From Planctomycetota bacterium (GTDB lineage: Bacteria; Planctomycetota; UBA1135; UBA2386), in the NCBI GenBank assembly GCA_016235155.1, contig JACRLW010000103.1:8066-72065 (forward strand): a stretch of DNA of 64,000 nt, in the 5' to 3' direction. The notes beneath the pieces are model-generated. The model had not been told where the DNA came from. It made no database searches and saw only the letters and a program-made list of their open reading frames with translations. Both the position numbers and the translations under genes were made by a program. Positions 1 to 64,000 of this stretch are shown here, one piece after another. Numbering within the stretch: position 1 is the first letter of the stretch; the number at the start of each line of letters is the position of its first letter.

Positions 1-1262
1 CATCGTCCGCGGATCGAACCCGTAACAACCGCTTCTGCCCGAGCCGCCGATCAGGACGAAGCGGGGACCGACGCGGGCAGCAAAGCCCGACGCTGAATAG
101 GGAGACGGTGTGAAGACGGCGAAGGGCAGCTCGCCATCCCGACGCCACGCGTTCGCGCCTCGTTCGATCCCATAGACGACGGCGTTCGCGCTCGATAGCG
201 CGGCGACCGCCCACAACGCACCGTCGAGTTCGCCGAGGAAGTACGGCTGCAACTGCGGCGCTCCGCCACCAGTGAGAGGCACGACGCGAGAACCAGCGAC
301 GGTGCCGTCGCTGACGACCGACATCGAAGAACCGTCGGCCGGGAACCAGGCCTTGCCGTCGAAGCGCTTCGGCGGCCCGAACTGCGTGCGCGTGGGCAAG
401 GACCAGAGCAGCGGAAAGGTCCCGGCGCTGGTCCCGTCGGTGCGCCAGAGAACCACCGAGCTGAACGGAACCTGGCCGGTCTGCGCCGCGAGGACGATGA
501 CGCCGTGGTCGAGCACGACCGGCGCCGAGAACGACGAACCCGCGGCGTGGAAGGCGTCGGTGCGAAAGAACGTGCCGGCCGGCGTGCCGTCCGTCCGCCA
601 CAACTCGAGCCGGTAGTTCCGCACCGCGGTGAAGAGCACCTCGTCGCCGATCACGGTCGGCCTCACGACCATGAACCCGACCGGGAAGGAGTACCGCGAC
701 GCCCCCGGCCCCGGCTCGATGTCCGCGAGGCGCATCGTGCCGGCCGCGGTGCCGTCGCTGACCCATGGTTCGGTTCCGCCGATCGGCTCGGTCACGTCGA
801 ACACGAGACGGCCGTCGAGCGCCACGCGCTCGCCGATCACGATCCCGCCGGCGCCCGGGACGATCTCGGTCACGAGTTGTGTCCCCACTTCCGTGCCGTC
901 GCTCGTCCACAGTTCGCGCCCGCGCATTTCGTCGTACGCGGTGAAGAAGAGGCGGCCGCCGACCGCCGTGAGGTCCCTGGGGATGGAGTTCATCGTGCCG
1001 GGACGGAGGTCCTTCACCATCGCGGTGGTCGCCGCGGTGCCGAGAGTCCGCCATAGTTCGATGCCGTGGACGCCGTCCTCGGCGGCGAAGAACGTGATCC
1101 CGCCCGCGGTCGTGAACTCGGTCGGGTTCGACGACGCACCGATCTGCGGAGTGTCGTTCAGGTCGGCGAGCAGACGGGCCGGCGGCGGCGAGCCCTGCGG
1201 TGCGGCGGGAGAGACGAGGAGCGCGGCGGTGAGAGCCGCGACGGCGAACGAGAGCGATGCCA
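1..1262 (-). CDS. ELWxxDGT-repeat secreted protein (N-terminus in window; C-terminus runs off the left edge)
   Basis: Absent from the ORF track because it is open to the window edge. My reverse-strand translation from ATG at 1262 gives [22 protein letters not shown] (signal peptide), then repeated units: [64 protein letters not shown]. The plus-strand ORF 629..1504 over the same DNA is S/P/R-rich nonsense. Confidence 0.8.
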
Positions 1263-1315
1263 TCTTCGGAGAGTCGCGAGGCGGACGGGCGCCGATAGCC
1301 CGGCCGCGCGGCGGG

Positions 1316-1535
1316 GTCACCCGAGACGACGGCATCCGCACCGAGCTCGACTTCCATCACCCGCTCCATGCGTCTCCGGCCAGCGGGTGGCCCGTCGTCC
1401 TCGTGCTCCACGGCGGCGAGAGTTCACGGCGTCACCCACCCACTCATCCGCTCGCGTCGCGAGCTCCTCGCGAGCGCCGGCTACGTGCGCCTCGCCTTCG
1501 GTGAGCCCCTCAGCGGGCGCCGTTTCCTGCCCTGA
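1316..1535 (+). pseudogene. possible alpha/beta-hydrolase (esterase-type) remnant with a frameshift
   Basis: One frame reads ...[14 protein letters not shown] shifted frame continues ...[28 protein letters not shown], which resembles the HGGG...LA..GY.V..v.Y core of esterase/lipase-fold proteins. It is short, broken, and has no start or complete domain. Confidence 0.25.
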
Positions 1536-1730
1536 CCGGGCGTTTCGCCCGGGTCCCGGACGGGCTGCGACGGGGCGCGCTCCACGGGCCCCAATTAATA
1601 CGTCTCCCCCGCCAGCCTCCGACTGGTCCGGCCCGGCCGGATCGGGGGGAACGCCGCGGCGGTCGAGGCCGTCGCGGTGGCGCAATGCGCCAGGTCGACG
1701 TGGACGTAGGCGTGGTGGACGAAACGTGCG

Positions 1731-2201
1731 TCAGCGAGCGCGGAGCGTGTCGAGGTTGTCGGGCGTCGTCGGCCCGCGATCGACCGCCTTGCGCATCGGC
1801 ACGCGTCCCTCGGCATCGCGCGCGAGCACCAGCCGCCGCATCTCGTGCGGGATGTCGGCGGCCCGCAGTTCATGGTCGTCGCCGAACTGCGCGCGCAGCT
1901 TGGCGCGTGCGTTCTCCCACATCTGCCGGCGCGAGGCATCGAGCTCGACACGGAGCGCAAAGCGCGCGTGCGTCATGCCGGAGCCGTCGAGCGGCGCATC
2001 ACCGCGGCGCGCCCGCCGCAGGCGTCGCTCGAGTTCGTCTTGCGTCGTCGCGAGGGCCTTCTCCTCCCGTGCCGCCTCTCTCTCCGGCGTCGCAACCTCG
2101 CAGAGCCCACGCACACGAGACCACGACTCGACGATGCGGCGCCGCCGGGATCGAAGCGTGACCAAGGCACCGTGGCTACGCTCCCGCGCTGTCCGGCTCA
2201 A
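1731..2201 (-). CDS. hypothetical protein, possibly a degenerate HNH-endonuclease-like remnant
   Basis: The 156-aa ORF has protein-like charged composition. Its C-terminal [37 protein letters not shown] weakly resembles the IP..vRr.V..RD.g.C...GG.T..NL..LC layout of HNH nucleases, but lacks the Cys/His ligands. The start is only 2 bp from the divergent ORF at 2204. Confidence 0.3.
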
Positions 2202-2203
2202 CC

Positions 2204-2533
2204 ATGCGTTTCACGCGACTCCGGCTGAAGAACTGGCGCAACTTCCGGAGCGTCGATGTCGTCCTCGGCGAGCGCGTGTTCACCGGCAAGACCGGAGACC
2301 GGACGCCGCCTTTCTCGCGGCGGACGTCGTACGCGGACAACCCGGCCTTCAACGATTCGGTGGACGAGACCCACGGCATGATCCGCATCTTCGAGGTCGA
2401 GTTTCGGCCCAGCGCGGTTCTGTTCCAGATGGAGCCGGTGAGCTACCGCGTCTGTCTGGCCGAGTTCGATGGCGAGGCCGACGGCGCCGAAGCCATGGCC
2501 ACAGGCGATGGGCCGACGGAGGTTGCGTCATGA
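2204..2533 (+). pseudogene. N-terminal fragment of an ABC/SMC-like AAA ATPase (P-loop lost)
   Basis: [26 protein letters not shown] is the typical N-terminus of RecF/SMC-like 'AAA family ATPase' defence-type proteins. The expected G-x-x-G-x-GKS Walker A that should follow is missing in every frame. Similarity seems to continue in another frame ([23 protein letters not shown]). Confidence 0.55.
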
Positions 2534-2600
2534 GAGAGCGAGGCGGCACTGAGTCTGTCGTCGAACAGGCCGCCCTCGCCTGGCTCGAAAGCGCCGGCTG
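2527..2600 (+). repeat. direct repeat copy 1 (gtcATGAg junction plus hsdR 5' end)
   Basis: My hand alignment with 3818..3891 gives 64 of 74 identical positions. Both copies begin with the stop/start overlap gtcATGAg of the preceding ORF. Confidence 0.8.
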
Positions 2601-2799
2601 TTCGGGCCGCTACGGCGTCGATGACTACGGTGAAGTGGCGCTCGCGCAGCGACTGCGCGATTCGCTCGCCCGGCTCGACCCCGCGCTGCCGGCCGAGGCG
2701 CTGGACGACGCCTTCCACAAACTGACGCGGCTGGAAGGCGCGGAACGGATCCGGCGAAACCGCGCCTTCGTGCCAGAAGCGCAGGAGGATTGGAAGTGA
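2530..2799 (+). pseudogene. type I restriction enzyme HsdR N-terminal fragment (about 89 codons)
   Basis: [24 protein letters not shown]...[26 protein letters not shown] matches the characteristic HsdR N-terminus (sE..vEqaal.wl..lGw ... L.rLNp.lp.eal.ea..kl). The ORF stops after ~89 aa, with no helicase motifs. Confidence 0.6.
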
Positions 2800-3824
2800 C
2801 CCACGACGCCGAGCCGGACATCCCCCGCGGCGAAGTCATCGTCTACGAGGCTCCCGACGGCGAGGTGCGGATCGACGTGCGGCTGGAGCGGGAGACGGTC
2901 TGGCTCTCGCAGAAGCAGATGGCCGAGCGGCTCGGAACTTCCGTCGACAACGTCGGCCTGCACCTCAAGAACATCTATGTCGAGGGTGAGCTGGACGAGG
3001 CGGCAACTACCGAGGATTCCTCGGTGGTTCGAACCGAGGGCCGGAGGCAGGTGAAGCGTCAGCTCCGGCTCTACAACCTCGACGCGATCCTCTCGGTCGG
3101 CTACCGCGTCAGCTCCAAGCGCGGCACCCAATTCCGCATCTGGGCCACGCGCACCCTCCGCGAGCACCTGCTGCGCGGCTACACGCTGAACGAGCGCCGC
3201 CTGCGCGAACGGGGCCTGAGCGAGATCGAGCAGGCCGTCGGGCTCCTGGCCCGGACGCTGACGAGCCATGCGCTGGTCACGGATGAGGGTCGCGCCGTGC
3301 TGGACGTCGTTCAGCGCTACACCCGTTCCTGGCGGCTCTTGCTGGAGTACGACGAGGAGCGGTTGGCGGAGGTGCCGGGGCGTCCGGTGGCGCCGACCGC
3401 GGCGCTCTCGCTCGACGACGCCCGCACTGCGCTCGCGAGCCTGCGCGACGACCTGCTCGGACGCGGCCAGGCAGGTGTGCTGTTTGGCCAGGAGCGCGGC
3501 GAGGGACTGGCGGGGATCCTCGGCGCCATCGAGCAGACCTTCGACGGCCAACCGCTCTACCCGAACGCGCAGCTCCGTTCCGCCCACATCCTCTACTTCG
3601 TCATCAAGGACCATCCCTTCGGCGACGGCAACAAACGCATCGGGGCGCTGCTGTTCCTGGAGTACCTGCGGCGCAATGGCTTGTTGCTGCGCACCGACGG
3701 CAGCCCCCGACTCGCGGACAACGCGATGGTGGCGCTCGCGCTGCTCATCGCCGAGAGCGATCCGGCGCAGAAGGACCTGATGATCCGGCTCGTGCTGAAC
3801 CTCCTCGAAGTCGATCCGTCATGA
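2790..3824 (+). CDS. RhuM-family N-terminal domain fused to a Fic/Doc domain protein
   Basis: The N-terminal part ([47 protein letters not shown]...[27 protein letters not shown]) is RhuM-like. The C-terminal part carries the Fic/Doc motif [14 protein letters not shown]. The ORF is intact at 344 aa. Its start is TTG at 2790 or GTG at 2796 and overlaps the hsdR-fragment stop. Confidence 0.85.
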
Positions 3825-3891
3825 GCGAGCGCAGCGCCACCGAATCCGTCGTCGAACAAGCCGCCCTCGCCTGACTCGAAAGCACCGGCTG
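3818..3891 (+). repeat. direct repeat copy 2 (gtcATGAg junction plus hsdR 5' end)
   Basis: See 2527..2600. This copy has TGA (3872..3874) where copy 1 has TGG (Trp). Confidence 0.8.
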
Positions 3892-4000
3892 GTCGATCAG
3901 GAATGGCGCGTCGATCCGGAGCGCCTGGCAGCAGTTGCAGACCTACAAGGCGGAGATCGCGTCGCGGTTCGCCACCGACGCCCTGCTCGCGCACTCCGAA
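3821..4000 (+). pseudogene. second HsdR fragment (premature stop and internal deletion)
   Basis: [17 protein letters not shown]-stop-LESTGWSI, followed directly by ...AWQQLQTYKAEIASRFATDALL. That second piece resembles the HsdR 'Q..Yk.eIp.LF' segment, which normally lies ~100 aa further in. No helicase or nuclease domains follow. Confidence 0.5.
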
Positions 4001-4002
4001 GC

Positions 4003-4547
4003 TGACTCTCACCTCCCGCCTGAAGAAGATCCGCGACGCGCTGCGGGTCGCCGTGCCGCAACTGAAGGAGCTCGACCTGGAACGCGACGAGGCCACGGGG
4101 ACGCCGCACCTGAAGGGCCTCTACGAGCACTGGCGCCCCGGCGCCGGCTGGCAGTCCGAAGAGCAGTTCTCGGACGGCACGCTGCGCTTGCTCGCCTTGC
4201 TCTGGAGCCTCCTCGAAGCGAAGTCCCCGCTGCTCCTCGAAGAGCCTGAACTCTCGCTGCACCCGGCGGTCGTGCGTCACATCCCGCAGATGCTGCACCG
4301 GCTCGAGCGGGCACGCGGCCGGCAAGTAATCCTGAGTTCGCACTCCTCCGATCTCCTGCTCGACGAAGGCATCGGCGCGGAAGAGGTCCTGCTCCTCGAA
4401 CCGACGAAGGATGGAACGAGCGTGCACGTCGCCGCGAGCATCGGCGAGGTCGTCGACATGCTGAGGTCCGGCATCCCGCTCGCCGAGGTGGTCGCAGAGC
4501 GATCGGCGCCTCGTGATGCCTCCCAGCTCTTGTTGTTCGACCTGTGA
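4003..4547 (+). pseudogene. C-terminal part of the same ABC/SMC-like AAA ATPase
   Basis: SDGTLRLLALLWSLL is ABC-signature-like, SPLLLEEPELSLHP is Walker B/D-loop, and RQVILSSHSSDLL is the H-loop. The piece has no N-terminal half of its own. The ORF-track start at 3903 lies in hsdR-derived sequence. Confidence 0.6.
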
Positions 4548-4941
4548 GCCGCACGGTCTCGATGCACGTCGCGGTGGAGGGTGAATGCGACCGGGCCATC
4601 GGCCTCGCGAGCTACAACCTCGCGCGCGCCACGCTCCATGGCTCGCGCTCCGCGACCTCGATCGCGATGAGTGCGCATCGCGGTTGATCGCGAGAATCCT
4701 CCGGTAGACGTCGATGTCGATGTCGCTCCACATCGCCCTGCGTGAGGCGGACGAATGGATCCTGACGGATCGCAACGTGGCACGGCACTCACGCCGTCGT
4801 GTGACCACGAAGGACCTCGTACCGACGCCGAGGGATACCGAGAGTGTCGGACGCGGCTGCGTGGGGAGCCTGGTCGGATTGGGCTTGCGCATCTGGCGGC
4901 GGGAGGACGCGGCCTTGACGAGCGACAGCCTCGCGCACTGA
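4544..4941 (+). pseudogene. broken remnants of the ATPase partner gene (possibly DUF4276-like)
   Basis: GTG overlaps the ATPase stop (GTGA at 4544-4547). It reads VSRTVSMHVAVEGECDRAIG... and stops after ~47 codons. A later fragment reads ...HIALREADEWILTDRNV. The family assignment is only a weak recollection-based guess. Confidence 0.2.
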
Positions 4942-4975
4942 GAGCACGCGGTCGAGCGCGACTCCGGCACTCCGC

Positions 4976-7408
4976 TCAGACCCCGATCCGCAACCGCAGC
5001 CCCCGCGAGAACGCCAATCCCTGGCTCGCGCCAACGTCGACGACGACTTCCTGCACGAAGAGCTGGGCGCCGCTCAGCGCGTTGTCGTCGGGGATGGCGA
5101 GCGGGAGCGTCGAGCCGCCGGGCGCGACGAGGAGCGAGGGCGCGAAGATGATCAGGTCGACGAGCAGCGTGCCGTCGAAGGGGGTCGGCAGGTTCGCGGG
5201 GAGGAGGCCGATGAGCAGCGCGGCGAGGGTGGTCTGGCCCAGCGAGTTGCCGAGTTCGAGGTTCGGCGTGCTGCCGAGCATCGGGTCGATCGACGCGCCG
5301 AGCGCGGGAACGCCGAGCGTGCCGGGGTGGCCCGCGCCGTAGAGCTCCTGCTCCGCGACGGGGATCTCGAGGCGTGCGACCCAGACCGCGCTCGTGCCAC
5401 CACCTGGGGTCTGGAACGCGCCGGGAGTCACGGGGATGTCAGTGCCGCCGCCGGCGCCGCTGAAGAACACCGCGTCGTGCGGCCCCAGCGCGACGCGGTC
5501 GGCGTTGAGTCCGCGGATCGTGGTGCCGAGCGCCGACGCAAAGCGCAGCGTCGAACCGGATGCGTCGAGCATCGCGAGGAGGGCGAGGTCGAACTGCGTC
5601 GACACCACTGCTTGCTGGACGGGATGCACGTACGGAAACACGGTCGAGCGCGTGGCGCCGGCGAGCCAGCAATGGCCGTTCTCGTCGACCGCAACGTCGT
5701 AGAGGTTGTCGGTTGCGGTGCCGCCGAGGTAGGTGAGGAACACGAGCGACGCCGCGCCGCCAAGCGATGGATCGAGCTTCGCGACGAAGCCGTCGCGCAG
5801 GCCGCCGAAGGTCGGCTTGAACGCGCCGGGCGTCGTCGGGAGATCGTTCGAACGCGTGTTGCTCGCGATCACGACGCAGCCGAGCGGGTCGACGTCGATG
5901 CCGAGCGGCTCGAAGCCGACCTCGCCGTCGTCGTTCGAACCACCGACGTACGTCGAGTAGACGAGGTTGGAGAGGGTGGAGTCGAAGACCGCGACCCAGG
6001 TCTCCATGTCCCCTGACGGATGCGAGGTGCGGAAACCGCCCTGGATCGGCACGGTGAATCGCGTGCGGCCTGCCACCGCGATCTTGCCATCCACGGCCAC
6101 GGCGACGTCGAGCGCTTCGCTGGTGCTCGTGAGGCCGAAGTAGGTCGCGCCGAGGAACGCACCGTTGACGTCGAAGCGGGCGACGTAGGCGGAAACCGAG
6201 CCGTTGCGTTGCGTCTGGAAGCCGCCATTGCCCAGCGGCAGACCCTGCGTGTTGGTCGAACCGCAGATCACCACGTTGCCCTGGGCATCGGTGGCCACGC
6301 CGCGCGCCGGAGAGTTGGTCGCCGTCGTCAACGTGTAGTAGGTCGACCACACCAGCGTCCCCGTCGGCGAGAGCACCGTGACGCCCGCGACGCCGCTGAA
6401 CGCGACGAGCGGCCCGGGGAACGCGGCGTTGAGCAACGGGTAGTCGGGCGAGCCGGTCGAGCACGCGACGACGGCATTGCCGTTCGGCAGGACCGCGACT
6501 CCCCCCGGCACGTCGGCGGCGCTCCCGCCGAGGTAGGTCGAGTAGACGAGGCTCGAGCCATCCGCGCTGAGCTTCGCGACGAAGACGTCGGTGGGACTCT
6601 GGCGAGTCCCGATCAGCGGGTTCTGCACCGGGAAGTCCGTCGAACTGGTCTGTCCGACGATCACCGCGGAACCCTGCGCATCGACCGCGACGCTGACCTG
6701 CTGCTCGGTGTCATTGCCGTCGAAGCGCGCGACGTATGCGATCACGGGATCGATCACGAGTTCCCTCGTGCGGTCCCAGGCGCCGAGTTCGATCGCGAAC
6801 GTCGCATCGCCGCGCGGCACGTACCGCGCGGCCACCTCGCGACGACCTTCCGGCGTGGTCTGGAACGCGATCGGCGCATGGTGGCGACACTCGCCGAGCG
6901 CCGTCGTGACCACGAGATCGCCGCTGTCGTCGAGGACGACGCGTTCGGCGCCGTCGATCCGCACCGCGAACACGGACGGATCGCCGCCCGGCGCGACGCA
7001 GAGGTCGTACTCCAGAGCACCGCCATCGGCGCGCCACACGACGTCGATCCCGGGCCACACGGAAGCACAACGCACGCGCTCGAAGGTCGGCACCCCGATG
7101 CGCCAGGTCTCCGGGTCCGCGCCGCGGATGTGATTCACGAGCTGCGGCGTCTTGGCCTCGCCCTCGGCGGGTCCCTCCGCACCTGCCCCGACGAAGCGCA
7201 CGCCGAAACCGCCGGCCGCATCGCCGCGCCGCATACGGAGCCACGCGCCGTCGCGATCGACCGCTGCCTCGCACTCGAGACCACGTGCGATCCAACGGGG
7301 CGCGACTCCGGCCGTCGGCTCGAACACTCGCGGACGTGCGAGCAGTTCCTGAGGTGCGGGGACGAGGGTGACGGCAAGGACGGCCGAGGCGAGCAGGGTC
7401 GAGGACAT
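4976..7408 (-). CDS. secreted SBBP (beta-propeller) repeat protein with shared C-terminal domain
   Basis: The signal peptide is MSSTLLASAVLAVTLVPAPQ. SBBP-type units recur: VSVAVDAQGSAVIVGQTSSTDFPVQNP, DVFVAKLSADGSSLVYSTYLGG, DGFVAKLDPS..LVFLTYLGG. The 5' third of track ORF 4976..7924 is R/G-rich and overlaps the divergent sigma gene, so I moved the start to ATG 7408. Confidence 0.85.
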   Translation of the reverse strand: MSSTLLASAVLAVTLVPAPQELLARPRVFEPTAGVAPRWIARGLECEAAVDRDGAWLRMRRGDAAGGFGVRFVGAGAEGPAEGEAKTPQLVNHIRGADPETWRIGVPTFERVRCASVWPGIDVVWRADGGALEYDLCVAPGGDPSVFAVRIDGAERVVLDDSGDLVVTTALGECRHHAPIAFQTTPEGRREVAARYVPRGDATFAIELGAWDRTRELVIDPVIAYVARFDGNDTEQQVSVAVDAQGSAVIVGQTSSTDFPVQNPLIGTRQSPTDVFVAKLSADGSSLVYSTYLGGSAADVPGGVAVLPNGNAVVACSTGSPDYPLLNAAFPGPLVAFSGVAGVTVLSPTGTLVWSTYYTLTTATNSPARGVATDAQGNVVICGSTNTQGLPLGNGGFQTQRNGSVSAYVARFDVNGAFLGATYFGLTSTSEALDVAVAVDGKIAVAGRTRFTVPIQGGFRTSHPSGDMETWVAVFDSTLSNLVYSTYVGGSNDDGEVGFEPLGIDVDPLGCVVIASNTRSNDLPTTPGAFKPTFGGLRDGFVAKLDPSLGGAASLVFLTYLGGTATDNLYDVAVDENGHCWLAGATRSTVFPYVHPVQQAVVSTQFDLALLAMLDASGSTLRFASALGTTIRGLNADRVALGPHDAVFFSGAGGGTDIPVTPGAFQTPGGGTSAVWVARLEIPVAEQELYGAGHPGTLGVPALGASIDPMLGSTPNLELGNSLGQTTLAALLIGLLPANLPTPFDGTLLVDLIIFAPSLLVAPGGSTLPLAIPDDNALSGAQLFVQEVVVDVGASQGLAFSRGLRLRIGV

Positions 7409-7525
7409 GGCGGGCTCCGTGTTGGGTTCCGCTCCCGGTTCGTACGTGCGGGGTCCGATCTGCCGCGACGGCGCGGAATCCGTCCCCCATCGACCCGGGC
7501 TATGCTCCCGCGGCCTTTGCCGGCC

Positions 7526-8116
7526 ATGCGTACGACCGTCACGAGCGACGACCTGCTCGCGGGACTCAAGGACCCCGGCAATGCGACGGTCTGGAACGAC
7601 TACGTCGGGCGCTATCGCCCCGTGCTGCTCGAGTTCGGCCGGCGTCTCGGACTCCGCGACGCCGACGCCGAGGACGCCGCGCAGCAGGCGCTGCTCACCT
7701 TCGCGCAGTCGTTCTGCGCCGGACGTTACGACAAGGACCGCGGCCGCCTGCGGCACTGGCTGTACGGCATCGCCGCGAACGCGATGAAGGAGCAGCGACG
7801 GAAACTCGCGCGCGAGCGGCGTCCCGGTGCGGGCGACGCGAGCTTCGACGCCGACGTGCTCCCCGCCGCCGACGCCTTGGAGGCGCTGTGGGACGAGGAG
7901 TGGCGCGCCGCGTTCCTCGCGCACTGCCTCGCGCTCGTGCGCGACGAGGTCGAAGCCAAGACCTACGCCGCGTTCGACCGCTTCGCGTGCCAGGATCGTC
8001 CGGCTGCCGAGGTCGCGGCCGAACTCGGCATGACCGAGAACGCGGTCTACGGCTGCAAGCGGCGCGTGCTCGAGCGACTGCGCGAGCTCGCAAGCACGCT
8101 GGAGGAGTCGTGGTGA
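7526..8116 (+). CDS. ECF-type RNA polymerase sigma factor
   Basis: Only the last 196 codons of track ORF 6020..8116 are protein-like. Region 2 reads DAEDAAQQALLTF...RHWLYGIAANAMKEQRR. Region 4 HTH reads AAEVAAELGMTENAVYGCKRRVLERL. Confidence 0.85.
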   Translation: MRTTVTSDDLLAGLKDPGNATVWNDYVGRYRPVLLEFGRRLGLRDADAEDAAQQALLTFAQSFCAGRYDKDRGRLRHWLYGIAANAMKEQRRKLARERRPGAGDASFDADVLPAADALEALWDEEWRAAFLAHCLALVRDEVEAKTYAAFDRFACQDRPAAEVAAELGMTENAVYGCKRRVLERLRELASTLEESW

Positions 8117-10083
8117 ACGACACCGGCCATGACGACGGTGGGTTCCTCGATGCGGTGAAGCGCGCCGCGAGTCGACTGCGCGACGACGAAGCGCGCCGAG
8201 CGCCGCCGGAGTTCGTCGCCGGCTTCCGCATCGTGCGGCGCATCGGCGAGGGCGGGATGGGCGTCGTCTACGAAGCGGAACAGGAGCAGCCGCGGCGACG
8301 CGTCGCGCTCAAGTTGCTGCGCTGCGCGTCGAGCAGCGCGTCCCTGCGGCGCTTCGAACGCGAGGGCAAGGCGCTGGCGCGCCTGCAACATCCCGGCATC
8401 GCGGCGGTGCACGCCGCGGGGACCTGCGCGACGCCCGCCGGTGAGCAGCCCTTCCTCGCGATGGAGTTCGTCGACGGTGAGCCGATCGATCGCTGGCTCG
8501 ACCGGCGCGGGGCGTCGCACGACCTGCGCTTGCGGCTCTTCGCCGACGTGTGCGATGCCGTGCACCACGCCCACCAGAAGGGCGTGATCCACCGCGACCT
8601 CAAGCCGTCGAACGTCTTCGTCGACCAGGACGGCCGCGCGCGCGTCCTCGACTTCGGCGTCGCGCGGCTGCTCGACGACGAGGACGACGGCGCGGAGCGG
8701 CAGACGATCGCGGGGCAGCTGGTCGGCACGCCGGCCTACATGAGCCCCGAGCAGGTCGCCGCCGATCCGAGCGCGGTCGACGTCCGCAGCGACGTCTGGT
8801 CGCTCGGCGTGATCCTCTACCAGCTCCTCTCGGGACGGCTGCCGATCGACGTCGACGGTCGCACGACCGCCGACGTGCTCCGCGCAATCGCCGAGCAGGA
8901 GCCGCGGCGCCTCGGCACGATCGCGCCCGACTGCCGCGGCGACGTCGAGACCATCGTGCACCAGGCTCTCGCGCGCGATCCGGCGCGGCGCTACCCCTCG
9001 GCCGACGCGCTCGCCCGCGACATGCGGCACTTCCTCGCGCACGAGCCGATCGCCGCGCGGCCGCCGTCGCGCGCGTACCTGTGGTCGCGCTTCGTGCGAC
9101 GCAATCGTGCGCTGGTCGTGGCGGGCGCCGTCGCCGTGCTCGCGCTGATCGGCGGCACGATCGTCGCGGTCGTGCAGATGGTCGAGGCGCAGGCGCAGAC
9201 CGCGCACGCGAAGGGCGTGAACGCGTGGTTCGACACGCTGCTCACCTTCGCCGACCCCAACGAGAACGGTCGCGTCGACATCACGCTGCGCGAGGCGATC
9301 GAGCGCGCAGCCGATCGCATCGACAAGCTGGTCACGACCCCCGAAGTCGAGGCGTCGGTCCGATTGATGGTCGGTCACGCGTTCCGCAGCTACGGCGACC
9401 TCGATCGGGCTCGCGACCATCTGGAGAAGTGCCTGCGTTTGCGCCGCGAACGCTTCGCCTCACCGAGCGACGAACTCGCGGAGGCGTGCAACGCGCTCGC
9501 GCTGCTCTACGAGCGGGTCGGCCGGCAACGCGACTCGGTGTCGCTGTACGAGGACGCGGGGCGGCAGTACCTCGAACTCCACGGCCGACTCGACCAGCGC
9601 CACGCGCGCGCGCTGGTCAACGCCGGAGGGGCGCTCGTGCAGCTCGGCGATCTCGACGGTGCCGAGGCGCGCATCCGCGCGGGCGTCGACCTGTTGCGCG
9701 AGTCGAACCCCGACCACGCCTGGCTCGGCACCTTCCTCGCCCACCTCGCGAACGTCGAACGACGCCGGGGGCGCTTCGACGAAGCCGAGCGCTGCATGCG
9801 CGAGACTCTCGCGATCTACGCGCGCACCGACTACGCCGACCATCCCTACGCTGCGATCGTGCGGCGCAACCTCGGCGGACTGCTCGCGGAGTCGAAGCGC
9901 TTCGCCGACGCCGAAGTCGAGTTCCGCGAGGCGCTGCGGATCATGCGGGCGCGCCACGGCGAACAGCACGAGTGGACCCTGCAAGCCTGGCGCGACCTCG
10001 TCGCGATCCTGCGTTCCCAGGGCCGCGAGGACGATGCCCGCGCCACCGAGGCGGACGCGACCGCGGCGCGCGCGGGGAAGTGA
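8113..10083 (+). CDS. Ser/Thr protein kinase with transmembrane segment and TPR-like C-terminal domain
   Basis: Kinase motifs are IGEGGMGVVYEA, VALKLL, HRDLKPSNVF, DFGVA and TPAYMSPEQ. The TM helix is ALVVAGAVAVLALIGGTIVAVV. TPR-like repeats follow to the end. The GTG start overlaps the sigma stop (GTGA at 8113-8116). Confidence 0.9.
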   Translation: MNDTGHDDGGFLDAVKRAASRLRDDEARRAPPEFVAGFRIVRRIGEGGMGVVYEAEQEQPRRRVALKLLRCASSSASLRRFEREGKALARLQHPGIAAVHAAGTCATPAGEQPFLAMEFVDGEPIDRWLDRRGASHDLRLRLFADVCDAVHHAHQKGVIHRDLKPSNVFVDQDGRARVLDFGVARLLDDEDDGAERQTIAGQLVGTPAYMSPEQVAADPSAVDVRSDVWSLGVILYQLLSGRLPIDVDGRTTADVLRAIAEQEPRRLGTIAPDCRGDVETIVHQALARDPARRYPSADALARDMRHFLAHEPIAARPPSRAYLWSRFVRRNRALVVAGAVAVLALIGGTIVAVVQMVEAQAQTAHAKGVNAWFDTLLTFADPNENGRVDITLREAIERAADRIDKLVTTPEVEASVRLMVGHAFRSYGDLDRARDHLEKCLRLRRERFASPSDELAEACNALALLYERVGRQRDSVSLYEDAGRQYLELHGRLDQRHARALVNAGGALVQLGDLDGAEARIRAGVDLLRESNPDHAWLGTFLAHLANVERRRGRFDEAERCMRETLAIYARTDYADHPYAAIVRRNLGGLLAESKRFADAEVEFREALRIMRARHGEQHEWTLQAWRDLVAILRSQGREDDARATEADATAARAGK

Positions 10084-10194
10084 TCGGTCCTGGTCCGAAC
10101 CCGACGGAACGCGCTGGGGCCGATCGCGGTATCCCGCCCCCGATCCGAGCCGCCGCGTCCCGCACCGGGCGCACCCGTATCATCCCGCCCCCCG

Positions 10195-13100
10195 ATGCAT
10201 CGATTGCTCCGCTTCTTCTTCGCCGCGCTCGCGGCCGCCCTTCCCGTCGCCGCGCAGGACGGGTCGCCCAGGGTCGTCGTGAGCGCGCAGTTCGAGCCGG
10301 CGACCGCGACGCCGGGCAGCGAGGTGACGCTGGTGGTCACGCTCGACGTCGACGACGGCTGGCATGTCTACGGGAGCAAGGAGACGCAGAGCCCGCGGAC
10401 CGCGCTGCGGTTGAGCGACACGGGTGAGCTGCGCGTCGTCGGCGATCCGAAGGTCCCGCCGGGCATTCCGAAGACCGCGGCCGGCGACACGCACTTCGAA
10501 CTGAAGGGCAAGGTCCTGCTGAAGCAGACGCTCAAGGTCCCGGCCGCGCTCGGCGCGGGTGCGCAGACGGTGCGCGGCACGGCGTCGTTCATGGTCTGCG
10601 ACGAGACGATGTGCCTGCCGCCGCAAGAGGAGCCGTTCGTCGCGACGCTGGCGATCGGCGCGGCGGGCGGCGGCGCGACGGCGGCGGCGAGCGATGAGCC
10701 GGTGAGCGTCGCGGCACGCTTCGCGACGGAGCGCGCTTCGCCCGGCGACGAGGTGACGCTCGAGGTCACCTTGGACGTCGCGGACGGCTATCACGTCTAC
10801 GGCAGCAAGGAGACGCTGAGCCGGCCGGTGGCGCTCGCCGTCACCGACACCGGCGAGCTGCGCGTCGCGGGCGACGCCGAGATCCCCGCCGGCGACGAGA
10901 AGGTCGTCGAGACGACGACGAGCTGGGAGTTGAAGGGCAAGGTCGTGCTGCGTCAGAAGCTGAAGGTGCCCGCCGGGCTGAGCGCGGGGACGCAGACCGT
11001 GCGCGGCAAGGTGAGCTGGATGGCCTGCGACGAACAGGCCTGCTTCCCGCCGGCCGAGCAGGAGTTCACCGTGACGCTCGCGATCGGCGCGCCCCAGGTG
11101 CAGCAGGAGCCGAAGAAGCCGCCGATCCGTCTCGGCTTCGACGACGAGAAGGTGCAAGCGAGCGCGCGCATCGAACCCGCGAGCGCGGCGGCCGGCAGCG
11201 ACGCGACGCTGGTCGTCACGCTGTCGATCGTCGACGGCTGGCACGTCTACGGCAGCCTCGACAAGAACAGCATCCCGACGAGGCTCACGCTGCTCGACAC
11301 CGGTGCACTGCGCGCGGTCGGCGGCGCGATCGTGCCGCCGGGCGTCGAGCACAAGGACGCGATCAACACCAACTACTGGCTCACGGGTGAGGTCGAGCTG
11401 CGCCACGCTCTGCGCGTGCCGGAAGGCGCGAGTGGTGAGCAGCGGGTGACGGCGCGCGTCGAGTTCATGCCCTGCGACGAGTCGCAGTGCCTCGATGCGA
11501 CTTCGCTCGACGTCGAGGCGGTACTGACCATCGCCGGCGGCGGCGGGGCGGTGCAGCCGAGCGGCCCCAAGGCGTTCGCGTGGACGCAGCGGTTCGAGCC
11601 CGTCGATCCGCGCCCCGGCGAAGCGGTCGACGTCGTGATCGCCGTGCAACTCGCGCCCGGCGTGACGGTGACGGGCGGCGCCGACGAGAAGCCGACCAGC
11701 CTGCTGGTCGCCGGCGCCCTGCTGCCGGTCGGCAAGAACCGCCTGCCCGGCGGGAGCGAGACCTCGATCGCGGGCAAGCCGCGTTTCGTCATCGACGGCG
11801 GTTTCGAACTGCGGCAGGCGCTGCGCGTGCCGGTCGATGCGAAGCCGGGTCCGCTGACCGTCCCGCTCGAGCTGCGCTACGAACTCCACGACGCCGACGG
11901 GGCGTTGGCGCGCACCGAGCCGGTGAGCGTCGCGTTCGACGTCGTCGCGGGCGAGGCGCGCAGCGAGTACCTCGGTGCTGCGGCGCGCGTCGACGAGTAC
12001 GGCGGCGTGCTCGGCCTGCTGCTCGCGGCGATCGGCGCGGGCCTGCTCGCGCTGTTGATGCCGTGCACCTACCCGATGATCCCGATCACGATCTCGTTCT
12101 TCACGAAGCAGGCGGCGGCACGGCACGGCAGCGTGCTCCCGCTCGCGCTGGCCTACGGCCTGGGCATCGTGCTGATGTTCATCGCGATCGGCCTGTTCGC
12201 GGCGCGGGTGATCGTTCCGTTCGCGACGCACTGGATCACCAACGCCGTGATCACCGCCGCCTTCCTCTTGTTCGCGGCGTCGCTGTTCGGGCTCGTCACG
12301 TTGCAGCCGCCGCAGTGGCTGCTCCAGTTCGCGGGGCGAGCGTCGAGCAAGGGCGGCTACCTCGGCGTGTTCTTGATGGGCGCGACGCTGGTCGTCACGT
12401 CGTTCACGTGCACGGTCCCGGTCGCGGGTGCCCTGCTGAGCCTCACCGCCGACGGCGGCGGCTGGTACGTCGTGCTGGGCATGGCGACTTTCGGCCTGAC
12501 GATGGCGGTTCCGTTCGTCGCGCTGTCGCTGCTGCCCGGTCGCCTGCGCCAGGTGCCGCGCGCCGGCGAGTGGATGAACACGCTGAAGGTCTTCCTCGGC
12601 TTCGTCGAGATCGCCGCGGCGATGAAGTTCGCGAGCAGCGTCGATCTCGCGCTCCACGACGGCGAGCCGCGCTGGCTCGAGCGCGAGCCCTTCCTCTGGG
12701 TCTGGGTCGCGCTGTTCGTCGTCGCGGCGGGCTACCTGTTGCTGCCGCTGCTGCGCGGACAGGTGAAGCTCCGCGCGGGTCGCGCCATCGGCCTCGCGTT
12801 CAGCCTCGCCTTCGCCGGCTACAGCGGCTACGGCGCGCTCGGCAACGACTATCCGAAGGGCGACGTCGTGATGCCCGCGCTCGCTCCGCCGAAGACCACG
12901 GACCCGAGCAAGCACGACAAGGTCAAGGACGACTACGTCAAGGCACTCGCGCGCGCCAAGGCCTCGGGCAAGCTGCTGTTGATCAACTTCACCGGCTTCC
13001 AGTGCGTGAACTGCCGCGTGATGGAGCAGACCGTGCTCCCTGCGCCGAAGGTCGCGCCGCTGCTCGAGCGGCATTTCGTCGAGGCGCGGCTGCACACCGA

Positions 13101-13296
13101 CCACCCCGACGCCGAGAAGGGCGACGCCAACCGCAAACGGCAGATGGCGACGCTGGGCTACATCGCATCGCCCTACTACTTCGTGATCGACCCGGCGACG
13201 GAGCGCGAGATGGGGCGCTTCTCGCTGAGCAATGTCGGCAAGGACTGGGAGCAGCTCTTCGCCGACTTCCTGTCGGCGATGCTCGCGCAGCGCTGA
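10195..13296 (+). CDS. DsbD-like thiol:disulfide reductase with four tandem DsbD-alpha-like N-terminal modules
   Basis: It has a signal peptide and four ~140-aa repeats (TLVVTLDVDDGWHVYGS...FMVCDETMCLPP and variants). The multi-TM DsbD-beta/CcdA-like core carries MPCTYPMIP and FTCTVPV. The C-terminal thioredoxin-like domain has FTGFQCVNC. Confidence 0.85.
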   Translation: MHRLLRFFFAALAAALPVAAQDGSPRVVVSAQFEPATATPGSEVTLVVTLDVDDGWHVYGSKETQSPRTALRLSDTGELRVVGDPKVPPGIPKTAAGDTHFELKGKVLLKQTLKVPAALGAGAQTVRGTASFMVCDETMCLPPQEEPFVATLAIGAAGGGATAAASDEPVSVAARFATERASPGDEVTLEVTLDVADGYHVYGSKETLSRPVALAVTDTGELRVAGDAEIPAGDEKVVETTTSWELKGKVVLRQKLKVPAGLSAGTQTVRGKVSWMACDEQACFPPAEQEFTVTLAIGAPQVQQEPKKPPIRLGFDDEKVQASARIEPASAAAGSDATLVVTLSIVDGWHVYGSLDKNSIPTRLTLLDTGALRAVGGAIVPPGVEHKDAINTNYWLTGEVELRHALRVPEGASGEQRVTARVEFMPCDESQCLDATSLDVEAVLTIAGGGGAVQPSGPKAFAWTQRFEPVDPRPGEAVDVVIAVQLAPGVTVTGGADEKPTSLLVAGALLPVGKNRLPGGSETSIAGKPRFVIDGGFELRQALRVPVDAKPGPLTVPLELRYELHDADGALARTEPVSVAFDVVAGEARSEYLGAAARVDEYGGVLGLLLAAIGAGLLALLMPCTYPMIPITISFFTKQAAARHGSVLPLALAYGLGIVLMFIAIGLFAARVIVPFATHWITNAVITAAFLLFAASLFGLVTLQPPQWLLQFAGRASSKGGYLGVFLMGATLVVTSFTCTVPVAGALLSLTADGGGWYVVLGMATFGLTMAVPFVALSLLPGRLRQVPRAGEWMNTLKVFLGFVEIAAAMKFASSVDLALHDGEPRWLEREPFLWVWVALFVVAAGYLLLPLLRGQVKLRAGRAIGLAFSLAFAGYSGYGALGNDYPKGDVVMPALAPPKTTDPSKHDKVKDDYVKALARAKASGKLLLINFTGFQCVNCRVMEQTVLPAPKVAPLLERHFVEARLHTDHPDAEKGDANRKRQMATLGYIASPYYFVIDPATEREMGRFSLSNVGKDWEQLFADFLSAMLAQR

Positions 13297-14426
13297 TGAG
13301 CGCCGACCGGCGCCTTCTCGTGCTGTGGCTGCTCGTCGCGGCGGGGATCGCCTACGGCTCGCTGTATCCGTTCGACTTCGACAAGCCGCTCTTGGAAGGC
13401 GGATTCGTCGCCGCGCTCCGCGAGAGCCTGCTCGCGTTCCCGTCGCGCGGCGACCTGCTGAGCAATCTCGTCCTCTACCTGCCCTTCGGCATGGTCGGTG
13501 CGCTGGCGTTGCGCGGCACGGGGTCGCGGGCGCAGGCGTTCGCGCTGGTGCTCGGCGCGGGTGCCTTGCTGTCGTGCGCCGTCGAGTCGGTGCAGTTGTT
13601 CGTCGTCGACCGCAACACCAGCGCGTTCGACGTCGCGCTGAACCTCGCGAGCACGGCCGTCGGCGCGATCTTCGGCTTCGCGTTGCAGCCCGAGCGCTTC
13701 GCGTTCGCCGCGCGGCTCGGCGTGCGCGACCGCATGGCGCTCGTGCTCGCCGCGAGTGGGATCGCGTACCGCCTCGCCCCGTTCGTGCCGACGCTCGATC
13801 TCCAGCACGTGAAGGACGCGGTGAAGGCCGTGCTCGCGGGCGGTTTCTCGCCAAGCACCTTCCTCCGCTACACGGTCGCGTGGCTGGTCGTCGGCATCGC
13901 GCTGCGGACCGGGTTCGCGCGCGTGCGCCGTCACGCGCTGCCGATCACCGGCCTCGCCGTCGCCTGCGCGCCGCTGTTCATCACGCGCATCGGGATTCGC
14001 ATCGAGGAGTTCGCGGCAGTCGGCGTCGCGACGGCGTTCTGGCGCTTCGTCCCCGCGGGTCGCGCGACCAGCGGCCTCGTGCTCGCGCTGCACTACCTCG
14101 TGATCGCGGGCGCGCAGTTGTGGCCGTTCGACTTCGCGGGTCCAGCGCACGAGTTCCGGTGGGTCCCCTTCGCGGGATACCTGCACGGCTCGCGCGAGAC
14201 CGGCGTGTTCTCGATCTTCGAGAAGTTCTTCCTCTACGGCGTCGCGGTGTGGCTCCCCGTCCGCCTGGGCAAGCCGCTCTGGCCGGTCGCATTCGCGGTC
14301 GCGGGCGTGCTGCTCGTCACCGAGTTCCTGCAGACGCAGATGCCGGGTCGCAGCGCCGAACTCGCCGATCCGCTGCTCGCGCTGATCGCGGCGGCGCTGT
14401 GCTCCGCGCTGCGCGGCAGCCGATGA
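13296..14426 (+). CDS. VanZ-like family integral membrane protein (two VanZ-like halves)
   Basis: It reads LLVLWLLVAAGIAYGSLYPFDF...NLVLYLPFG...ESVQLFVVDRNTSAFDVALN. The second half has QLWPFDF...WVPFAGYL. The ATG shares one nucleotide with the upstream TGA (TGATG). Confidence 0.7.
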   Translation: MSADRRLLVLWLLVAAGIAYGSLYPFDFDKPLLEGGFVAALRESLLAFPSRGDLLSNLVLYLPFGMVGALALRGTGSRAQAFALVLGAGALLSCAVESVQLFVVDRNTSAFDVALNLASTAVGAIFGFALQPERFAFAARLGVRDRMALVLAASGIAYRLAPFVPTLDLQHVKDAVKAVLAGGFSPSTFLRYTVAWLVVGIALRTGFARVRRHALPITGLAVACAPLFITRIGIRIEEFAAVGVATAFWRFVPAGRATSGLVLALHYLVIAGAQLWPFDFAGPAHEFRWVPFAGYLHGSRETGVFSIFEKFFLYGVAVWLPVRLGKPLWPVAFAVAGVLLVTEFLQTQMPGRSAELADPLLALIAAALCSALRGSR

Positions 14427-15034
14427 GCGCGGGCTTTCCGTGGCACGAGACGAAGGCGCGACTCCGCGAACTCGACGCGACGAGCCGTGCGGGCTCGCGC
14501 ATCGTGCTCCCCGCGGTGCTGCCGCCGATCGCTCCCGGCGAAACGCTCGACGACTGGCTCGCACGCGTGCCCGACGCGCTCGGCGTACAGGTCGTCGTCC
14601 TGCTGCGCGCGGGCAGCGCCGCGCTCGGGCTCTGGGACGGCGACGAGTGCGTCGTGCACAAGGTGTTCACGCGATACGTCGTGCGGGGCAACGGCAAGGC
14701 GCAGCCGCTGCATGCGAAGACCAAGGGCAAGTCCCGCTACGGCGCGCGGCTGCGCCTCCAGAACGCGCGGCGCTTGCTCGAAGAAGTCGGGGAACGCCTC
14801 GTCGAGTGGTTCGCGACGTGGCCTGCCCCCGAGGCGATCCACTGGTCCTGCCCGGTCCGGCAGTGGCCCGAGTTGTTCGCCGCGAATCCCCCGCCGCCGT
14901 TTCCGCGCGACGATCCGCGCCTGCGTCGCATCGCGATGCACGTGCACGAGCCGCGTTTCGAGGAGCTGCTGCGCGTGCGGCGAGCGCTCGCGCGCGGGCG
15001 GATTGGCGAAGCGACGGATCGCTCACGATCATGA
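14423..15034 (+). CDS. VLRF1-like (Vms1/ANKZF1-type, eRF1-superfamily) putative peptidyl-tRNA hydrolase
   Basis: The core VVVLLRAGSAALGLWDGDECVVHKVFTRYVVRGNGKAQPLHAKTKGKSRYGARLRLQNARRLLEEVGERLVEWF matches, by eye, the VLRF1 hallmark (hK.f.RYtvR.K.GG.Q...GK..S.G..LRR.NE..L..ev..LL..W), including the loop Gln. ATGA overlaps are present at both ends. Confidence 0.6.
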   Translation: MSAGFPWHETKARLRELDATSRAGSRIVLPAVLPPIAPGETLDDWLARVPDALGVQVVVLLRAGSAALGLWDGDECVVHKVFTRYVVRGNGKAQPLHAKTKGKSRYGARLRLQNARRLLEEVGERLVEWFATWPAPEAIHWSCPVRQWPELFAANPPPPFPRDDPRLRRIAMHVHEPRFEELLRVRRALARGRIGEATDRSRS

Positions 15035-16275
15035 CCGCGATGCCTGCCACGCCGCGCGACCGCGCCGCCTTCGCCACGCTCGCCGGGCTCGCGCGCCGAT
15101 TCGGGTTGCGGCTGGATGGTGCGCGCGTGCGCCGCACCTCGTCGCGCTTCTGCTTCGGCGTCGAGCACGGCGACTACAACGGGACCGCGCTGCTCGGCGT
15201 CGGCACCGATCGCTTCCTGTGGCTCGCGTATGCGCGCAACGGCACGAACCGGCTGCGCCTGTGCAGCGCGAACTTCGAGTCCGAGGGCGTGGTCGACGTC
15301 GATCCGTCGCGGCTTGCCGCACCAAAGGACGTGTCCGGCTGGGCCCGCTACGCGCACGGTGCCGCCGCGATCCTCGCGCGTGAGGGCTTCGCGCTGCGGT
15401 GCGGCCTCGACGTCGCGATCTTCTCCGACATCCCCGGCGGCGGCATGTCGCGCTCGGCGTCCTTGTGCGTCAACCTCGTTCTCACGTTGCTCGAGGCGAA
15501 CGAGCTCGCGGTCGCCGACCGCTTCCGCATCGTCGAGCTCGCGCAGGCGATCGAGACCGACTTCGTCGGCTCGCCGTGCGGCGTGCTCGACCAGACGATG
15601 ATCCTCTTCGCGCGCGCGCGGCACGCGACGCACTTCGACCCCGCGACGCGCGCGATCACGCATCTGCCGCTCGGCGCATCGGCGCCGCCTTTCCGCCTGC
15701 TCGCGCTCGACACCGGCACGGTGCGTCCCGGGCTCGAGGCGTCGACCTACAAGCTCCGCCGCGCCGAGTGCGAGGAACTCGTGCGCCTCGTGAACGGGAT
15801 GGGCATCCCGATCCGGAACCTCGCCGAGGTCCGCGACGACGCCACGCTGGCCGCGATCCGCGATCGACTCTCGTCTTCACGCCCGCAGCTCGTCGCGCGC
15901 CTCGAGTACCTCTTCCACGCGCAGCTTCGCTTCGCGGAGTTGCAGCGCGCCTGGACCGCGGGCGATCTCGCGAGCCTCGGCGCGGCGTTCCGCGCCGACG
16001 GCATCGGCCTGCGCGACCTCTACCGCATCTCGGGCCCCGAGCTCGAAACGATGTGCGACCTCGCGCGCAGCGTGCCCGGTTGTCTCGGCGAACGCATGCT
16101 CGGCGGCGGCGACAAGGGTGCAGCCGGCGCGATCGTGTCGGCCGACGCCGTCCAACGCGTCTCGGAGGCGATCACGATCGGCTACCCGCGCAGCCATCCG
16201 GCGTACGCGTCGCGCTTCGCCGTCCATGAGCTCGACGTGGTCGACGGCGTCACGGTGTTCACCGGGCTGCCGTGA
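15031..16275 (+). CDS. GHMP kinase, galactokinase family
   Basis: FGVEHGDYNGTAL corresponds to the GalK signature GEH.DY.G. SDIPGGGMSRSASLCV is the GHMP ATP motif P.G.G(L/M)S.SA. The C-terminal ERMLGGGDKGAAGAIV is also typical. The start overlaps the upstream stop (ATGA). Confidence 0.8.
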   Translation: MTAMPATPRDRAAFATLAGLARRFGLRLDGARVRRTSSRFCFGVEHGDYNGTALLGVGTDRFLWLAYARNGTNRLRLCSANFESEGVVDVDPSRLAAPKDVSGWARYAHGAAAILAREGFALRCGLDVAIFSDIPGGGMSRSASLCVNLVLTLLEANELAVADRFRIVELAQAIETDFVGSPCGVLDQTMILFARARHATHFDPATRAITHLPLGASAPPFRLLALDTGTVRPGLEASTYKLRRAECEELVRLVNGMGIPIRNLAEVRDDATLAAIRDRLSSSRPQLVARLEYLFHAQLRFAELQRAWTAGDLASLGAAFRADGIGLRDLYRISGPELETMCDLARSVPGCLGERMLGGGDKGAAGAIVSADAVQRVSEAITIGYPRSHPAYASRFAVHELDVVDGVTVFTGLP

Positions 16276-16278
16276 GCT

Positions 16279-18762
16279 TCATCGCCGCTGCGCGCGACGC
16301 GCCTCGAGTTCGCGCAGCGCGCGTTCGGCGGACTCGAGCTTCAACCCCTCACCGCCGGCCCTCACGATCTCGACCGCTCGGCGCGCGTGCTCGATCGCCG
16401 CGTCGAGATCGCCCTGCGCATGGCAGGCCTGCGCGAGGAAGTACGCCGGCCGGGGACTTCCGGGCAGCGCGCGTTCGGCTTCGACGAGCACCGCGATCGC
16501 CGCGGCGTGCTCGCCGGACTTGACCAGGCTCTCGCCCAACACTGCTCGACTGATCGCGTCGGTCGGATCGAGCGCACAGGCGCTCTGAAGCGCGCGCGCC
16601 GCCGCGGCGAAATCCCGGCGCTCGTACTCGACCCGTCCGAGATTCGCGTGGATCGCGCCGATGTCGGGCGAGAGCGCCGCGGCGCGCGTGAGCGAATCGC
16701 GCGCGTCGTCGTACGAGCCGTCCACGGCGAGCAGCCGGCCGAGTTCTGCGTGCAGGTGGGCCCAGCTCGGATCGCAAGCGAGACCCCGGCGACAGGCTTC
16801 GACCGCCGCGGCGCGATCGCCGCGACCTTCGTGGATCGCCGCCAACCACGACCATGGCGACGGGTCACTTGCTTCGCGTTCGAGCGCTTCCTCGGCGCAG
16901 CGGATCGCCTGGTCGATCTCGCCGAGGCGTGCACTCGTCCTCACCACGACTCCGTTCAACCACGTGCCCAACTCGGGAAGGAGCGCCATCGCGCGCTGCG
17001 CGTGCTCGCGCGCGCGCGCGGCGTCGACCGACTCCAGACACAGCGCGAGCCAGGCCTGCGCATGCGGCGAGGCGGGCCAGGTCGTCCGCAACGCGTCGAG
17101 CGCCGCGTCGCGGATCGCGTCGAGTCCGGCGTGCGTCGCGGCGAACGCGAGCATGCCGCGGTGAAGGAGGCTCGCCTCCGACTCGACGAAGATCAGGCGA
17201 TGGAGCAGTTGCGTGGCGCTCGCGTACTCGTCGCGACGATCGTGCCGCAGCGCGGCGAGGTAGCTCGCCGTCGCGGTGAAGCGCAGGCGTTCGGCGGCCT
17301 TCGGGTCGAGGACGTCGACTCCGGTCCCCGGGCCGGTCGCCGCACCCGCGAGTTCGACGATCGACGACGCCTCGGGGATCGCCGCCGTGAGCCAGGCGTT
17401 CGAGGTCAGGAGCGCGCGTGCGTCGTCGCGCCGGCCGAGCAGGACCCGCGCAGCGAGGGCGCCGAGCATCGCGTCGGTGCGACGACCGTCGACCGCGAGC
17501 ACGGCGTCGAACTCGTCGCGGGCTCGCGCGCGCTCGGCGGGATGGACGAGCCGCACGAACGCCGCCTGCTCGCGATCCGCCAGCGTCCTCGCATGGGCCG
17601 TGCGCTGCGCCGACTCGATGGTCGGCCACTGCCAAGCGAGCACCGCGCCGGCGCCGATCGCGATGAGGATCGCGACCGCGGCGGCCGTCCTCGTGCGATC
17701 GCGGACGATCCGGTGCCAGGCGCGACGAAGGGGACCGCGCGGGCTCGTCCGGATCCGTCGTCCGGTGAGCACCGCCTCGAGTTCCTCGCCGAATCGCTGC
17801 GCAGAACCGAAGCGATCGCGCGGGTCGCGCTCCAGCGCCACCGCGAGGAGTTCCTCGAGTCCCTCCGGCACACGGATGCCGGCGGCGGCCAGGCCCGGAA
17901 CTTCGTCGCGATCGCCCGGCCACGCGCCGAGCGGCTCCCGACCGCTGGCGCGCCAGATCGACGCGAAGATCGTCTGCCCCAGCGCGAAGACGTCGGCGCG
18001 CGCGTCGACGACTCCGTCGGGTGCGAGTTGCTCCGGTGCGGCGAAGGCCGGCGTGCCGGCGAAGCCCGAGGTCAACGACTCGTCGGACTCGAGATCACGC
18101 ACGAGTCCGAAGTCCGCGAGCATCGCCCGGCCGTCGTCGGCGCGGATCAGGATGTTCGACGGCTTCACGTCGCGATGCACCAGTCCGTGTGCGTGCAGCG
18201 TGGCGAGGGCGATCGCGACTTCGCGCCCGGAGCGAACGATGGATTCGACCGCGGGGTCGCGCCGATCGCGCAGTCGATCTCGCAGTCGATCGCAGCGCGA
18301 CGCCAGCGACTCCCCCACGACCAGTTCCATCACGATCGCCAACACCGACTCCGTCTCGACGACGTCGAGGATCGCGACCGCGAACGACGATCGCACGCGC
18401 GCCATCGCGCGCGCCTCGCGGAGGAAGCGGCGACGGATCGACGGGATCTGCGCGAGCTCCGGACGAACCACCTTCAGGGCGACGTTGCGATCGCGCACGA
18501 AGTCGTGCGCCGCATACACGATCCCCATCCCGCCCTCACCGAGGATCCCCAGCAAGCGGTGGCCGGGCACGACGACCTCGATGGTCTTCGCGATGCGTCG
18601 TTCGGCGAGGCACCGCAGGAAGTGGACCTGTCGCAGGAGATTCGCCAGGTCCGCGTGCTGCACGCAGAGCGAATCCAGCGCAGCGTCGGTGAGGGCATCC
18701 CCGCGCCCGGCGTCGGCGTACACGCGCTCGGCTCGCCCGACGACGGAAGGCTCGCCCGACAT
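16279..18762 (-). CDS. Ser/Thr protein kinase with transmembrane segment and long TPR C-terminal domain
   Basis: Kinase motifs are ILGEGGMGIVYAA, VALKVV, HRDVKPSNIL, DFGLV and TPAFAAPEQ. The TM helix is AAAVAILIAIGAGAVLAW. About 400 aa of TPR-like repeats follow. I set the start to ATG 18762 (MSGEPSVV); upstream track codons belong to the sigma gene region. Confidence 0.9.
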   Translation of the reverse strand: MSGEPSVVGRAERVYADAGRGDALTDAALDSLCVQHADLANLLRQVHFLRCLAERRIAKTIEVVVPGHRLLGILGEGGMGIVYAAHDFVRDRNVALKVVRPELAQIPSIRRRFLREARAMARVRSSFAVAILDVVETESVLAIVMELVVGESLASRCDRLRDRLRDRRDPAVESIVRSGREVAIALATLHAHGLVHRDVKPSNILIRADDGRAMLADFGLVRDLESDESLTSGFAGTPAFAAPEQLAPDGVVDARADVFALGQTIFASIWRASGREPLGAWPGDRDEVPGLAAAGIRVPEGLEELLAVALERDPRDRFGSAQRFGEELEAVLTGRRIRTSPRGPLRRAWHRIVRDRTRTAAAVAILIAIGAGAVLAWQWPTIESAQRTAHARTLADREQAAFVRLVHPAERARARDEFDAVLAVDGRRTDAMLGALAARVLLGRRDDARALLTSNAWLTAAIPEASSIVELAGAATGPGTGVDVLDPKAAERLRFTATASYLAALRHDRRDEYASATQLLHRLIFVESEASLLHRGMLAFAATHAGLDAIRDAALDALRTTWPASPHAQAWLALCLESVDAARAREHAQRAMALLPELGTWLNGVVVRTSARLGEIDQAIRCAEEALEREASDPSPWSWLAAIHEGRGDRAAAVEACRRGLACDPSWAHLHAELGRLLAVDGSYDDARDSLTRAAALSPDIGAIHANLGRVEYERRDFAAAARALQSACALDPTDAISRAVLGESLVKSGEHAAAIAVLVEAERALPGSPRPAYFLAQACHAQGDLDAAIEHARRAVEIVRAGGEGLKLESAERALRELEARRAQRR

Positions 18763-18767
18763 GATGC

Positions 18768-19313
18768 TCAGGGCGCTTCGAGTTCCTCGCGCAGGAGCTC
18801 GATCGCGCTCGTCACGAGTCGCTGCGCGTGCGACAGGCTCACCCCCATCGCGTCGCCGATCTCCTTGAGCGAGTAGCCGGCGAAGACCCGCAACTCGAGG
18901 ATGCGGGCGAGTCGTTCGTCCTTCTCCGCCACGCGTTCGAGCGCGTCGTCCATCGCGAGGACGTCGATCGGGTCCGAGAAGGCCTTGTCGGCCGCGATTT
19001 CGTCGAGGTCGAGCGTGACCCTCACGTGCGCGCCGCGCTTGCTCGCGGTGCGACGCCGCGCATGGTCCACGAGCGCGCGGCGCATCGTGCGGATCGCCAG
19101 GCGGCGGAACACGGCTTCGTCGCCGAACTCCACGCCCGAGGCGGTGAGGCGCAACCACGCTTCGTGGACCAACGCGGTCGGCTGGAGCGTGTGGTTCTTG
19201 CGTTCCCCGCGCAGCAGTTGGCGGGCGACCGCGCGCAGTTCGTCGTAGACGAGCTGGAGCGAATCGTCGTCGTGACGATTCGACTCCAAGCCGTCGCGCT
19301 CGTTCGCCGCCAT
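18768..19313 (-). CDS. ECF-type sigma factor (kinase-associated type)
   Basis: It contains LQLVYDELRAVARQLLRGERKNHTLQPTALVHEAWLRL and region 4 AGYSLKEIGDAMGVSLSHAQRLV. It lies 5 bp upstream of the kinase gene on the same strand. Confidence 0.85.
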   Translation of the reverse strand: MAANERDGLESNRHDDDSLQLVYDELRAVARQLLRGERKNHTLQPTALVHEAWLRLTASGVEFGDEAVFRRLAIRTMRRALVDHARRRTASKRGAHVRVTLDLDEIAADKAFSDPIDVLAMDDALERVAEKDERLARILELRVFAGYSLKEIGDAMGVSLSHAQRLVTSAIELLREELEAP

Positions 19314-19356
19314 GGATGGGAGGATAGCCGCGGGTCCGATCGATCCGCGGGCGACG

Positions 19357-20985
19357 TCAGTCGCCGAACCGGAACTCGATCCGGTCCGAGGCGACCAGGC
19401 CCGCCGGATTGGCGAGGGAGTCGACCGCGACGGTCTGGAAGGCCATCGCAAGCCCGATGATCGCCGGGACGTTGGGAACGATGAACGGACCGATGTTCGC
19501 GACTCCCGCGCCGTCCGACGAGGTGAAGATGTTGAAGCCGTCGGTCGTCGCGTAGGCGGTGCAGCCGGTCATGCCCAGCGCCGTGAGCGGGATCGCCGCC
19601 GGCATCCCGAGATTCATCACGACGGGAGTCGACGCGAGCGCATTGCGCGCCGCGAAACCGACGGACTGCGAGAGGCGCGGACAACCGGTGAGGTACGCCC
19701 GGATCCGATTGCCCGCGCTGCCAAGACACGCGATGCCGGAGCGGGTCACGCGCGGCGGCGCGCCGGTGAAGCCGAGGTCGTACAGGCGCGCGAAGCCGAC
19801 GTTGGTGCCGACGAAGGGTGAGTCCTCGCGGGACGCGACGACCACGTCGGGATGGCCGTCGCCGTCGGCGTCGCCGACGCCCGCGATCGAGTAGCCCTTG
19901 GTCGGACTGACCGCGGCGTTCAACGTGACGCCGGTGAGTTGCGCGAGGACGGCGCCGCTGGTTCCCGACCGCGCGATGAGGTTCACGGTGGCGTTCAAGA
20001 GGCCCGTGAGTTCGAGCGTCACGAGGTCTTGGATGCAGTCGCCGTTCACGTCGCCGGCCGTCGCGAAGATCTCCGCGCCGATCGGGGTCCAGGAGGCGAG
20101 GAGCGAACCGTTCGCGCCGCTGCGGATCTGCGACAGCGCCGAGCCCGCCGCCGTCGAGATCGCGTAGTCGTCGCGGCCGTCCTGGTTCACATCGCCGACG
20201 AACGCGATCGAGTGGAGCGTGTCGAGGGACCCGAGCGCGTGCGTCGTGAGCAGGCTGCCGTCGGACCCGGAGCGGACGTAGACGCTCGGGCCGCCCGAGG
20301 TACCGATCGCCGCCGCGACGAGGAAGTCGCGGACGCCGTCGCCGTTCGCATCACCCCGCCCGGCGAGCTGCGTGCCGAGGCGCTGGCCGGCGGTGCCGAC
20401 GAAGGCCGGCACGATCAGCGCCTGCGTGGCGCCGGAGACGAGCTCCACGCGACCCGGAACCGCGGTCGACGTCGACGCTGCGACGACGAAGTCGGGAACG
20501 CCGTCGAGGTCGACGTCGCCGACCGCGGCGAGCTGCGATCCGTAGCCGAGACCGGGAGAGCCGAGCACGGTGAAGAGGAGTGACCCGGTCATCCCCGAGT
20601 AAGCGCGGACCGAGCCGGCCCCCGCTCCTCCCGTCGCGTCGCCGGGCGCCGACACCGCGAAGTCCGCGCGGCCGTCCAGGTCGAGGTCGCCGAGCATCGC
20701 AACGCGAGTCCCGAACCCCGAACCGGTCGCTGGTCCGTGCAGGATCCAGATCACCGCGCCGGTCGAGCCGGAGAGCACGCGGGCCGTACCGAAGGTCGGA
20801 CCGCCGACGCTCGAGTTCGAACTGCCGACGATCACGTCGGGGCGGCCGTCGCCGTCGACGTCGTGACCGCCGTCGACGCTGTTGCCGAGGCGTTCGCCGG
20901 CCGTCCCCGCGAAGTTCCAGAGCGCGGTCGGTGTCTGAGCATCCGCGAGACTCGCGGCGAGGGCGAACAGGACGATCACGCGCAT
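19357..20985 (-). CDS. secreted FG-GAP repeat protein with shared C-terminal domain
   Basis: The signal peptide is MRVIVLFALAASLADAQ. FG-GAP calcium-site repeats are GHDVDGDGRPDVIV, GDLDLDGRADFAV, GDVDLDGVPDFVV, GDANGDGVRDFLV, GDVNQDGRDDYAI and GDADGDGHPDVVV. An alternative start is ATG 21021. Confidence 0.85.
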   Translation of the reverse strand: MRVIVLFALAASLADAQTPTALWNFAGTAGERLGNSVDGGHDVDGDGRPDVIVGSSNSSVGGPTFGTARVLSGSTGAVIWILHGPATGSGFGTRVAMLGDLDLDGRADFAVSAPGDATGGAGAGSVRAYSGMTGSLLFTVLGSPGLGYGSQLAAVGDVDLDGVPDFVVAASTSTAVPGRVELVSGATQALIVPAFVGTAGQRLGTQLAGRGDANGDGVRDFLVAAAIGTSGGPSVYVRSGSDGSLLTTHALGSLDTLHSIAFVGDVNQDGRDDYAISTAAGSALSQIRSGANGSLLASWTPIGAEIFATAGDVNGDCIQDLVTLELTGLLNATVNLIARSGTSGAVLAQLTGVTLNAAVSPTKGYSIAGVGDADGDGHPDVVVASREDSPFVGTNVGFARLYDLGFTGAPPRVTRSGIACLGSAGNRIRAYLTGCPRLSQSVGFAARNALASTPVVMNLGMPAAIPLTALGMTGCTAYATTDGFNIFTSSDGAGVANIGPFIVPNVPAIIGLAMAFQTVAVDSLANPAGLVASDRIEFRFGD

Positions 20986-21249
20986 CGCGAGCGCGCGCTT
21001 CTGGTCGGGGGAGGATCGCATGGTTCGGTGGCGAGCGGGACGGAGGAAGAGGACCGAGCCGAGGACGGCGAGCAGCGCGGACCGGCTCGCGTTCGGGCGC
21101 CGCGCGGGGGTCATGGCGCAGGAGCGGGTCCGCTTTCCCCTCCGCGACGATCCGATGTTTGGTCGCTATCCTCCGGCGCTCGCGTCGAACCCTTGGCGCG
21201 GCCAACGACCTCCGCGCCGAACGCAGCGCGCGGGCCCTCCCTGCGAACG

Positions 21250-23373
21250 ATGAGCTCCGCGACGACGTCCGATTCGCTCCACCGCGATCCCGCCGCCGAT
21301 CCCAACCCGCTCCTCGGTCCGCTCCACGCGCTGCCGCGCTTCGACGTGATCCTGGCCGGGCACGTCGAGCCGGCGATCCGCACCCTGGTCGCCGATCTCG
21401 ACGTCGCGCTTTCGCGACTCGAGTCGAACGTGCGTCCGGACTGGGAAGGTCTCGTCGATCCGCTCGAGCGACTCGTCGAACCGTTGCGCCTCGCGTGGGG
21501 CGCGGCCGGTCACCTGATGGGCGTGAAGAACTCGCCGGAGCTGCGCACGGCGTACGAGACCGTGCAACCGGACGTCGTCCGCGCCTGGACCCGCATCGGG
21601 CAGAGCCGGCCGCTGCACGAAGCGAGCAAGGCGATGCGGGCGTCGAGTGCGTGGGCGACGCTGTCGGACGCGCAGCGGCGCATCGTCGAGAAGATGATCC
21701 TCGACGCCGAACTCTCCGGCGTGGGTCTCGACGGTCCCGCGAAGGAGCGCTTCAACGCGATCCAGCGTGAACTCGCCGATCTCGCCACGCGCTTCGGCAA
21801 CCACGTCCTCGACGCGACCAAGGCCTTCGCGCTCGATCTCGCCGATCCGCGGGACGTCGACGGCCTGCCGGAGAGCCTGCTGCAACTCGCGGCCAAGGCC
21901 GCGCGCGAGTCCGGCCGGACCGAGGCGAGCGCCGAACTCGGACCGTGGCGGATCACGCTCGACGCGCCGATCTCGGGCCCGTTCCTGCAGCACAGCAAGC
22001 GGCGCGAGCTGCGCGAACGCGTCTACCGGGCGTGGATCGCACGCGCGAGTTCCGGCGAGTTCGACAACACGCCGTTGATCGACCGCATCCTCGCACTCCG
22101 TGACGAGAAGGCGAAGCTGCTCGGCTTTCGTGACTTCGCGGCGTTGAGTCTCGCGAGCAAGATGGCGCGCAGCGCGGACGACGTGCTGGTGCTGCTCGAG
22201 GAACTACGGGCGAAGGCGATGCCCGCCGCGCGGAAGGACTTCGAGGAACTCGTCGCGTTCGCGCGCACGCGCGGCGAGAACGACGTGAAGCACTGGGACC
22301 TCGCGTTCTGGGCCGAACGCCTCCGCGAGGACCGTTTCGCGTTCAGCGAGGAGGACCTTCGGCCCTACTTCCCCTTGCCGAAGGTCCTCGACGGTCTCTT
22401 CGCGCTGGCGGAGCGCTTGTTCGACGTGCGCATCGTCGCCGCCGACGGCGAGACCCCGGTGTGGCACGACGACGTCCGCTTCTTCCGCATCCTCGACGCC
22501 GGCGGCTCGCCGCGCGCCGCGTTCTTCCTCGATCCCTATTCGCGTCCCGCCGAGAAGCGCGGCGGCGCGTGGATGGACGACGGTCTCGTGCGCAGCAAGC
22601 TGTTCGCGCCGCCCGGCGAACGCGTGCGCCTGCCGGTCGCGCACCTGGTGTGCAACGGCACGCCGCCGGTCGGCGAGCGACCGTCGCTGATGACCTTCCG
22701 CGAGGTCGAGACGCTCTTCCACGAGTTCGGCCACGGCTTGCAACACATGCTCACGACCGTCGACCACGAGTCGGCGGCGGGGATCAACGGCGTCGAGTGG
22801 GACGCCGTCGAGTTGCCGAGCCAGTTCATGGAGAACTGGTGCTACCACGAGCCCACGTTGATGGGCCTCTCGAGCCACTGGCAGACCGGGGCACAGCTGC
22901 CTCGCGCGCTGTTCGACAAGATCCAGGCCGCGCGCACCTTCCGCGCCGGGAGCGACACGCTGCGGCAGGTCTACTTCGCCTGCACCGACCTCGCGCTGCA
23001 CCACGATCACGAGCCGTCGCGCGACGGCACCCCGTTCGATGTGATGCGCAAGGTCGCCGATCGCACGACCGTGCTGCCGCCGCTCCCCGAAGACCGTTTC
23101 CTCTGCTCGTTCACCCACGTCTTCGCCGGCGGCTACGCAGCGGGCTACTACAGCTACAAGTGGGCCGAGGTCCTCAGCGCCGACGCGTTCGGCGCCTTCG
23201 AAGAAGCCGGCCTCGACGATCCCGCCGCCGTGCGCCGCACCGGCCGCCGCTTCCGCGACACGGTGCTCGCGCTCGGCGGCAGCCGCCACCCGATGGACGT
23301 CTTCGAACAGTTCCGCGGCCGCAAGCCGTCGACCGAAGCCTTGCTCCGGCACTCGGGACTCACGGCGGGTTGA
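21250..23373 (+). CDS. prlC: oligopeptidase A (M3 family zinc metallopeptidase)
   Basis: The zinc motif is FHEFGHGLQHML. Length and N-terminal region fit the M3A family (LPRFD...HVEPAIRTL...WGAAGHLMGVKNSPELR). The start is ATG 21250, inside track ORF 20737..23373. Confidence 0.85.
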   Translation: MSSATTSDSLHRDPAADPNPLLGPLHALPRFDVILAGHVEPAIRTLVADLDVALSRLESNVRPDWEGLVDPLERLVEPLRLAWGAAGHLMGVKNSPELRTAYETVQPDVVRAWTRIGQSRPLHEASKAMRASSAWATLSDAQRRIVEKMILDAELSGVGLDGPAKERFNAIQRELADLATRFGNHVLDATKAFALDLADPRDVDGLPESLLQLAAKAARESGRTEASAELGPWRITLDAPISGPFLQHSKRRELRERVYRAWIARASSGEFDNTPLIDRILALRDEKAKLLGFRDFAALSLASKMARSADDVLVLLEELRAKAMPAARKDFEELVAFARTRGENDVKHWDLAFWAERLREDRFAFSEEDLRPYFPLPKVLDGLFALAERLFDVRIVAADGETPVWHDDVRFFRILDAGGSPRAAFFLDPYSRPAEKRGGAWMDDGLVRSKLFAPPGERVRLPVAHLVCNGTPPVGERPSLMTFREVETLFHEFGHGLQHMLTTVDHESAAGINGVEWDAVELPSQFMENWCYHEPTLMGLSSHWQTGAQLPRALFDKIQAARTFRAGSDTLRQVYFACTDLALHHDHEPSRDGTPFDVMRKVADRTTVLPPLPEDRFLCSFTHVFAGGYAAGYYSYKWAEVLSADAFGAFEEAGLDDPAAVRRTGRRFRDTVLALGGSRHPMDVFEQFRGRKPSTEALLRHSGLTAG

Positions 23374-24401
23374 GCAGCGTACGGGTCAGAGCACCCACGC
23401 CGACGGCGCGGATCCTCTCACCGAGCACGAAGACGTCGTCGCCCGGCCAGATGACGTCGAGGCGCTCCAGTTCGAGGTGCTCGAGGGCGCTGCGCATCGA
23501 GGGCGTCACCTTCGGCGCAGACGTGTGCTTGATCTCGAAGCCGATGCGGCGCGCGCCGCGGACGAACAGGAAGTCCAGTTCGGCGCCGCCGTGCAGCCCC
23601 CACGAGAAGCACTCCTCGTCCTCGGCATCGAGCAGCCGGACGACCTGCACGGACTTCGCGCTTCGCGAGGTTCTGGAACCACGGCGGCAGCCGCCGCGCC
23701 ATGAAGGTGTCGCAGAGGATGTCGAGGTAGCTGCGTACGGCGTGCTCCCCCACTCCGAACGCGCGCGCGAGTTCGGCGCCGTTCCAGATCTGACCGTGGT
23801 AGTGCGCGAGCATCGTCCAGAAGCGGCGGATCGTCCCACTCGGTACACGGATCCCGAGTTCCGCGATGTCGCGCTCGAGAAAGGTGCGCGCAAAGCTCTG
23901 TCGCCATCGTCTGCTCGCCTCGTCGTCGTCCGCGAGGAACGACGGCGGGAAGCCACCGCGCATCCAGAGCGTGCGCCAGTTCGCCGTACCGGCTTCGTCG
24001 AGATCGAACGGGTCGAGGCGATGGAACGCGATGCGGCCGGCGAGCGACTCGCTCGCCTGGCGCAGCAGTCGAGGCGACGCGCTGCCGAGCAGGAGGAAAC
24101 GCGCCGGCAGCGGCCTGCGATCGGCGAGCACGCGCAGGATCGGGAACAGCTCGGGAGCGCGCTGCACTTCGTCGATGACGACCAGCCCCGTCAGTCGATC
24201 GAGGACCAACTTGGGATCGCCAAGTCGAGCGAGGTCCGTGGGATCCTCGAGATCGAAGGTCGTGGCGTCGGGTGCGGTTTCCTGCACGATCTGCCGGGCG
24301 AGGGTCGTCTTCCCCGCCTGGCGTGGACCGAGGATGGCGACCGCGGCGAACTGCCTGAGGAGCCCGAGGATCGTGTCGATCTGGTGCCGGCGACCGAGCA
24401 T
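23360..24401 (-). pseudogene. AAA ATPase of the DUF4143 family, frameshifted with an apparent internal deletion
   Basis: The N-terminal frame has ILGPRQAGKTTLARQ (Walker A), LVVIDEVQRAPELF (Walker B) and ...RRLPPWFQNLAKR. Near 23655, similarity jumps to the frame of ORF 23360..23956 (KSVQVV...GGAELDFLFVRGARRIGFEIKHTSAPKV). About 40 aa that normally lie between these segments seem to be missing. Confidence 0.6.
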
Positions 24402-24416
24402 GGATGGCCTTCTACC

Positions 24417-24449
24417 ATGAAATCCTGCGGGTAGAGCGCAGGATTTCAT
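24417..24449. promoter_or_regulatory. perfect 13-bp inverted repeat (atgaaatcctgcg-N7-cgcaggatttcat), AT-rich relative to surroundings
   Basis: Read directly from the sequence. It lies 16 nt upstream of the ATPase pseudogene start (24401, minus strand), in the 312-bp gap before the gene at 24713. It is a candidate operator or hairpin. Confidence 0.4.
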
Positions 24450-24712
24450 ACCTGGGCCTGGTCGTCCCGACCACGACGGGTCGGGATTCTCCGCTGCGTC
24501 GGGGTCCTCGGGAAACGGCCTGTCATCGATCGCACACGCGCCCAAGGGGAGATCCGAGCGGCATCGTGCAGGTCTCGAACGAATCGAAGCGACGGCGCGA
24601 GGAATCGACGCCCGAACGCGGGGAGACGCGGCACGGACTTCATCGCGGCACATCCGTTGCCCTGCGCGGCGCCCACCGCGCGAGCGAGTCCCCGCTCGCG
24701 TCCCTCCCCTCG

Positions 24713-26083
24713 ATGACCATGACGACGTCTCGCATCGCGTTTGCGTCTCTCCTCCTCTCCACCGTCGCGACGGCCCAGGTCCCCGACGGTTGGTACGCCT
24801 GGACGGCGTTCGGCACCGCCGGGCGCAGCGGCATCTTTCTCTCGCACCCGCGCACGCCTTCGATGCCGATCGCGGTCGAAGGCTTGAACCCCGACCTGCT
24901 GTACGTGCCCGGCGGTCGTGCCGGCGGCGCGTGCATCCTGGTGCGATCGTCCGACGGCGCCCTGATCGCCGGCGAACGCGCCGCGGTCGGCAACAGCGTC
25001 GACCTCCACGTGATCCGGTTGAACGGCGTGAGCGTCGCCTTCGACCAGCTCTTCAGCGTGGGCACCGCCGGGCCTGCCGGCGAGATCCCGCAAGCCGCGC
25101 TGATGCCCGACGGTCGCGTGCTGGTCGCGGCGACCGATCTCGTGCAGGGTCCGCTCGCGAACGTGCCGACCGCCAACTACGGGATGGAAGGAGTGGGCAT
25201 CGTCGATCTCCGCGGTGGCGCGGTGACGCCGGTGCCGATCGCGAATCCCGCCGTGTTCCAGAGCGGCGTGTTCAACGGGATCACGCTCTCGGCCGACGGC
25301 ACGACGGCCTACATCGCGAACTACGTGTCGTCGACGCTCGGGGAGGTCTGGGCCCTGCCGGTCCCCGCGGGCGGCGCCGCGACGCTGCTCACCACGGTGC
25401 CGGCCGGCATCTCGAACGTCGGCCTCGATCTGAACGGCGACCTGATGATCGTCTCGCTCAACGGACCGCCGAACTGCTGGCGCTGGGACTTCGCCACGCA
25501 GACGCAGACGGCGATCACGACCGGCACCGGGCCGCTCAACGCGATCGGGCTCGAGTCCGTGACGGGCATGTTCCCGTTGTGCACCGCGAACGCCGGCACG
25601 CCGATCCGCTCGATCCTCTGGATGGACCCGAGCGGAACGACTTCGCTGCTGGCGACGCCCGGCTACGGCACGCCGTCGGGCATCGCGGCCCGCGACAACC
25701 CGCGCACCTTCGGCGTCGCGACGGCGAGCGCAGACGTCTACCTCTGGAAGCTGCGCCCGAACCAGGGCGGCCTGCCGACCGTCGGCAACGCGGGCTTCAG
25801 CCTGACGATGGAGGCCGGCAACCCCAACGCGATCCTGTTCGGCGGCGTGTTGCTCGGACTCGCGAAGGCGGCCACTCCCGTCAACGTCGCCGGAGTCGAC
25901 GTGCTGCTCGACCCGGCCCTGATCGTGTGGGCCGGCGTGCTCGGTGCGAGCGCCACGCAGTTCCTGCCGCTCGGCATCCCGAACGACGCGTCGCTCGCCG
26001 GTGCCTCGTTGTTCGCACAGGGCATCCACGTGTCGCAGACCGGCCTGATCGGCACGAACGGCCTCGAGTTCACGATCCTCTGA
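24713..26083 (+). CDS. secreted hypothetical protein (beta-propeller-like) with shared C-terminal domain
   Basis: The signal peptide is MTMTTSRIAFASLLLSTVATAQ. The body is Gly/Thr/Ala-rich and predicted beta-rich. The C-terminal ~100 aa is homologous to the tails of four other proteins in the window. Confidence 0.7.
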   Translation: MTMTTSRIAFASLLLSTVATAQVPDGWYAWTAFGTAGRSGIFLSHPRTPSMPIAVEGLNPDLLYVPGGRAGGACILVRSSDGALIAGERAAVGNSVDLHVIRLNGVSVAFDQLFSVGTAGPAGEIPQAALMPDGRVLVAATDLVQGPLANVPTANYGMEGVGIVDLRGGAVTPVPIANPAVFQSGVFNGITLSADGTTAYIANYVSSTLGEVWALPVPAGGAATLLTTVPAGISNVGLDLNGDLMIVSLNGPPNCWRWDFATQTQTAITTGTGPLNAIGLESVTGMFPLCTANAGTPIRSILWMDPSGTTSLLATPGYGTPSGIAARDNPRTFGVATASADVYLWKLRPNQGGLPTVGNAGFSLTMEAGNPNAILFGGVLLGLAKAATPVNVAGVDVLLDPALIVWAGVLGASATQFLPLGIPNDASLAGASLFAQGIHVSQTGLIGTNGLEFTIL

Positions 26084-26088
26084 TCCCG

Positions 26089-28698
26089 ATGCCGACCTCG
26101 CTCCGCGTCGCACTCCGTTCGTTCGCCGTCGTTTCGCTCGCCGTGTCGGGCGCGCTCGCGCAGACCGTCGCCGCGAACGGGAAGCCGACCGACGGCGAGG
26201 TGCCGCTCGCCTGTGCTCCGGACTGGACCGCGTTCCTCGTGCACGACGCGGGCGCGGGCATCTGGACGGTGAAGTCGTTCGACGTGCTGCCTTGGTACGG
26301 CTGCCCGGAGATCGTCGGGATGGACGACAAGGGGCGCTGCACGATCCTCAGCTCGTACTCGGGCAAGTGGACGCCGAACGACACCGTCTTCGACGGCCAG
26401 TGGCTCGCGCCGGTCGGCCACGCGGACGTGGATCCGCGTCGCGAGGGCAAGGAGCTCTACGTCGGCGGCAAGAGCGGCAACCTCTACCAGCTCGCGCTGC
26501 GCGGCGAACACGAGTGGGACAAGCTCGAGATCGCGCACTGGACCGAAGAGATCCACACGATCGTCGCCGGCGAACTGCGGCCGGAGCGTCCCGGCGCGGA
26601 GTTGGTCGCGTTCCTGAAGAACGGCGACGTCTTCGAACTCGTCGCCGGCGGGGCGCAGGGCTTCGCGAGCCAGCGGCTCGGCACGCTACCGGGTCGCGTG
26701 CGTGATGCGGTGGTCGTCCCGGGGCGTGAAGCGGGCGCAGCGCCGCGGATCGTCACGGTCAGTCGCGCGGGCGAGGTCGCGATGATCGAGCTGCGCGGCG
26801 ACGGACTCGCGCGCACGGTGATGCTGCAGGAGCCGATGGGCTTCGGGCGCGTCGCGCGACGACCGCCGCGCGCGGGTCGGGGCGAAGTGTTCTACATCAC
26901 GCGCGACGACGGGCTCGTGCTGCGGCTGGAGGAGCGCGCCGACGGCAGCTTTGCGCGCAACGAGGTCTATGCGGGACCGCAGGGACTGCGCGGCGTCGCG
27001 GCCGGGCGCTTCACGAACGATCCGACGGACGAGTGCGTCGCAGTGTTCGGGTACTCCGCGCGCGTGCAGTTGCTCGTGCGCAAGGGCGAGGGTCCCTGGC
27101 ACGTGAGCGACCTGTTCACCGACCTCGACCGCGGGCACTGGCTCGACGTCGCGGAACTCGACGGGCGCAACGGCACCGACGAACTGATCGCGTCGGGTTA
27201 CGGCGGTCGCATCGTGCTGCTCGCGCGACCGCCGGGTTACGCGCTCGGCGGCGTGGCGACCGATCCGGTTCCGGCGCTCGGCGGGAAGCCCATCGCGCGC
27301 ATCGCCGCGAAGATCAACGAGCCCGGCGTGCGCGAGCTGTCGCCGCTGTGCTACCAGGGCGGCTTCGAGTCGAAGACCGCGGTGTACGAGACGCTGGTGC
27401 GTCGCGATTCAAAGGGTCGCATCGCGCCCGCGCTCGCCGCGTCGTGGCGGATCAGCGACGACGGCCGCACGACGACGTTCGTGCTGCGCGAGGATGCGCG
27501 GTTCCACGACGGCACTCCGGTGACGAGCAGGGACGTCGCCGTGCACATGAAGCGCTGGGTCGGATTGCCCGAGCATGCCTGGCTCCGTTCGAGCGATCGG
27601 ATCGTCGCGATCGAGGCGCTGACCGATCGCGAGCTGCGCGTCACCTGCGATCGGCCCGTCGCGTTGCTGCCGGATCTCTGTGCGATCAACCCCTGCGCGA
27701 TCCGGGCTCCGGCGGCGCTCGATCGTGAGGGTGCCTTCGTGCGCGCGGTGGGCAGCGGGCCGTTCACGGCGCTCGGCTGGTCGAGGGATCAACGCACGCT
27801 GCGGCTCGCGCGTGCGACGCGACCGAGTGCGCTGCTCGATCTCGTGCGCAGCGGCGACGACGACCCGCTCGCGATGCTGCGCAAGGGCGAAGTCGACGTC
27901 GTCGCGAGCAGTTGGCTCGTGAAGATCGACCCGAGGATCCTCGCCGAGCTTCGTCGCGACGCGGGCTACGTCATCCGCGAGGGCCCGGGCTCCGCGGTGC
28001 GCTACCTGAGCTTTGCGATCGACGGCGGACGCATGGGCGACGTCGCGCTGCGCCGCCGCGTGGCGAACGCGATCGATCGCGCCGCATTGGTCTTGGACGT
28101 CGAAGCGGGCTTCGCCGATCCGTGCACGGCATGGGCCGCGCCGAGCGTGTCGATCTGGCCGCAGCCCGCGGTCCGCGCGCGCGACGCGTCGCTCGCGACG
28201 GTGCTTGCGCTCACGACTCCGCTGCGGCTGGCGGCACCGCCGTCGATGCTCGATCTCGCGCGCGCGGTCGGCGGACAGCTCGGGCGCGACGGAATCGCGG
28301 TCGACGTCGTCGAGACGATCCCCCGCGGCGCGGAAGTCGAAGCCGACCTGCGGATCGAGACGACCTGGGGCGTGCCCTACGACCCCGAGCTCTCGCTGAT
28401 CGCACGCTTCGGCAAGCCGCTCGCGCAACCGAGTGCGGCGAGCCCGCGCGCGCGATCCGTCGACCCGCGCGTCCAAGCGCTCGTCGAGCAGCTCGTCGCG
28501 ACGCCGCAGGAGAAGGACCGCGAGGTGCTGTTCGCGCGGATCCAGACGCTCCTCGACGAAGAGGTCCTGATCGTGCCGCTCTACGCGCAGCGCCGCGCGA
28601 CGATCGTGCGCGCGGGACTGCCCGAACCGCCGGTCCCCGACCACGACCTCTATCGCGCGGACTGGACCTTCCTCACCGACCGTGCCACTCCGCGGTGA
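26089..28698 (+). CDS. fusion of an N-terminal repeat/beta-propeller-like region with a family-5 ABC substrate-binding protein domain
   Basis: The signal peptide is MPTSLRVALRSFAVVSLAVSGALAQ. About 430 aa carry FG-GAP/VCBS-like strings (ELYVGGKSGNLYQL, DELIASGYGGRIVLL). The SBP_bac_5-type core follows (VYETLVRRDSKGRIAPALAASWRISDDGRTTTFVLREDARFHDGTPVTSRDV). Confidence 0.75.
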   Translation: MPTSLRVALRSFAVVSLAVSGALAQTVAANGKPTDGEVPLACAPDWTAFLVHDAGAGIWTVKSFDVLPWYGCPEIVGMDDKGRCTILSSYSGKWTPNDTVFDGQWLAPVGHADVDPRREGKELYVGGKSGNLYQLALRGEHEWDKLEIAHWTEEIHTIVAGELRPERPGAELVAFLKNGDVFELVAGGAQGFASQRLGTLPGRVRDAVVVPGREAGAAPRIVTVSRAGEVAMIELRGDGLARTVMLQEPMGFGRVARRPPRAGRGEVFYITRDDGLVLRLEERADGSFARNEVYAGPQGLRGVAAGRFTNDPTDECVAVFGYSARVQLLVRKGEGPWHVSDLFTDLDRGHWLDVAELDGRNGTDELIASGYGGRIVLLARPPGYALGGVATDPVPALGGKPIARIAAKINEPGVRELSPLCYQGGFESKTAVYETLVRRDSKGRIAPALAASWRISDDGRTTTFVLREDARFHDGTPVTSRDVAVHMKRWVGLPEHAWLRSSDRIVAIEALTDRELRVTCDRPVALLPDLCAINPCAIRAPAALDREGAFVRAVGSGPFTALGWSRDQRTLRLARATRPSALLDLVRSGDDDPLAMLRKGEVDVVASSWLVKIDPRILAELRRDAGYVIREGPGSAVRYLSFAIDGGRMGDVALRRRVANAIDRAALVLDVEAGFADPCTAWAAPSVSIWPQPAVRARDASLATVLALTTPLRLAAPPSMLDLARAVGGQLGRDGIAVDVVETIPRGAEVEADLRIETTWGVPYDPELSLIARFGKPLAQPSAASPRARSVDPRVQALVEQLVATPQEKDREVLFARIQTLLDEEVLIVPLYAQRRATIVRAGLPEPPVPDHDLYRADWTFLTDRATPR

Positions 28699-29587
28699 GG
28701 TCCATCCACAGGGCGAGCCCGCGAAAGATCGAAAAGCGCGCGTACTCCGTCGCGAACCAACGGTCGCTCGGCGGGCGCTTGCGTCCGAGCAGGGTCGCCA
28801 TGCGCGCGCGGCACCACGAGTCGAGTGCCAGGTCTTCGAAGTGCCCGAGGCCGCGCAGCGCGTGGCCGACGGCGTAGGGACCGAAACCCGGCAGCGCGAG
28901 CAGGCGCTTGCGGAGTTCGTCGGCCCCGAGCGCGGGATCCTCGAAGGTCGCGGCGTCGAGCACACCGCTCGCGAAGGCCTCGGCGAGCAGGCGGCACGAC
29001 TTCGCGCGGTAGCCGGTGCGCACGACGTCGCGCCAGAACGACTCGGGCTGCGCGGCGCAGGTCGCGGCACTCGGGAACGCGCGACGACCCGAGGGTGCGC
29101 AGGGACCGAGCGCGTCGATCGTGCGCGCGCACATCAGCCGCGTCGCCGCCCACGAGCAGTTGGTCGTGAACAGGATGCGCAGCAGGTCCTCGAACAGCGT
29201 CGCGGACTGCATCAGATGACCCGCGCGCTTCTTCGGCACCCAGGCGAGGCGTTCGTGGCGCGCGCACTCGGTCCAGAATGCGGTGAGGTCGACGTCCAGG
29301 CGGAGGATGCGGCGCAAGGCTCCGCGCAGGTGAGCACCTTCGTCGCGCGTCAGCCGCTGCGCGGATTCCACGCGCGCGGCGACACCGTCTTCGACGCCGG
29401 TGATCGCCACGTCGACCGCGCGTTGCGCGTCGATCGCGAGCGTCGTGGTCAGACTTCCCGCCGCCTCATCCCATGCGTGCGGCGCCAGGTCGTACCAGCC
29501 GTGCCCGTGGACCGCGACGCGCAGGTCGTACGGGCCGCGGGCGCGGAGACGCCAACTCGTCTTCGCGCACGTACCCTGACGCGTCAC
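28673..29587 (-). CDS. HhH-GPD superfamily DNA glycosylase (AlkA/3-methyladenine glycosylase II-like)
   Basis: The helix-hairpin-helix Gly/Pro motif is LLALPGFGPYAVGHAL, followed by DLALDSW (catalytic Asp region). The overall length is ~300 aa. Confidence 0.65.
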   Translation of the reverse strand: MTRQGTCAKTSWRLRARGPYDLRVAVHGHGWYDLAPHAWDEAAGSLTTTLAIDAQRAVDVAITGVEDGVAARVESAQRLTRDEGAHLRGALRRILRLDVDLTAFWTECARHERLAWVPKKRAGHLMQSATLFEDLLRILFTTNCSWAATRLMCARTIDALGPCAPSGRRAFPSAATCAAQPESFWRDVVRTGYRAKSCRLLAEAFASGVLDAATFEDPALGADELRKRLLALPGFGPYAVGHALRGLGHFEDLALDSWCRARMATLLGRKRPPSDRWFATEYARFSIFRGLALWMDLTAEWHGR

Positions 29588-29606
29588 AGCGCGAACCGGG
29601 TCGCCC

Positions 29607-30611
29607 TCAGGCCTTGACGCCGAGCGCGGCCAACAGACGCTGCGCGCGCGCCGCGGCCTTCGTGTTCGCGTGCTTCTCGGCGAACTTGGCCAGCGCCTTG
29701 GCGGGCACGGCCTCGACGCCCTTCTCGAAGAGCGCGCGCTCGATCTTCAGCAGCGCCTTCTCGGCGGCGAGTTCGGGTGCGAGTTCGTCGCTCGAGAGGC
29801 GCGTGCGGATCTCGGCCGCGTTCTGCTCGAGGTCGCTCAGGCCCGCGATGCCCTTCTCGACGTCGCCGAGGAGATCGGCGGCCCGTGCGAACTGTCCGGC
29901 TTCGACCAGACGTCCGACCCGCGCCACCGCCGCGGCAGCGCGCGACTGGATGTCGTCGATCGCCTTGGCTGCTGCTTCGGCGAGCGCGACGTCGTCGGCG
30001 CCGTTGGCGGGCTTGTCGAGGAGCTTCTGCGCAGCTTCGATCGCGGCGGCGAACTTGCCCTTGAAGGCGTCGCGCCAGATCGGCTTCAGCTCTTTGCCGG
30101 CGTCGGTCGGACCCTTCTGCCGGATCGCGATCTGCGCGCGGATCGCTTCCTCGAGCTGCTTCTTCATCGAGATGGGGTTGCCCTCGAGGATGCGACGCCC
30201 GTCGACGTCGAGCAGCACGAAGTTGGGGATGCCGCGAGCGTCGGACCGCACCGGCCGCTCGCTGGTCCAATGCGACTTGCCGCCGAGCCAGCCCCGCTTC
30301 AGGCCGAACGCTTCGACCTCCTCGATGCTGTGACCCTGCACCTCCGCGAACACGATCGCGAGGTCGTCACCGAACTCTGCCTGATCCTGGAGGGACATCG
30401 GCACGGATGTCCCGACACACGGGCCTCAATTGATTCCCCAGAACTCCACCAGGATCGGCTTGCCGCGAAGTTCGCTGAGTTTCGAGATGCCGTCGAGCTG
30501 GAGCCCGGCGGCCTGGAACTGGAAGTCCTCCGGCTCACCCGCGGCGATCGGCGCCTGGGCGGCGACGGCGTTCGCGAGGAGGACGGCGGACAGAAGGGCG
30601 GTCGTGCGCAT
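29607..30611 (-). CDS. TlpA/thioredoxin-like oxidoreductase, probable selenoprotein (in-frame UGA at 30428..30426) with helical C-terminal extension
   Basis: Track ORFs 30426..30611 and 29607..30404 share one frame and are separated only by a single TGA. Read-through gives signal peptide ...LSELRGKPILVEFWGIN-U-GPCVGTSVP...GIPNFVLLDVDGRRILEG. The TGA therefore replaces the first Cys of the FWxxxCxPC redox motif. Confidence 0.65.
30392..30413 (-). promoter_or_regulatory. SECIS-like hairpin (8-bp perfect stem, 6-nt loop) starting 12 nt after the in-frame UGA
   Basis: The minus-strand RNA is UGA-GGCCCGUGUGUC-GGGACAUC-CGUGCC-GAUGUCCC. The stem arms are exact reverse complements by inspection. Confidence 0.5.
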
Positions 30612-30766
30612 GAACGGGACTCTTGGTCGTGACGAGCGGGACTGGCGAGTGGCGCGGATGGTAGTCGTCCGATCGGTCCCCGCCCCTTCACCGGACGACC
30701 CGGACGAGTACCGCGTTGGTATCGCTTGTGCCGCCGGGCCCGCGCGGCGAATCTCCCGGCCGCTCC

Positions 30767-31329
30767 ATGACCCACCGGACCAAGCGCCGCATCGCGATCG
30801 TCTCGACCGGCGGCACCATCGAGAAGACCTACGACGAACTGCAGGGCGTCCTCCAGAACGAACTGAGCAACCTCGACGTGCTCCTCGCCTCGCTTCGGCT
30901 CGACGGCGTCGAACTGGTCCGCGTGCCGCTGATGAACAAGGACAGCCTCGACATGTCGCCCGCCGACCACACGCTGATCGCGCAGACGGTCGGCAGCATG
31001 GCGGCGGGTCTCGACGGCGTGGTCGTCGTGCACGGGACCGATCGGCTCGCCGTCACCGGCGACCGCATCGTCGAGTTGCTGGGGACGCCGCGCGTGCCGG
31101 TCGTACTGACGGGCGCGATGCGACCGTTCGTGATGCGCAACACCGACGCGGCCCAGAACATGACCGAGGCCCTGCTCGCCGTGCAGGTCATGCCGCCCGG
31201 GGTGTACGTCGCGATGCACAACCGCGTGCTTCGCTTCCCGGGCGTCGTGAAGGACCGCGCGCGGATGACCTTCGCGATGGCCGACGAGTTGACCGACGCA
31301 GGCGACGAGCGCGACCGCGATCGCGACGC

Positions 31330-31345
<16 letters not shown>
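30767..31345 (+). CDS. L-asparaginase-family protein (N-terminal catalytic-type domain only, ~192 aa)
   Basis: [16 protein letters not shown] is the catalytic-Thr motif [19 protein letters not shown] is the HGTDT-like motif. No C-terminal asparaginase domain is present. I moved the start to ATG 30767. Confidence 0.65.
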
Positions 31346-34961
<3,616 letters not shown>

Positions 34962-34965
<4 letters not shown>

Positions 34966-35942
34966 GCTGTGATCGGTGAGTCGGGCCGATGCGCCGTGGC
35001 GATGAAGGTCGCGGGAAGGTCGTGCGCGGCGCTCTGCGATCCGTGCACCTCGACCGCGACGTCGTCGAGTCCCGCCGCCGCGAGCCAACGCGTGATCCGC
35101 TCGGGCGCGAAGCCCTCCCAGAGCACGCCGAGATCGCTCCGCATCCACTCGCGGTCGTGACGCTTGTCGTCGTCGTCCGCGACGAAGTCGACGATCACGA
35201 CGCGGCCGCCGGGTCGCACGACGCGCGCCATCTCGCGCACGGCGACCGGCGGCGACGAGACGTAGTGGAGCACCATGTGCGCGACGGCGGCGTCGACCTC
35301 GCCGTCGGCGAGAGGCAACGCGGTCGCGTCGCCGCGCCGCAGTTCGATCCCGTTGATCGCGTGCTCGCGGATCTTGTCGCCCGCGGTGGCGAGCATCCGC
35401 GGCGACGAATCGACGCCGATCACATGGACCCCCGCGCGCGCGAGCTCGACGGCGAGGATCCCGGTGCCCGTCCCGATGTCGGCGACGCGGATCCCGCGCG
35501 GCACGAGCTTGCCGATCGCGCGCGCGCGTTGGACGTCGTCGTGGAAGATGCCGCGGAGCCGATCCCAGCCGGGACCGATCTCCTCGAACCAGTCCTGGCT
35601 CCGCAACGCGCGCTCCTCGAGCAGGCGGCCGAGGCGCTCGGCGTCGCGCGCCGCGTGCGGGTCGTCGGCCAGGGCGTTCCGCGCGAGATCCCACGCCGGA
35701 TGCCACGGCCCGTCCGCCGGCGGCTCGAAGCGCGAGTAGCTGTAGGTCCCCTCCTTGCGATCGCGGAGCACGCCGGCTTCGCGGAGGACGGCGAGGTGGC
35801 GCGAGACGGTCGACTGCGGGACGTCGAGGATCCGGACCAGGTCTTGGACGGCGAGCTCCTCACGCGCCAGCAGCGCGAGGATGCGGAGCCGGGTGGGATC
35901 CGAGAGCGTGCGGAGGACGCGGTGAAGGGCTTCGACGGTCAC
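34962..35942 (-). CDS. sahR: ArsR-type HTH regulator fused to a SAM-dependent methyltransferase-like domain (SahR-like)
   Basis: The HTH is [49 protein letters not shown]. The class I MTase fold has [16 protein letters not shown]...[11 protein letters not shown]...GGRVVIVDF. The stop overlaps the metH start (ATGA). GTG 35942 is the proposed start. The symbol is assigned from architecture plus context only. Confidence 0.6.
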
Positions 35943-36150
35943 GAAGGCGCGGGAGTGTATCTCTTGATCCGCATGGACGGATGATGAACTTGAGCGCCTC
36001 CAGATCCTCCGCCCGATGACCTGGGTTTGGAGCGTCGCAGGTGCCCGTGGCTTCGACGCTTGCGCGGATTGGCGCCTGCTTCCCCCTGCCGATCCCTGGG
36101 TCCCACACCCGAGCCCGACGCCGAGCCCGACGCCGGGCCCGACGGAACGC

Positions 36151-36184
36151 GAACGGGGCGACGCCTCGCGGCGCCGCCCCGTTC
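36151..36184 (-). terminator. GC-rich hairpin 16 nt downstream of tRNA-Ala
   Basis: The arms gaacggggcg / cgccccgttc are exact complements, with a 14-nt partially self-pairing centre. The following U-tract is weak (gcguuccgu). Confidence 0.4.
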
Positions 36185-36199
36185 GTCTCGACCAGCGGT

Positions 36200-36272
36200 T
36201 GGAGGCGAGGGGAGTCGAACCCCTGACCTCAGCATTGCGAACGCTGCGCTCTACCAACTGAGCTACGCCCCC
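36200..36272 (-). tRNA. tRNA-Ala (anticodon CGC)
   Basis: I folded this by hand into a 73-nt cloverleaf: GGGGGCG-TA-GCTC-AGTTGGTA-GAGC-G-CAGCG-TTCGCAA-TGCTG-AGGTC-AGGGG-TTCGACT-CCCCT-CGCCTCC-A. It includes the G3:U70 Ala identity pair. CCA is not encoded. Confidence 0.9.
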
Positions 36273-36336
36273 GAGGTCGGTCGGGCCGGGGATGCTAGCC
36301 GGCCGGCGATCGAATGGAAGAGCCGACCTGAGCTGG

Positions 36337-36843
36337 TCAGGACCGCGGCGCGCCGGCGCCCTCGAGTTCGGCCTCGACCGGCTCGACGACCGGCTGCGCC
36401 GGTTCGCCGGGCCGGACCTCGGTCCGCTCGGGCTGCATGGACTCGATCAGGAGGTTCATCTCGTCCGCGACCTCGCCGAGGAAGTCCCCTTCGCGGAGCT
36501 TGACCCGGAAAGCGACGTCGCCGGAGCGGATCCGTTCGAGCGACTTGCAGAGGCGGTAGGCCGGGCCGGCGACGTGATGCGAGAAGCGCAGTCCGCGGAC
36601 GACGATCACGAGGGAGCAGACGACGCAGAAGCCGAGGACCGACCACAGCAGCGGCGAGAGGCTGGGAAGGTCGAGGTCGACCTGCGTGGCCTCGTCCACC
36701 AGGCGGCGGCAGAAGTAGGCGACGACGAGGGTCGTGATCGCGAGAGCGGCGGTCGGGACGAGGACCACGGCGGCGACGATGCGTTGCTGCACCGGCCGGT
36801 TCACGATCAGGATCCTGCGGCGTTCTCGCGACGAATCGGTCAT
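36337..36843 (-). CDS. small membrane protein with two TM helices and a HAMP-like segment
   Basis: The TM helices are VAAVVLVPTAALAITTLVVAYF and LLWSVLGFCVVCSLVIVV. HVAGPAYRLCKSLERIRSGDVAFRVKLREGDFLGEVADEMNLLIE resembles a HAMP linker. No output domain is present. Confidence 0.55.
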   Translation of the reverse strand: MTDSSRERRRILIVNRPVQQRIVAAVVLVPTAALAITTLVVAYFCRRLVDEATQVDLDLPSLSPLLWSVLGFCVVCSLVIVVRGLRFSHHVAGPAYRLCKSLERIRSGDVAFRVKLREGDFLGEVADEMNLLIESMQPERTEVRPGEPAQPVVEPVEAELEGAGAPRS

Positions 36844-37054
36844 CCCTCAACCCCTGGCGACGCGCGACGGCGCGCACCGGGTTCGCCATCGGCAGGATCG
36901 GTCGTCCGGGTCAAGCGGACGCGGCCGGGAAACGCGGCCCGGTCGACCCGGATCATCTCGCCCTTCCGCAATTTGCCGACCCGCCGGCACAAGTCGGGAT
37001 CGGTCCATCGCCGAAAGACGCCGACGGACTCCCAGCGAGATCGAGTTCGATCAC

Positions 37055-38005
37055 ATGGAGCGCATCACCACGACGGAGGCCGCCTCGCGGCTCGGCATCG
37101 ATCAGGCGGGTCTCACCCGCCTGCTTCGGCAGCACAAGAACTCGATCCCGGGGCTCGACTCCGAGGAGAAGGATCTGCTGCCGGTCGAGGCCGTCGATCA
37201 GCTCGCGCAGTTGGTGCGCAACCAGGGCAAGGCGGGCGGTGCGGGCAAACAGCTCGCGTCGGTCATCGCGGTGACGTCCGGCAAGGGCGGCGTCGGCAAG
37301 ACCTCGGCCAGCGTGAACATCGCGACCGAACTCTCGCTGCGCGGACATCGCACCGTGCTGGTCGACGTCGATCTCGGGCTCGCGAATGCGCACATCCTGG
37401 CCGGCAAGGCGCCGGGGAAGACCCTCTTCGATTGGCTCGGCGGTCGCGCCGAGTTCGGCGAGATCGTCGTCGACGGTCCCGGGGGCATGAAGATGATCTC
37501 GGGCGGCAGCGGCGTGAAGGAGTTGGCGAACCTCGACGAGAAGGGGCGCATCAAGCTCGTCGATGCGATCCTCGCGCTCCGCCCCCATTGCGACGTCGTG
37601 ATCCTCGACACCGGGGCCGGGATCGGCAGCGGCGTCACGGACTTCGTCGCGGCCGCGGATCACACGCTCGTCGTCACGACGAGCAACTTCGCCGCGATCG
37701 CGGACGCATACGGGATCGTCAAGGTCCTGGTGCAGGGCGGGTACCGCAAGCCGCTGCACCTGATCGTCAACCGCGTGCGTTCGCCCGAGGAGGCCGAGCA
37801 GGTCTTCAAGAAGCTGCAAGGCTGCACGCAGAGATTCCTCAATCACGAGCTCAACTGGCTCGGACTCCTGCCGGAGGATCACTCGGTGGAAGGAGCCGTG
37901 CTCCAACGGACTCCCTTCTGCGAGGCGTATCCGGCGAGCGTCGTGACGAAGTACCTGAAGAAGGTCGTCTCGGCCCTCGAGCGATACCTGCCGAAGCGAT
38001 CCTGA
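37055..38005 (+). CDS. MinD/FlhG-type ParA-family ATPase with N-terminal HTH-like extension
   Basis: The deviant Walker A is VTSGKGGVGKTSASVN. The Walker B region is DVVILDTGAG. The N-terminal ~65 aa (MERITTTEAASRLGIDQAGLTRLLRQ) look like a small HTH. Confidence 0.8.
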   Translation: MERITTTEAASRLGIDQAGLTRLLRQHKNSIPGLDSEEKDLLPVEAVDQLAQLVRNQGKAGGAGKQLASVIAVTSGKGGVGKTSASVNIATELSLRGHRTVLVDVDLGLANAHILAGKAPGKTLFDWLGGRAEFGEIVVDGPGGMKMISGGSGVKELANLDEKGRIKLVDAILALRPHCDVVILDTGAGIGSGVTDFVAAADHTLVVTTSNFAAIADAYGIVKVLVQGGYRKPLHLIVNRVRSPEEAEQVFKKLQGCTQRFLNHELNWLGLLPEDHSVEGAVLQRTPFCEAYPASVVTKYLKKVVSALERYLPKRS

Positions 38006-38184
38006 TCGCGACGGCGGTCGCTGCGCAGCGCAGGCGGGGTCCGCGTCCACGACCCACAATCGGCCGCCGAGCTGCATCGAGAGGAAGAAGATGAATCGAG
38101 CATGACGATCCCGCCGACGACCAGGGCGAAGGCTTCGGTCGTCAGGCCAACAAGGGCATCCTCGCGGAGCGTGTTGCCGAGGAG

Positions 38185-38484
38185 TTGAACGTCCCGCGTC
38201 GGACCGCCGCGCGCGTCCTCGACGCCGTGCTCGACTCGGTGCGGGACCTGCTGCGCACGCGCGGCAAGGTCGCCGTGAAGGGCTTCGGCACCTTCGAGCG
38301 CAAGGTGCGCAAGGGCCGCGCCTACAAGCATCCGCTCACGGGCAAGAGCATCGACGTCGCCGACAAGGAGACCGTGCTCTTCAAGCCGAGCGACCAGCTG
38401 ATCGCGGACAGCCGCGCGGACGCGGTGCCTCCGCAGCGCAAGAAGCCGGTCGGTCGGACCGAGGACATCCTCTTCAAGGGTTGA
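38185..38484 (+). CDS. HU/IHF-family DNA-binding protein (start uncertain)
   Basis: GKVAVKGFGTFERKVRKGRAYKHPLTGKSIDVADKETVLFKPS is the HU beta-arm signature. HU-like helix 1 (ANKGILAERVAEEL) lies in frame upstream of the TTG at 38185, with no ATG/GTG/TTG ahead of it. Confidence 0.75.
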   Translation: MNVPRRTAARVLDAVLDSVRDLLRTRGKVAVKGFGTFERKVRKGRAYKHPLTGKSIDVADKETVLFKPSDQLIADSRADAVPPQRKKPVGRTEDILFKG

Positions 38485-38581
38485 TCGCCCTTCGCGGCCA
38501 AGGCCGCAGCCAACCTTGACTGCAAGCGTCGGCCACGAGTGATGACGTCTGGATGGCGCCTCGTGCGGCTATCCTGATCCC

Positions 38582-39418
38582 GTGGCCAAGGAATCCCATC
38601 CGCGCCGCGTGCGCAGCGCTTGCGTGCAGTTCGACGTCCGGCGTGGCGAGGTGGAACAGAACCTCGCCGCCGTCGAGTCGCTGCTGCGCGAGGCGGCCGC
38701 CGGCGGGGCACGCATCGCCGTGCTCCCCGAGATGTGGACCTGCTCGTTCGTACCCGAGCGCGACGACGCCGTCCTGCGCGCGTCGTCACGGGCCGAGGTG
38801 CGGCTGCTCGAACTCTCCGCCGAGCTGGGATTGATGGTCGTCGGCTCCGCGCCCCATGTCGACGCGGGCCAGGTCTTCAACCGCGCCCAGTTGATCGACG
38901 CCGGCCGCGTGCTCGGCGAGTACCGCAAGATCCATCTGTTCTCGCCGATCGGCGAGCACCGGTGCCACGTCGCCGGTTGCGACCCGCTGGTCGTCGACAC
39001 GCGCTTCGGACGGGTGGCGGTCGCGATCTGCTACGACATCCGCTTCCCCGAGCTCGTCCGCTACTACTTCCACCGGCAGGCCGACATCCTGCTCGTGCCC
39101 GCGCAGTGGCCGGAGGCGCGTTCCGACCATTGGCGCTGTCTCGTCAAGGCGCGCGCGATCGAGAACCAGTTGTTCGTCGTCGGCTGCAACCGCATCGGCG
39201 TCGAAGCGTCGAACCGGGGCGACGAACAGCTCGTGTTCCCCGGCGACAGCCGCGTCGTCGATCCGATGGGCGCGGTCATCGCGTCGGGCGCCGGCGAGGC
39301 CGCGCCGATCTTCGCGGACCTCGAACTGCGGCGCGTGCGGATGATGCGCCGGATCCTCCCGATCGCGAAGGATCGGCGACCCGAGGTCTACGTGAGGATC
39401 TGGAAGAACGTCTGGTGA
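38582..39418 (+). CDS. carbon-nitrogen hydrolase (nitrilase superfamily)
   Basis: The catalytic triad context is LPEMW (Glu), YRKIHLF (Lys) and AICYDIRFPE (Cys). Confidence 0.85.
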   Translation: MAKESHPRRVRSACVQFDVRRGEVEQNLAAVESLLREAAAGGARIAVLPEMWTCSFVPERDDAVLRASSRAEVRLLELSAELGLMVVGSAPHVDAGQVFNRAQLIDAGRVLGEYRKIHLFSPIGEHRCHVAGCDPLVVDTRFGRVAVAICYDIRFPELVRYYFHRQADILLVPAQWPEARSDHWRCLVKARAIENQLFVVGCNRIGVEASNRGDEQLVFPGDSRVVDPMGAVIASGAGEAAPIFADLELRRVRMMRRILPIAKDRRPEVYVRIWKNVW

Positions 39419-39448
39419 GCGGCGCCTCGCCGACCCGGCGGACGATCC

Positions 39449-40657
39449 TCACCCGAAGATCTTCAGGCGCTCCATCGCGTCGGGCCGGCGCAGCCGTTCG
39501 ATCGCCGCCTTCTGGAGTTGCCGGACGCGCTCGGCGGTGACTCCGAGATCCTGCGCGATCTGCAAGAGCGTCTCCGGTTCGCGCCCGCCGAGGCCGTAAC
39601 GGCGCATCAAGATCATCCGCTCGCGGTCGGGAAGACCGGCGAGCGCGGTGTGCAGCTCCGCGTCGAGGTCACCTTCGCGGATCGACTCGTGGATCGGTTC
39701 GAGGGACGAATCGGCCAGGGACTGCGCCAGCGACGACCCGTCGTCCTCCGTACCGATCGGTGCATCGAGGCTCACGGCGTAGCGACGGACGGCGAGGATC
39801 TCCTCGATCCGTTCGGTCGACAGTCCGAGATCCTGCGCGACATCGGCGAGATCGGGCGCGGCACCGGTTTCGTCGCGACGGCGATCCTGGGCGCGCTTGA
39901 TCTTGCGGAAGGTCTTCTGCACCCAGATCGGGATGCGCACGGTGCGCGACGCGTTGTAGAGGGTCTTGAGGATCGCCTGTTGGATCCAATACACGGCGTA
40001 GGTCTTGAAGCGCACCTCGCGCCGCCAGTCGAAGCCCTCGATCGCCTGGAACAACGACGCGGCGCCCTCCTGCAGGAGATCACCCTCGTCGACGCCGAGG
40101 TCGCGATAGCGACGTACCGGCGAGAAGATCAGGTAGAGCGCTCCCTCGACGTAGAGGTTGCGGAGTCGCTCGAACTCGTCGACGCAGCGGGCCAGGTGTT
40201 CGGTCGCCGCCTGGGTCGTGCGACGAGTCGCCGCCGGCAACGCGTGCAGCGGGCGAAGCACCAGTTGATCGAGCTTGGACTCGGCGTGTCCGGCCCGCGC
40301 GAGGGCGTCGCGGACGCGCGCGCGCAGGAACTCGTAGCGCCGCGCCATCCGGAACTCCGCGGCGCGATCGAGGTGAGGAAGCGCCTTCACCTGCGCTTCG
40401 AAGAGACCGCCCCACGTCACCTGGCTCGACGCGAAGTTGGCGAGGATCGGCGAGTCGGGGATCTCGATGCGCGCCCCGCGCCCCCGAAGGTCGCGAACCG
40501 ACTTCGCGACGCGCCGATCCCACTGCTCGACGGAGACGTCCAGGAGCGCATCGACGGCCGCGAGGTCGATCACCGGCGGAGCGGCGCCTCGAGCGGTCGA
40601 CTTGCGGAGACGGAGGCCGACTGCCATGGATTCGGGAGTCCCGGTCGTGCGTTGCAT
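39449..40657 (-). CDS. sigma-70 family RNA polymerase sigma factor (RpoD-related, non-ECF)
   Basis: Region 2 reads DLLQEGAASLFQAIEGFDWRREVRFKTYAVYWIQQAI...RTVRIPIWV. Regions 3 and 4 read RERMILMRRYGL...TLLQIAQDLGVTAERVRQLQKAAIERL. The start could be ATG 40627. Confidence 0.85.
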   Translation of the reverse strand: MQRTTGTPESMAVGLRLRKSTARGAAPPVIDLAAVDALLDVSVEQWDRRVAKSVRDLRGRGARIEIPDSPILANFASSQVTWGGLFEAQVKALPHLDRAAEFRMARRYEFLRARVRDALARAGHAESKLDQLVLRPLHALPAATRRTTQAATEHLARCVDEFERLRNLYVEGALYLIFSPVRRYRDLGVDEGDLLQEGAASLFQAIEGFDWRREVRFKTYAVYWIQQAILKTLYNASRTVRIPIWVQKTFRKIKRAQDRRRDETGAAPDLADVAQDLGLSTERIEEILAVRRYAVSLDAPIGTEDDGSSLAQSLADSSLEPIHESIREGDLDAELHTALAGLPDRERMILMRRYGLGGREPETLLQIAQDLGVTAERVRQLQKAAIERLRRPDAMERLKIFG

Positions 40658-40847
40658 CCCCGGCCGGGCCGGAGACGCGGGAGAACTGTCGCCGCTGACG
40701 GCCGGTCCTGGCTAGCCCTCCTTGGGGCTTTCCGGCTCCGGAAATCCTCGGTGACGGGGCCTCTACGTAGCGGAGCGCCCGCCGGATGCGCGCCGGGATC
40801 GGCAATCACACCGATCAGGGTTTGTTTTCCCCGAGTCGGTGCTGTCC

Positions 40848-41774
40848 TCAGCGCTTGGCCCTGAGCGCGCCGATCGCGAGGACGAGCAATCCGAGCCCGA
40901 CCACTCCACCGCCGATCCACAGCAGGCCGTCGTCGCCGCCTTCGCCGTAGTCCGCCGACTCGCCGGCTCCCTCGGGGGGAGATCCCGACGGCCGAAGATC
41001 CCGGCCCACTGCCGGACGCGCGACGAGTTCGCCCGTCCCAGCGGGGCTGCCGTCGTCCGCGACGGGAGCTCCGCCCGCCTGCGGATCGACGCGAACCGCC
41101 GGCTCGAGGGTTGGGCCCCCGGACCCCGCCGCAACGGCGACCGGCCGCGGCGGGGTGGGCAGCGGCGGACCGACCACGAGCTGGGCCGTCGCCGGTCCCT
41201 GGAACTGGCCGATGTTCGCGCCGAGTCGCGGATCGGCGAGCTTTGCGATCACCGACGCGCTCAGCGGGTACTTCCCGTGCGCCGCGCCGGCGTCGACCGA
41301 CAAGGGGATGCGGACGATCGCGTAGTTCTCGAAGACCGGCTTGCCGCGGAACGCGCCCTCGCCGGTGCCGGGCTTCGGGTCGTCGATCGTCCAGGTGCCG
41401 AGCTGGGCCGGGCTCTGTGCCGGCGAGTACTTGAGTTCGAGATCGGCGGCGGTCGCGAGCACGGCGCCTTCCCGCATCACGAACGCGATGATCAGCGTCC
41501 CGGTGCCGCCCGGCGGGATGCGCGCCGGTTCGATCGACGTCACCGGCACCATGAAGCGATCGAGTCCGCCGCCGATCGGCGCCGGGCCCGGGTCGACCTT
41601 GCCCGCCAGCTCGGCCTTGCGCCGCAGCGCGTCTTCCTCGCCGTCGCCAGCGCCGCTCTCCTTGATCCGCGACGCTCCCGCGTCATCGCCCTCCTGCGCG
41701 CGGAGCGCCCGGGACGGCGCAAGCGCACAGGCGAGGAGCAACGCAACTGCGGAGAGACTGCGGCGGCAGGTCAT
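40848..41774 (-). CDS. hypothetical secreted protein with C-terminal membrane anchor
   Basis: It has a signal peptide (MTCRRSLSAVALLLACALAP), a beta-rich middle, a Pro/Gly-rich linker and a terminal TM (LLWIGGGVVGLGLLVLAIGAL-RAKR). An alternative start is ATG 41816. Confidence 0.55.
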   Translation of the reverse strand: MTCRRSLSAVALLLACALAPSRALRAQEGDDAGASRIKESGAGDGEEDALRRKAELAGKVDPGPAPIGGGLDRFMVPVTSIEPARIPPGGTGTLIIAFVMREGAVLATAADLELKYSPAQSPAQLGTWTIDDPKPGTGEGAFRGKPVFENYAIVRIPLSVDAGAAHGKYPLSASVIAKLADPRLGANIGQFQGPATAQLVVGPPLPTPPRPVAVAAGSGGPTLEPAVRVDPQAGGAPVADDGSPAGTGELVARPAVGRDLRPSGSPPEGAGESADYGEGGDDGLLWIGGGVVGLGLLVLAIGALRAKR

Positions 41775-41938
41775 GGATCTGTGGGTGCGGGCTCGAAGAG
41801 CGAGCGGGCTCGGCATATTACAGCGGCCGTCGTCGTCGTGACCGTCGCCGGTTCCGGTCGACGTGCGCCGCGGCGGCCTAGGACGCCGACCCATCCCCGA
41901 AGCTTCCGAACCTGGTCCACGATCGATTCCGATCGCCG

Positions 41939-43021
41939 ATGAGTTCCGCCCCATCGATCGAAGCGCTGACCGCCGCGCTCCGCCGCATTCCCGATCCCCA
42001 CCGTGGGGGCGACATCGTCACCAGCGGCGCCGTGCGGGAGCTCCGGATCGAGACCGGGAAGGCGCGCTTCCTCCTCGCCCTGGTCGAACCAGCCAGCGAA
42101 AAGGCGCAGGCGACGCTCGCCGCCGCCGAACGCGCCGCGATGGCGGTGCCGGGCGTCGCGGAGGTCAGCGCCCGGGTGGTGCAGGCCGCGCCCAAGGCAT
42201 CGGACGGCCTGCCGCAGAAGCAGGCGATCCCCGGCACGCGGCGCGTCGTCGCCGTCTCGTCGGGGAAGGGCGGCGTGGGGAAGTCGACGGTCTGCGTCAA
42301 CCTCGCGTGCGCGATGCAGCTCGCCGGCGACCACGTCGGCGTGCTCGACGGCGACATCTACGGCCCCGACATCCCGCTGATGCTCGGCGTGAAGGGCAAG
42401 CCGCAGGGCAGCGGCGACAAGCTCTTCCCGTTCGTCGCGCACGGCATGCAGGTGATGAGCATGGGCATGCTGGTCCCCGAGGACCAACCGATGATCTGGC
42501 GCGGCCCGATGCTCAACAAGGCCGTGCAGCAGTTCATGTTCCAGGTCGACTGGCACGACCTCGACTGGCTGTTCGTCGACATGCCGCCGGGCACCGGCGA
42601 CGTGCAGCTCACGCTGACGCAGAACACCGACATCACCGGCGCGGTCGTCGTGACGACGCCGCAGGACGTGTCGGTGCTCGACGTCAGGAAGGCCGTGCGC
42701 ATGTTCGAACGCATCGACGTGCCCGTGCTCGGCGTCGTCGAGAACATGTCCTGGTTCCAACCCCCGGGCAGCACGGAGCGCTACGAGCTCTTCGGCAGCG
42801 GCGGCGGCGAGCGCATCGCTCGCGAGTTCGGCATCCCCCTGCTCGGACAGATTCCGATCGGCATCCCGGTCCGCGAAGGCGGCGACCGCGGAGCACCGAT
42901 CACGCTCACCGATCCCGACGGTGAGATCGGAAAGGCCTTCCGCGCGGCCGCTCGACGCATGGTCGAACGCGTCCGCGAAATGGAGACTGCAAACCCATCG
43001 CGGTCGAGGCCGCAACCCTGA
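41939..43021 (+). CDS. Mrp/NBP35 (ApbC) family iron-sulfur cluster carrier ATPase
   Basis: A DUF59-like N-terminus is followed by VSSGKGGVGKSTVCVNLA, DGDIYGPDIP and FVDMPPGTGD. Confidence 0.9.
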   Translation: MSSAPSIEALTAALRRIPDPHRGGDIVTSGAVRELRIETGKARFLLALVEPASEKAQATLAAAERAAMAVPGVAEVSARVVQAAPKASDGLPQKQAIPGTRRVVAVSSGKGGVGKSTVCVNLACAMQLAGDHVGVLDGDIYGPDIPLMLGVKGKPQGSGDKLFPFVAHGMQVMSMGMLVPEDQPMIWRGPMLNKAVQQFMFQVDWHDLDWLFVDMPPGTGDVQLTLTQNTDITGAVVVTTPQDVSVLDVRKAVRMFERIDVPVLGVVENMSWFQPPGSTERYELFGSGGGERIAREFGIPLLGQIPIGIPVREGGDRGAPITLTDPDGEIGKAFRAAARRMVERVREMETANPSRSRPQP

Positions 43022-43137
43022 CGGGTCGCAGCGTCGACGCTACCGCGTCGACCAATCGGCCTCGACCGCTCTACCTGCTGGGGTTCTCCGGCCCGCGAAT
43101 CCTCGCGTGCCGCGCGGATTCGCCAGCCTACAAACCC

Positions 43138-43380
43138 ATGAACGCACCACAGAACCCGACTCCGACGACGGCCCGCAAAGACGGGCCTTTCTCCACCCAG
43201 ACGACGATGGCCGAGGTCCTGCGCCGCGACGCTTCGCTGCGCATGGTCCTGATGCGCTTCCACATCGGCGGCTGTTCCCACTGCGGCTTCGATCAGAACG
43301 ACTCGATCGAGCAGGTCGCGACCGACAACGGCGTGCCCGTCGCCGATCTGCTCGGCGCGCTCAACTCCTCCGTCCGCTGA
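43138..43380 (+). CDS. DUF1858-type small redox-disulfide domain protein
   Basis: TMAEVLRRDASLRMVLMRFHIGGCSHCGFDQNDSIEQVATDNGVPVADLL fits the hybrid-cluster-protein-associated disulfide domain pattern. Confidence 0.6.
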   Translation: MNAPQNPTPTTARKDGPFSTQTTMAEVLRRDASLRMVLMRFHIGGCSHCGFDQNDSIEQVATDNGVPVADLLGALNSSVR

Positions 43381-43483
43381 AGCAAGTCGCACGCGCGGTC
43401 CCGGCGCTTGATCGCCGGCCGCGCGTGCCCACAATTCCGCAGCTTCCAACTCCGATCAGGACTCCACCGACTTCGACACGCCG

Positions 43484-43813
43484 ATGGGAAACGTCAAGAA
43501 CCTCACCGACAGCGACTTCGACTCGACGATCAGCGGCGCCAAGCTCCCGCTTCTCATCGACTTCTCGGCGACCTGGTGCGGGCCGTGCAAGGCGCTCGCG
43601 CCGACGATCGACTCGGTCGCCGGGGACTACAAGGGTCGCCTCGAGGTCTACAAGGTCGACATCGACGAAGCCGAAGGCGCATCGACGCGCTTCGGCATCT
43701 CGAGCGTCCCGACCTGCGTGTTCCTGCGCGACGGCAAGGAAGTCGACCGGTTCATCGGCATGCTCGACGTCCGCTCGCTCAAGCAGCGCGTCGAGCGCGT
43801 GCTCGGCGGCTGA
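43484..43813 (+). CDS. trxA: thioredoxin
   Basis: The product is 109 aa with LIDFSATWCGPCKALAP and the canonical thioredoxin length and layout. Confidence 0.9.
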   Translation: MGNVKNLTDSDFDSTISGAKLPLLIDFSATWCGPCKALAPTIDSVAGDYKGRLEVYKVDIDEAEGASTRFGISSVPTCVFLRDGKEVDRFIGMLDVRSLKQRVERVLGG

Positions 43814-44183
43814 GCGCCCAGAGGATCCCAAGTGACGCCGCGACGCCCAGCGTCGCCGACCAGACCCGCGAACGACGCTCCGCGACGACGAGCGGAGCGA
43901 CCAGGTCGACTCCCGCGACGCGCGCGCGGAGCGCGAAGCCGCCGGCGGCTTCCGCGACGAAGCTCAGCGTGCCCTGGGCATCGCTCGCGCCGAGCGATCG
44001 GCGCCGTGCCTTGCCGTCGGGCGCGGACTCCACGAGGTCCACGTCGACCCCGGCCAGCGGTCGCTCGCCGGCGTCGCGCACCGTCACCTGAACGGTCTCG
44101 CCTCGCTCGGCGACGGCCGGCCGCGGCTCGAGCGACTGGGGTCCGATCGCGGACACGACGCAGGCGGCGAGGATCGCGAGCAT
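43779..44183 (-). CDS. small membrane protein with carboxypeptidase-regulatory-like beta-sandwich
   Basis: It reads MLAILAACVVSAIG...VQVTVRDAGERPLAGVDVDLVE...SDAQGTLSF..., with a C-terminal TM (ATLGVAASLGILWAL). The start shares the CATG with the divergent lipB start. Confidence 0.5.
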   Translation of the reverse strand: MLAILAACVVSAIGPQSLEPRPAVAERGETVQVTVRDAGERPLAGVDVDLVESAPDGKARRRSLGASDAQGTLSFVAEAAGGFALRARVAGVDLVAPLVVAERRSRVWSATLGVAASLGILWALSRRARARRAA

Positions 44184-44817
44184 GAGCGAGGACGGCCGGA
44201 GCGACGAAGCGCGCGATGTGACGGCGATCGCCGTCGAGGATCTCGGCCGGTGCGCCTTCGCTCCGGTCCATCGCGCGATGCTCGACCTCGCCGGGAGCAT
44301 CCGGCGCGGCGAGAGCGGCGGCAAGGTCTGGCTGGTCGAGCACGACCCGGTGCTCACCGCGGGGCGCGCGACGCAAGCGGACGAGATCACCGGCGACGTC
44401 GTGTCGATCGAGCGCGGCGGACGCGTGACCTGGCACGGCCCCGGCCAGCTCGTCGTCTACCCGATCGTGCGCCTGCCCGAGCGCGACGCCGGCGCGTGGC
44501 TGCGCGCGCTCGAGCGTTTCGGCGTCGACGTGTGCGACTCGTTCGGACTCGCCGCCGTTGCGTCCGAGGACGGCACCGGCGTGTTCGTGGGCGGCAAGAA
44601 GCTCGCTTCGATCGGCGTCGCGCTGCGGCACTGGATCAACCTGCACGGGATCGCGATCAACGTCGACGTCGCGCCCGACGCCTTCGCCGGCATCCGCCCC
44701 TGCGGCCGCTCGCCCGAACTGATGTCCGACCTCTCGCGCGCGCTCGCGCGACGCGTCACGCTCGACGAGTGCAAGGCCGCGGCGCGCAAGGCGCTGCCAC
44801 GACTGCTCGGTCGCTGA
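44182..44817 (+). CDS. lipB: octanoyltransferase (lipoate-protein ligase B)
   Basis: It contains VWLVEHDPVLTAGR, ERGGRVTWHGPGQLVVYPI and KKLASIGVALRHWINLHGIAINV. Confidence 0.9.
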   Translation: MSEDGRSDEARDVTAIAVEDLGRCAFAPVHRAMLDLAGSIRRGESGGKVWLVEHDPVLTAGRATQADEITGDVVSIERGGRVTWHGPGQLVVYPIVRLPERDAGAWLRALERFGVDVCDSFGLAAVASEDGTGVFVGGKKLASIGVALRHWINLHGIAINVDVAPDAFAGIRPCGRSPELMSDLSRALARRVTLDECKAAARKALPRLLGR

Positions 44818-44851
44818 ATCGGCCTCTCGCGCCGCTACGATCCGCCCCCTC

Positions 44852-46522
44852 ATGAGCGGCAGGATCGAGCTCGACCGCGACGGCCGGACCCTTTTGGTCA
44901 CGTTCGCCTACGACAAGTACCTCGTCGATGAGGTCAAGGCGCTGGCCGGTCGCCGCTGGGATCCGGGTCGCAAGGCCTGGACGTTCCCGATCGAGCGCGC
45001 CGAGGCCGTCATCACGTCGCTCATGCGGCACGGCTTCTACATCGACACCGACGTCACCGCCGTGCTCGCCGGCACGCAGGCCACGCCGCCGCCGGCGCCC
45101 GAGCTGAACGGCGCGAACGCCGTGGCCGAGCCGGCGCCCAAGCCGATGACCCGCGGCAAGCCGGCGCCGACCCCGGCGAGGATCACGACCGCGACGCCGT
45201 CCGGCGAGTGGCGCGTGGCCGAGCTCAACGAGCGGGTGCGCGCCGCGTTGACGCAGACCTTCCCCGAGCGGGTCAAGGTCATCGGCGAGATCAGCAACCT
45301 CGACAAGAACCGCGAGCGCAAGCACCTGTTCTTCTCGCTGGTCGAGAAGGAGCCAGGCGGCGGCAAGATCCTCGCCAACGTCGACGTCGCGCTGTTCGAG
45401 CGCACCGCCCAGCGGCTGATCCCGTCCCTCGAGCGCGCCGGGCTCACGCTGCGCGACGGCATCGAGATCCTCGTCGAGGCGAAGGTAGACCTCTATCCGC
45501 AGACCGGTCGCTATCAGCTCGTCATCGAGTACATCAAGCCCGAGTTCACGTTGGGCCAGATGGCGCTCTCGCGCGAGCAGATCCTGCGCGAGCTGCGCGC
45601 GGCGGGACTCGAGCGGCGCAACGCGGAGCTCGTGCTGCCGATCCCCGCGATGCGGATCGGCGTGCTCACGAGTCCCGACTCCGACGGTTGGAACGACTTC
45701 CTGCAGGAGATCAAGGCCTCGAAGATCGGCTTCTCGGTCGAGTTGTTCCCCGTCCGCGTGCAGGGCGAGGAACTCGAGCCGACCATGCTGCGCGGCCTGA
45801 AGTGGTTCGCGCGCCATGCCGAACGCTTCGACGTGCTCTGCATCGTGCGCGGCGGCGGTTCGCGCACCGATCTCGCGTGGTTCGACGACAAGGCGGTCGC
45901 CTTCGCCGTCGCGCAGCACCCGCTCAAGGTCCTGGTCGGCATCGGCCACGAGCGCGACCGCAGCGTGCTCGACGAGATCGCGCATCCGCTGAAGACCCCG
46001 ACCGCCGTCGCCGCGTTCCTCGTCGAGCGCTGGCACGCGACGTTCGACGAACTGCACGACGTCACGCGCCAGCTCGCCGACGCCGCGCGCAAGGTGATCG
46101 CCGTCGAGCACCAGGCCCTGGCGTCGCGCGGGCACGCGCTCCTGCGCGGGGTCCACGTGCGTTTCGCCACCGCGCGCCATGGGTTGGCGGCGACCGCCGC
46201 GCGGATCGCACGCAGCACGCAGACCCTGCTGCGCGATCACGACCGGCGCATCGCTCGTTCGACGGAGCAACTCGTCGTCCGCGGGACGAACCGCTTCGAA
46301 CGCGCGCGCGCCTGGCTCGACGCCTCGGCGACCCGCCAACGCCTCCTCGATCCGAAGCGCGTCCTGCAGCGCGGCTACGCCATGCTCCGCGACGTCAAGC
46401 GCGGCCGCGTCCTCACCGACGTCGGCAAGCTCTCGCCCGGCCTCGAGGTCGACCTCCTCCTCCGCGACGGCGAAGCGCGCGCGCGCGTCGAGTCCGTCCG
46501 CCCGAACCCGCAACCAGACTGA
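44852..46522 (+). CDS. xseA: exodeoxyribonuclease VII large subunit with an extra N-terminal HARP-like domain
   Basis: The XseA core begins near WRVAELNERVRAALTQTFP..VKVIGEISN and continues with ...IGVLTSPDSDGWNDF...VRGGGSRTDLAWFD...GIGHERDRSV. The first ~70 aa (LLVTFAYDKYLVDEVKALAGRRWDPGRKAWTFPIE) are additional. Confidence 0.85.
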   Translation: MSGRIELDRDGRTLLVTFAYDKYLVDEVKALAGRRWDPGRKAWTFPIERAEAVITSLMRHGFYIDTDVTAVLAGTQATPPPAPELNGANAVAEPAPKPMTRGKPAPTPARITTATPSGEWRVAELNERVRAALTQTFPERVKVIGEISNLDKNRERKHLFFSLVEKEPGGGKILANVDVALFERTAQRLIPSLERAGLTLRDGIEILVEAKVDLYPQTGRYQLVIEYIKPEFTLGQMALSREQILRELRAAGLERRNAELVLPIPAMRIGVLTSPDSDGWNDFLQEIKASKIGFSVELFPVRVQGEELEPTMLRGLKWFARHAERFDVLCIVRGGGSRTDLAWFDDKAVAFAVAQHPLKVLVGIGHERDRSVLDEIAHPLKTPTAVAAFLVERWHATFDELHDVTRQLADAARKVIAVEHQALASRGHALLRGVHVRFATARHGLAATAARIARSTQTLLRDHDRRIARSTEQLVVRGTNRFERARAWLDASATRQRLLDPKRVLQRGYAMLRDVKRGRVLTDVGKLSPGLEVDLLLRDGEARARVESVRPNPQPD

Positions 46523-46532
46523 TCCGATCCCC

Positions 46533-46790
46533 ATGGCCGCAGCGAAGAAGAAGCCCGAGTCGGGCAACTACACCGAAGCCGCGACGGAGCTCGAGTCCAT
46601 CCTCGACGAGATCGAGAACGGCAGCGCCGACATCGACGTGCTCGGCGAGAAGGTCGAACGCGCGGCGGCGTTGATCCGCCAGTGCCGCGAGACCCTCGCC
46701 GGGACCGAACTCCGCGTGAAGAAGGTCGTCGACGAACTCAGCGCCGCCGGCGGCGACGCGTCGGACGACGGCGACTCCGACGAGGAGTGA
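46533..46790 (+). CDS. xseB: exodeoxyribonuclease VII small subunit
   Basis: The product is 85 aa (NYTEAATELESILDEIENGSADIDVLGEKVERAAALIRQCRETLAGTELRVKKV). It lies immediately after xseA. Confidence 0.85.
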   Translation: MAAAKKKPESGNYTEAATELESILDEIENGSADIDVLGEKVERAAALIRQCRETLAGTELRVKKVVDELSAAGGDASDDGDSDEE

Positions 46791-46807
46791 TCGGCGCCGC
46801 GGCGACC

Positions 46808-47497
46808 ATGGACTACCAGCAGATCGTCCTCCTCTACGGCGTGCTCCTCGTGAGCCTCGTGGTCCACGAGGCCTCGCACGCGCTCTTCGCGCTCTGGGGC
46901 GGCGATCGCACCGCCTACGTCGGCGGCCAGGTCTCGCTCAATCCGATCCCTCACATCCAGCGCGAGCCCTTCGGCACCGTCATCCTGCCCCTGCTCGTCC
47001 TCTTCATGAGCAAGGGCACGATGATCCTCGGCTACGCGCACATCCCGGTCGACCCGGTCTGGGCAGAGCGCTATCCGAAGCGCGCGGCGCTGATGTCGGC
47101 GGCGGGACCGCTCGCGAACTTCGCGATCTGCGCGGTCGCGTTCGTCGGGTTGAAGACGCTGTGTTGGACCGGCCTCACCGACGCGTGGCCCGCGGGCAGC
47201 GGTCTTCTCGGCCCCTTCGTCACGCCCGTCGACATCACGAACGACTACGTCTACGGGGCCGCGCGGGTCGGATCGGCGTTCCTCACGCTCAACCTGCTGC
47301 TCGGGATCTTCAACCTCTTCCCCTGGCCGCCGCTCGACGGCGCGGGCGTCCTCGGCGGGCTCTCGCGCCCACTGGGCACCTTCTATGCGTTCGCGCGCAC
47401 GCAGCCGATCCTGATGCTCATCGGCATCGTCGCGGTGTGGCGCCTGATTCCGTACGCGTTCGAGCCGGTGGTGGTGCGTGTGCTGAACTGGCTGTGA
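46808..47497 (+). CDS. site-2 protease family (M50) membrane metalloprotease
   Basis: The HExxH motif sits in a TM helix (LVVHEASHALFA). The second motif is NLLLGIFNLFPWPPLDG. Confidence 0.8.
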   Translation: MDYQQIVLLYGVLLVSLVVHEASHALFALWGGDRTAYVGGQVSLNPIPHIQREPFGTVILPLLVLFMSKGTMILGYAHIPVDPVWAERYPKRAALMSAAGPLANFAICAVAFVGLKTLCWTGLTDAWPAGSGLLGPFVTPVDITNDYVYGAARVGSAFLTLNLLLGIFNLFPWPPLDGAGVLGGLSRPLGTFYAFARTQPILMLIGIVAVWRLIPYAFEPVVVRVLNWL

Positions 47498-47504
47498 CGA
47501 CCGC

Positions 47505-49604
47505 TCAGCGCGGGGCAACCCGCACGAACCCCCCAGCACCATCCCAGCGCCACGACTCGCGGTGTGCACCCCACACGACGGTGCAAAGGAGCGCCCCACC
47601 CTCTTCGCGGCATTCCAGGTCCGTGACATCGCTCGCGTGATCGGCGGTGCCGGCCTGGAGCACGCCGGCGAAGACCACGCCGGCACCACGCCGCTCCAGA
47701 GCGACGAAGGGTGCCCGGTCGTCCACGGATTGCAGCGGTCCGGTGCCGAGCCGCAACCGCGTGGGTCCACCGGCCGCGACCAAGAGCGTCGTCGTGACCT
47801 TGCCCCCGCCGAAGTCGACCGAAGCCCCGCTCCCGGTCTCGCCCTGCGCGAGCCATTCCACGAACTCCTCGCCCTGCAGTCCGACCTCGCCGGCGACCTC
47901 GTCGACCGCGAGCGCGCAGCGCACGTCCGGACCGCGGTCGTGGTAGATCCAGTCGAAGCGGTGCTCGCTCTCGCTTCTCAGCCGGTCGAGCACCAGGACG
48001 TAGCGATCCGTGAGACACAGGCAACGCGCGTGCTCGACGCCCGGATAGGCATCGATCGTCTTCGCCGCCACCGCGACGAAGTCCTCCGCGTCGACGAAGC
48101 CCAGCAATTCGCCGCCGCTCTCGTGCTGCGGCCGGCCGTCGACGACGACCGTGTTGTGCGCGAGTGTCGTCCGGTACCAGCCGCCGTGGATGGGAAGCCG
48201 GTAGGCTTGGCTCTTCGCACGCCCCGGGTCGACGCCACGCTCCTCCCCGAACGCAAACCAGACGAAGGACAGCCGATCGAAGTGGTCGTGGAAGCCGCCG
48301 AACGGAGCAAAGGTCACCAGCGCCGACATCCGCGCCGCCCCACCGCGGCGCAGGATCGCGTGCCCCGACGCGCGCAGCACCTCACTCCGGAGCACGCCCT
48401 CCGGTACGGACTGGCCGGGGTCGCGCCCGAAGCGGATCGACTCGAAACTCGGCTCGGCCGACAGCACGACCCCAAGGCGCGCGTCGCGGGTCGCCGCAAG
48501 AGCCGCCTCGAGCGACGCTGCCGCGCCCTGCGGCGAGCTGTCGACGTCGTCGCCGAGCCGCGGCAGCCGCCCGTTTGCCATCACGTAGCGGGCGGGCAGC
48601 GCGCACATCGCGCGCAGACTCGGATGCGCGAACAGGTCGACCCCCATGAGCCGCGCGGCATCGGCATGCGCACACAGCGCGGCCAGCGTGTAGTTGTGGT
48701 AGCCGAACGAGTTCTCGTACCACATCCCGTCGGCCGACACGGACGCCCCCATCTGGAACAGGAAGCCGTGCCGTGGATCGAGCACCGATCGGCGCAACCA
48801 GTCCGCGTCGCCGAGCAGCACGCCGGCGCTGAACATCGCCGCGTTGTGCCAGCTCTGCCAGTTGCTCTTGCCGCGACGACACTTGGCGATGTTCGCCACC
48901 ATCGGCCGCACGAGGTTCCCGAGCGCGTGCTCGCGCTGCGCCGCGTCGAGCGAGTGCCAGATCAAGTCGATCACCGGTGCGATGTCGCGCACGAGCATCG
49001 ATGCCTCGGACAGGGTCTGCTCCATCAGATGGCCGCCGCTGTCGAGACGCCGCGTCGGGTCCGCGGCGTTGCTGTGGTAGGGATAGCCCTCGTAGCGGTC
49101 GGCATAGCCGAGCACGACCGTCGCAGCGTCGGCCGCGAACGCCGTCTCGCCGCTCAACGCGAACGCCCACGCGGCCTCGCGCGCGCGGCGGAGATTCTCG
49201 GAGTGGCGGCGGCTGAACACGACGTCGTCGTACGGCGGCCCGCTGTAGACCTCAGCGCAGCCGGGGCAGCGGTGGTGCGAGTCGTCGACGGTGGTCAGCG
49301 CGCGCTGGCAGGCGTCGCACTGGTACCACTGGTTGTGCTGACCGCCGCGCGGCGGGAACCCGACCGGAGTGCCGAGGCGGGCTCTTGCAGCGTCGACGAC
49401 CGAGCGCAGCGGTGCTGCGCCGCGGCCGAAGCCGGCGCGCAGGTTCGCGAGTTCAGCAGCGCTGCAGGCCAGGATCGGCGCGTCGTGGCGAACCGGCGGG
49501 ATCAGGTCGGCCGCGGTCGGCGGGTGCCAGTCCTGGGCAAACGCCGAGGAGAACAGCGAGACCGCGGCGAAGGCGGCAGCGCGAGTCCATTGCATGCTCA
49601 GCAT
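47505..49604 (-). CDS. heparinase II/III-like polysaccharide lyase family protein
   Basis: The signal peptide is MLSMQWTRAAAFAAVSLFSSAFAQ. An alginate-lyase-like helical N-domain is followed by FGGFHDHFDRLSFVWFAFGEE, typical of the Hepar_II_III domain. Confidence 0.75.
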   Translation of the reverse strand: MLSMQWTRAAAFAAVSLFSSAFAQDWHPPTAADLIPPVRHDAPILACSAAELANLRAGFGRGAAPLRSVVDAARARLGTPVGFPPRGGQHNQWYQCDACQRALTTVDDSHHRCPGCAEVYSGPPYDDVVFSRRHSENLRRAREAAWAFALSGETAFAADAATVVLGYADRYEGYPYHSNAADPTRRLDSGGHLMEQTLSEASMLVRDIAPVIDLIWHSLDAAQREHALGNLVRPMVANIAKCRRGKSNWQSWHNAAMFSAGVLLGDADWLRRSVLDPRHGFLFQMGASVSADGMWYENSFGYHNYTLAALCAHADAARLMGVDLFAHPSLRAMCALPARYVMANGRLPRLGDDVDSSPQGAAASLEAALAATRDARLGVVLSAEPSFESIRFGRDPGQSVPEGVLRSEVLRASGHAILRRGGAARMSALVTFAPFGGFHDHFDRLSFVWFAFGEERGVDPGRAKSQAYRLPIHGGWYRTTLAHNTVVVDGRPQHESGGELLGFVDAEDFVAVAAKTIDAYPGVEHARCLCLTDRYVLVLDRLRSESEHRFDWIYHDRGPDVRCALAVDEVAGEVGLQGEEFVEWLAQGETGSGASVDFGGGKVTTTLLVAAGGPTRLRLGTGPLQSVDDRAPFVALERRGAGVVFAGVLQAGTADHASDVTDLECREEGGALLCTVVWGAHRESWRWDGAGGFVRVAPR

Positions 49605-49861
49605 GATCGCGTGCGCTCGCGGCGACGACCAAGTGCCGGTCCTCCCGCCTGCGGGGCCAGGGATCCGTGCCGGGTCCGTGTCGGTCGGGTCCGAACTGCG
49701 GCCGGATCTCGCCCTTTGGATTCCGCGTGCGGGTGGAGTGCTGGCCCTCCTTGGTGTCCGTCGCGGAGCAGCCGTCGGCCCTCATCTCGAGAGAAGCCTC
49801 GCCGGCTTCGTCGCCCCAGCTTCCGACCGCTGAGGCTCCGCGAAATGCGTCGGACGAGCAG

Positions 49862-51592
49862 TCACTTCGCGCGCAGCTCGAACTCCTCGATCGTCGGGCC
49901 TTCGCTCGCGTCGAGGATCCGCAGACGGAAGCGGCGGGCCAGCACGGGATCGAAGGTCTGTTCCCAATGCGGACCGATCGTCGTGCCCTTGTGCAGGGTG
50001 CGCCAGACGCCGTCGAGATCCGCTTGGAGTTCGAAGGCGCGCACGCGCTCGCCGCCCTCGCCCCACTCGGCAATGCGCGCGACGCGGATCCGCACGGGCG
50101 CGGGGAACACGACATCGAGCGTCGCCTGCTCCGTCCCGCGGTCCGTCGCCCAGCGGGTGTCGGGATCGCCGTCGATGGCCCGGTCGGCCCCGTATGCCGC
50201 CGCGCGCTCGTAGACATTCGTCGCGGTCGCCACGACCCCGGCCATCGGCCGCGGCCAGTCGATCGGCGCCAACTCCATTGCGGGACCGTCGAGGTCGAGC
50301 CGCACCAGCGTGTCGAGTTCCTTCCGATCCGCGGGCGACACTCTCAAGACGACGCCGTCGGCGTGCTGTTCCACCTCGACCTCGCCCCCGGTGAGCAGGG
50401 CGCTGCCGGTGATGCGACGCGCGATTGGCGGCAGGGTGACCACCTCGTCGCGCCAGCGCAGCACGTGCACGAAGACGCTGCGGTCCTTCCGCGTGGTGAC
50501 GACGTCGCGCGCCGGCAACCACGGCCCGCCGCGCGTGCCATGGACGCTCTCGCCGTACGACGCGAGCCAGGCACCGATCTCGGCGAGCCGTTCCTGCTGC
50601 CGGGGTTCGATGCGGCCGTCGGGCATCGGGCCGACGTTCAACAGCAGGTTGCCGTCGCCGCCCGCACAGCGCAGCAAGGTGTGCAGGCACTCCGGCAGCG
50701 ACTTCAATCCGTCGGCGGGCTTCCACGCCCATTGACTGCAGATCGTGATGCAGCTCTCCCACGGCCGCTGATCCTGGTACTTGCCGATCGCCTGCTCCGG
50801 CGTGTCGTAATCGCCAGCGTTGCCGAGGCTCTGCCGCGACGTGCCGCCCATGCCCTGCCGCGCCTTGCTCACGCGGTTGTTGACGATCACCGAGTCTTGC
50901 AGCGATCGGCAGTAGCGGTACAGCGCGTCGCCGCGTTCGCGCGTCCACGGTTCCTCCCATTCGCCGTCGAACCAGACCAGGCCGAGCGGGCCGCAGCGCG
51001 TGAACAGCTCTTGCAGTTGGCCCCGCAGGTAACTCTCGTAGCGCGCCATGTCGGGGTTCGGCTTCTTGCTCCGGCCGCCGGGACTCCCGAGCGGGTAGTC
51101 GGGGTGGTGCCAATCGCAGATCGAGTGGTAGGCGCAGAACACGAGGCCCTGCGCGCGGCAAGCCTCGGCGAGCTCCTTGGCGACGTCGCGCCGGAACGGC
51201 GTGTGCGCGATCGAGTGATCGGTCAGCGCGCTGTCCCACAGACAGAACCCGTCGTGGTGCTTCGTCGTCAGCACGACGTACTTCATGCCGGCGTTCGCGG
51301 CGACCTTCGCCCAGGCCGCGGCATCGAACTGCCGCGGGTCGAAGCGCTCGTGGAGCTGGTCGTACTCGGCAATGGGCACCTGTGCGCCACGCGACCAACC
51401 GATCTCCGTTCCCGCGAGGCTGACCGGCCCCCAATGCACGAACAGGCCGAAGCGCGCTTCGGCCCACCATTGCAAGCGTGACTCGTAGGGGCGCGGTCCC
51501 GCGTCGGGAGCTCGGGTCGGGGACTGTGCCGGCGCGGTGGCGACGCCGAGCAGGGCGAGGGCGAGAACGACACTGGAGAGCGAAGGACGCAT
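49862..51592 (-). CDS. alpha-L-fucosidase (GH29) with C-terminal F5/8 type C (discoidin) domain
   Basis: It contains WWAEARFGLFVHWGPVS and YVVLTTKHHDGFCLWDS. The C-terminal AIDGDPDTRWATD is discoidin-type. The signal-peptide start is ATG 51592 (an alternative is 51619). Confidence 0.85.
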   Translation of the reverse strand: MRPSLSSVVLALALLGVATAPAQSPTRAPDAGPRPYESRLQWWAEARFGLFVHWGPVSLAGTEIGWSRGAQVPIAEYDQLHERFDPRQFDAAAWAKVAANAGMKYVVLTTKHHDGFCLWDSALTDHSIAHTPFRRDVAKELAEACRAQGLVFCAYHSICDWHHPDYPLGSPGGRSKKPNPDMARYESYLRGQLQELFTRCGPLGLVWFDGEWEEPWTRERGDALYRYCRSLQDSVIVNNRVSKARQGMGGTSRQSLGNAGDYDTPEQAIGKYQDQRPWESCITICSQWAWKPADGLKSLPECLHTLLRCAGGDGNLLLNVGPMPDGRIEPRQQERLAEIGAWLASYGESVHGTRGGPWLPARDVVTTRKDRSVFVHVLRWRDEVVTLPPIARRITGSALLTGGEVEVEQHADGVVLRVSPADRKELDTLVRLDLDGPAMELAPIDWPRPMAGVVATATNVYERAAAYGADRAIDGDPDTRWATDRGTEQATLDVVFPAPVRIRVARIAEWGEGGERVRAFELQADLDGVWRTLHKGTTIGPHWEQTFDPVLARRFRLRILDASEGPTIEEFELRAK

Positions 51593-51725
51593 GGGCTCTA
51601 CAGGGCTCGACCTCCGCAATCGGGCAACTGCGAACTCCGAGTCCGTCGGTGCTTCGCACCGGAGATACGCGTGTTTGTACGCATGAGCGCGCCAGACCGC
51701 CTGGCTTCAGTCCAAGTCGCGGCGT

Positions 51726-52859
51726 TCAGTACCCGATCGTCAGTTCGACGCCATTGCTACTCTCGGCGAAGCCGAGCAATGCGCCGCCCGGTCGGAGCGG
51801 GATCGCCTGCGCCGTGAGCACGCCGCCGGCAAGTCCGGGTTGCGCGGGCACGGTCAGGCCGAAGCTCCAGGACCCGGAGGAATCCGTCGACCCGGCCGTC
51901 AGGAGCACGGCGTTCGGCAAGTCGAGGTACAGCGTGCACGTGCCGATCGCCGTGGGCGTCGCGGCGCCGGGTGCGATGCCGAACACGACTGCCTGCAACG
52001 GGGCGGCGCCGCTCATCGTGAACGCGAGGTTCTGGCCGAGCGATGGTGCGTTCGACGCGAGCGACGGCGGCGTCACGCCGCAGCCGGTGCCGACGACGCG
52101 GGCGTCGGGCGACAGCGTGCCGTAGCTGCGGCCCGAACACGCCAGCAAGGTCGCGCCGGGCGTGAGGCACGCGAAACCGACGCGCGCGACGAGGTCGCAG
52201 GCGTAGGACGACGTCATGGGGGAACCACCCTGGATCGCCCGCGCGAAGAGCGACACGTTCAGCCGGCCATCGACGCTCAGCCGCGCGCCGACCTGCGTGT
52301 TCACGATCCCGGTGACGGCGCCCGCGGCATTGCTGATCACCAGGCTCGGCGCCGAACCGACCGACAACTGCGCGCGGTAGGACACGCCGGGCACGGGATC
52401 GATCACCTGCGCGAAACCGTCGAGCGTCAATGCGCAGCGGATCTGCACCGGAGTCCCGATCGGAAGGGTGCCCGAGACGACGCTGAGCTCGTCGCGGAAG
52501 TGCGCCTTCGGTTCGGCGCCGATCCACTCGTCGAGCCACAGGAAGACACCGATCCCGGACACGTTGTTCGCCAGGCCGGTGCCCGAGCAGCGCAGGAGTC
52601 CGTAGTCGGTGGTCGCCGTGCAGTCCCCCTGCGAACGGCAGCCGTAGGTGTTGGTGGTCGTGATCGTGTCGGAGGTCACGAGCGGGCCCGCGCTCAGCCA
52701 GCCGGTGTCGACGCGACGCTCGCCGCTCGGCGCGCCGCTCATCGACGTGACGATGCGAAAGTGGTTGCGGACGCCGCAGGACTGTGCGGCGACCTGATTC
52801 GAGTCGCCGATCGCCGTCGCGGTGAGGACGACGAGGATCGCGTTGCGAAGGCAGTGCAT
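51726..52859 (-). CDS. secreted hypothetical protein with shared C-terminal domain
   Basis: The signal peptide is MHCLRNAILVVLTATAIGDSNQVAAQ. I recognise no domain in the first ~260 aa. The last ~110 aa are homologous to the tails of four other proteins here. Confidence 0.65.
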   Translation of the reverse strand: MHCLRNAILVVLTATAIGDSNQVAAQSCGVRNHFRIVTSMSGAPSGERRVDTGWLSAGPLVTSDTITTTNTYGCRSQGDCTATTDYGLLRCSGTGLANNVSGIGVFLWLDEWIGAEPKAHFRDELSVVSGTLPIGTPVQIRCALTLDGFAQVIDPVPGVSYRAQLSVGSAPSLVISNAAGAVTGIVNTQVGARLSVDGRLNVSLFARAIQGGSPMTSSYACDLVARVGFACLTPGATLLACSGRSYGTLSPDARVVGTGCGVTPPSLASNAPSLGQNLAFTMSGAAPLQAVVFGIAPGAATPTAIGTCTLYLDLPNAVLLTAGSTDSSGSWSFGLTVPAQPGLAGGVLTAQAIPLRPGGALLGFAESSNGVELTIGY

Positions 52860-52935
52860 GCCGCTTCCAGCGGCTCGTGTTCCGGAACCACACGCCGCCC
52901 GCGGGACGAAAGCCCCGCGGGCGAACACCGGGACC

Positions 52936-55900
52936 TCAGTTCCCGAGCACCATCGTGCCGGCGTTCGCCGTCAGCACGCCGAGCGTGTTCGCGCCCGGTG
53001 CGACGACGCCGCCTTGGGTCTCGAGCACGGCGCCGAGCAAGGACGCCGAGTTCGGGATCGTGAACGGCGCCGTAGCACCGCTCCCGCTGACGAGCATCGG
53101 GATCGAGTCGATCGGCGCGACGAGGAGGAAGCAGCCCTGCATGCCGATGACGCTGAGGTCCACCGACTGCGCGACCAGCCCGAACAGCGTGAAGCCGGCG
53201 AGCGAGCCCGCGGGCAGGTTGCTCAGTTCGAGGTTGATCGTCGTGCCGAGCCGCGGCAGCGAGCTCACGCCATACGCGATGGGCGTTCCCGAACCGGGGT
53301 TCGAGATGTCGCTCGGGCCCGGATCGGCCACGCCGCCGCCGACCGAGTGACCGACGATGCAATCGACGATCGAAGCCGCGCCATAGGCGAGGACGAACTC
53401 GCCGTTCGGGTAGAGCTGGATCTGCCCCGTGTTGGACCCGGTCGCGGGGTACTCGGGCACGCCCGCCCAGGTGATCACCGCCATGCCCGGCACCGCGTCG
53501 AAGTAGACGCCGCCGCCGTTGCCCGGGTGCAGGTCGTCCCAGAACGCCGCAATGCGCCGCGGGTTGGCGAGGAACTCCGCCACCGACTCGGTGTAGTCGG
53601 TGCCCGCGTGCGTGTTGGCGACCAGACCGATCCAACCGTTCGAGTCGACGTCGATCGCGGTGGTCGTGCCGCCGCCCGGGAGCGGGAACGCGAAGCCGAG
53701 CGGACGATTGCGCGAGATCACGTCGTCGCCGAGCAGGAGGTTGCCCGAGTAGCCGGCAAAGAAGCTCGCGCCGCTCGTCGACACGTTCCACCCGCCGCTG
53801 CCGTTGGGCGTGAAGCGCCGCGCGCTGTTGGCCAGGTCAAACGCGCCGAAGACCTCGTAGAAGGTCCGCGGCAGGCTCGGCGTGCCCTGCGGAGCGCAAC
53901 CGGCGCCTCGCGGCGTGAAGCGCGCGCGGATGATGCCGCCCGATCCGGTGACGCCGACGCAGCACAGGGCGTACGACGCATCGAACACGGTCGTGCCGAT
54001 GTGCGCGTCCTCCGCGATCAGGGTCGCGATGACCTCGATGGTCCAGGACCCCGCGGCCGGGCTCTGCACGAACACGCATTCGACCGTGTCGACGGTGTTC
54101 GCGACCCCGCCGGCCGTCGACCAGTTGCCGGCCGTGAGGCCATTGTTGCCCCAGTAGATCGTGCCGTTCGGAGCCGTGACCTTGAGCGTGAGGTCGTTCT
54201 TGATGGCCAACGCCGACGCCGGATTGCCGGCCGGGTCGACGTAGGTCATGCAGATCTTCAGCTCGGGCGTGCCGGCCGCGACCGTCTTCTGGTACGTGCG
54301 CGTGATGCCCTGCGTGAGGATGTCGTCCTCGGCGACGATGAACGAGTTGCCCTGGTTGTCGTACATGTCGGTGAGGCTCGGGAAGCCCCAGCCGCAGTGC
54401 TCGCGCCGGTTGTTGGTGCTCGCCGACGTGAACGCGTATTGCCGCGCGTTCACGATCTGCAGCGCCTTCAGAGTCTGCGCCAGCGGCCGGTTCTGGAACC
54501 GCGTGCCGCCCGGGACGGGCAGCGGGTTGCCGAAGATCCCGTCGGTGTACATCTGGATCGCGAGCGCGTTGTGGCCCGCGCAGATCGGCGTCGCGCCTGA
54601 TGTGCCGCCGAAGTTCGTCTGCCAGTTGTTGGCCGAATAGCCGGCCGCGCCGGTCAGATCGGAGCACAGGATCAGGTCGTAGTACGCGCAGAGGTCGGGC
54701 TTGATGCGCCCATCCGCCGCCGGACCCGTCGACCCGCCGCCCGCCGCCCACGAATCGTCGGCCGCGTTCGAGTTGTCGAAGTGCGCGACGCCGCCGATCG
54801 AAATGATGTTCTTCGCCCAGGCCTGCGGCCGCGAATCCTGATTGCCCGCGTTGCTCTGACTCTGCGTCCAGGGGATGCGGTGGTCGAAGATGATGTCGTC
54901 CGCGTCGGCGGAGATGGACGTGTAGAGCCGCGTGCGCGCGTCGCCCCACGACGCGGTGGTGAACATGCACTCGTGCGTGTTGACGACCACGCCGAGCACC
55001 GCGTTGCGTGAGCCCTGGGCGCTCGAGTAGTTGGTGTAGAAGCCGCGCGCGTTCGGCGCCATGCCGCGCCCGAGCGGATTGCTCGTGCCGTTGCCGAAGA
55101 CGATGCCCGCGGTCGAGTGACCGTGTGCATCCGGGGCGCCGCCGCTCAGCACGTTGGTCATCGGCGTCGTGAAGTCCTGGTGCGTCGCCTCGACGCCCTC
55201 GTAGACGTGGCCGCGCACGCCGGTGCCCGTGTAGCCGCCCTGGGTCTCGACGTAGTTCGCGCCGCCCTGGATTCGGGCGTTGTTCATGTCCTCTTCAGGG
55301 GCCGTCCAGCGATCGATCCACAGGACCTCGTCGAACCGCGCCGCCGCGAGCAGCCCCGCGTGATCGAGTTCGACGGTGAACAGGATGCTGCCCTCCTGCG
55401 GATCGACGACGCGTCCGCCGAGTGCCCTGATCTTCGTGCCGAGCGCCGGCTTGTCCGAACGCTTGTCGGTGACCACACAGTGGTACTTGCGCAGCGGCAG
55501 GACGGCGCCTCTCGCGAGCTCCATGCGCAACGCCGGCTCGAGCCGCCACGCCGGCTCGTAATGCCCGACGAAGCGAGTGTCCTTCTGCGCCGCGACCATC
55601 GCCGCCTGGTCCGCCGTCATGCGAACGACATACGCGTTGTGCGGCAGGTAGCCATGCAACCGCGCACCGGTGGAACGGACCGCGTCACGTCCCGCGTCGG
55701 TCGGCGAGCCGTGGAACTGCACAACCCAGAGGCCGACGTCGCCGCGCGCGGCGAGCAGCTCGGGGACCGCCGGTCGTCCGAGCAAGGGATCGAAGGTGCC
55801 GTACTGGAGGACGAGTTGCGTGGCCTCGCCGGCATCGGCGAGCAGCGTCGGCGGATCGCCGGGCTTGGACTGGGGACTCTGCGCGGGAAGCGTCGCGAGG

Positions 55901-55944
55901 AAGCACGCAATCGTCGCGCCGCTGAGGAAGAGCACGGGGTTCAT
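52936..55944 (-). CDS. secreted subtilisin-like (S8) serine protease with large C-terminal extension and shared C-terminal domain
   Basis: It has a signal peptide (MNPVLFLSGATIACFLATLPAQ) and an I9-like propeptide (VVQFHGSPTDAGRDAV...AYVVRMT). The His motif is DAHGHSTAGIV and the Ser motif is FGGTSGATPICAG. I could not place the Asp motif with certainty. The start is ATG 55944. Confidence 0.8.
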   Translation of the reverse strand: MNPVLFLSGATIACFLATLPAQSPQSKPGDPPTLLADAGEATQLVLQYGTFDPLLGRPAVPELLAARGDVGLWVVQFHGSPTDAGRDAVRSTGARLHGYLPHNAYVVRMTADQAAMVAAQKDTRFVGHYEPAWRLEPALRMELARGAVLPLRKYHCVVTDKRSDKPALGTKIRALGGRVVDPQEGSILFTVELDHAGLLAAARFDEVLWIDRWTAPEEDMNNARIQGGANYVETQGGYTGTGVRGHVYEGVEATHQDFTTPMTNVLSGGAPDAHGHSTAGIVFGNGTSNPLGRGMAPNARGFYTNYSSAQGSRNAVLGVVVNTHECMFTTASWGDARTRLYTSISADADDIIFDHRIPWTQSQSNAGNQDSRPQAWAKNIISIGGVAHFDNSNAADDSWAAGGGSTGPAADGRIKPDLCAYYDLILCSDLTGAAGYSANNWQTNFGGTSGATPICAGHNALAIQMYTDGIFGNPLPVPGGTRFQNRPLAQTLKALQIVNARQYAFTSASTNNRREHCGWGFPSLTDMYDNQGNSFIVAEDDILTQGITRTYQKTVAAGTPELKICMTYVDPAGNPASALAIKNDLTLKVTAPNGTIYWGNNGLTAGNWSTAGGVANTVDTVECVFVQSPAAGSWTIEVIATLIAEDAHIGTTVFDASYALCCVGVTGSGGIIRARFTPRGAGCAPQGTPSLPRTFYEVFGAFDLANSARRFTPNGSGGWNVSTSGASFFAGYSGNLLLGDDVISRNRPLGFAFPLPGGGTTTAIDVDSNGWIGLVANTHAGTDYTESVAEFLANPRRIAAFWDDLHPGNGGGVYFDAVPGMAVITWAGVPEYPATGSNTGQIQLYPNGEFVLAYGAASIVDCIVGHSVGGGVADPGPSDISNPGSGTPIAYGVSSLPRLGTTINLELSNLPAGSLAGFTLFGLVAQSVDLSVIGMQGCFLLVAPIDSIPMLVSGSGATAPFTIPNSASLLGAVLETQGGVVAPGANTLGVLTANAGTMVLGN

Positions 55945-56159
55945 GATCGTGGGAGCAAGGGGAGGGAACCGCCCCGCCGCGCGAAGGGCAGACGCGCGAG
56001 CGACGTGGGCCGGCGGAGGATAGCCCCGCATCGCCGTCGCCGTCGAACGCCGACGATGCTCGTGTGTCATCCCGGAACTTGCGCCTCGCCGGATCGCGCT
56101 CATCGCATCGCGCTCACGCAGCGAAGTTCGTGAATCCCCACGAGCCGCTCGCGACGAGG

Positions 56160-59100
56160 ATGGTCGCCATGGGCCCGATCGAACGGGACTTCGACGTCTT
56201 CCGCACCCGGCACGACCCCGCCGCGCTCGGCTCCGTCTTCGACGCCGTCGCACCGGAACTGCTGCTGGTCGCCGCGCACTTCGCCGGGCCCGGCGTCGAG
56301 GCCGAGGACCTCGTGCAGGCGACCTTCGTCGACGCGATCGAGAAGGCGGCGCGTTGGGACGCGACCCGACCGCTCGTCCCGTGGCTGATCGGCATCCTCG
56401 TGAACCACGCTCGGGCCGCGCGACGCCGCGCGCGCAAGGCGATCGACGTCGACCGCGCCGCGCACGATGTCGTGGTCGATCCGCTCGAAGAACTCCAGGC
56501 GAGCGAGGTCGCCGGGCGCGTGGGCGAGGCGCTGCGGTCCCTGCCACGGCAGTTCCGTCAGGCGCTCACGCTGCGCCTCGTGCACGGCCTCACCCCCACG
56601 CAGATCGCGCACGCGATCGGCTGCCCCGTCGCGACGGTCAAGACGCGCCTCCAGCGCGGCATGGACCAACTGCGCCGCGCGTTGCCCGCGGGCATCGCCG
56701 GCTCGCTCGCGCTGGTGCTGAGTTCGCAGAAGAGCCTCGCCGCCGTGCGTGTCGCCGTGCTCGCGCACGCCAAGGCTCTCGTTCCCGCCGCCGCTGCCGC
56801 CGCCGCGGGGATCGCGGTTGCCGTCGCCTCCACCGGACTGGTCATGAAGAAACTCGTCGCCGCCGCCGTCGCCGTCGTGATCGGCGTCGCGCTCTGGACC
56901 AGTCTCGATTCCCCTTCCGCTGGCGAACGCCCCGCTCCGGACCACCCCGACGCCGCCGCGCAGCGCGTCGCCGAACTGGCGCGAGACACTTCGTCCAGCG
57001 CGACCCCGAGCAGCGACGCGATTCCCGGTGCGCGCGCGGCGATCGCGACCGAACCGCCCGCGACCACCGGCAGCGCGATCCTGACCTGCGTGTGGAAGCA
57101 CGACGGCACACCGGCACGCGCGCTGCGCTTGTCGATGCCCGGGACTTCCGACGGTCCCGGCGACACGCGTTCGTCCCCGTGGCGGCAGCTTCGCAGCGAC
57201 GACGCTGGGCGCGTCGAGCTGCGCGATCTCGACCCGGGGGAATACATCGTCTCGGGTCGATCGCGCTCGACGTCGCTCCGCATCGTCGCGGGCGAGTGCG
57301 TCGAACAACGCATCGAGTTCGAAGCAGCGCTGCGCATCGACGGGCGCGTCGTCGACGCGAGCGGCGCAGCCGTCGCGGACGCGGAGGTCTGGCTGCAGTA
57401 CTTCCCGGACCCGCAGGACGACCGGCCGCGGAAGGTGGCGAGTTCCCGTGCGGACGGGACCTTCCGCTGCGCATTCGACTTCGGCGGTTCGCTGTGGGCG
57501 CGCAAGGCGGCGCACGCGTCGAGTGCCTGCGTCGACGTCGAGCAGGAGGGCCACGCCGAGGTCGTGCTCGAACTCGGCGCCCTGGTCGCGTCGCTGCGCG
57601 GCTCGGTGCGCAAGGCCGACGGCTCCCCCGCCGCGCGCGCGCATCGACTTCGTGCGCGACGCCCACGAGGACGCGCGGCATGCGCCGCTCGTGTTGTGGT
57701 CCGACGCACTGGGCACCTTCGCCACGGACGAACTCGCGCCCGGCGAGTGGCGCATGGTGGCGCAGGCCGACGACCACGCGCCGACGATGCGTCGCGTCAC
57801 CCTCGATCCCGACGCCGCGATCGAGCTGCGTCTCGAACGCGGTGCCACGCTGTTCGGTGAGGTCCGCGACGGCGCGGGTGCGCCGATCGCTGCGGCGATC
57901 GCGGTCTGTCCGGCGTGGGCGCTCGACCAGCGCGCGCTTCGACATCTCTGCGTGCGACAGGTCGTCGCCGATCCAGAAGGGCGCTATCGCATCCCGCAGG
58001 TGCCCTCCGGCGAACTCCGCTTCCGCGCGAGTGTCGAGCACACCATGGGAGTCGCGACCATGCTGCAAGCGCTCGACGGCCGCGAGCTGCGTCACGACGT
58101 CGTGCTCGACCGCGGCGCTTCGATCGAAGGCCGCGTGATCGGGCCGGACGGCGAGGGAATCGCGGGCTGGCAGGTGATCGCGTCGCCGAACGGCGGCGGC
58201 CACGGTCACGACGCGATCACGGGCGGCGACGGACGCTTCGCGATGCCCGGCGTGGAACCCGGCGAGTACTCCGTCGACGCGCGACCCGAGCAGGGCCTCT
58301 CCCGATGGACGCCCTCGGTGACCGTCACACCGGGCGGCGCACCGTTCGAACTGCGCGCGCTCGCGACCGACCGCGACGGCGCGCGGATCACCGGCACGCT
58401 CGCCGATCGGGAGGGCAGGCCGATCGTGCACGCGTCGGCGCGCTTACGGCTGGATCGCGATCCGAGCGGCGAGACCTCGATGACGGAGATCGACGATGCG
58501 CAGGGTCGTTTCGAGATCGGTCCGCTGCCGCCCGGTCGCTACGCGTTGGCGGTGCAACTCGGCGAGCACGGGTGGCTCGACACCGGCGTGCACGACGCCG
58601 CGCCGGGTTCGACGGTCGACCTCGGCCGCATCGTGCCGCCGGCACCGGGACGCCTCGCGATCCGGCTGCGCACACCAAAGGGCGAATCGGTCGAGCCGCT
58701 CGACGTCGCCGTGCACGACGCGGCGGGCAACGGTCCGTCGTCGTTCACGCGCGAAGCCGACGGCATCTGGCGGAGCCCGCCGCTACCGCCGGGCCGCTAC
58801 CAGCTCCGCGCCTGGGGCGAGCGCTTCGCGCCGTTGCGCACCGAAGTCGTCGTCGTCGCCGAGCGCGAGTCGCTCGCGGATCTCGCGATCGCAGCTGCGA
58901 CCGCGGTCACGTTTGCGCTGCGAAAGCCGCCGGGCATCGAGGGGCGCTGGACCGCGACCGCGTACTTCGCGCTGCGCGAAGTCCAAGGTGCGTACCTCGA
59001 CGGCCGCATGCTGACGATCGACACGACCGAAGAGTTCGTCCTCACGCGCGGTCTCGCGCCGGGGCGGTACGGGTTCGAGCTGCGCGCAACCGACGGCCCG

Positions 59101-59178
59101 CAGCACCGCGGCGAATTCGAGGTCGCCGTTGGAACGGCCGCGCAGCGGGTCGAGATCGCGGTCCGCTCAGCGCGCTGA
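56160..59178 (+). pseudogene. ECF sigma factor fused to TM segment(s) and multiple carboxypeptidase-regulatory-like domains; reading frame broken at a (CG)5 tract near 57632..57642
   Basis: Frame A (56160 to ~57640) carries sigma region 2/4 (EDLVQATFVDAIEK..., LTPTQIAHAIGCPVATVKTRLQRG), TM helices and CarbopepD_reg-like units. After ...SVRKADGSPAARA it turns into Arg-rich nonsense. Frame B continues the same domain type to 59178 (RIDFVRDAHED...GEVRDGAGAPI...GRVIGPDGEGI...). This could be a pseudogene, a phase variant or an assembly error. Confidence 0.6.
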
Positions 59179-60297
59179 GCCGTGCACGAGCGCCTGCCAC
59201 CGTTCGCCGATCACCTCCAGCACGCGCTGGTTCGTCGCCTTGTCCTTCACCGCGACGCGGAAGCCCTGGGCGCCGAGCGTCGTCCCCATCCCGGCGACGT
59301 CGCGCAGGAAGACGTCGCACGCCGCGCAGGCGTCGATCAGCGTGGCGATCCGCGGCCCGTCGGCGGGCGCGAACACGAGGAGGAAGTTCGTGCGCGACGG
59401 CACGACCTCGACGCCGGGGATCGCACCCGCGAGTCCGCGCGCGAGTTCGTCGCGCAGGGTCGCCGTCTCGCGCCACCGCGCGAGGTAGTAGTCGCGGTCC
59501 GCGAGTGCCCTCACCGCGGCGACCTGCGCCGGGAGACTCACGACCCAGGGCGGCGTGATGCGGCGCATCGCCTCGATCTCCGCCGGCGCACCGACCAGGT
59601 AACCGACCCGCAGACCGCTCAACGCGTACGCCTTCGACATGCTCTTGCCGACGAACACGTTCGGCGTCGTGACCGCGAAGCGCTCCAGCGACGCGGTCGG
59701 GTCGGCGTAGTCGACGTAGGTCTCGTCGATCCAGACCCGTGTCGCAGGCGACGCCCCGCGAAGCACCGCCTCGAGCGCGGCGCGCGGCACGTGACGCCCG
59801 GTCGGACTGTTCGGGTTGACGAGCACGACGAGCTCCGGCCCGGCCCGCAGTCGTTCCGCGAGTTCGTCGAGGTCGAGCACGAAGCCGCCGGCGCGGCGCA
59901 GCGCGATGCGCTCCACAGCGCAGCCGATCACCTCGCCGAGCAGGTGCGCGTACTCGCCGTAGCTCGGATCGAGAACCACCGCGCGCGAGTTCGGTCTCAC
60001 CCACTCCCGCAGCACGCGGAACACCAGATCGCTGGATCCCGAACCGAGCAGCACGCTCGCCGCCGGCACGCCGCGCGCCGCCGCGATCGCCTCGACGAGC
60101 CCCGCGCCCTGGGTCGGTGGACTCGTGCGCGCGAGCCACGCGAGGTGTTCGCGCAGCGCGGCGATCACCCCCGGCGCGGGATCGAACCACGCGTCGAGGA
60201 CGTCGGCGCCGATCACCTGCTCCTTGCGTTCGAGATGATCGAAGCGCTCACCGATCGCTCCGAAGAACGCGCCGCCGTGCTCGCAGACTTCGCGCAT
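59167..60297 (-). CDS. class I/II PLP-dependent aminotransferase (HisC/CobD-like)
   Basis: It contains LVNPNSPTGR, and the PLP-Lys motif KSMSKAYALSGLRVGY. The length is ~375 aa. Confidence 0.8.
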   Translation of the reverse strand: MREVCEHGGAFFGAIGERFDHLERKEQVIGADVLDAWFDPAPGVIAALREHLAWLARTSPPTQGAGLVEAIAAARGVPAASVLLGSGSSDLVFRVLREWVRPNSRAVVLDPSYGEYAHLLGEVIGCAVERIALRRAGGFVLDLDELAERLRAGPELVVLVNPNSPTGRHVPRAALEAVLRGASPATRVWIDETYVDYADPTASLERFAVTTPNVFVGKSMSKAYALSGLRVGYLVGAPAEIEAMRRITPPWVVSLPAQVAAVRALADRDYYLARWRETATLRDELARGLAGAIPGVEVVPSRTNFLLVFAPADGPRIATLIDACAACDVFLRDVAGMGTTLGAQGFRVAVKDKATNQRVLEVIGERWQALVHGSAR

Positions 60298-60336
60298 GTC
60301 GCGAGTATCGCCGGCCGCGACGCACGCGCGAGTTCG

Positions 60337-61230
60337 TCAGCCGAAGCGACGGCCGAGGCTCGGTTCGAGCGAAGCCCGCGCGGTGCGCAGGCAGTCGCGA
60401 ACCTCGCCCTGCTCGGGGCGATCGTGCACGAGGATCAGGTCCTCGAGGATGCGATCGAGCACGTCCGCGTCGTCAACGTCCTCGAGCGAGCGCTTCGCCG
60501 CGCCGCAGCCGAAACGCTCGAGGCGGCCGACGTAGCGCAGGCAATCGTGTCGCGTGACCGTCCGGCCCTCGTGATAGGGATCGACGAGGATCCGCCGGCG
60601 GCCATGCACGCGGACGAGGAGGAAGTCGGGGAGCAGGACGCTGCTCAGGTCGAGTCCCGCGCGCCGGCCGACGAGCAGGTAGAGGGCGCCGAGCACCGAC
60701 GACGGCCCGCGGCCCGTGTCGAGCACGCGGTCGGGGAGCCACGCGAGTCGATCGGCGGGCATGCGGCGCGAGCCGCGGAGCCCGTGGCGCTTCGCGAGCA
60801 ATTCGGCGAGATGTCGCGCCGCGGTCAGGCTGCTGCGGCCACGGACGAGCGGTCGGAGTTCGGCGGCCAGCGCTTCGAGGGCGGCATCGAACGCGCCGAG
60901 GTCCCCGGCTTCGTGGCGGACGAACGCGACCAGGCTGCGCATCCCGGCTTCGAGCACGGCGTGCGGCCCGCCGACCTCGCGCGCCTGGGCGACGTCTTGG
61001 GCGAACGCACGCGTCCAGGTCGCGAGCTCGAGCGAGCGCAGCACGGCGCGCGCGCGCACTCGGACGCGCGGGTCGTCGTCGCTCTCGGCGGCCTGGAGCC
61101 CCGCGTGGGCCGCGCTCCCCCACTCGAGGAGCCGGCGGCGGCAGAGGCGCAGGACCTTCGCGTCGTCGTCCGCGAGCAGGCGGACGACCGCGTGGATCGC
61201 CGACGTCTCGCGCAGCGTTTCGTGGAGCAT
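60337..61230 (-). CDS. transglutaminase-like/SirB1-type protein with HEAT-like N-terminus
   Basis: LPDRVLDTGRGPSSVLGALYLLVGRRAGLDLSSVLLPDFLLVRV...ILVDPYHEGRTVT resembles the SirB1/UPF0162 transglutaminase-like core. The assignment is by eye. Confidence 0.5.
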   Translation of the reverse strand: MLHETLRETSAIHAVVRLLADDDAKVLRLCRRRLLEWGSAAHAGLQAAESDDDPRVRVRARAVLRSLELATWTRAFAQDVAQAREVGGPHAVLEAGMRSLVAFVRHEAGDLGAFDAALEALAAELRPLVRGRSSLTAARHLAELLAKRHGLRGSRRMPADRLAWLPDRVLDTGRGPSSVLGALYLLVGRRAGLDLSSVLLPDFLLVRVHGRRRILVDPYHEGRTVTRHDCLRYVGRLERFGCGAAKRSLEDVDDADVLDRILEDLILVHDRPEQGEVRDCLRTARASLEPSLGRRFG

Positions 61231-61463
61231 GGTGGGGCCGACCTCTTCCGACGTGCACCAAGGCCCGTCGAGGCGGCGCGAGTCTAGCGACGGCTCCCAC
61301 GCGCGCGATCGTGCTGCGCACGCGTTTCCCGAACTGCGACGCGCGCATGCGCGACGCTGCCCTCCGTGCCTGCGGTGTCATCGCGCGCAGCGCACGTGCG
61401 ATGCGACGCGCCGCGACAGGAAAAAAACATCGGCGTCGCGGGGATCGGCGACGAGCGGCCGCC

Positions 61464-61572
61464 AAACGCGAACGGGCAGGTCGCGATCGAGCGGCAGCGA
61501 AACGCGAACGGGCAGGTCGCGATCTAGCGGCAACGAAACGCAAACGGGCCGGTCGCGATCGACCGGCCCGTT
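61464..61572. repeat. three tandem ~36-bp repeats; the last forms a perfect hairpin
   Basis: The units are 61464..61499 (aaacgcgaacgggcaggtcgcgatcgagcggcagcg), 61500..61535 (two mismatches) and 61536.. (a diverged copy). Confidence 0.8.
61543..61572 (-). terminator. perfect 13-bp stem / 4-nt loop hairpin ~20 nt downstream of tRNA-Leu
   Basis: The sequence is aacgggccggtcg-cgat-cgaccggcccgtt. On the minus strand it is followed by uugcguuucguu, a moderate U content. Confidence 0.5.
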
Positions 61573-61593
61573 CGGTAGCGCGTCACGCGCGAG

Positions 61594-61677
61594 TGCCCAG
61601 GACAGGACTTGAACCTGCACGACCTTGCGGTCACCAGCCCCTCAAGCTGGCGCGTCTGCCAATTCCGCCACCTGGGC
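61594..61677 (-). tRNA. tRNA-Leu (anticodon GAG)
   Basis: I folded this by hand into an 84-nt type II tRNA: GCCCAGG-TGGCGGAATTGGCAGACGCG-CCAGC-TTGAGGG-GCTGG-(15-nt variable arm)-GCAGG-TTCAAGT-CCTGT-CCTGGGC-A. CCA is not encoded. Confidence 0.85.
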
Positions 61678-61731
61678 GCATCGGAGGGGCGCGAGAAGCT
61701 AGCGCCGCGAAGGAGCGAGTCAAGGGTCGCG

Positions 61732-63750
61732 TCAGCGCCCGGCGAGGATGCGCGCCTTGATCGCCAGCCACTGCGGGTCGAGCGTCGTCTCGACGAAGGT
61801 GGTCCCCATCGTGCGGAACAACGCGCGCATCTCGACGAAGCCCGCGCGCCCCGACGCCGTGAACTTGTCGCGTTCGGTCTGCCAACGCTGCCGCATGCGC
61901 TTTTGGACTTCGGCCTCGAAACGGTCGCGCTCGGTCCGGTTCAACGCCGAGCGACTGCGATAGGCCGGGAACAGGTCGCGCAGCACCTCGGTGTCGATCG
62001 TCGAGCGCACGAGCATCTCCCACTCGGCGTCGGGTTCGTCGCTGCGCGTGTCGGCGAAGGCGATGTAGTCATCGGCGACCTCGGCGAGCCGCTCGCCCTG
62101 GAGAAACACGAAGCCGTTGGTGCGCGGTGCGAGTTCCTTCTCGAAGGTCTGGTAGTCGCCGAGTCCGAGCACGTTGCGACCCTGAAGACGCGCGAGGACC
62201 ATCTCGCGGATCAGCGGTCCGGAGTTGCTGATCACGAAGAAGTTGCCGTAGAGCATCAACGCGATCTCGCCGGTGCCCGGGATGTTCGGATTGGCGAGTT
62301 CGCGCGCCGCGTCGCCGCCGGTGCCACCGCGGACCGGAAGGTTGAACGCCTTGGTGAAGCCGAGCGTCGAGTAGTAGGTCGTGAGGAACGCGTAGAGCTC
62401 GTCGAGCTTGTTCCGGAAGCGCGGGTCGATCCAGAACACCCACGCGAAGTGCGGCGCGGGCGACGGCTCGAAGGTCTCGATGCGTTCGGCTTCCTTGGTC
62501 TGCGGGTTGTTGATCGCGGTGGCGCGGTGGAACACGAAGCCGGTGCGGGGCAGCAGCGCGGGGCGGATCGACTCGATCAGGTGGCCGACGCTGTCGCCGC
62601 GGCGAAGCTGTTCGTCGACGGCGAGCACCATCTCCTGGAGGAAGTCGCCCGCCGGCACGCGCAGCGCCGCGGCGGCGCAGGCGGACTCGGGGACCATCGT
62701 CAGGAAGGAGTCGAGCCACTCCTTGCGGTCCTGCGCCTCCGCCTTGAAGAACTGCGTCTGGAAGCCGGTGTGCAGGTTGCGGTTCAGGTCGATGCGCCCG
62801 AGGAACGTGATCGAACCCGGTTCGAAGATCAGCGAGCCGGTGAGGAAGCGCCAACTCTTGAGGTTCAGGAACGACGCGAGCACGCGCGTGTTCATGTCCG
62901 TCGGGTGACGCGGGTCGGGCCACCCGTCGTCCCACGAGGTGAACTGGAACAGGCGATCGGGCCGCAGATAGGCCTCGAGCGCGTTCGCGGGCACGCCGGC
63001 CATCTGCTCCCACTCGCGCAGGCGCGCCTCCACGCCGTCGCGGTAGTCCGATGAACCGCCGAACGAGTCCGCGCCGACGGCGCCGCGCGCGAGCTCGAGC
63101 GAGCGCTGAACGAAGGCCTCGTCGTTCGACACGATCACGCAGTCGAGCCAGCGCGCGAGCACGATCGGCTGCCCGTAGCCCTGCGTGATCCGCATCGTGC
63201 CGTCGGTCAACTGCTCGATGCGCAAGCCGTCGGCCGACAGGCCCTCGCGCACGCTGCTCCACTCGAGCAGTCCCCACGCGAAGCGGACCTTCCAGGACAC
63301 GCGCAGGTACGCGCAGAAGCCGGTCGACTGCGACGGGCCGCCGTCGAGACGCCCCGCGAGGATGACTTCGCTGCCGAGCACGTCGTCGAGCAGGTCGGCA
63401 AAGCCACCGGTCGCGTCCTGGATCTGCTTCGCGACGCCCTGGATCGCGGCGACCGCCTGTTCGATCTGCAAGTCGCGCTCGAGGCTGCTGCTCGTCGGTC
63501 CGGCGCGCAGTTCACCGAACGCGGGCGACGACGCGAGCTTCTGCCAGAACTTCGGCTCGGGGAACTGCGTGAAGTCGTCGCGCAGTTCGGTCTTGCGCAC
63601 GAAGTAGTCCGTGTCGCGCGGCACGAGCTCGCGCATGTCCGGCAACGAACCCTCGAAGGGGTTGAAGACGAACGCGAGGACGAACAGCAACGCCAGCACC
63701 ACGAACAGCGCGGAGCCGATGCCGAGGAACTTCCAGAACTTGCGGCGCAT
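61732..63750 (-). CDS. large hypothetical protein with N-terminal membrane anchor
   Basis: The 672-aa ORF has balanced, protein-like composition. The N-terminal TM is KFLGIGSALFVVLALLFVLAFVF. I recognise no motif. Confidence 0.6.
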   Translation of the reverse strand: MRRKFWKFLGIGSALFVVLALLFVLAFVFNPFEGSLPDMRELVPRDTDYFVRKTELRDDFTQFPEPKFWQKLASSPAFGELRAGPTSSSLERDLQIEQAVAAIQGVAKQIQDATGGFADLLDDVLGSEVILAGRLDGGPSQSTGFCAYLRVSWKVRFAWGLLEWSSVREGLSADGLRIEQLTDGTMRITQGYGQPIVLARWLDCVIVSNDEAFVQRSLELARGAVGADSFGGSSDYRDGVEARLREWEQMAGVPANALEAYLRPDRLFQFTSWDDGWPDPRHPTDMNTRVLASFLNLKSWRFLTGSLIFEPGSITFLGRIDLNRNLHTGFQTQFFKAEAQDRKEWLDSFLTMVPESACAAAALRVPAGDFLQEMVLAVDEQLRRGDSVGHLIESIRPALLPRTGFVFHRATAINNPQTKEAERIETFEPSPAPHFAWVFWIDPRFRNKLDELYAFLTTYYSTLGFTKAFNLPVRGGTGGDAARELANPNIPGTGEIALMLYGNFFVISNSGPLIREMVLARLQGRNVLGLGDYQTFEKELAPRTNGFVFLQGERLAEVADDYIAFADTRSDEPDAEWEMLVRSTIDTEVLRDLFPAYRSRSALNRTERDRFEAEVQKRMRQRWQTERDKFTASGRAGFVEMRALFRTMGTTFVETTLDPQWLAIKARILAGR

Positions 63751-63941
63751 GGATTCGGGGGCTCGAGTCCTTCGCGGTCGGGGAACGGACCGCCGATGTC
63801 AGCGCGGGAAGGCTATCGGCTGACGGCGCGCGAGGAACGCTGTGGACCGTGCGGTGAGCGTCGATCTTCCCGGTGAGGGCCGCCGGTTTGCGCCTGCGAA
63901 GGGTCGCGGCTCCAATCCCGCCTTCCGACGCCGATCGCCGC

Positions 63942-64000
63942 ATGTCCGAGATTCCGCTCAGCGCGCGCGCGCGCGCCATCACCGACTCGATCACGCTCGC
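63942..64000 (+). CDS. probable aminotransferase (AspC-like), first ~19 codons only
   Basis: MSEIPLSARARAITDSITL resembles the common N-terminus of class I aminotransferases (LS.R...i..S.Tl). It is truncated by the window edge. Confidence 0.4.
   Translation, partial: MSEIPLSARARAITDSITL

Follow-up and report, generated by a model that had tools for sequence, protein, structure and literature searches.

The closest described counterparts of the domain reported here are C-terminal modules of secreted proteins, above all the C-terminal domain (CTD) of type IX secretion (T9SS) cargo. The T9SS core consists of PorK/L/M/N, Sov and PorU/V, with PorU cleaving the CTD, and we know of no T9SS in Planctomycetota. 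Dockerin and pre-peptidase C-terminal (PPC, Pfam PF04151) modules are likewise C-terminal on many secreted enzymes; dockerin attaches to a partner, and PPC is cleaved off after secretion. To our knowledge, protein traffic across or onto the outer membrane in Planctomycetota is poorly understood, and little is known about the shape-shifting Saltatorellus clade. In published accounts, solved T9SS CTDs are compact Ig-like beta-sandwiches with seven strands in a 3+4 arrangement (PMC11285876), and T9SS is described as confined to Bacteroidetes/Bacteroidota (10.1101/483123; PMC10202324).

Five genes of the window, as we call the whole 64-kb stretch of planctomycete DNA analysed here, encode proteins that share a C-terminal tail of about 105–110 residues (Table 1). 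A preliminary description had placed five such tails, and we recovered all five ORFs and tails where it put them, each running up to the stop codon. All five N-termini resemble Sec signal peptides ending in AQ, judged by sequence and a hydropathy heuristic. About one tenth of the genes in the window carry the tail, and an HMM search found no sixth copy there. The N-terminal parts had been called unrelated, and Pfam agrees: the search returned DUF7948 and SBBP for p1, FG-GAP and FG-GAP_3 for p2 and Peptidase_S8 for p5, no significant match for p3 (only a weak DUF5122, E 0.014), and no match for the p4 passenger. Public collections hold an 810-residue protein identical to p1 (P0161), the exact p4 product called on a Logan contig, and a 1002-residue gene call for p5 on contig L023.

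Table 1. Tail-bearing genes of the window and their tail domains (A2, 33-sequence family HMM; aa, residues).
Feature	Position	Strand	Description
p1 gene	4976..7408	-	810 aa; signal-peptide-like N-terminus, DUF7948, SBBP propeller, tail (Pfam on passenger)
p1 tail domain	4979..5299	-	A2 HMM envelope, E 5e-26
p2 ORF	19357..21114	-	likely start 20985 or 21021; FG-GAP propeller, then tail
p2 tail domain	19360..19689	-	A2 HMM E 3e-26; leave-one-out E 4e-6
p3 ORF	24404..26083	+	probable start 24713 (MTMTTSRIAFASLLL...); then tail
p3 tail domain	25763..26080	+	A2 HMM E 1e-16; leave-one-out E 9e-9
p4 gene	51726..52859	-	377 aa; signal peptide, ~265-aa Cys-rich passenger, tail
p4 tail domain	51729..52061	-	A2 HMM E 1e-21
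p5 gene	52936..55944	-	1002 aa; signal peptide, S8 subtilase, weakly NIDO-like region, tail
p5 tail domain	52939..53268	-	A2 HMM E 2e-37

The tails align collinearly with one another by BLASTP, at 25–36% identity over 86–122 residues. When HMMs built from any four tails were run against 507 six-frame segments of the 70.5%-GC window, the omitted tail was the best non-training match every time (E 4e-6 to 9e-9), followed by a decoy at E 0.17–5. Leave-one-out scores of the real tails were 27–36 bits, against a maximum of 9–14 bits among 1000 shuffles per tail. These results, with the Pfam searches of the passengers, bear out the earlier suspicion that exported proteins which are otherwise unrelated share a real, modular domain. 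A family alignment and HMM of 33 sequences (A2) matches the window tails at E 1e-16 to 2e-37. An exhaustive HMMER search returned 4982 representatives (50% identity) at E <= 1e-3, 176 of them at E <= 1e-10. Word-indexed searches with the tail alignments found just 2 and 7 proteins, because the members differ too much from one another for 5-mer seeding. The preliminary description could not name the tail, and Pfam-A 2025, NCBIfam r20 and PDB sequences gave no match; literature searches found no description of it. It is a new family, without an entry in Pfam, NCBIfam or PDB, which we provisionally name the planctomycete C-terminal beta-sandwich tail.

All eight organism-named matches are Planctomycetota MAGs. 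Saltatorellus ferox is the nearest cultured relative found; its S8 orthologue ends in a different C-terminal domain, which we rejected as a distant relative of the tail at an hhalign probability of 0.5%. Paralogues are dense, with five in this window and two or three per 14–22 kb on contigs L001, L004, L024 and L026.

AlphaFold, given the 33-sequence alignment, modelled the p5 tail as an eight-strand beta-sandwich at pLDDT 94.8, superseding an earlier run with five sequences (pLDDT 57). Foldseek neighbours of the model are only generic Ig-like sandwiches. The top match was NIS1 (8xgl, E 0.016, TM 0.40), and the p4 tail has a weak Pfam match to Nis1 (E 0.025); we treat this likeness as coincidence because a profile search of the PDB gave no match at E <= 10. 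Weak matches to Glutaminase, limited to a 35-residue stretch of the p4 tail (E about 2e-4) and far below cut-offs, were likewise set aside. Across 158 aligned domains the motifs are collinear, P.LG...L...N.P, G(M)PGC, IPN.P.L.G..L..Q and PGAN..G..SNGL.L.IG, ending 0–2 residues before the stop. Conservation falls on Gly, Pro, Gln, Asn and Ser columns, and the highest aromatic fraction of any column is 0.42, so that none is aromatic-dominated. Charged residues make up 7.1% of the tail domain, half of the 13.5% in the passengers. This composition is unlike that of typical carbohydrate-binding modules (CBMs) and fits a putative protein–protein interface; Pfam gave no CBM match for the tail, and we saw no conserved aromatic stacking residues. 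A [YF]GxGC motif often precedes the tail. Among matches with the upstream motif [YFWH]GxGx, its Cys and that of the GMxGC loop were both present in 20, both missing in 22 and mismatched in 5; p1 belongs to the Cys-less subtype, with YGAGH upstream and no GMxGC loop. This co-variation suggests a predicted disulfide, and therefore an extracytoplasmic location.

The domain is terminal almost wherever it occurs. The C-terminus lies within four residues of it in 145 of the 152 top matches, and 144 end no more than two residues after the last strand; most matches consist of one domain stretch per protein, without tandem arrays. A hydrophobic, signal-peptide-like start, usually ending in AQ, is present in 73 of 84 full-length matches, as read from sequence alone. 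The passengers are many and unrelated, comprising FG-GAP, SBBP, Kelch and PD40 propellers, S8 and trypsin proteases, sulfatase, LamG, CBM and NIDO, with non-enzymatic propellers forming the majority of carriers. Five of the 152 carry the domain internally, three in the middle of the protein and two immediately behind the signal peptide, and their extra C-terminal regions have no Pfam match. These cases show that the domain does not require a free C-terminus. Some proteins consist of signal peptide and domain only (P0004, P0081 and a 183-residue gene in L024), and thus the domain may have a function of its own.

Homologous passengers carry other labels in the same slot. Six homologues of the p1-type DUF7948+SBBP passenger bear this tail, the single organism-named one being from a Planctomycetota MAG. 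Other DUF7948+SBBP homologues end in MYXO-CTERM (TIGR03901, three confirmed), in Soli_cterm (TIGR03437; 64.8 bits for P0278) or in TM+Arg tags. Cloacimonadota proteins homologous to the NIDO-like region of p5 have T9SS type A CTDs at their C-termini; as controls, these CTDs scored 30.6–36.2 bits against the T9SS CTD model (cut-off 23).

With tail homology, modelled fold, terminal position, passenger diversity, signal-peptide-like N-termini and the planctomycete origin of every named match established directly, we tentatively propose, at a little under even confidence, that the tail may be a module for sorting or surface anchoring, specific to its lineage and comparable in role to the T9SS CTD without belonging to that family. 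Tail-bearing proteins would cross the inner membrane by Sec via their N-terminal signal peptide; a putative outer-membrane or cell-surface partner would recognise the folded C-terminal domain, and would either translocate the protein to the surface or hold it there, the cell surface being the presumed destination. We count in favour the terminal position (about 95% of top matches), the unrelated passengers, the signal-peptide-like starts, the known sorting tags that occupy its slot on homologues of its passengers in other phyla, the Cys co-variation, the paralogue density, the low charge and the description of the Saltatorellus clade with an outer membrane (10.1101/817700). Against it we count the internal and stand-alone copies, the signal-peptide proteins of the window that lack a tail (fucosidase, heparinase-like) and the S. 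ferox S8 orthologue, which ends in another domain. A more specific form of the proposal, which we regard as doubtful, makes the tail the cargo signal of an as yet undescribed pathway of outer-membrane export or surface attachment in the planctomycete Saltatorellus clade and MAG lineages related to it; this pathway would have evolved independently of type IX but would follow the same logic of Sec signal peptide plus folded C-terminal beta-sandwich.

If the tail had no sorting role, it might be an ordinary Ig-like module for binding or adhesion to an extracellular substrate, polymer or partner, last in the protein merely as accessory domains often are. This is possible, though on balance rather unlikely. 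Internal and stand-alone copies show the domain working outside a terminal context, its structural neighbours are generic, and the passengers include many adhesin-like propellers and degradative enzymes, kinds of protein in which accessory binding domains are common. Yet accessory Ig or CBM domains are usually variable in position and number, whereas the tail is mostly a single stretch fixed at the terminus; it is poor in charge and lacks an aromatic-dominated column, and recognised sorting tags fill its slot elsewhere. An improbable alternative makes the tail a folding aid, an intramolecular chaperone or pro-domain removed after export, as described for PPC domains at the C-terminus of secreted proteases. 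It is indeed C-terminal on S8 and trypsin-like proteases, but its carriers are mostly non-enzymatic, the stand-alone copies have nothing to chaperone, and searches with the five window tails found no PPC match at E <= 10, while those with the 33 A2 members found no Pfam family at E <= 0.1.

Descent from T9SS itself, with the tail a highly diverged CTD exported by a cryptic type IX system, is very improbable. Tail and CTD alike would pair a Sec signal peptide with a C-terminal Ig-like beta-sandwich on diverse cargo, and relatives of the p5 NIDO-like region bear true CTDs. However, TIGR04183 and PF18962 went unmatched at E <= 10 by the five tails and at E <= 0.1 by the 33 A2 members, with the controls detected by the same tools; an hhalign comparison between A2 and an alignment of T9SS CTDs (A4) gave a probability of 0.1%, upholding the initial impression that the two are unlike; no T9SS CTD structure is in the Foldseek top 50; and the described range of T9SS is Bacteroidota. 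Finally, that the likeness is only the Gly/Ala/Leu bias of a 70%-GC genome has a negligible chance of being right, for although the tails are Leu/Ala/Gly-rich, charge-poor and of low pairwise identity, the leave-one-out HMMs leave a gap of over four orders of magnitude in E between them and decoys of the same composition, and the shuffles, the 176 strongest database representatives and the confident AlphaFold model rule it out.

With nearly 5000 clusters at 50% identity, a frequent presence in the window and no database entry, the tail is a ready-made search key. The family HMM could list the tagged secretome, and phylogenetic profiling against that list could reveal the partner machinery. Should the tail be an export-pathway signal, it would define a large 'sorted secretome' and give a handle on that machinery; if it acts in sorting, a T9SS-like folded C-terminal address label would have arisen a second time, independently. 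Even as only a binding module, it would be a large unannotated family deserving a database entry.

Among known systems, dockerin and PPC resemble the tail as modular C-terminal additions to many different secreted enzymes; the tail matches neither in Pfam, has no Ca-binding repeat signature, and rides mostly on propellers rather than enzymes. MYXO-CTERM and PEP-CTERM/exosortase tags are also lineage-restricted C-terminal labels of diverse signal-peptide proteins, and MYXO-CTERM and TM+Arg tags sit where the tail sits on p1-passenger homologues. These tags are about 30 residues of motif, TM helix and basic cluster cleaved by a membrane sortase, whereas the tail is a 110-residue soluble beta-sandwich without a TM helix, as first described: near the C-terminus of tail-bearing proteins, Kyte-Doolittle hydropathy over 17 residues peaks at 1.09–1.38, against 1.7–2.9 in TM+Arg-tagged homologues, and TIGR03901 and the other CTERM models in NCBIfam went unmatched, while controls matched TIGR03901. 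Soli_cterm (TIGR03437, 'Solibacter uncharacterized C-terminal domain', a paralog_domain model) is, like the tail, lineage-specific, paralogous and C-terminal on diverse secreted proteins, and shares its slot on DUF7948+SBBP homologues; its model is longer (225 positions), belongs to Acidobacteriota and is not matched by the tails, and the likeness carries no mechanism. The T9SS type A CTD (TIGR04183/PF18962, Por_Secre_tail) differs in sequence and profile, in the tail's motifs P.LG, GMPGC, IPN.P.L.G..L..Q and SNGL.L.IG, and perhaps in build, the tail having eight predicted strands in about 110 residues against the seven of the solved CTDs (PMC11285876). In general architecture the two are alike: the tail, on its model, is like the CTD a folded Ig-like beta-sandwich that closes proteins with Sec-type signals, and both are borne by many unrelated cargoes, present in many paralogues per genome and, as far as the named matches of the tail show, restricted to a phylum. 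Small T9SS proteins of signal peptide and CTD are likewise described (PorA; PMC7712824), as in the tail family.

All five open reading frames (ORFs) that the preliminary description had credited with a common C-terminal tail are present in the window, and each tail reaches its stop codon (p1 to p5; the tabulated coordinates are likely gene limits). Pfam also bears out that the parts N-terminal to the tails, here called passengers, are unrelated, and the five N-termini carry a signal-peptide-like hydrophobic stretch, typically ending AQ. The p1 product is identical to an 810-aa protein in a public collection (P0161), and the p4 product has an exact 377-aa match called on a public Logan contig, where a 1002-aa S8 gene adjoins it, consistent with the limits of p5. 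No sixth tail copy is detectable elsewhere in the window, which has a GC content of 70.5% and also encodes signal-peptide proteins without a tail.

Tail-bearing genes and other features of the window, with one orthologue from a related genome
Feature	Coordinates	Strand	Content
p1	4976..7408	-	passenger: DUF7948 + SBBP (Pfam)
p2	19357..21114	-	passenger: FG-GAP (Pfam)
p3	24404 or 24713..26083	+	passenger without Pfam match
p4	51726..52859	-	passenger without Pfam match
p5	52936..55944	-	Peptidase_S8, then weakly NIDO-like region
p5 middle region	53270-54000	-	between S8 domain and tail
ECF sigma-70 ORF (~1000 aa)	56064-59075	+	sigma-70 regions 2 and 4, long C-terminal region with CarboxypepD_reg
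RhuM/Fic-domain gene	2790-3824	+	
AAA_14/DUF4143 ATPase gene	23418-24653	-	
Long ORF	61732-63750	-	no Pfam match at E <= 0.1
Long ORF	8047-9420	-	no Pfam match at E <= 0.1
Long ORF	27409-29070	-	no Pfam match at E <= 0.1
Long ORF	40848-41954	-	no Pfam match at E <= 0.1
Long ORF	46568-47770	-	no Pfam match at E <= 0.1
Long ORF	3897-4970	-	no Pfam match at E <= 0.1
Saltatorellus ferox Poly30 S8 orthologue (locus L003, NZ_CP036434.1)	5914-8457		C-terminal region of ~130 aa (...GDTRCFQYWYRDSIITIPTSNFSSAACLIFE)

Among the other ORFs, the ECF sigma-70 ORF is divergent from the S8 gene of the p5-p4 pair and may regulate that pair. The RhuM/Fic and AAA_14/DUF4143 genes, which lie amid housekeeping genes, look like mobile or defence-type insertions. 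Since a GC content of 70% gives rise to many overlapping ORFs, some of the long ORFs without a Pfam match may not be real genes.

The tail is a real domain. By BLASTP, pairs of tails are collinear over 86-122 residues at 25-36% identity. When HMMs were built from four tails, the fifth was the best non-training match among 507 six-frame segments of the window, with E-values of 4e-6 to 9e-9 for the omitted tail against 0.17-5 for the next decoy. Likewise, real tails scored 27-36 bits, compared with 9-14 bits for the best of 1000 shuffles per tail. The leave-one-out and shuffle scores rule out a likeness of composition only and, taken with the BLASTP alignments, mean that the composition-only refutation entertained in the preliminary description therefore fails.

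The family is also large. When 1.84 billion cluster representatives were searched exhaustively with HMMER and the five-tail profile, 4982 proteins were recovered at E <= 1e-3, of which 176 reached E <= 1e-10. The domain ends at most 4 residues from the C-terminus in 145 of the 152 top sequences, and at most 2 residues from it in 144. An alignment of 158 domains gives the consensus PvLGtT..L.l.N.Pa...G....idL..iGMPGCtLl....PL.IPNdPaL.G..L.aQ....dPGAN.LGl.tSNGL.LtlGN, in which the near-invariant columns are Gly, Pro and one Gln; aromatic residues do not predominate in any column (top aromatic fraction 0.42). Compared with the passengers, the domain is poor in charged residues (DEKR, 7.1% versus 13.5%) and rich in Leu (14.5% versus 7.2%).

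That the tail could not be named is borne out by the databases, as neither Pfam, NCBIfam nor the PDB contains the domain. In Pfam-A 2025 and NCBIfam r20, the five tails had no meaningful match at E <= 10 and 33 family members had none at E <= 0.1; searching every PDB sequence with the profile likewise returned nothing at E <= 10, and the literature searched contained no account of the domain. AlphaFold2, given the 33-sequence alignment, produced a confident model with eight beta-strands (pLDDT 94.8, pTM 0.83), for which Foldseek found only generic Ig-like sandwiches in the PDB (best E 0.016, TM <= 0.54), among them TCR V domains, NIS1, arrestin-like, macroglobulin and transglutaminase domains. 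Two weak, independent pointers to the fungal effector family NIS1, a Pfam Nis1 match to the p4 tail (E 0.025) and the top Foldseek match of the p5 tail model (8xgl, E 0.016, TM 0.40), are probably coincidence, as they were not backed by the profile search of the PDB.

In many members a [YFWH]GxGC motif precedes the tail by 10-20 residues (compare 'YGAGH' in p1, a Cys-less subtype, and 'GTGCG' in p4). Among matches possessing a [YFWH]GxG[C/other] motif, a Cys in the motif tends to occur together with the GMxGC loop Cys (both in 20, neither in 22, mismatched in 5). This co-variation suggests a disulfide between the two, which would probably staple the linker to the sandwich, and the domain probably extends further upstream than the HMM indicates.

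A Pfam scan of 84 full-length matches found no family over the tail and highly diverse passengers: propellers (FG-GAP in 9 matches, Rax2/DUF5122, PD40, Kelch, DUF7948+SBBP), NIDO (4 matches), enzymes (sulfatase, S8, trypsin), and LamG, CBM and PKD domains. A signal-peptide-like hydrophobic N-terminus, typically ending AQ, is present in 73 of these 84. Among named matches the family is restricted to Planctomycetota: of 20 matches looked up, 8 had an organism name, all of them 'Planctomycetota' or 'Planctomycetes bacterium' MAG proteins (7 hypothetical, 1 WD40-repeat protein). Additional tail-bearing ORFs occur within the flanking regions of related loci (2 in L001, 2 in L004, 3 in L024, 2-3 in L026), and L026 contains PSCyt1, PSCyt2, PSD1 and DUF1501 as well, which are hallmark genes of planctomycetes.

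The closest genomic relatives of the p5 S8 protein are in a Planctomycetota MAG (L001), one MAG labelled only 'uncultured bacterium' (L002), one labelled Brocadiaceae (L004), and S. ferox Poly30. Engelhardtia mirabilis, of the same clade as S. ferox, has 70.3% GC, and an outer membrane has been described for this clade (10.1101/817700). The ~130-aa C-terminal region of the S. ferox orthologue matches nothing in Pfam or NCBIfam and was rejected as a tail relative (hhalign probability 0.5% against the tail profile); it may represent a second C-terminal module, likewise unnamed, of this clade. The p5 middle region matches Pfam NIDO weakly (E 0.037, below the Pfam cut-off); conserved counterparts at 30-41% identity occur in giant secreted proteins from Acidobacteriota, Cloacimonadota, Methylomirabilota and Myxococcota (L005-L022). 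Many family members combine this region with the tail.

We tentatively read the tail as a sorting or surface-anchoring module of Sec-exported proteins, the likeliest function but one we hold at slightly under even odds. Several observations count against it: internal copies occur in 5 of the 152 top matches (3 followed by a ~185-aa unannotated region, 2 directly behind the signal peptide); P0004, P0081 and a 183-aa gene in L024 consist of a signal peptide and the domain only; the S. ferox S8 orthologue has another unannotated C-terminal domain instead of the tail; and the window's own tail-less signal-peptide proteins do without it. The main rival, that the tail is a plain binding module, we consider rather unlikely. 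Because the tail provides a direct handle on how proteins are targeted in the poorly understood phylum Planctomycetota, we regard the family as moderately to highly interesting.

The sorting or anchoring reading can be set against known tags through homologues of the p1 passenger. The tail ends six DUF7948+SBBP homologues, the sole organism-named one being from a Planctomycetota MAG, while MYXO-CTERM (TIGR03901) ends three checked homologues and Soli_cterm (TIGR03437) one; the remaining ends are TM+Arg tags, dockerin-like repeats and an unnamed '...DVNGYFE' domain. In other phyla, therefore, the tail's slot holds recognised sorting or anchoring signals. A recurrent C-terminal segment, '...C.Q.SGT.H.I.DV.GYFE', is shared by at least 15 of the 120 DUF7948+SBBP homologues (P0173, P0196, P0201, P0213, P0215, P0222, P0223, P0228, P0240, P0245 and others); it had no NCBIfam match in the one example checked (P0228) and looks like another unnamed module in this slot. 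P0233, P0172, P0188, P0206, P0243, P0249 and P0257 end in duplicated segments similar to 'DLTYLVDYLFRGGPPP...C' and of dockerin-like appearance, with no NCBIfam match in the one example checked (P0233).

The tail itself differs from the known tags, as the preliminary description had recognised in noting no TM helix and no resemblance to the T9SS C-terminal domain (CTD). Near the C-terminus, its 17-residue hydropathy peaks at 1.1-1.4, whereas TM+Arg tags reach 1.7-2.9. True T9SS CTDs, in which Cloacimonadota proteins sharing the p5 NIDO-like region terminate, were readily detected by the same tools (TIGR04183, 30.6-36.2 bits against a cut-off of 23), whereas hhalign of the tail profile with the Cloacimonadota CTD alignment gave a probability of 0.1%. 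The tail would be analogous to the T9SS CTD in function, and not homologous to it.
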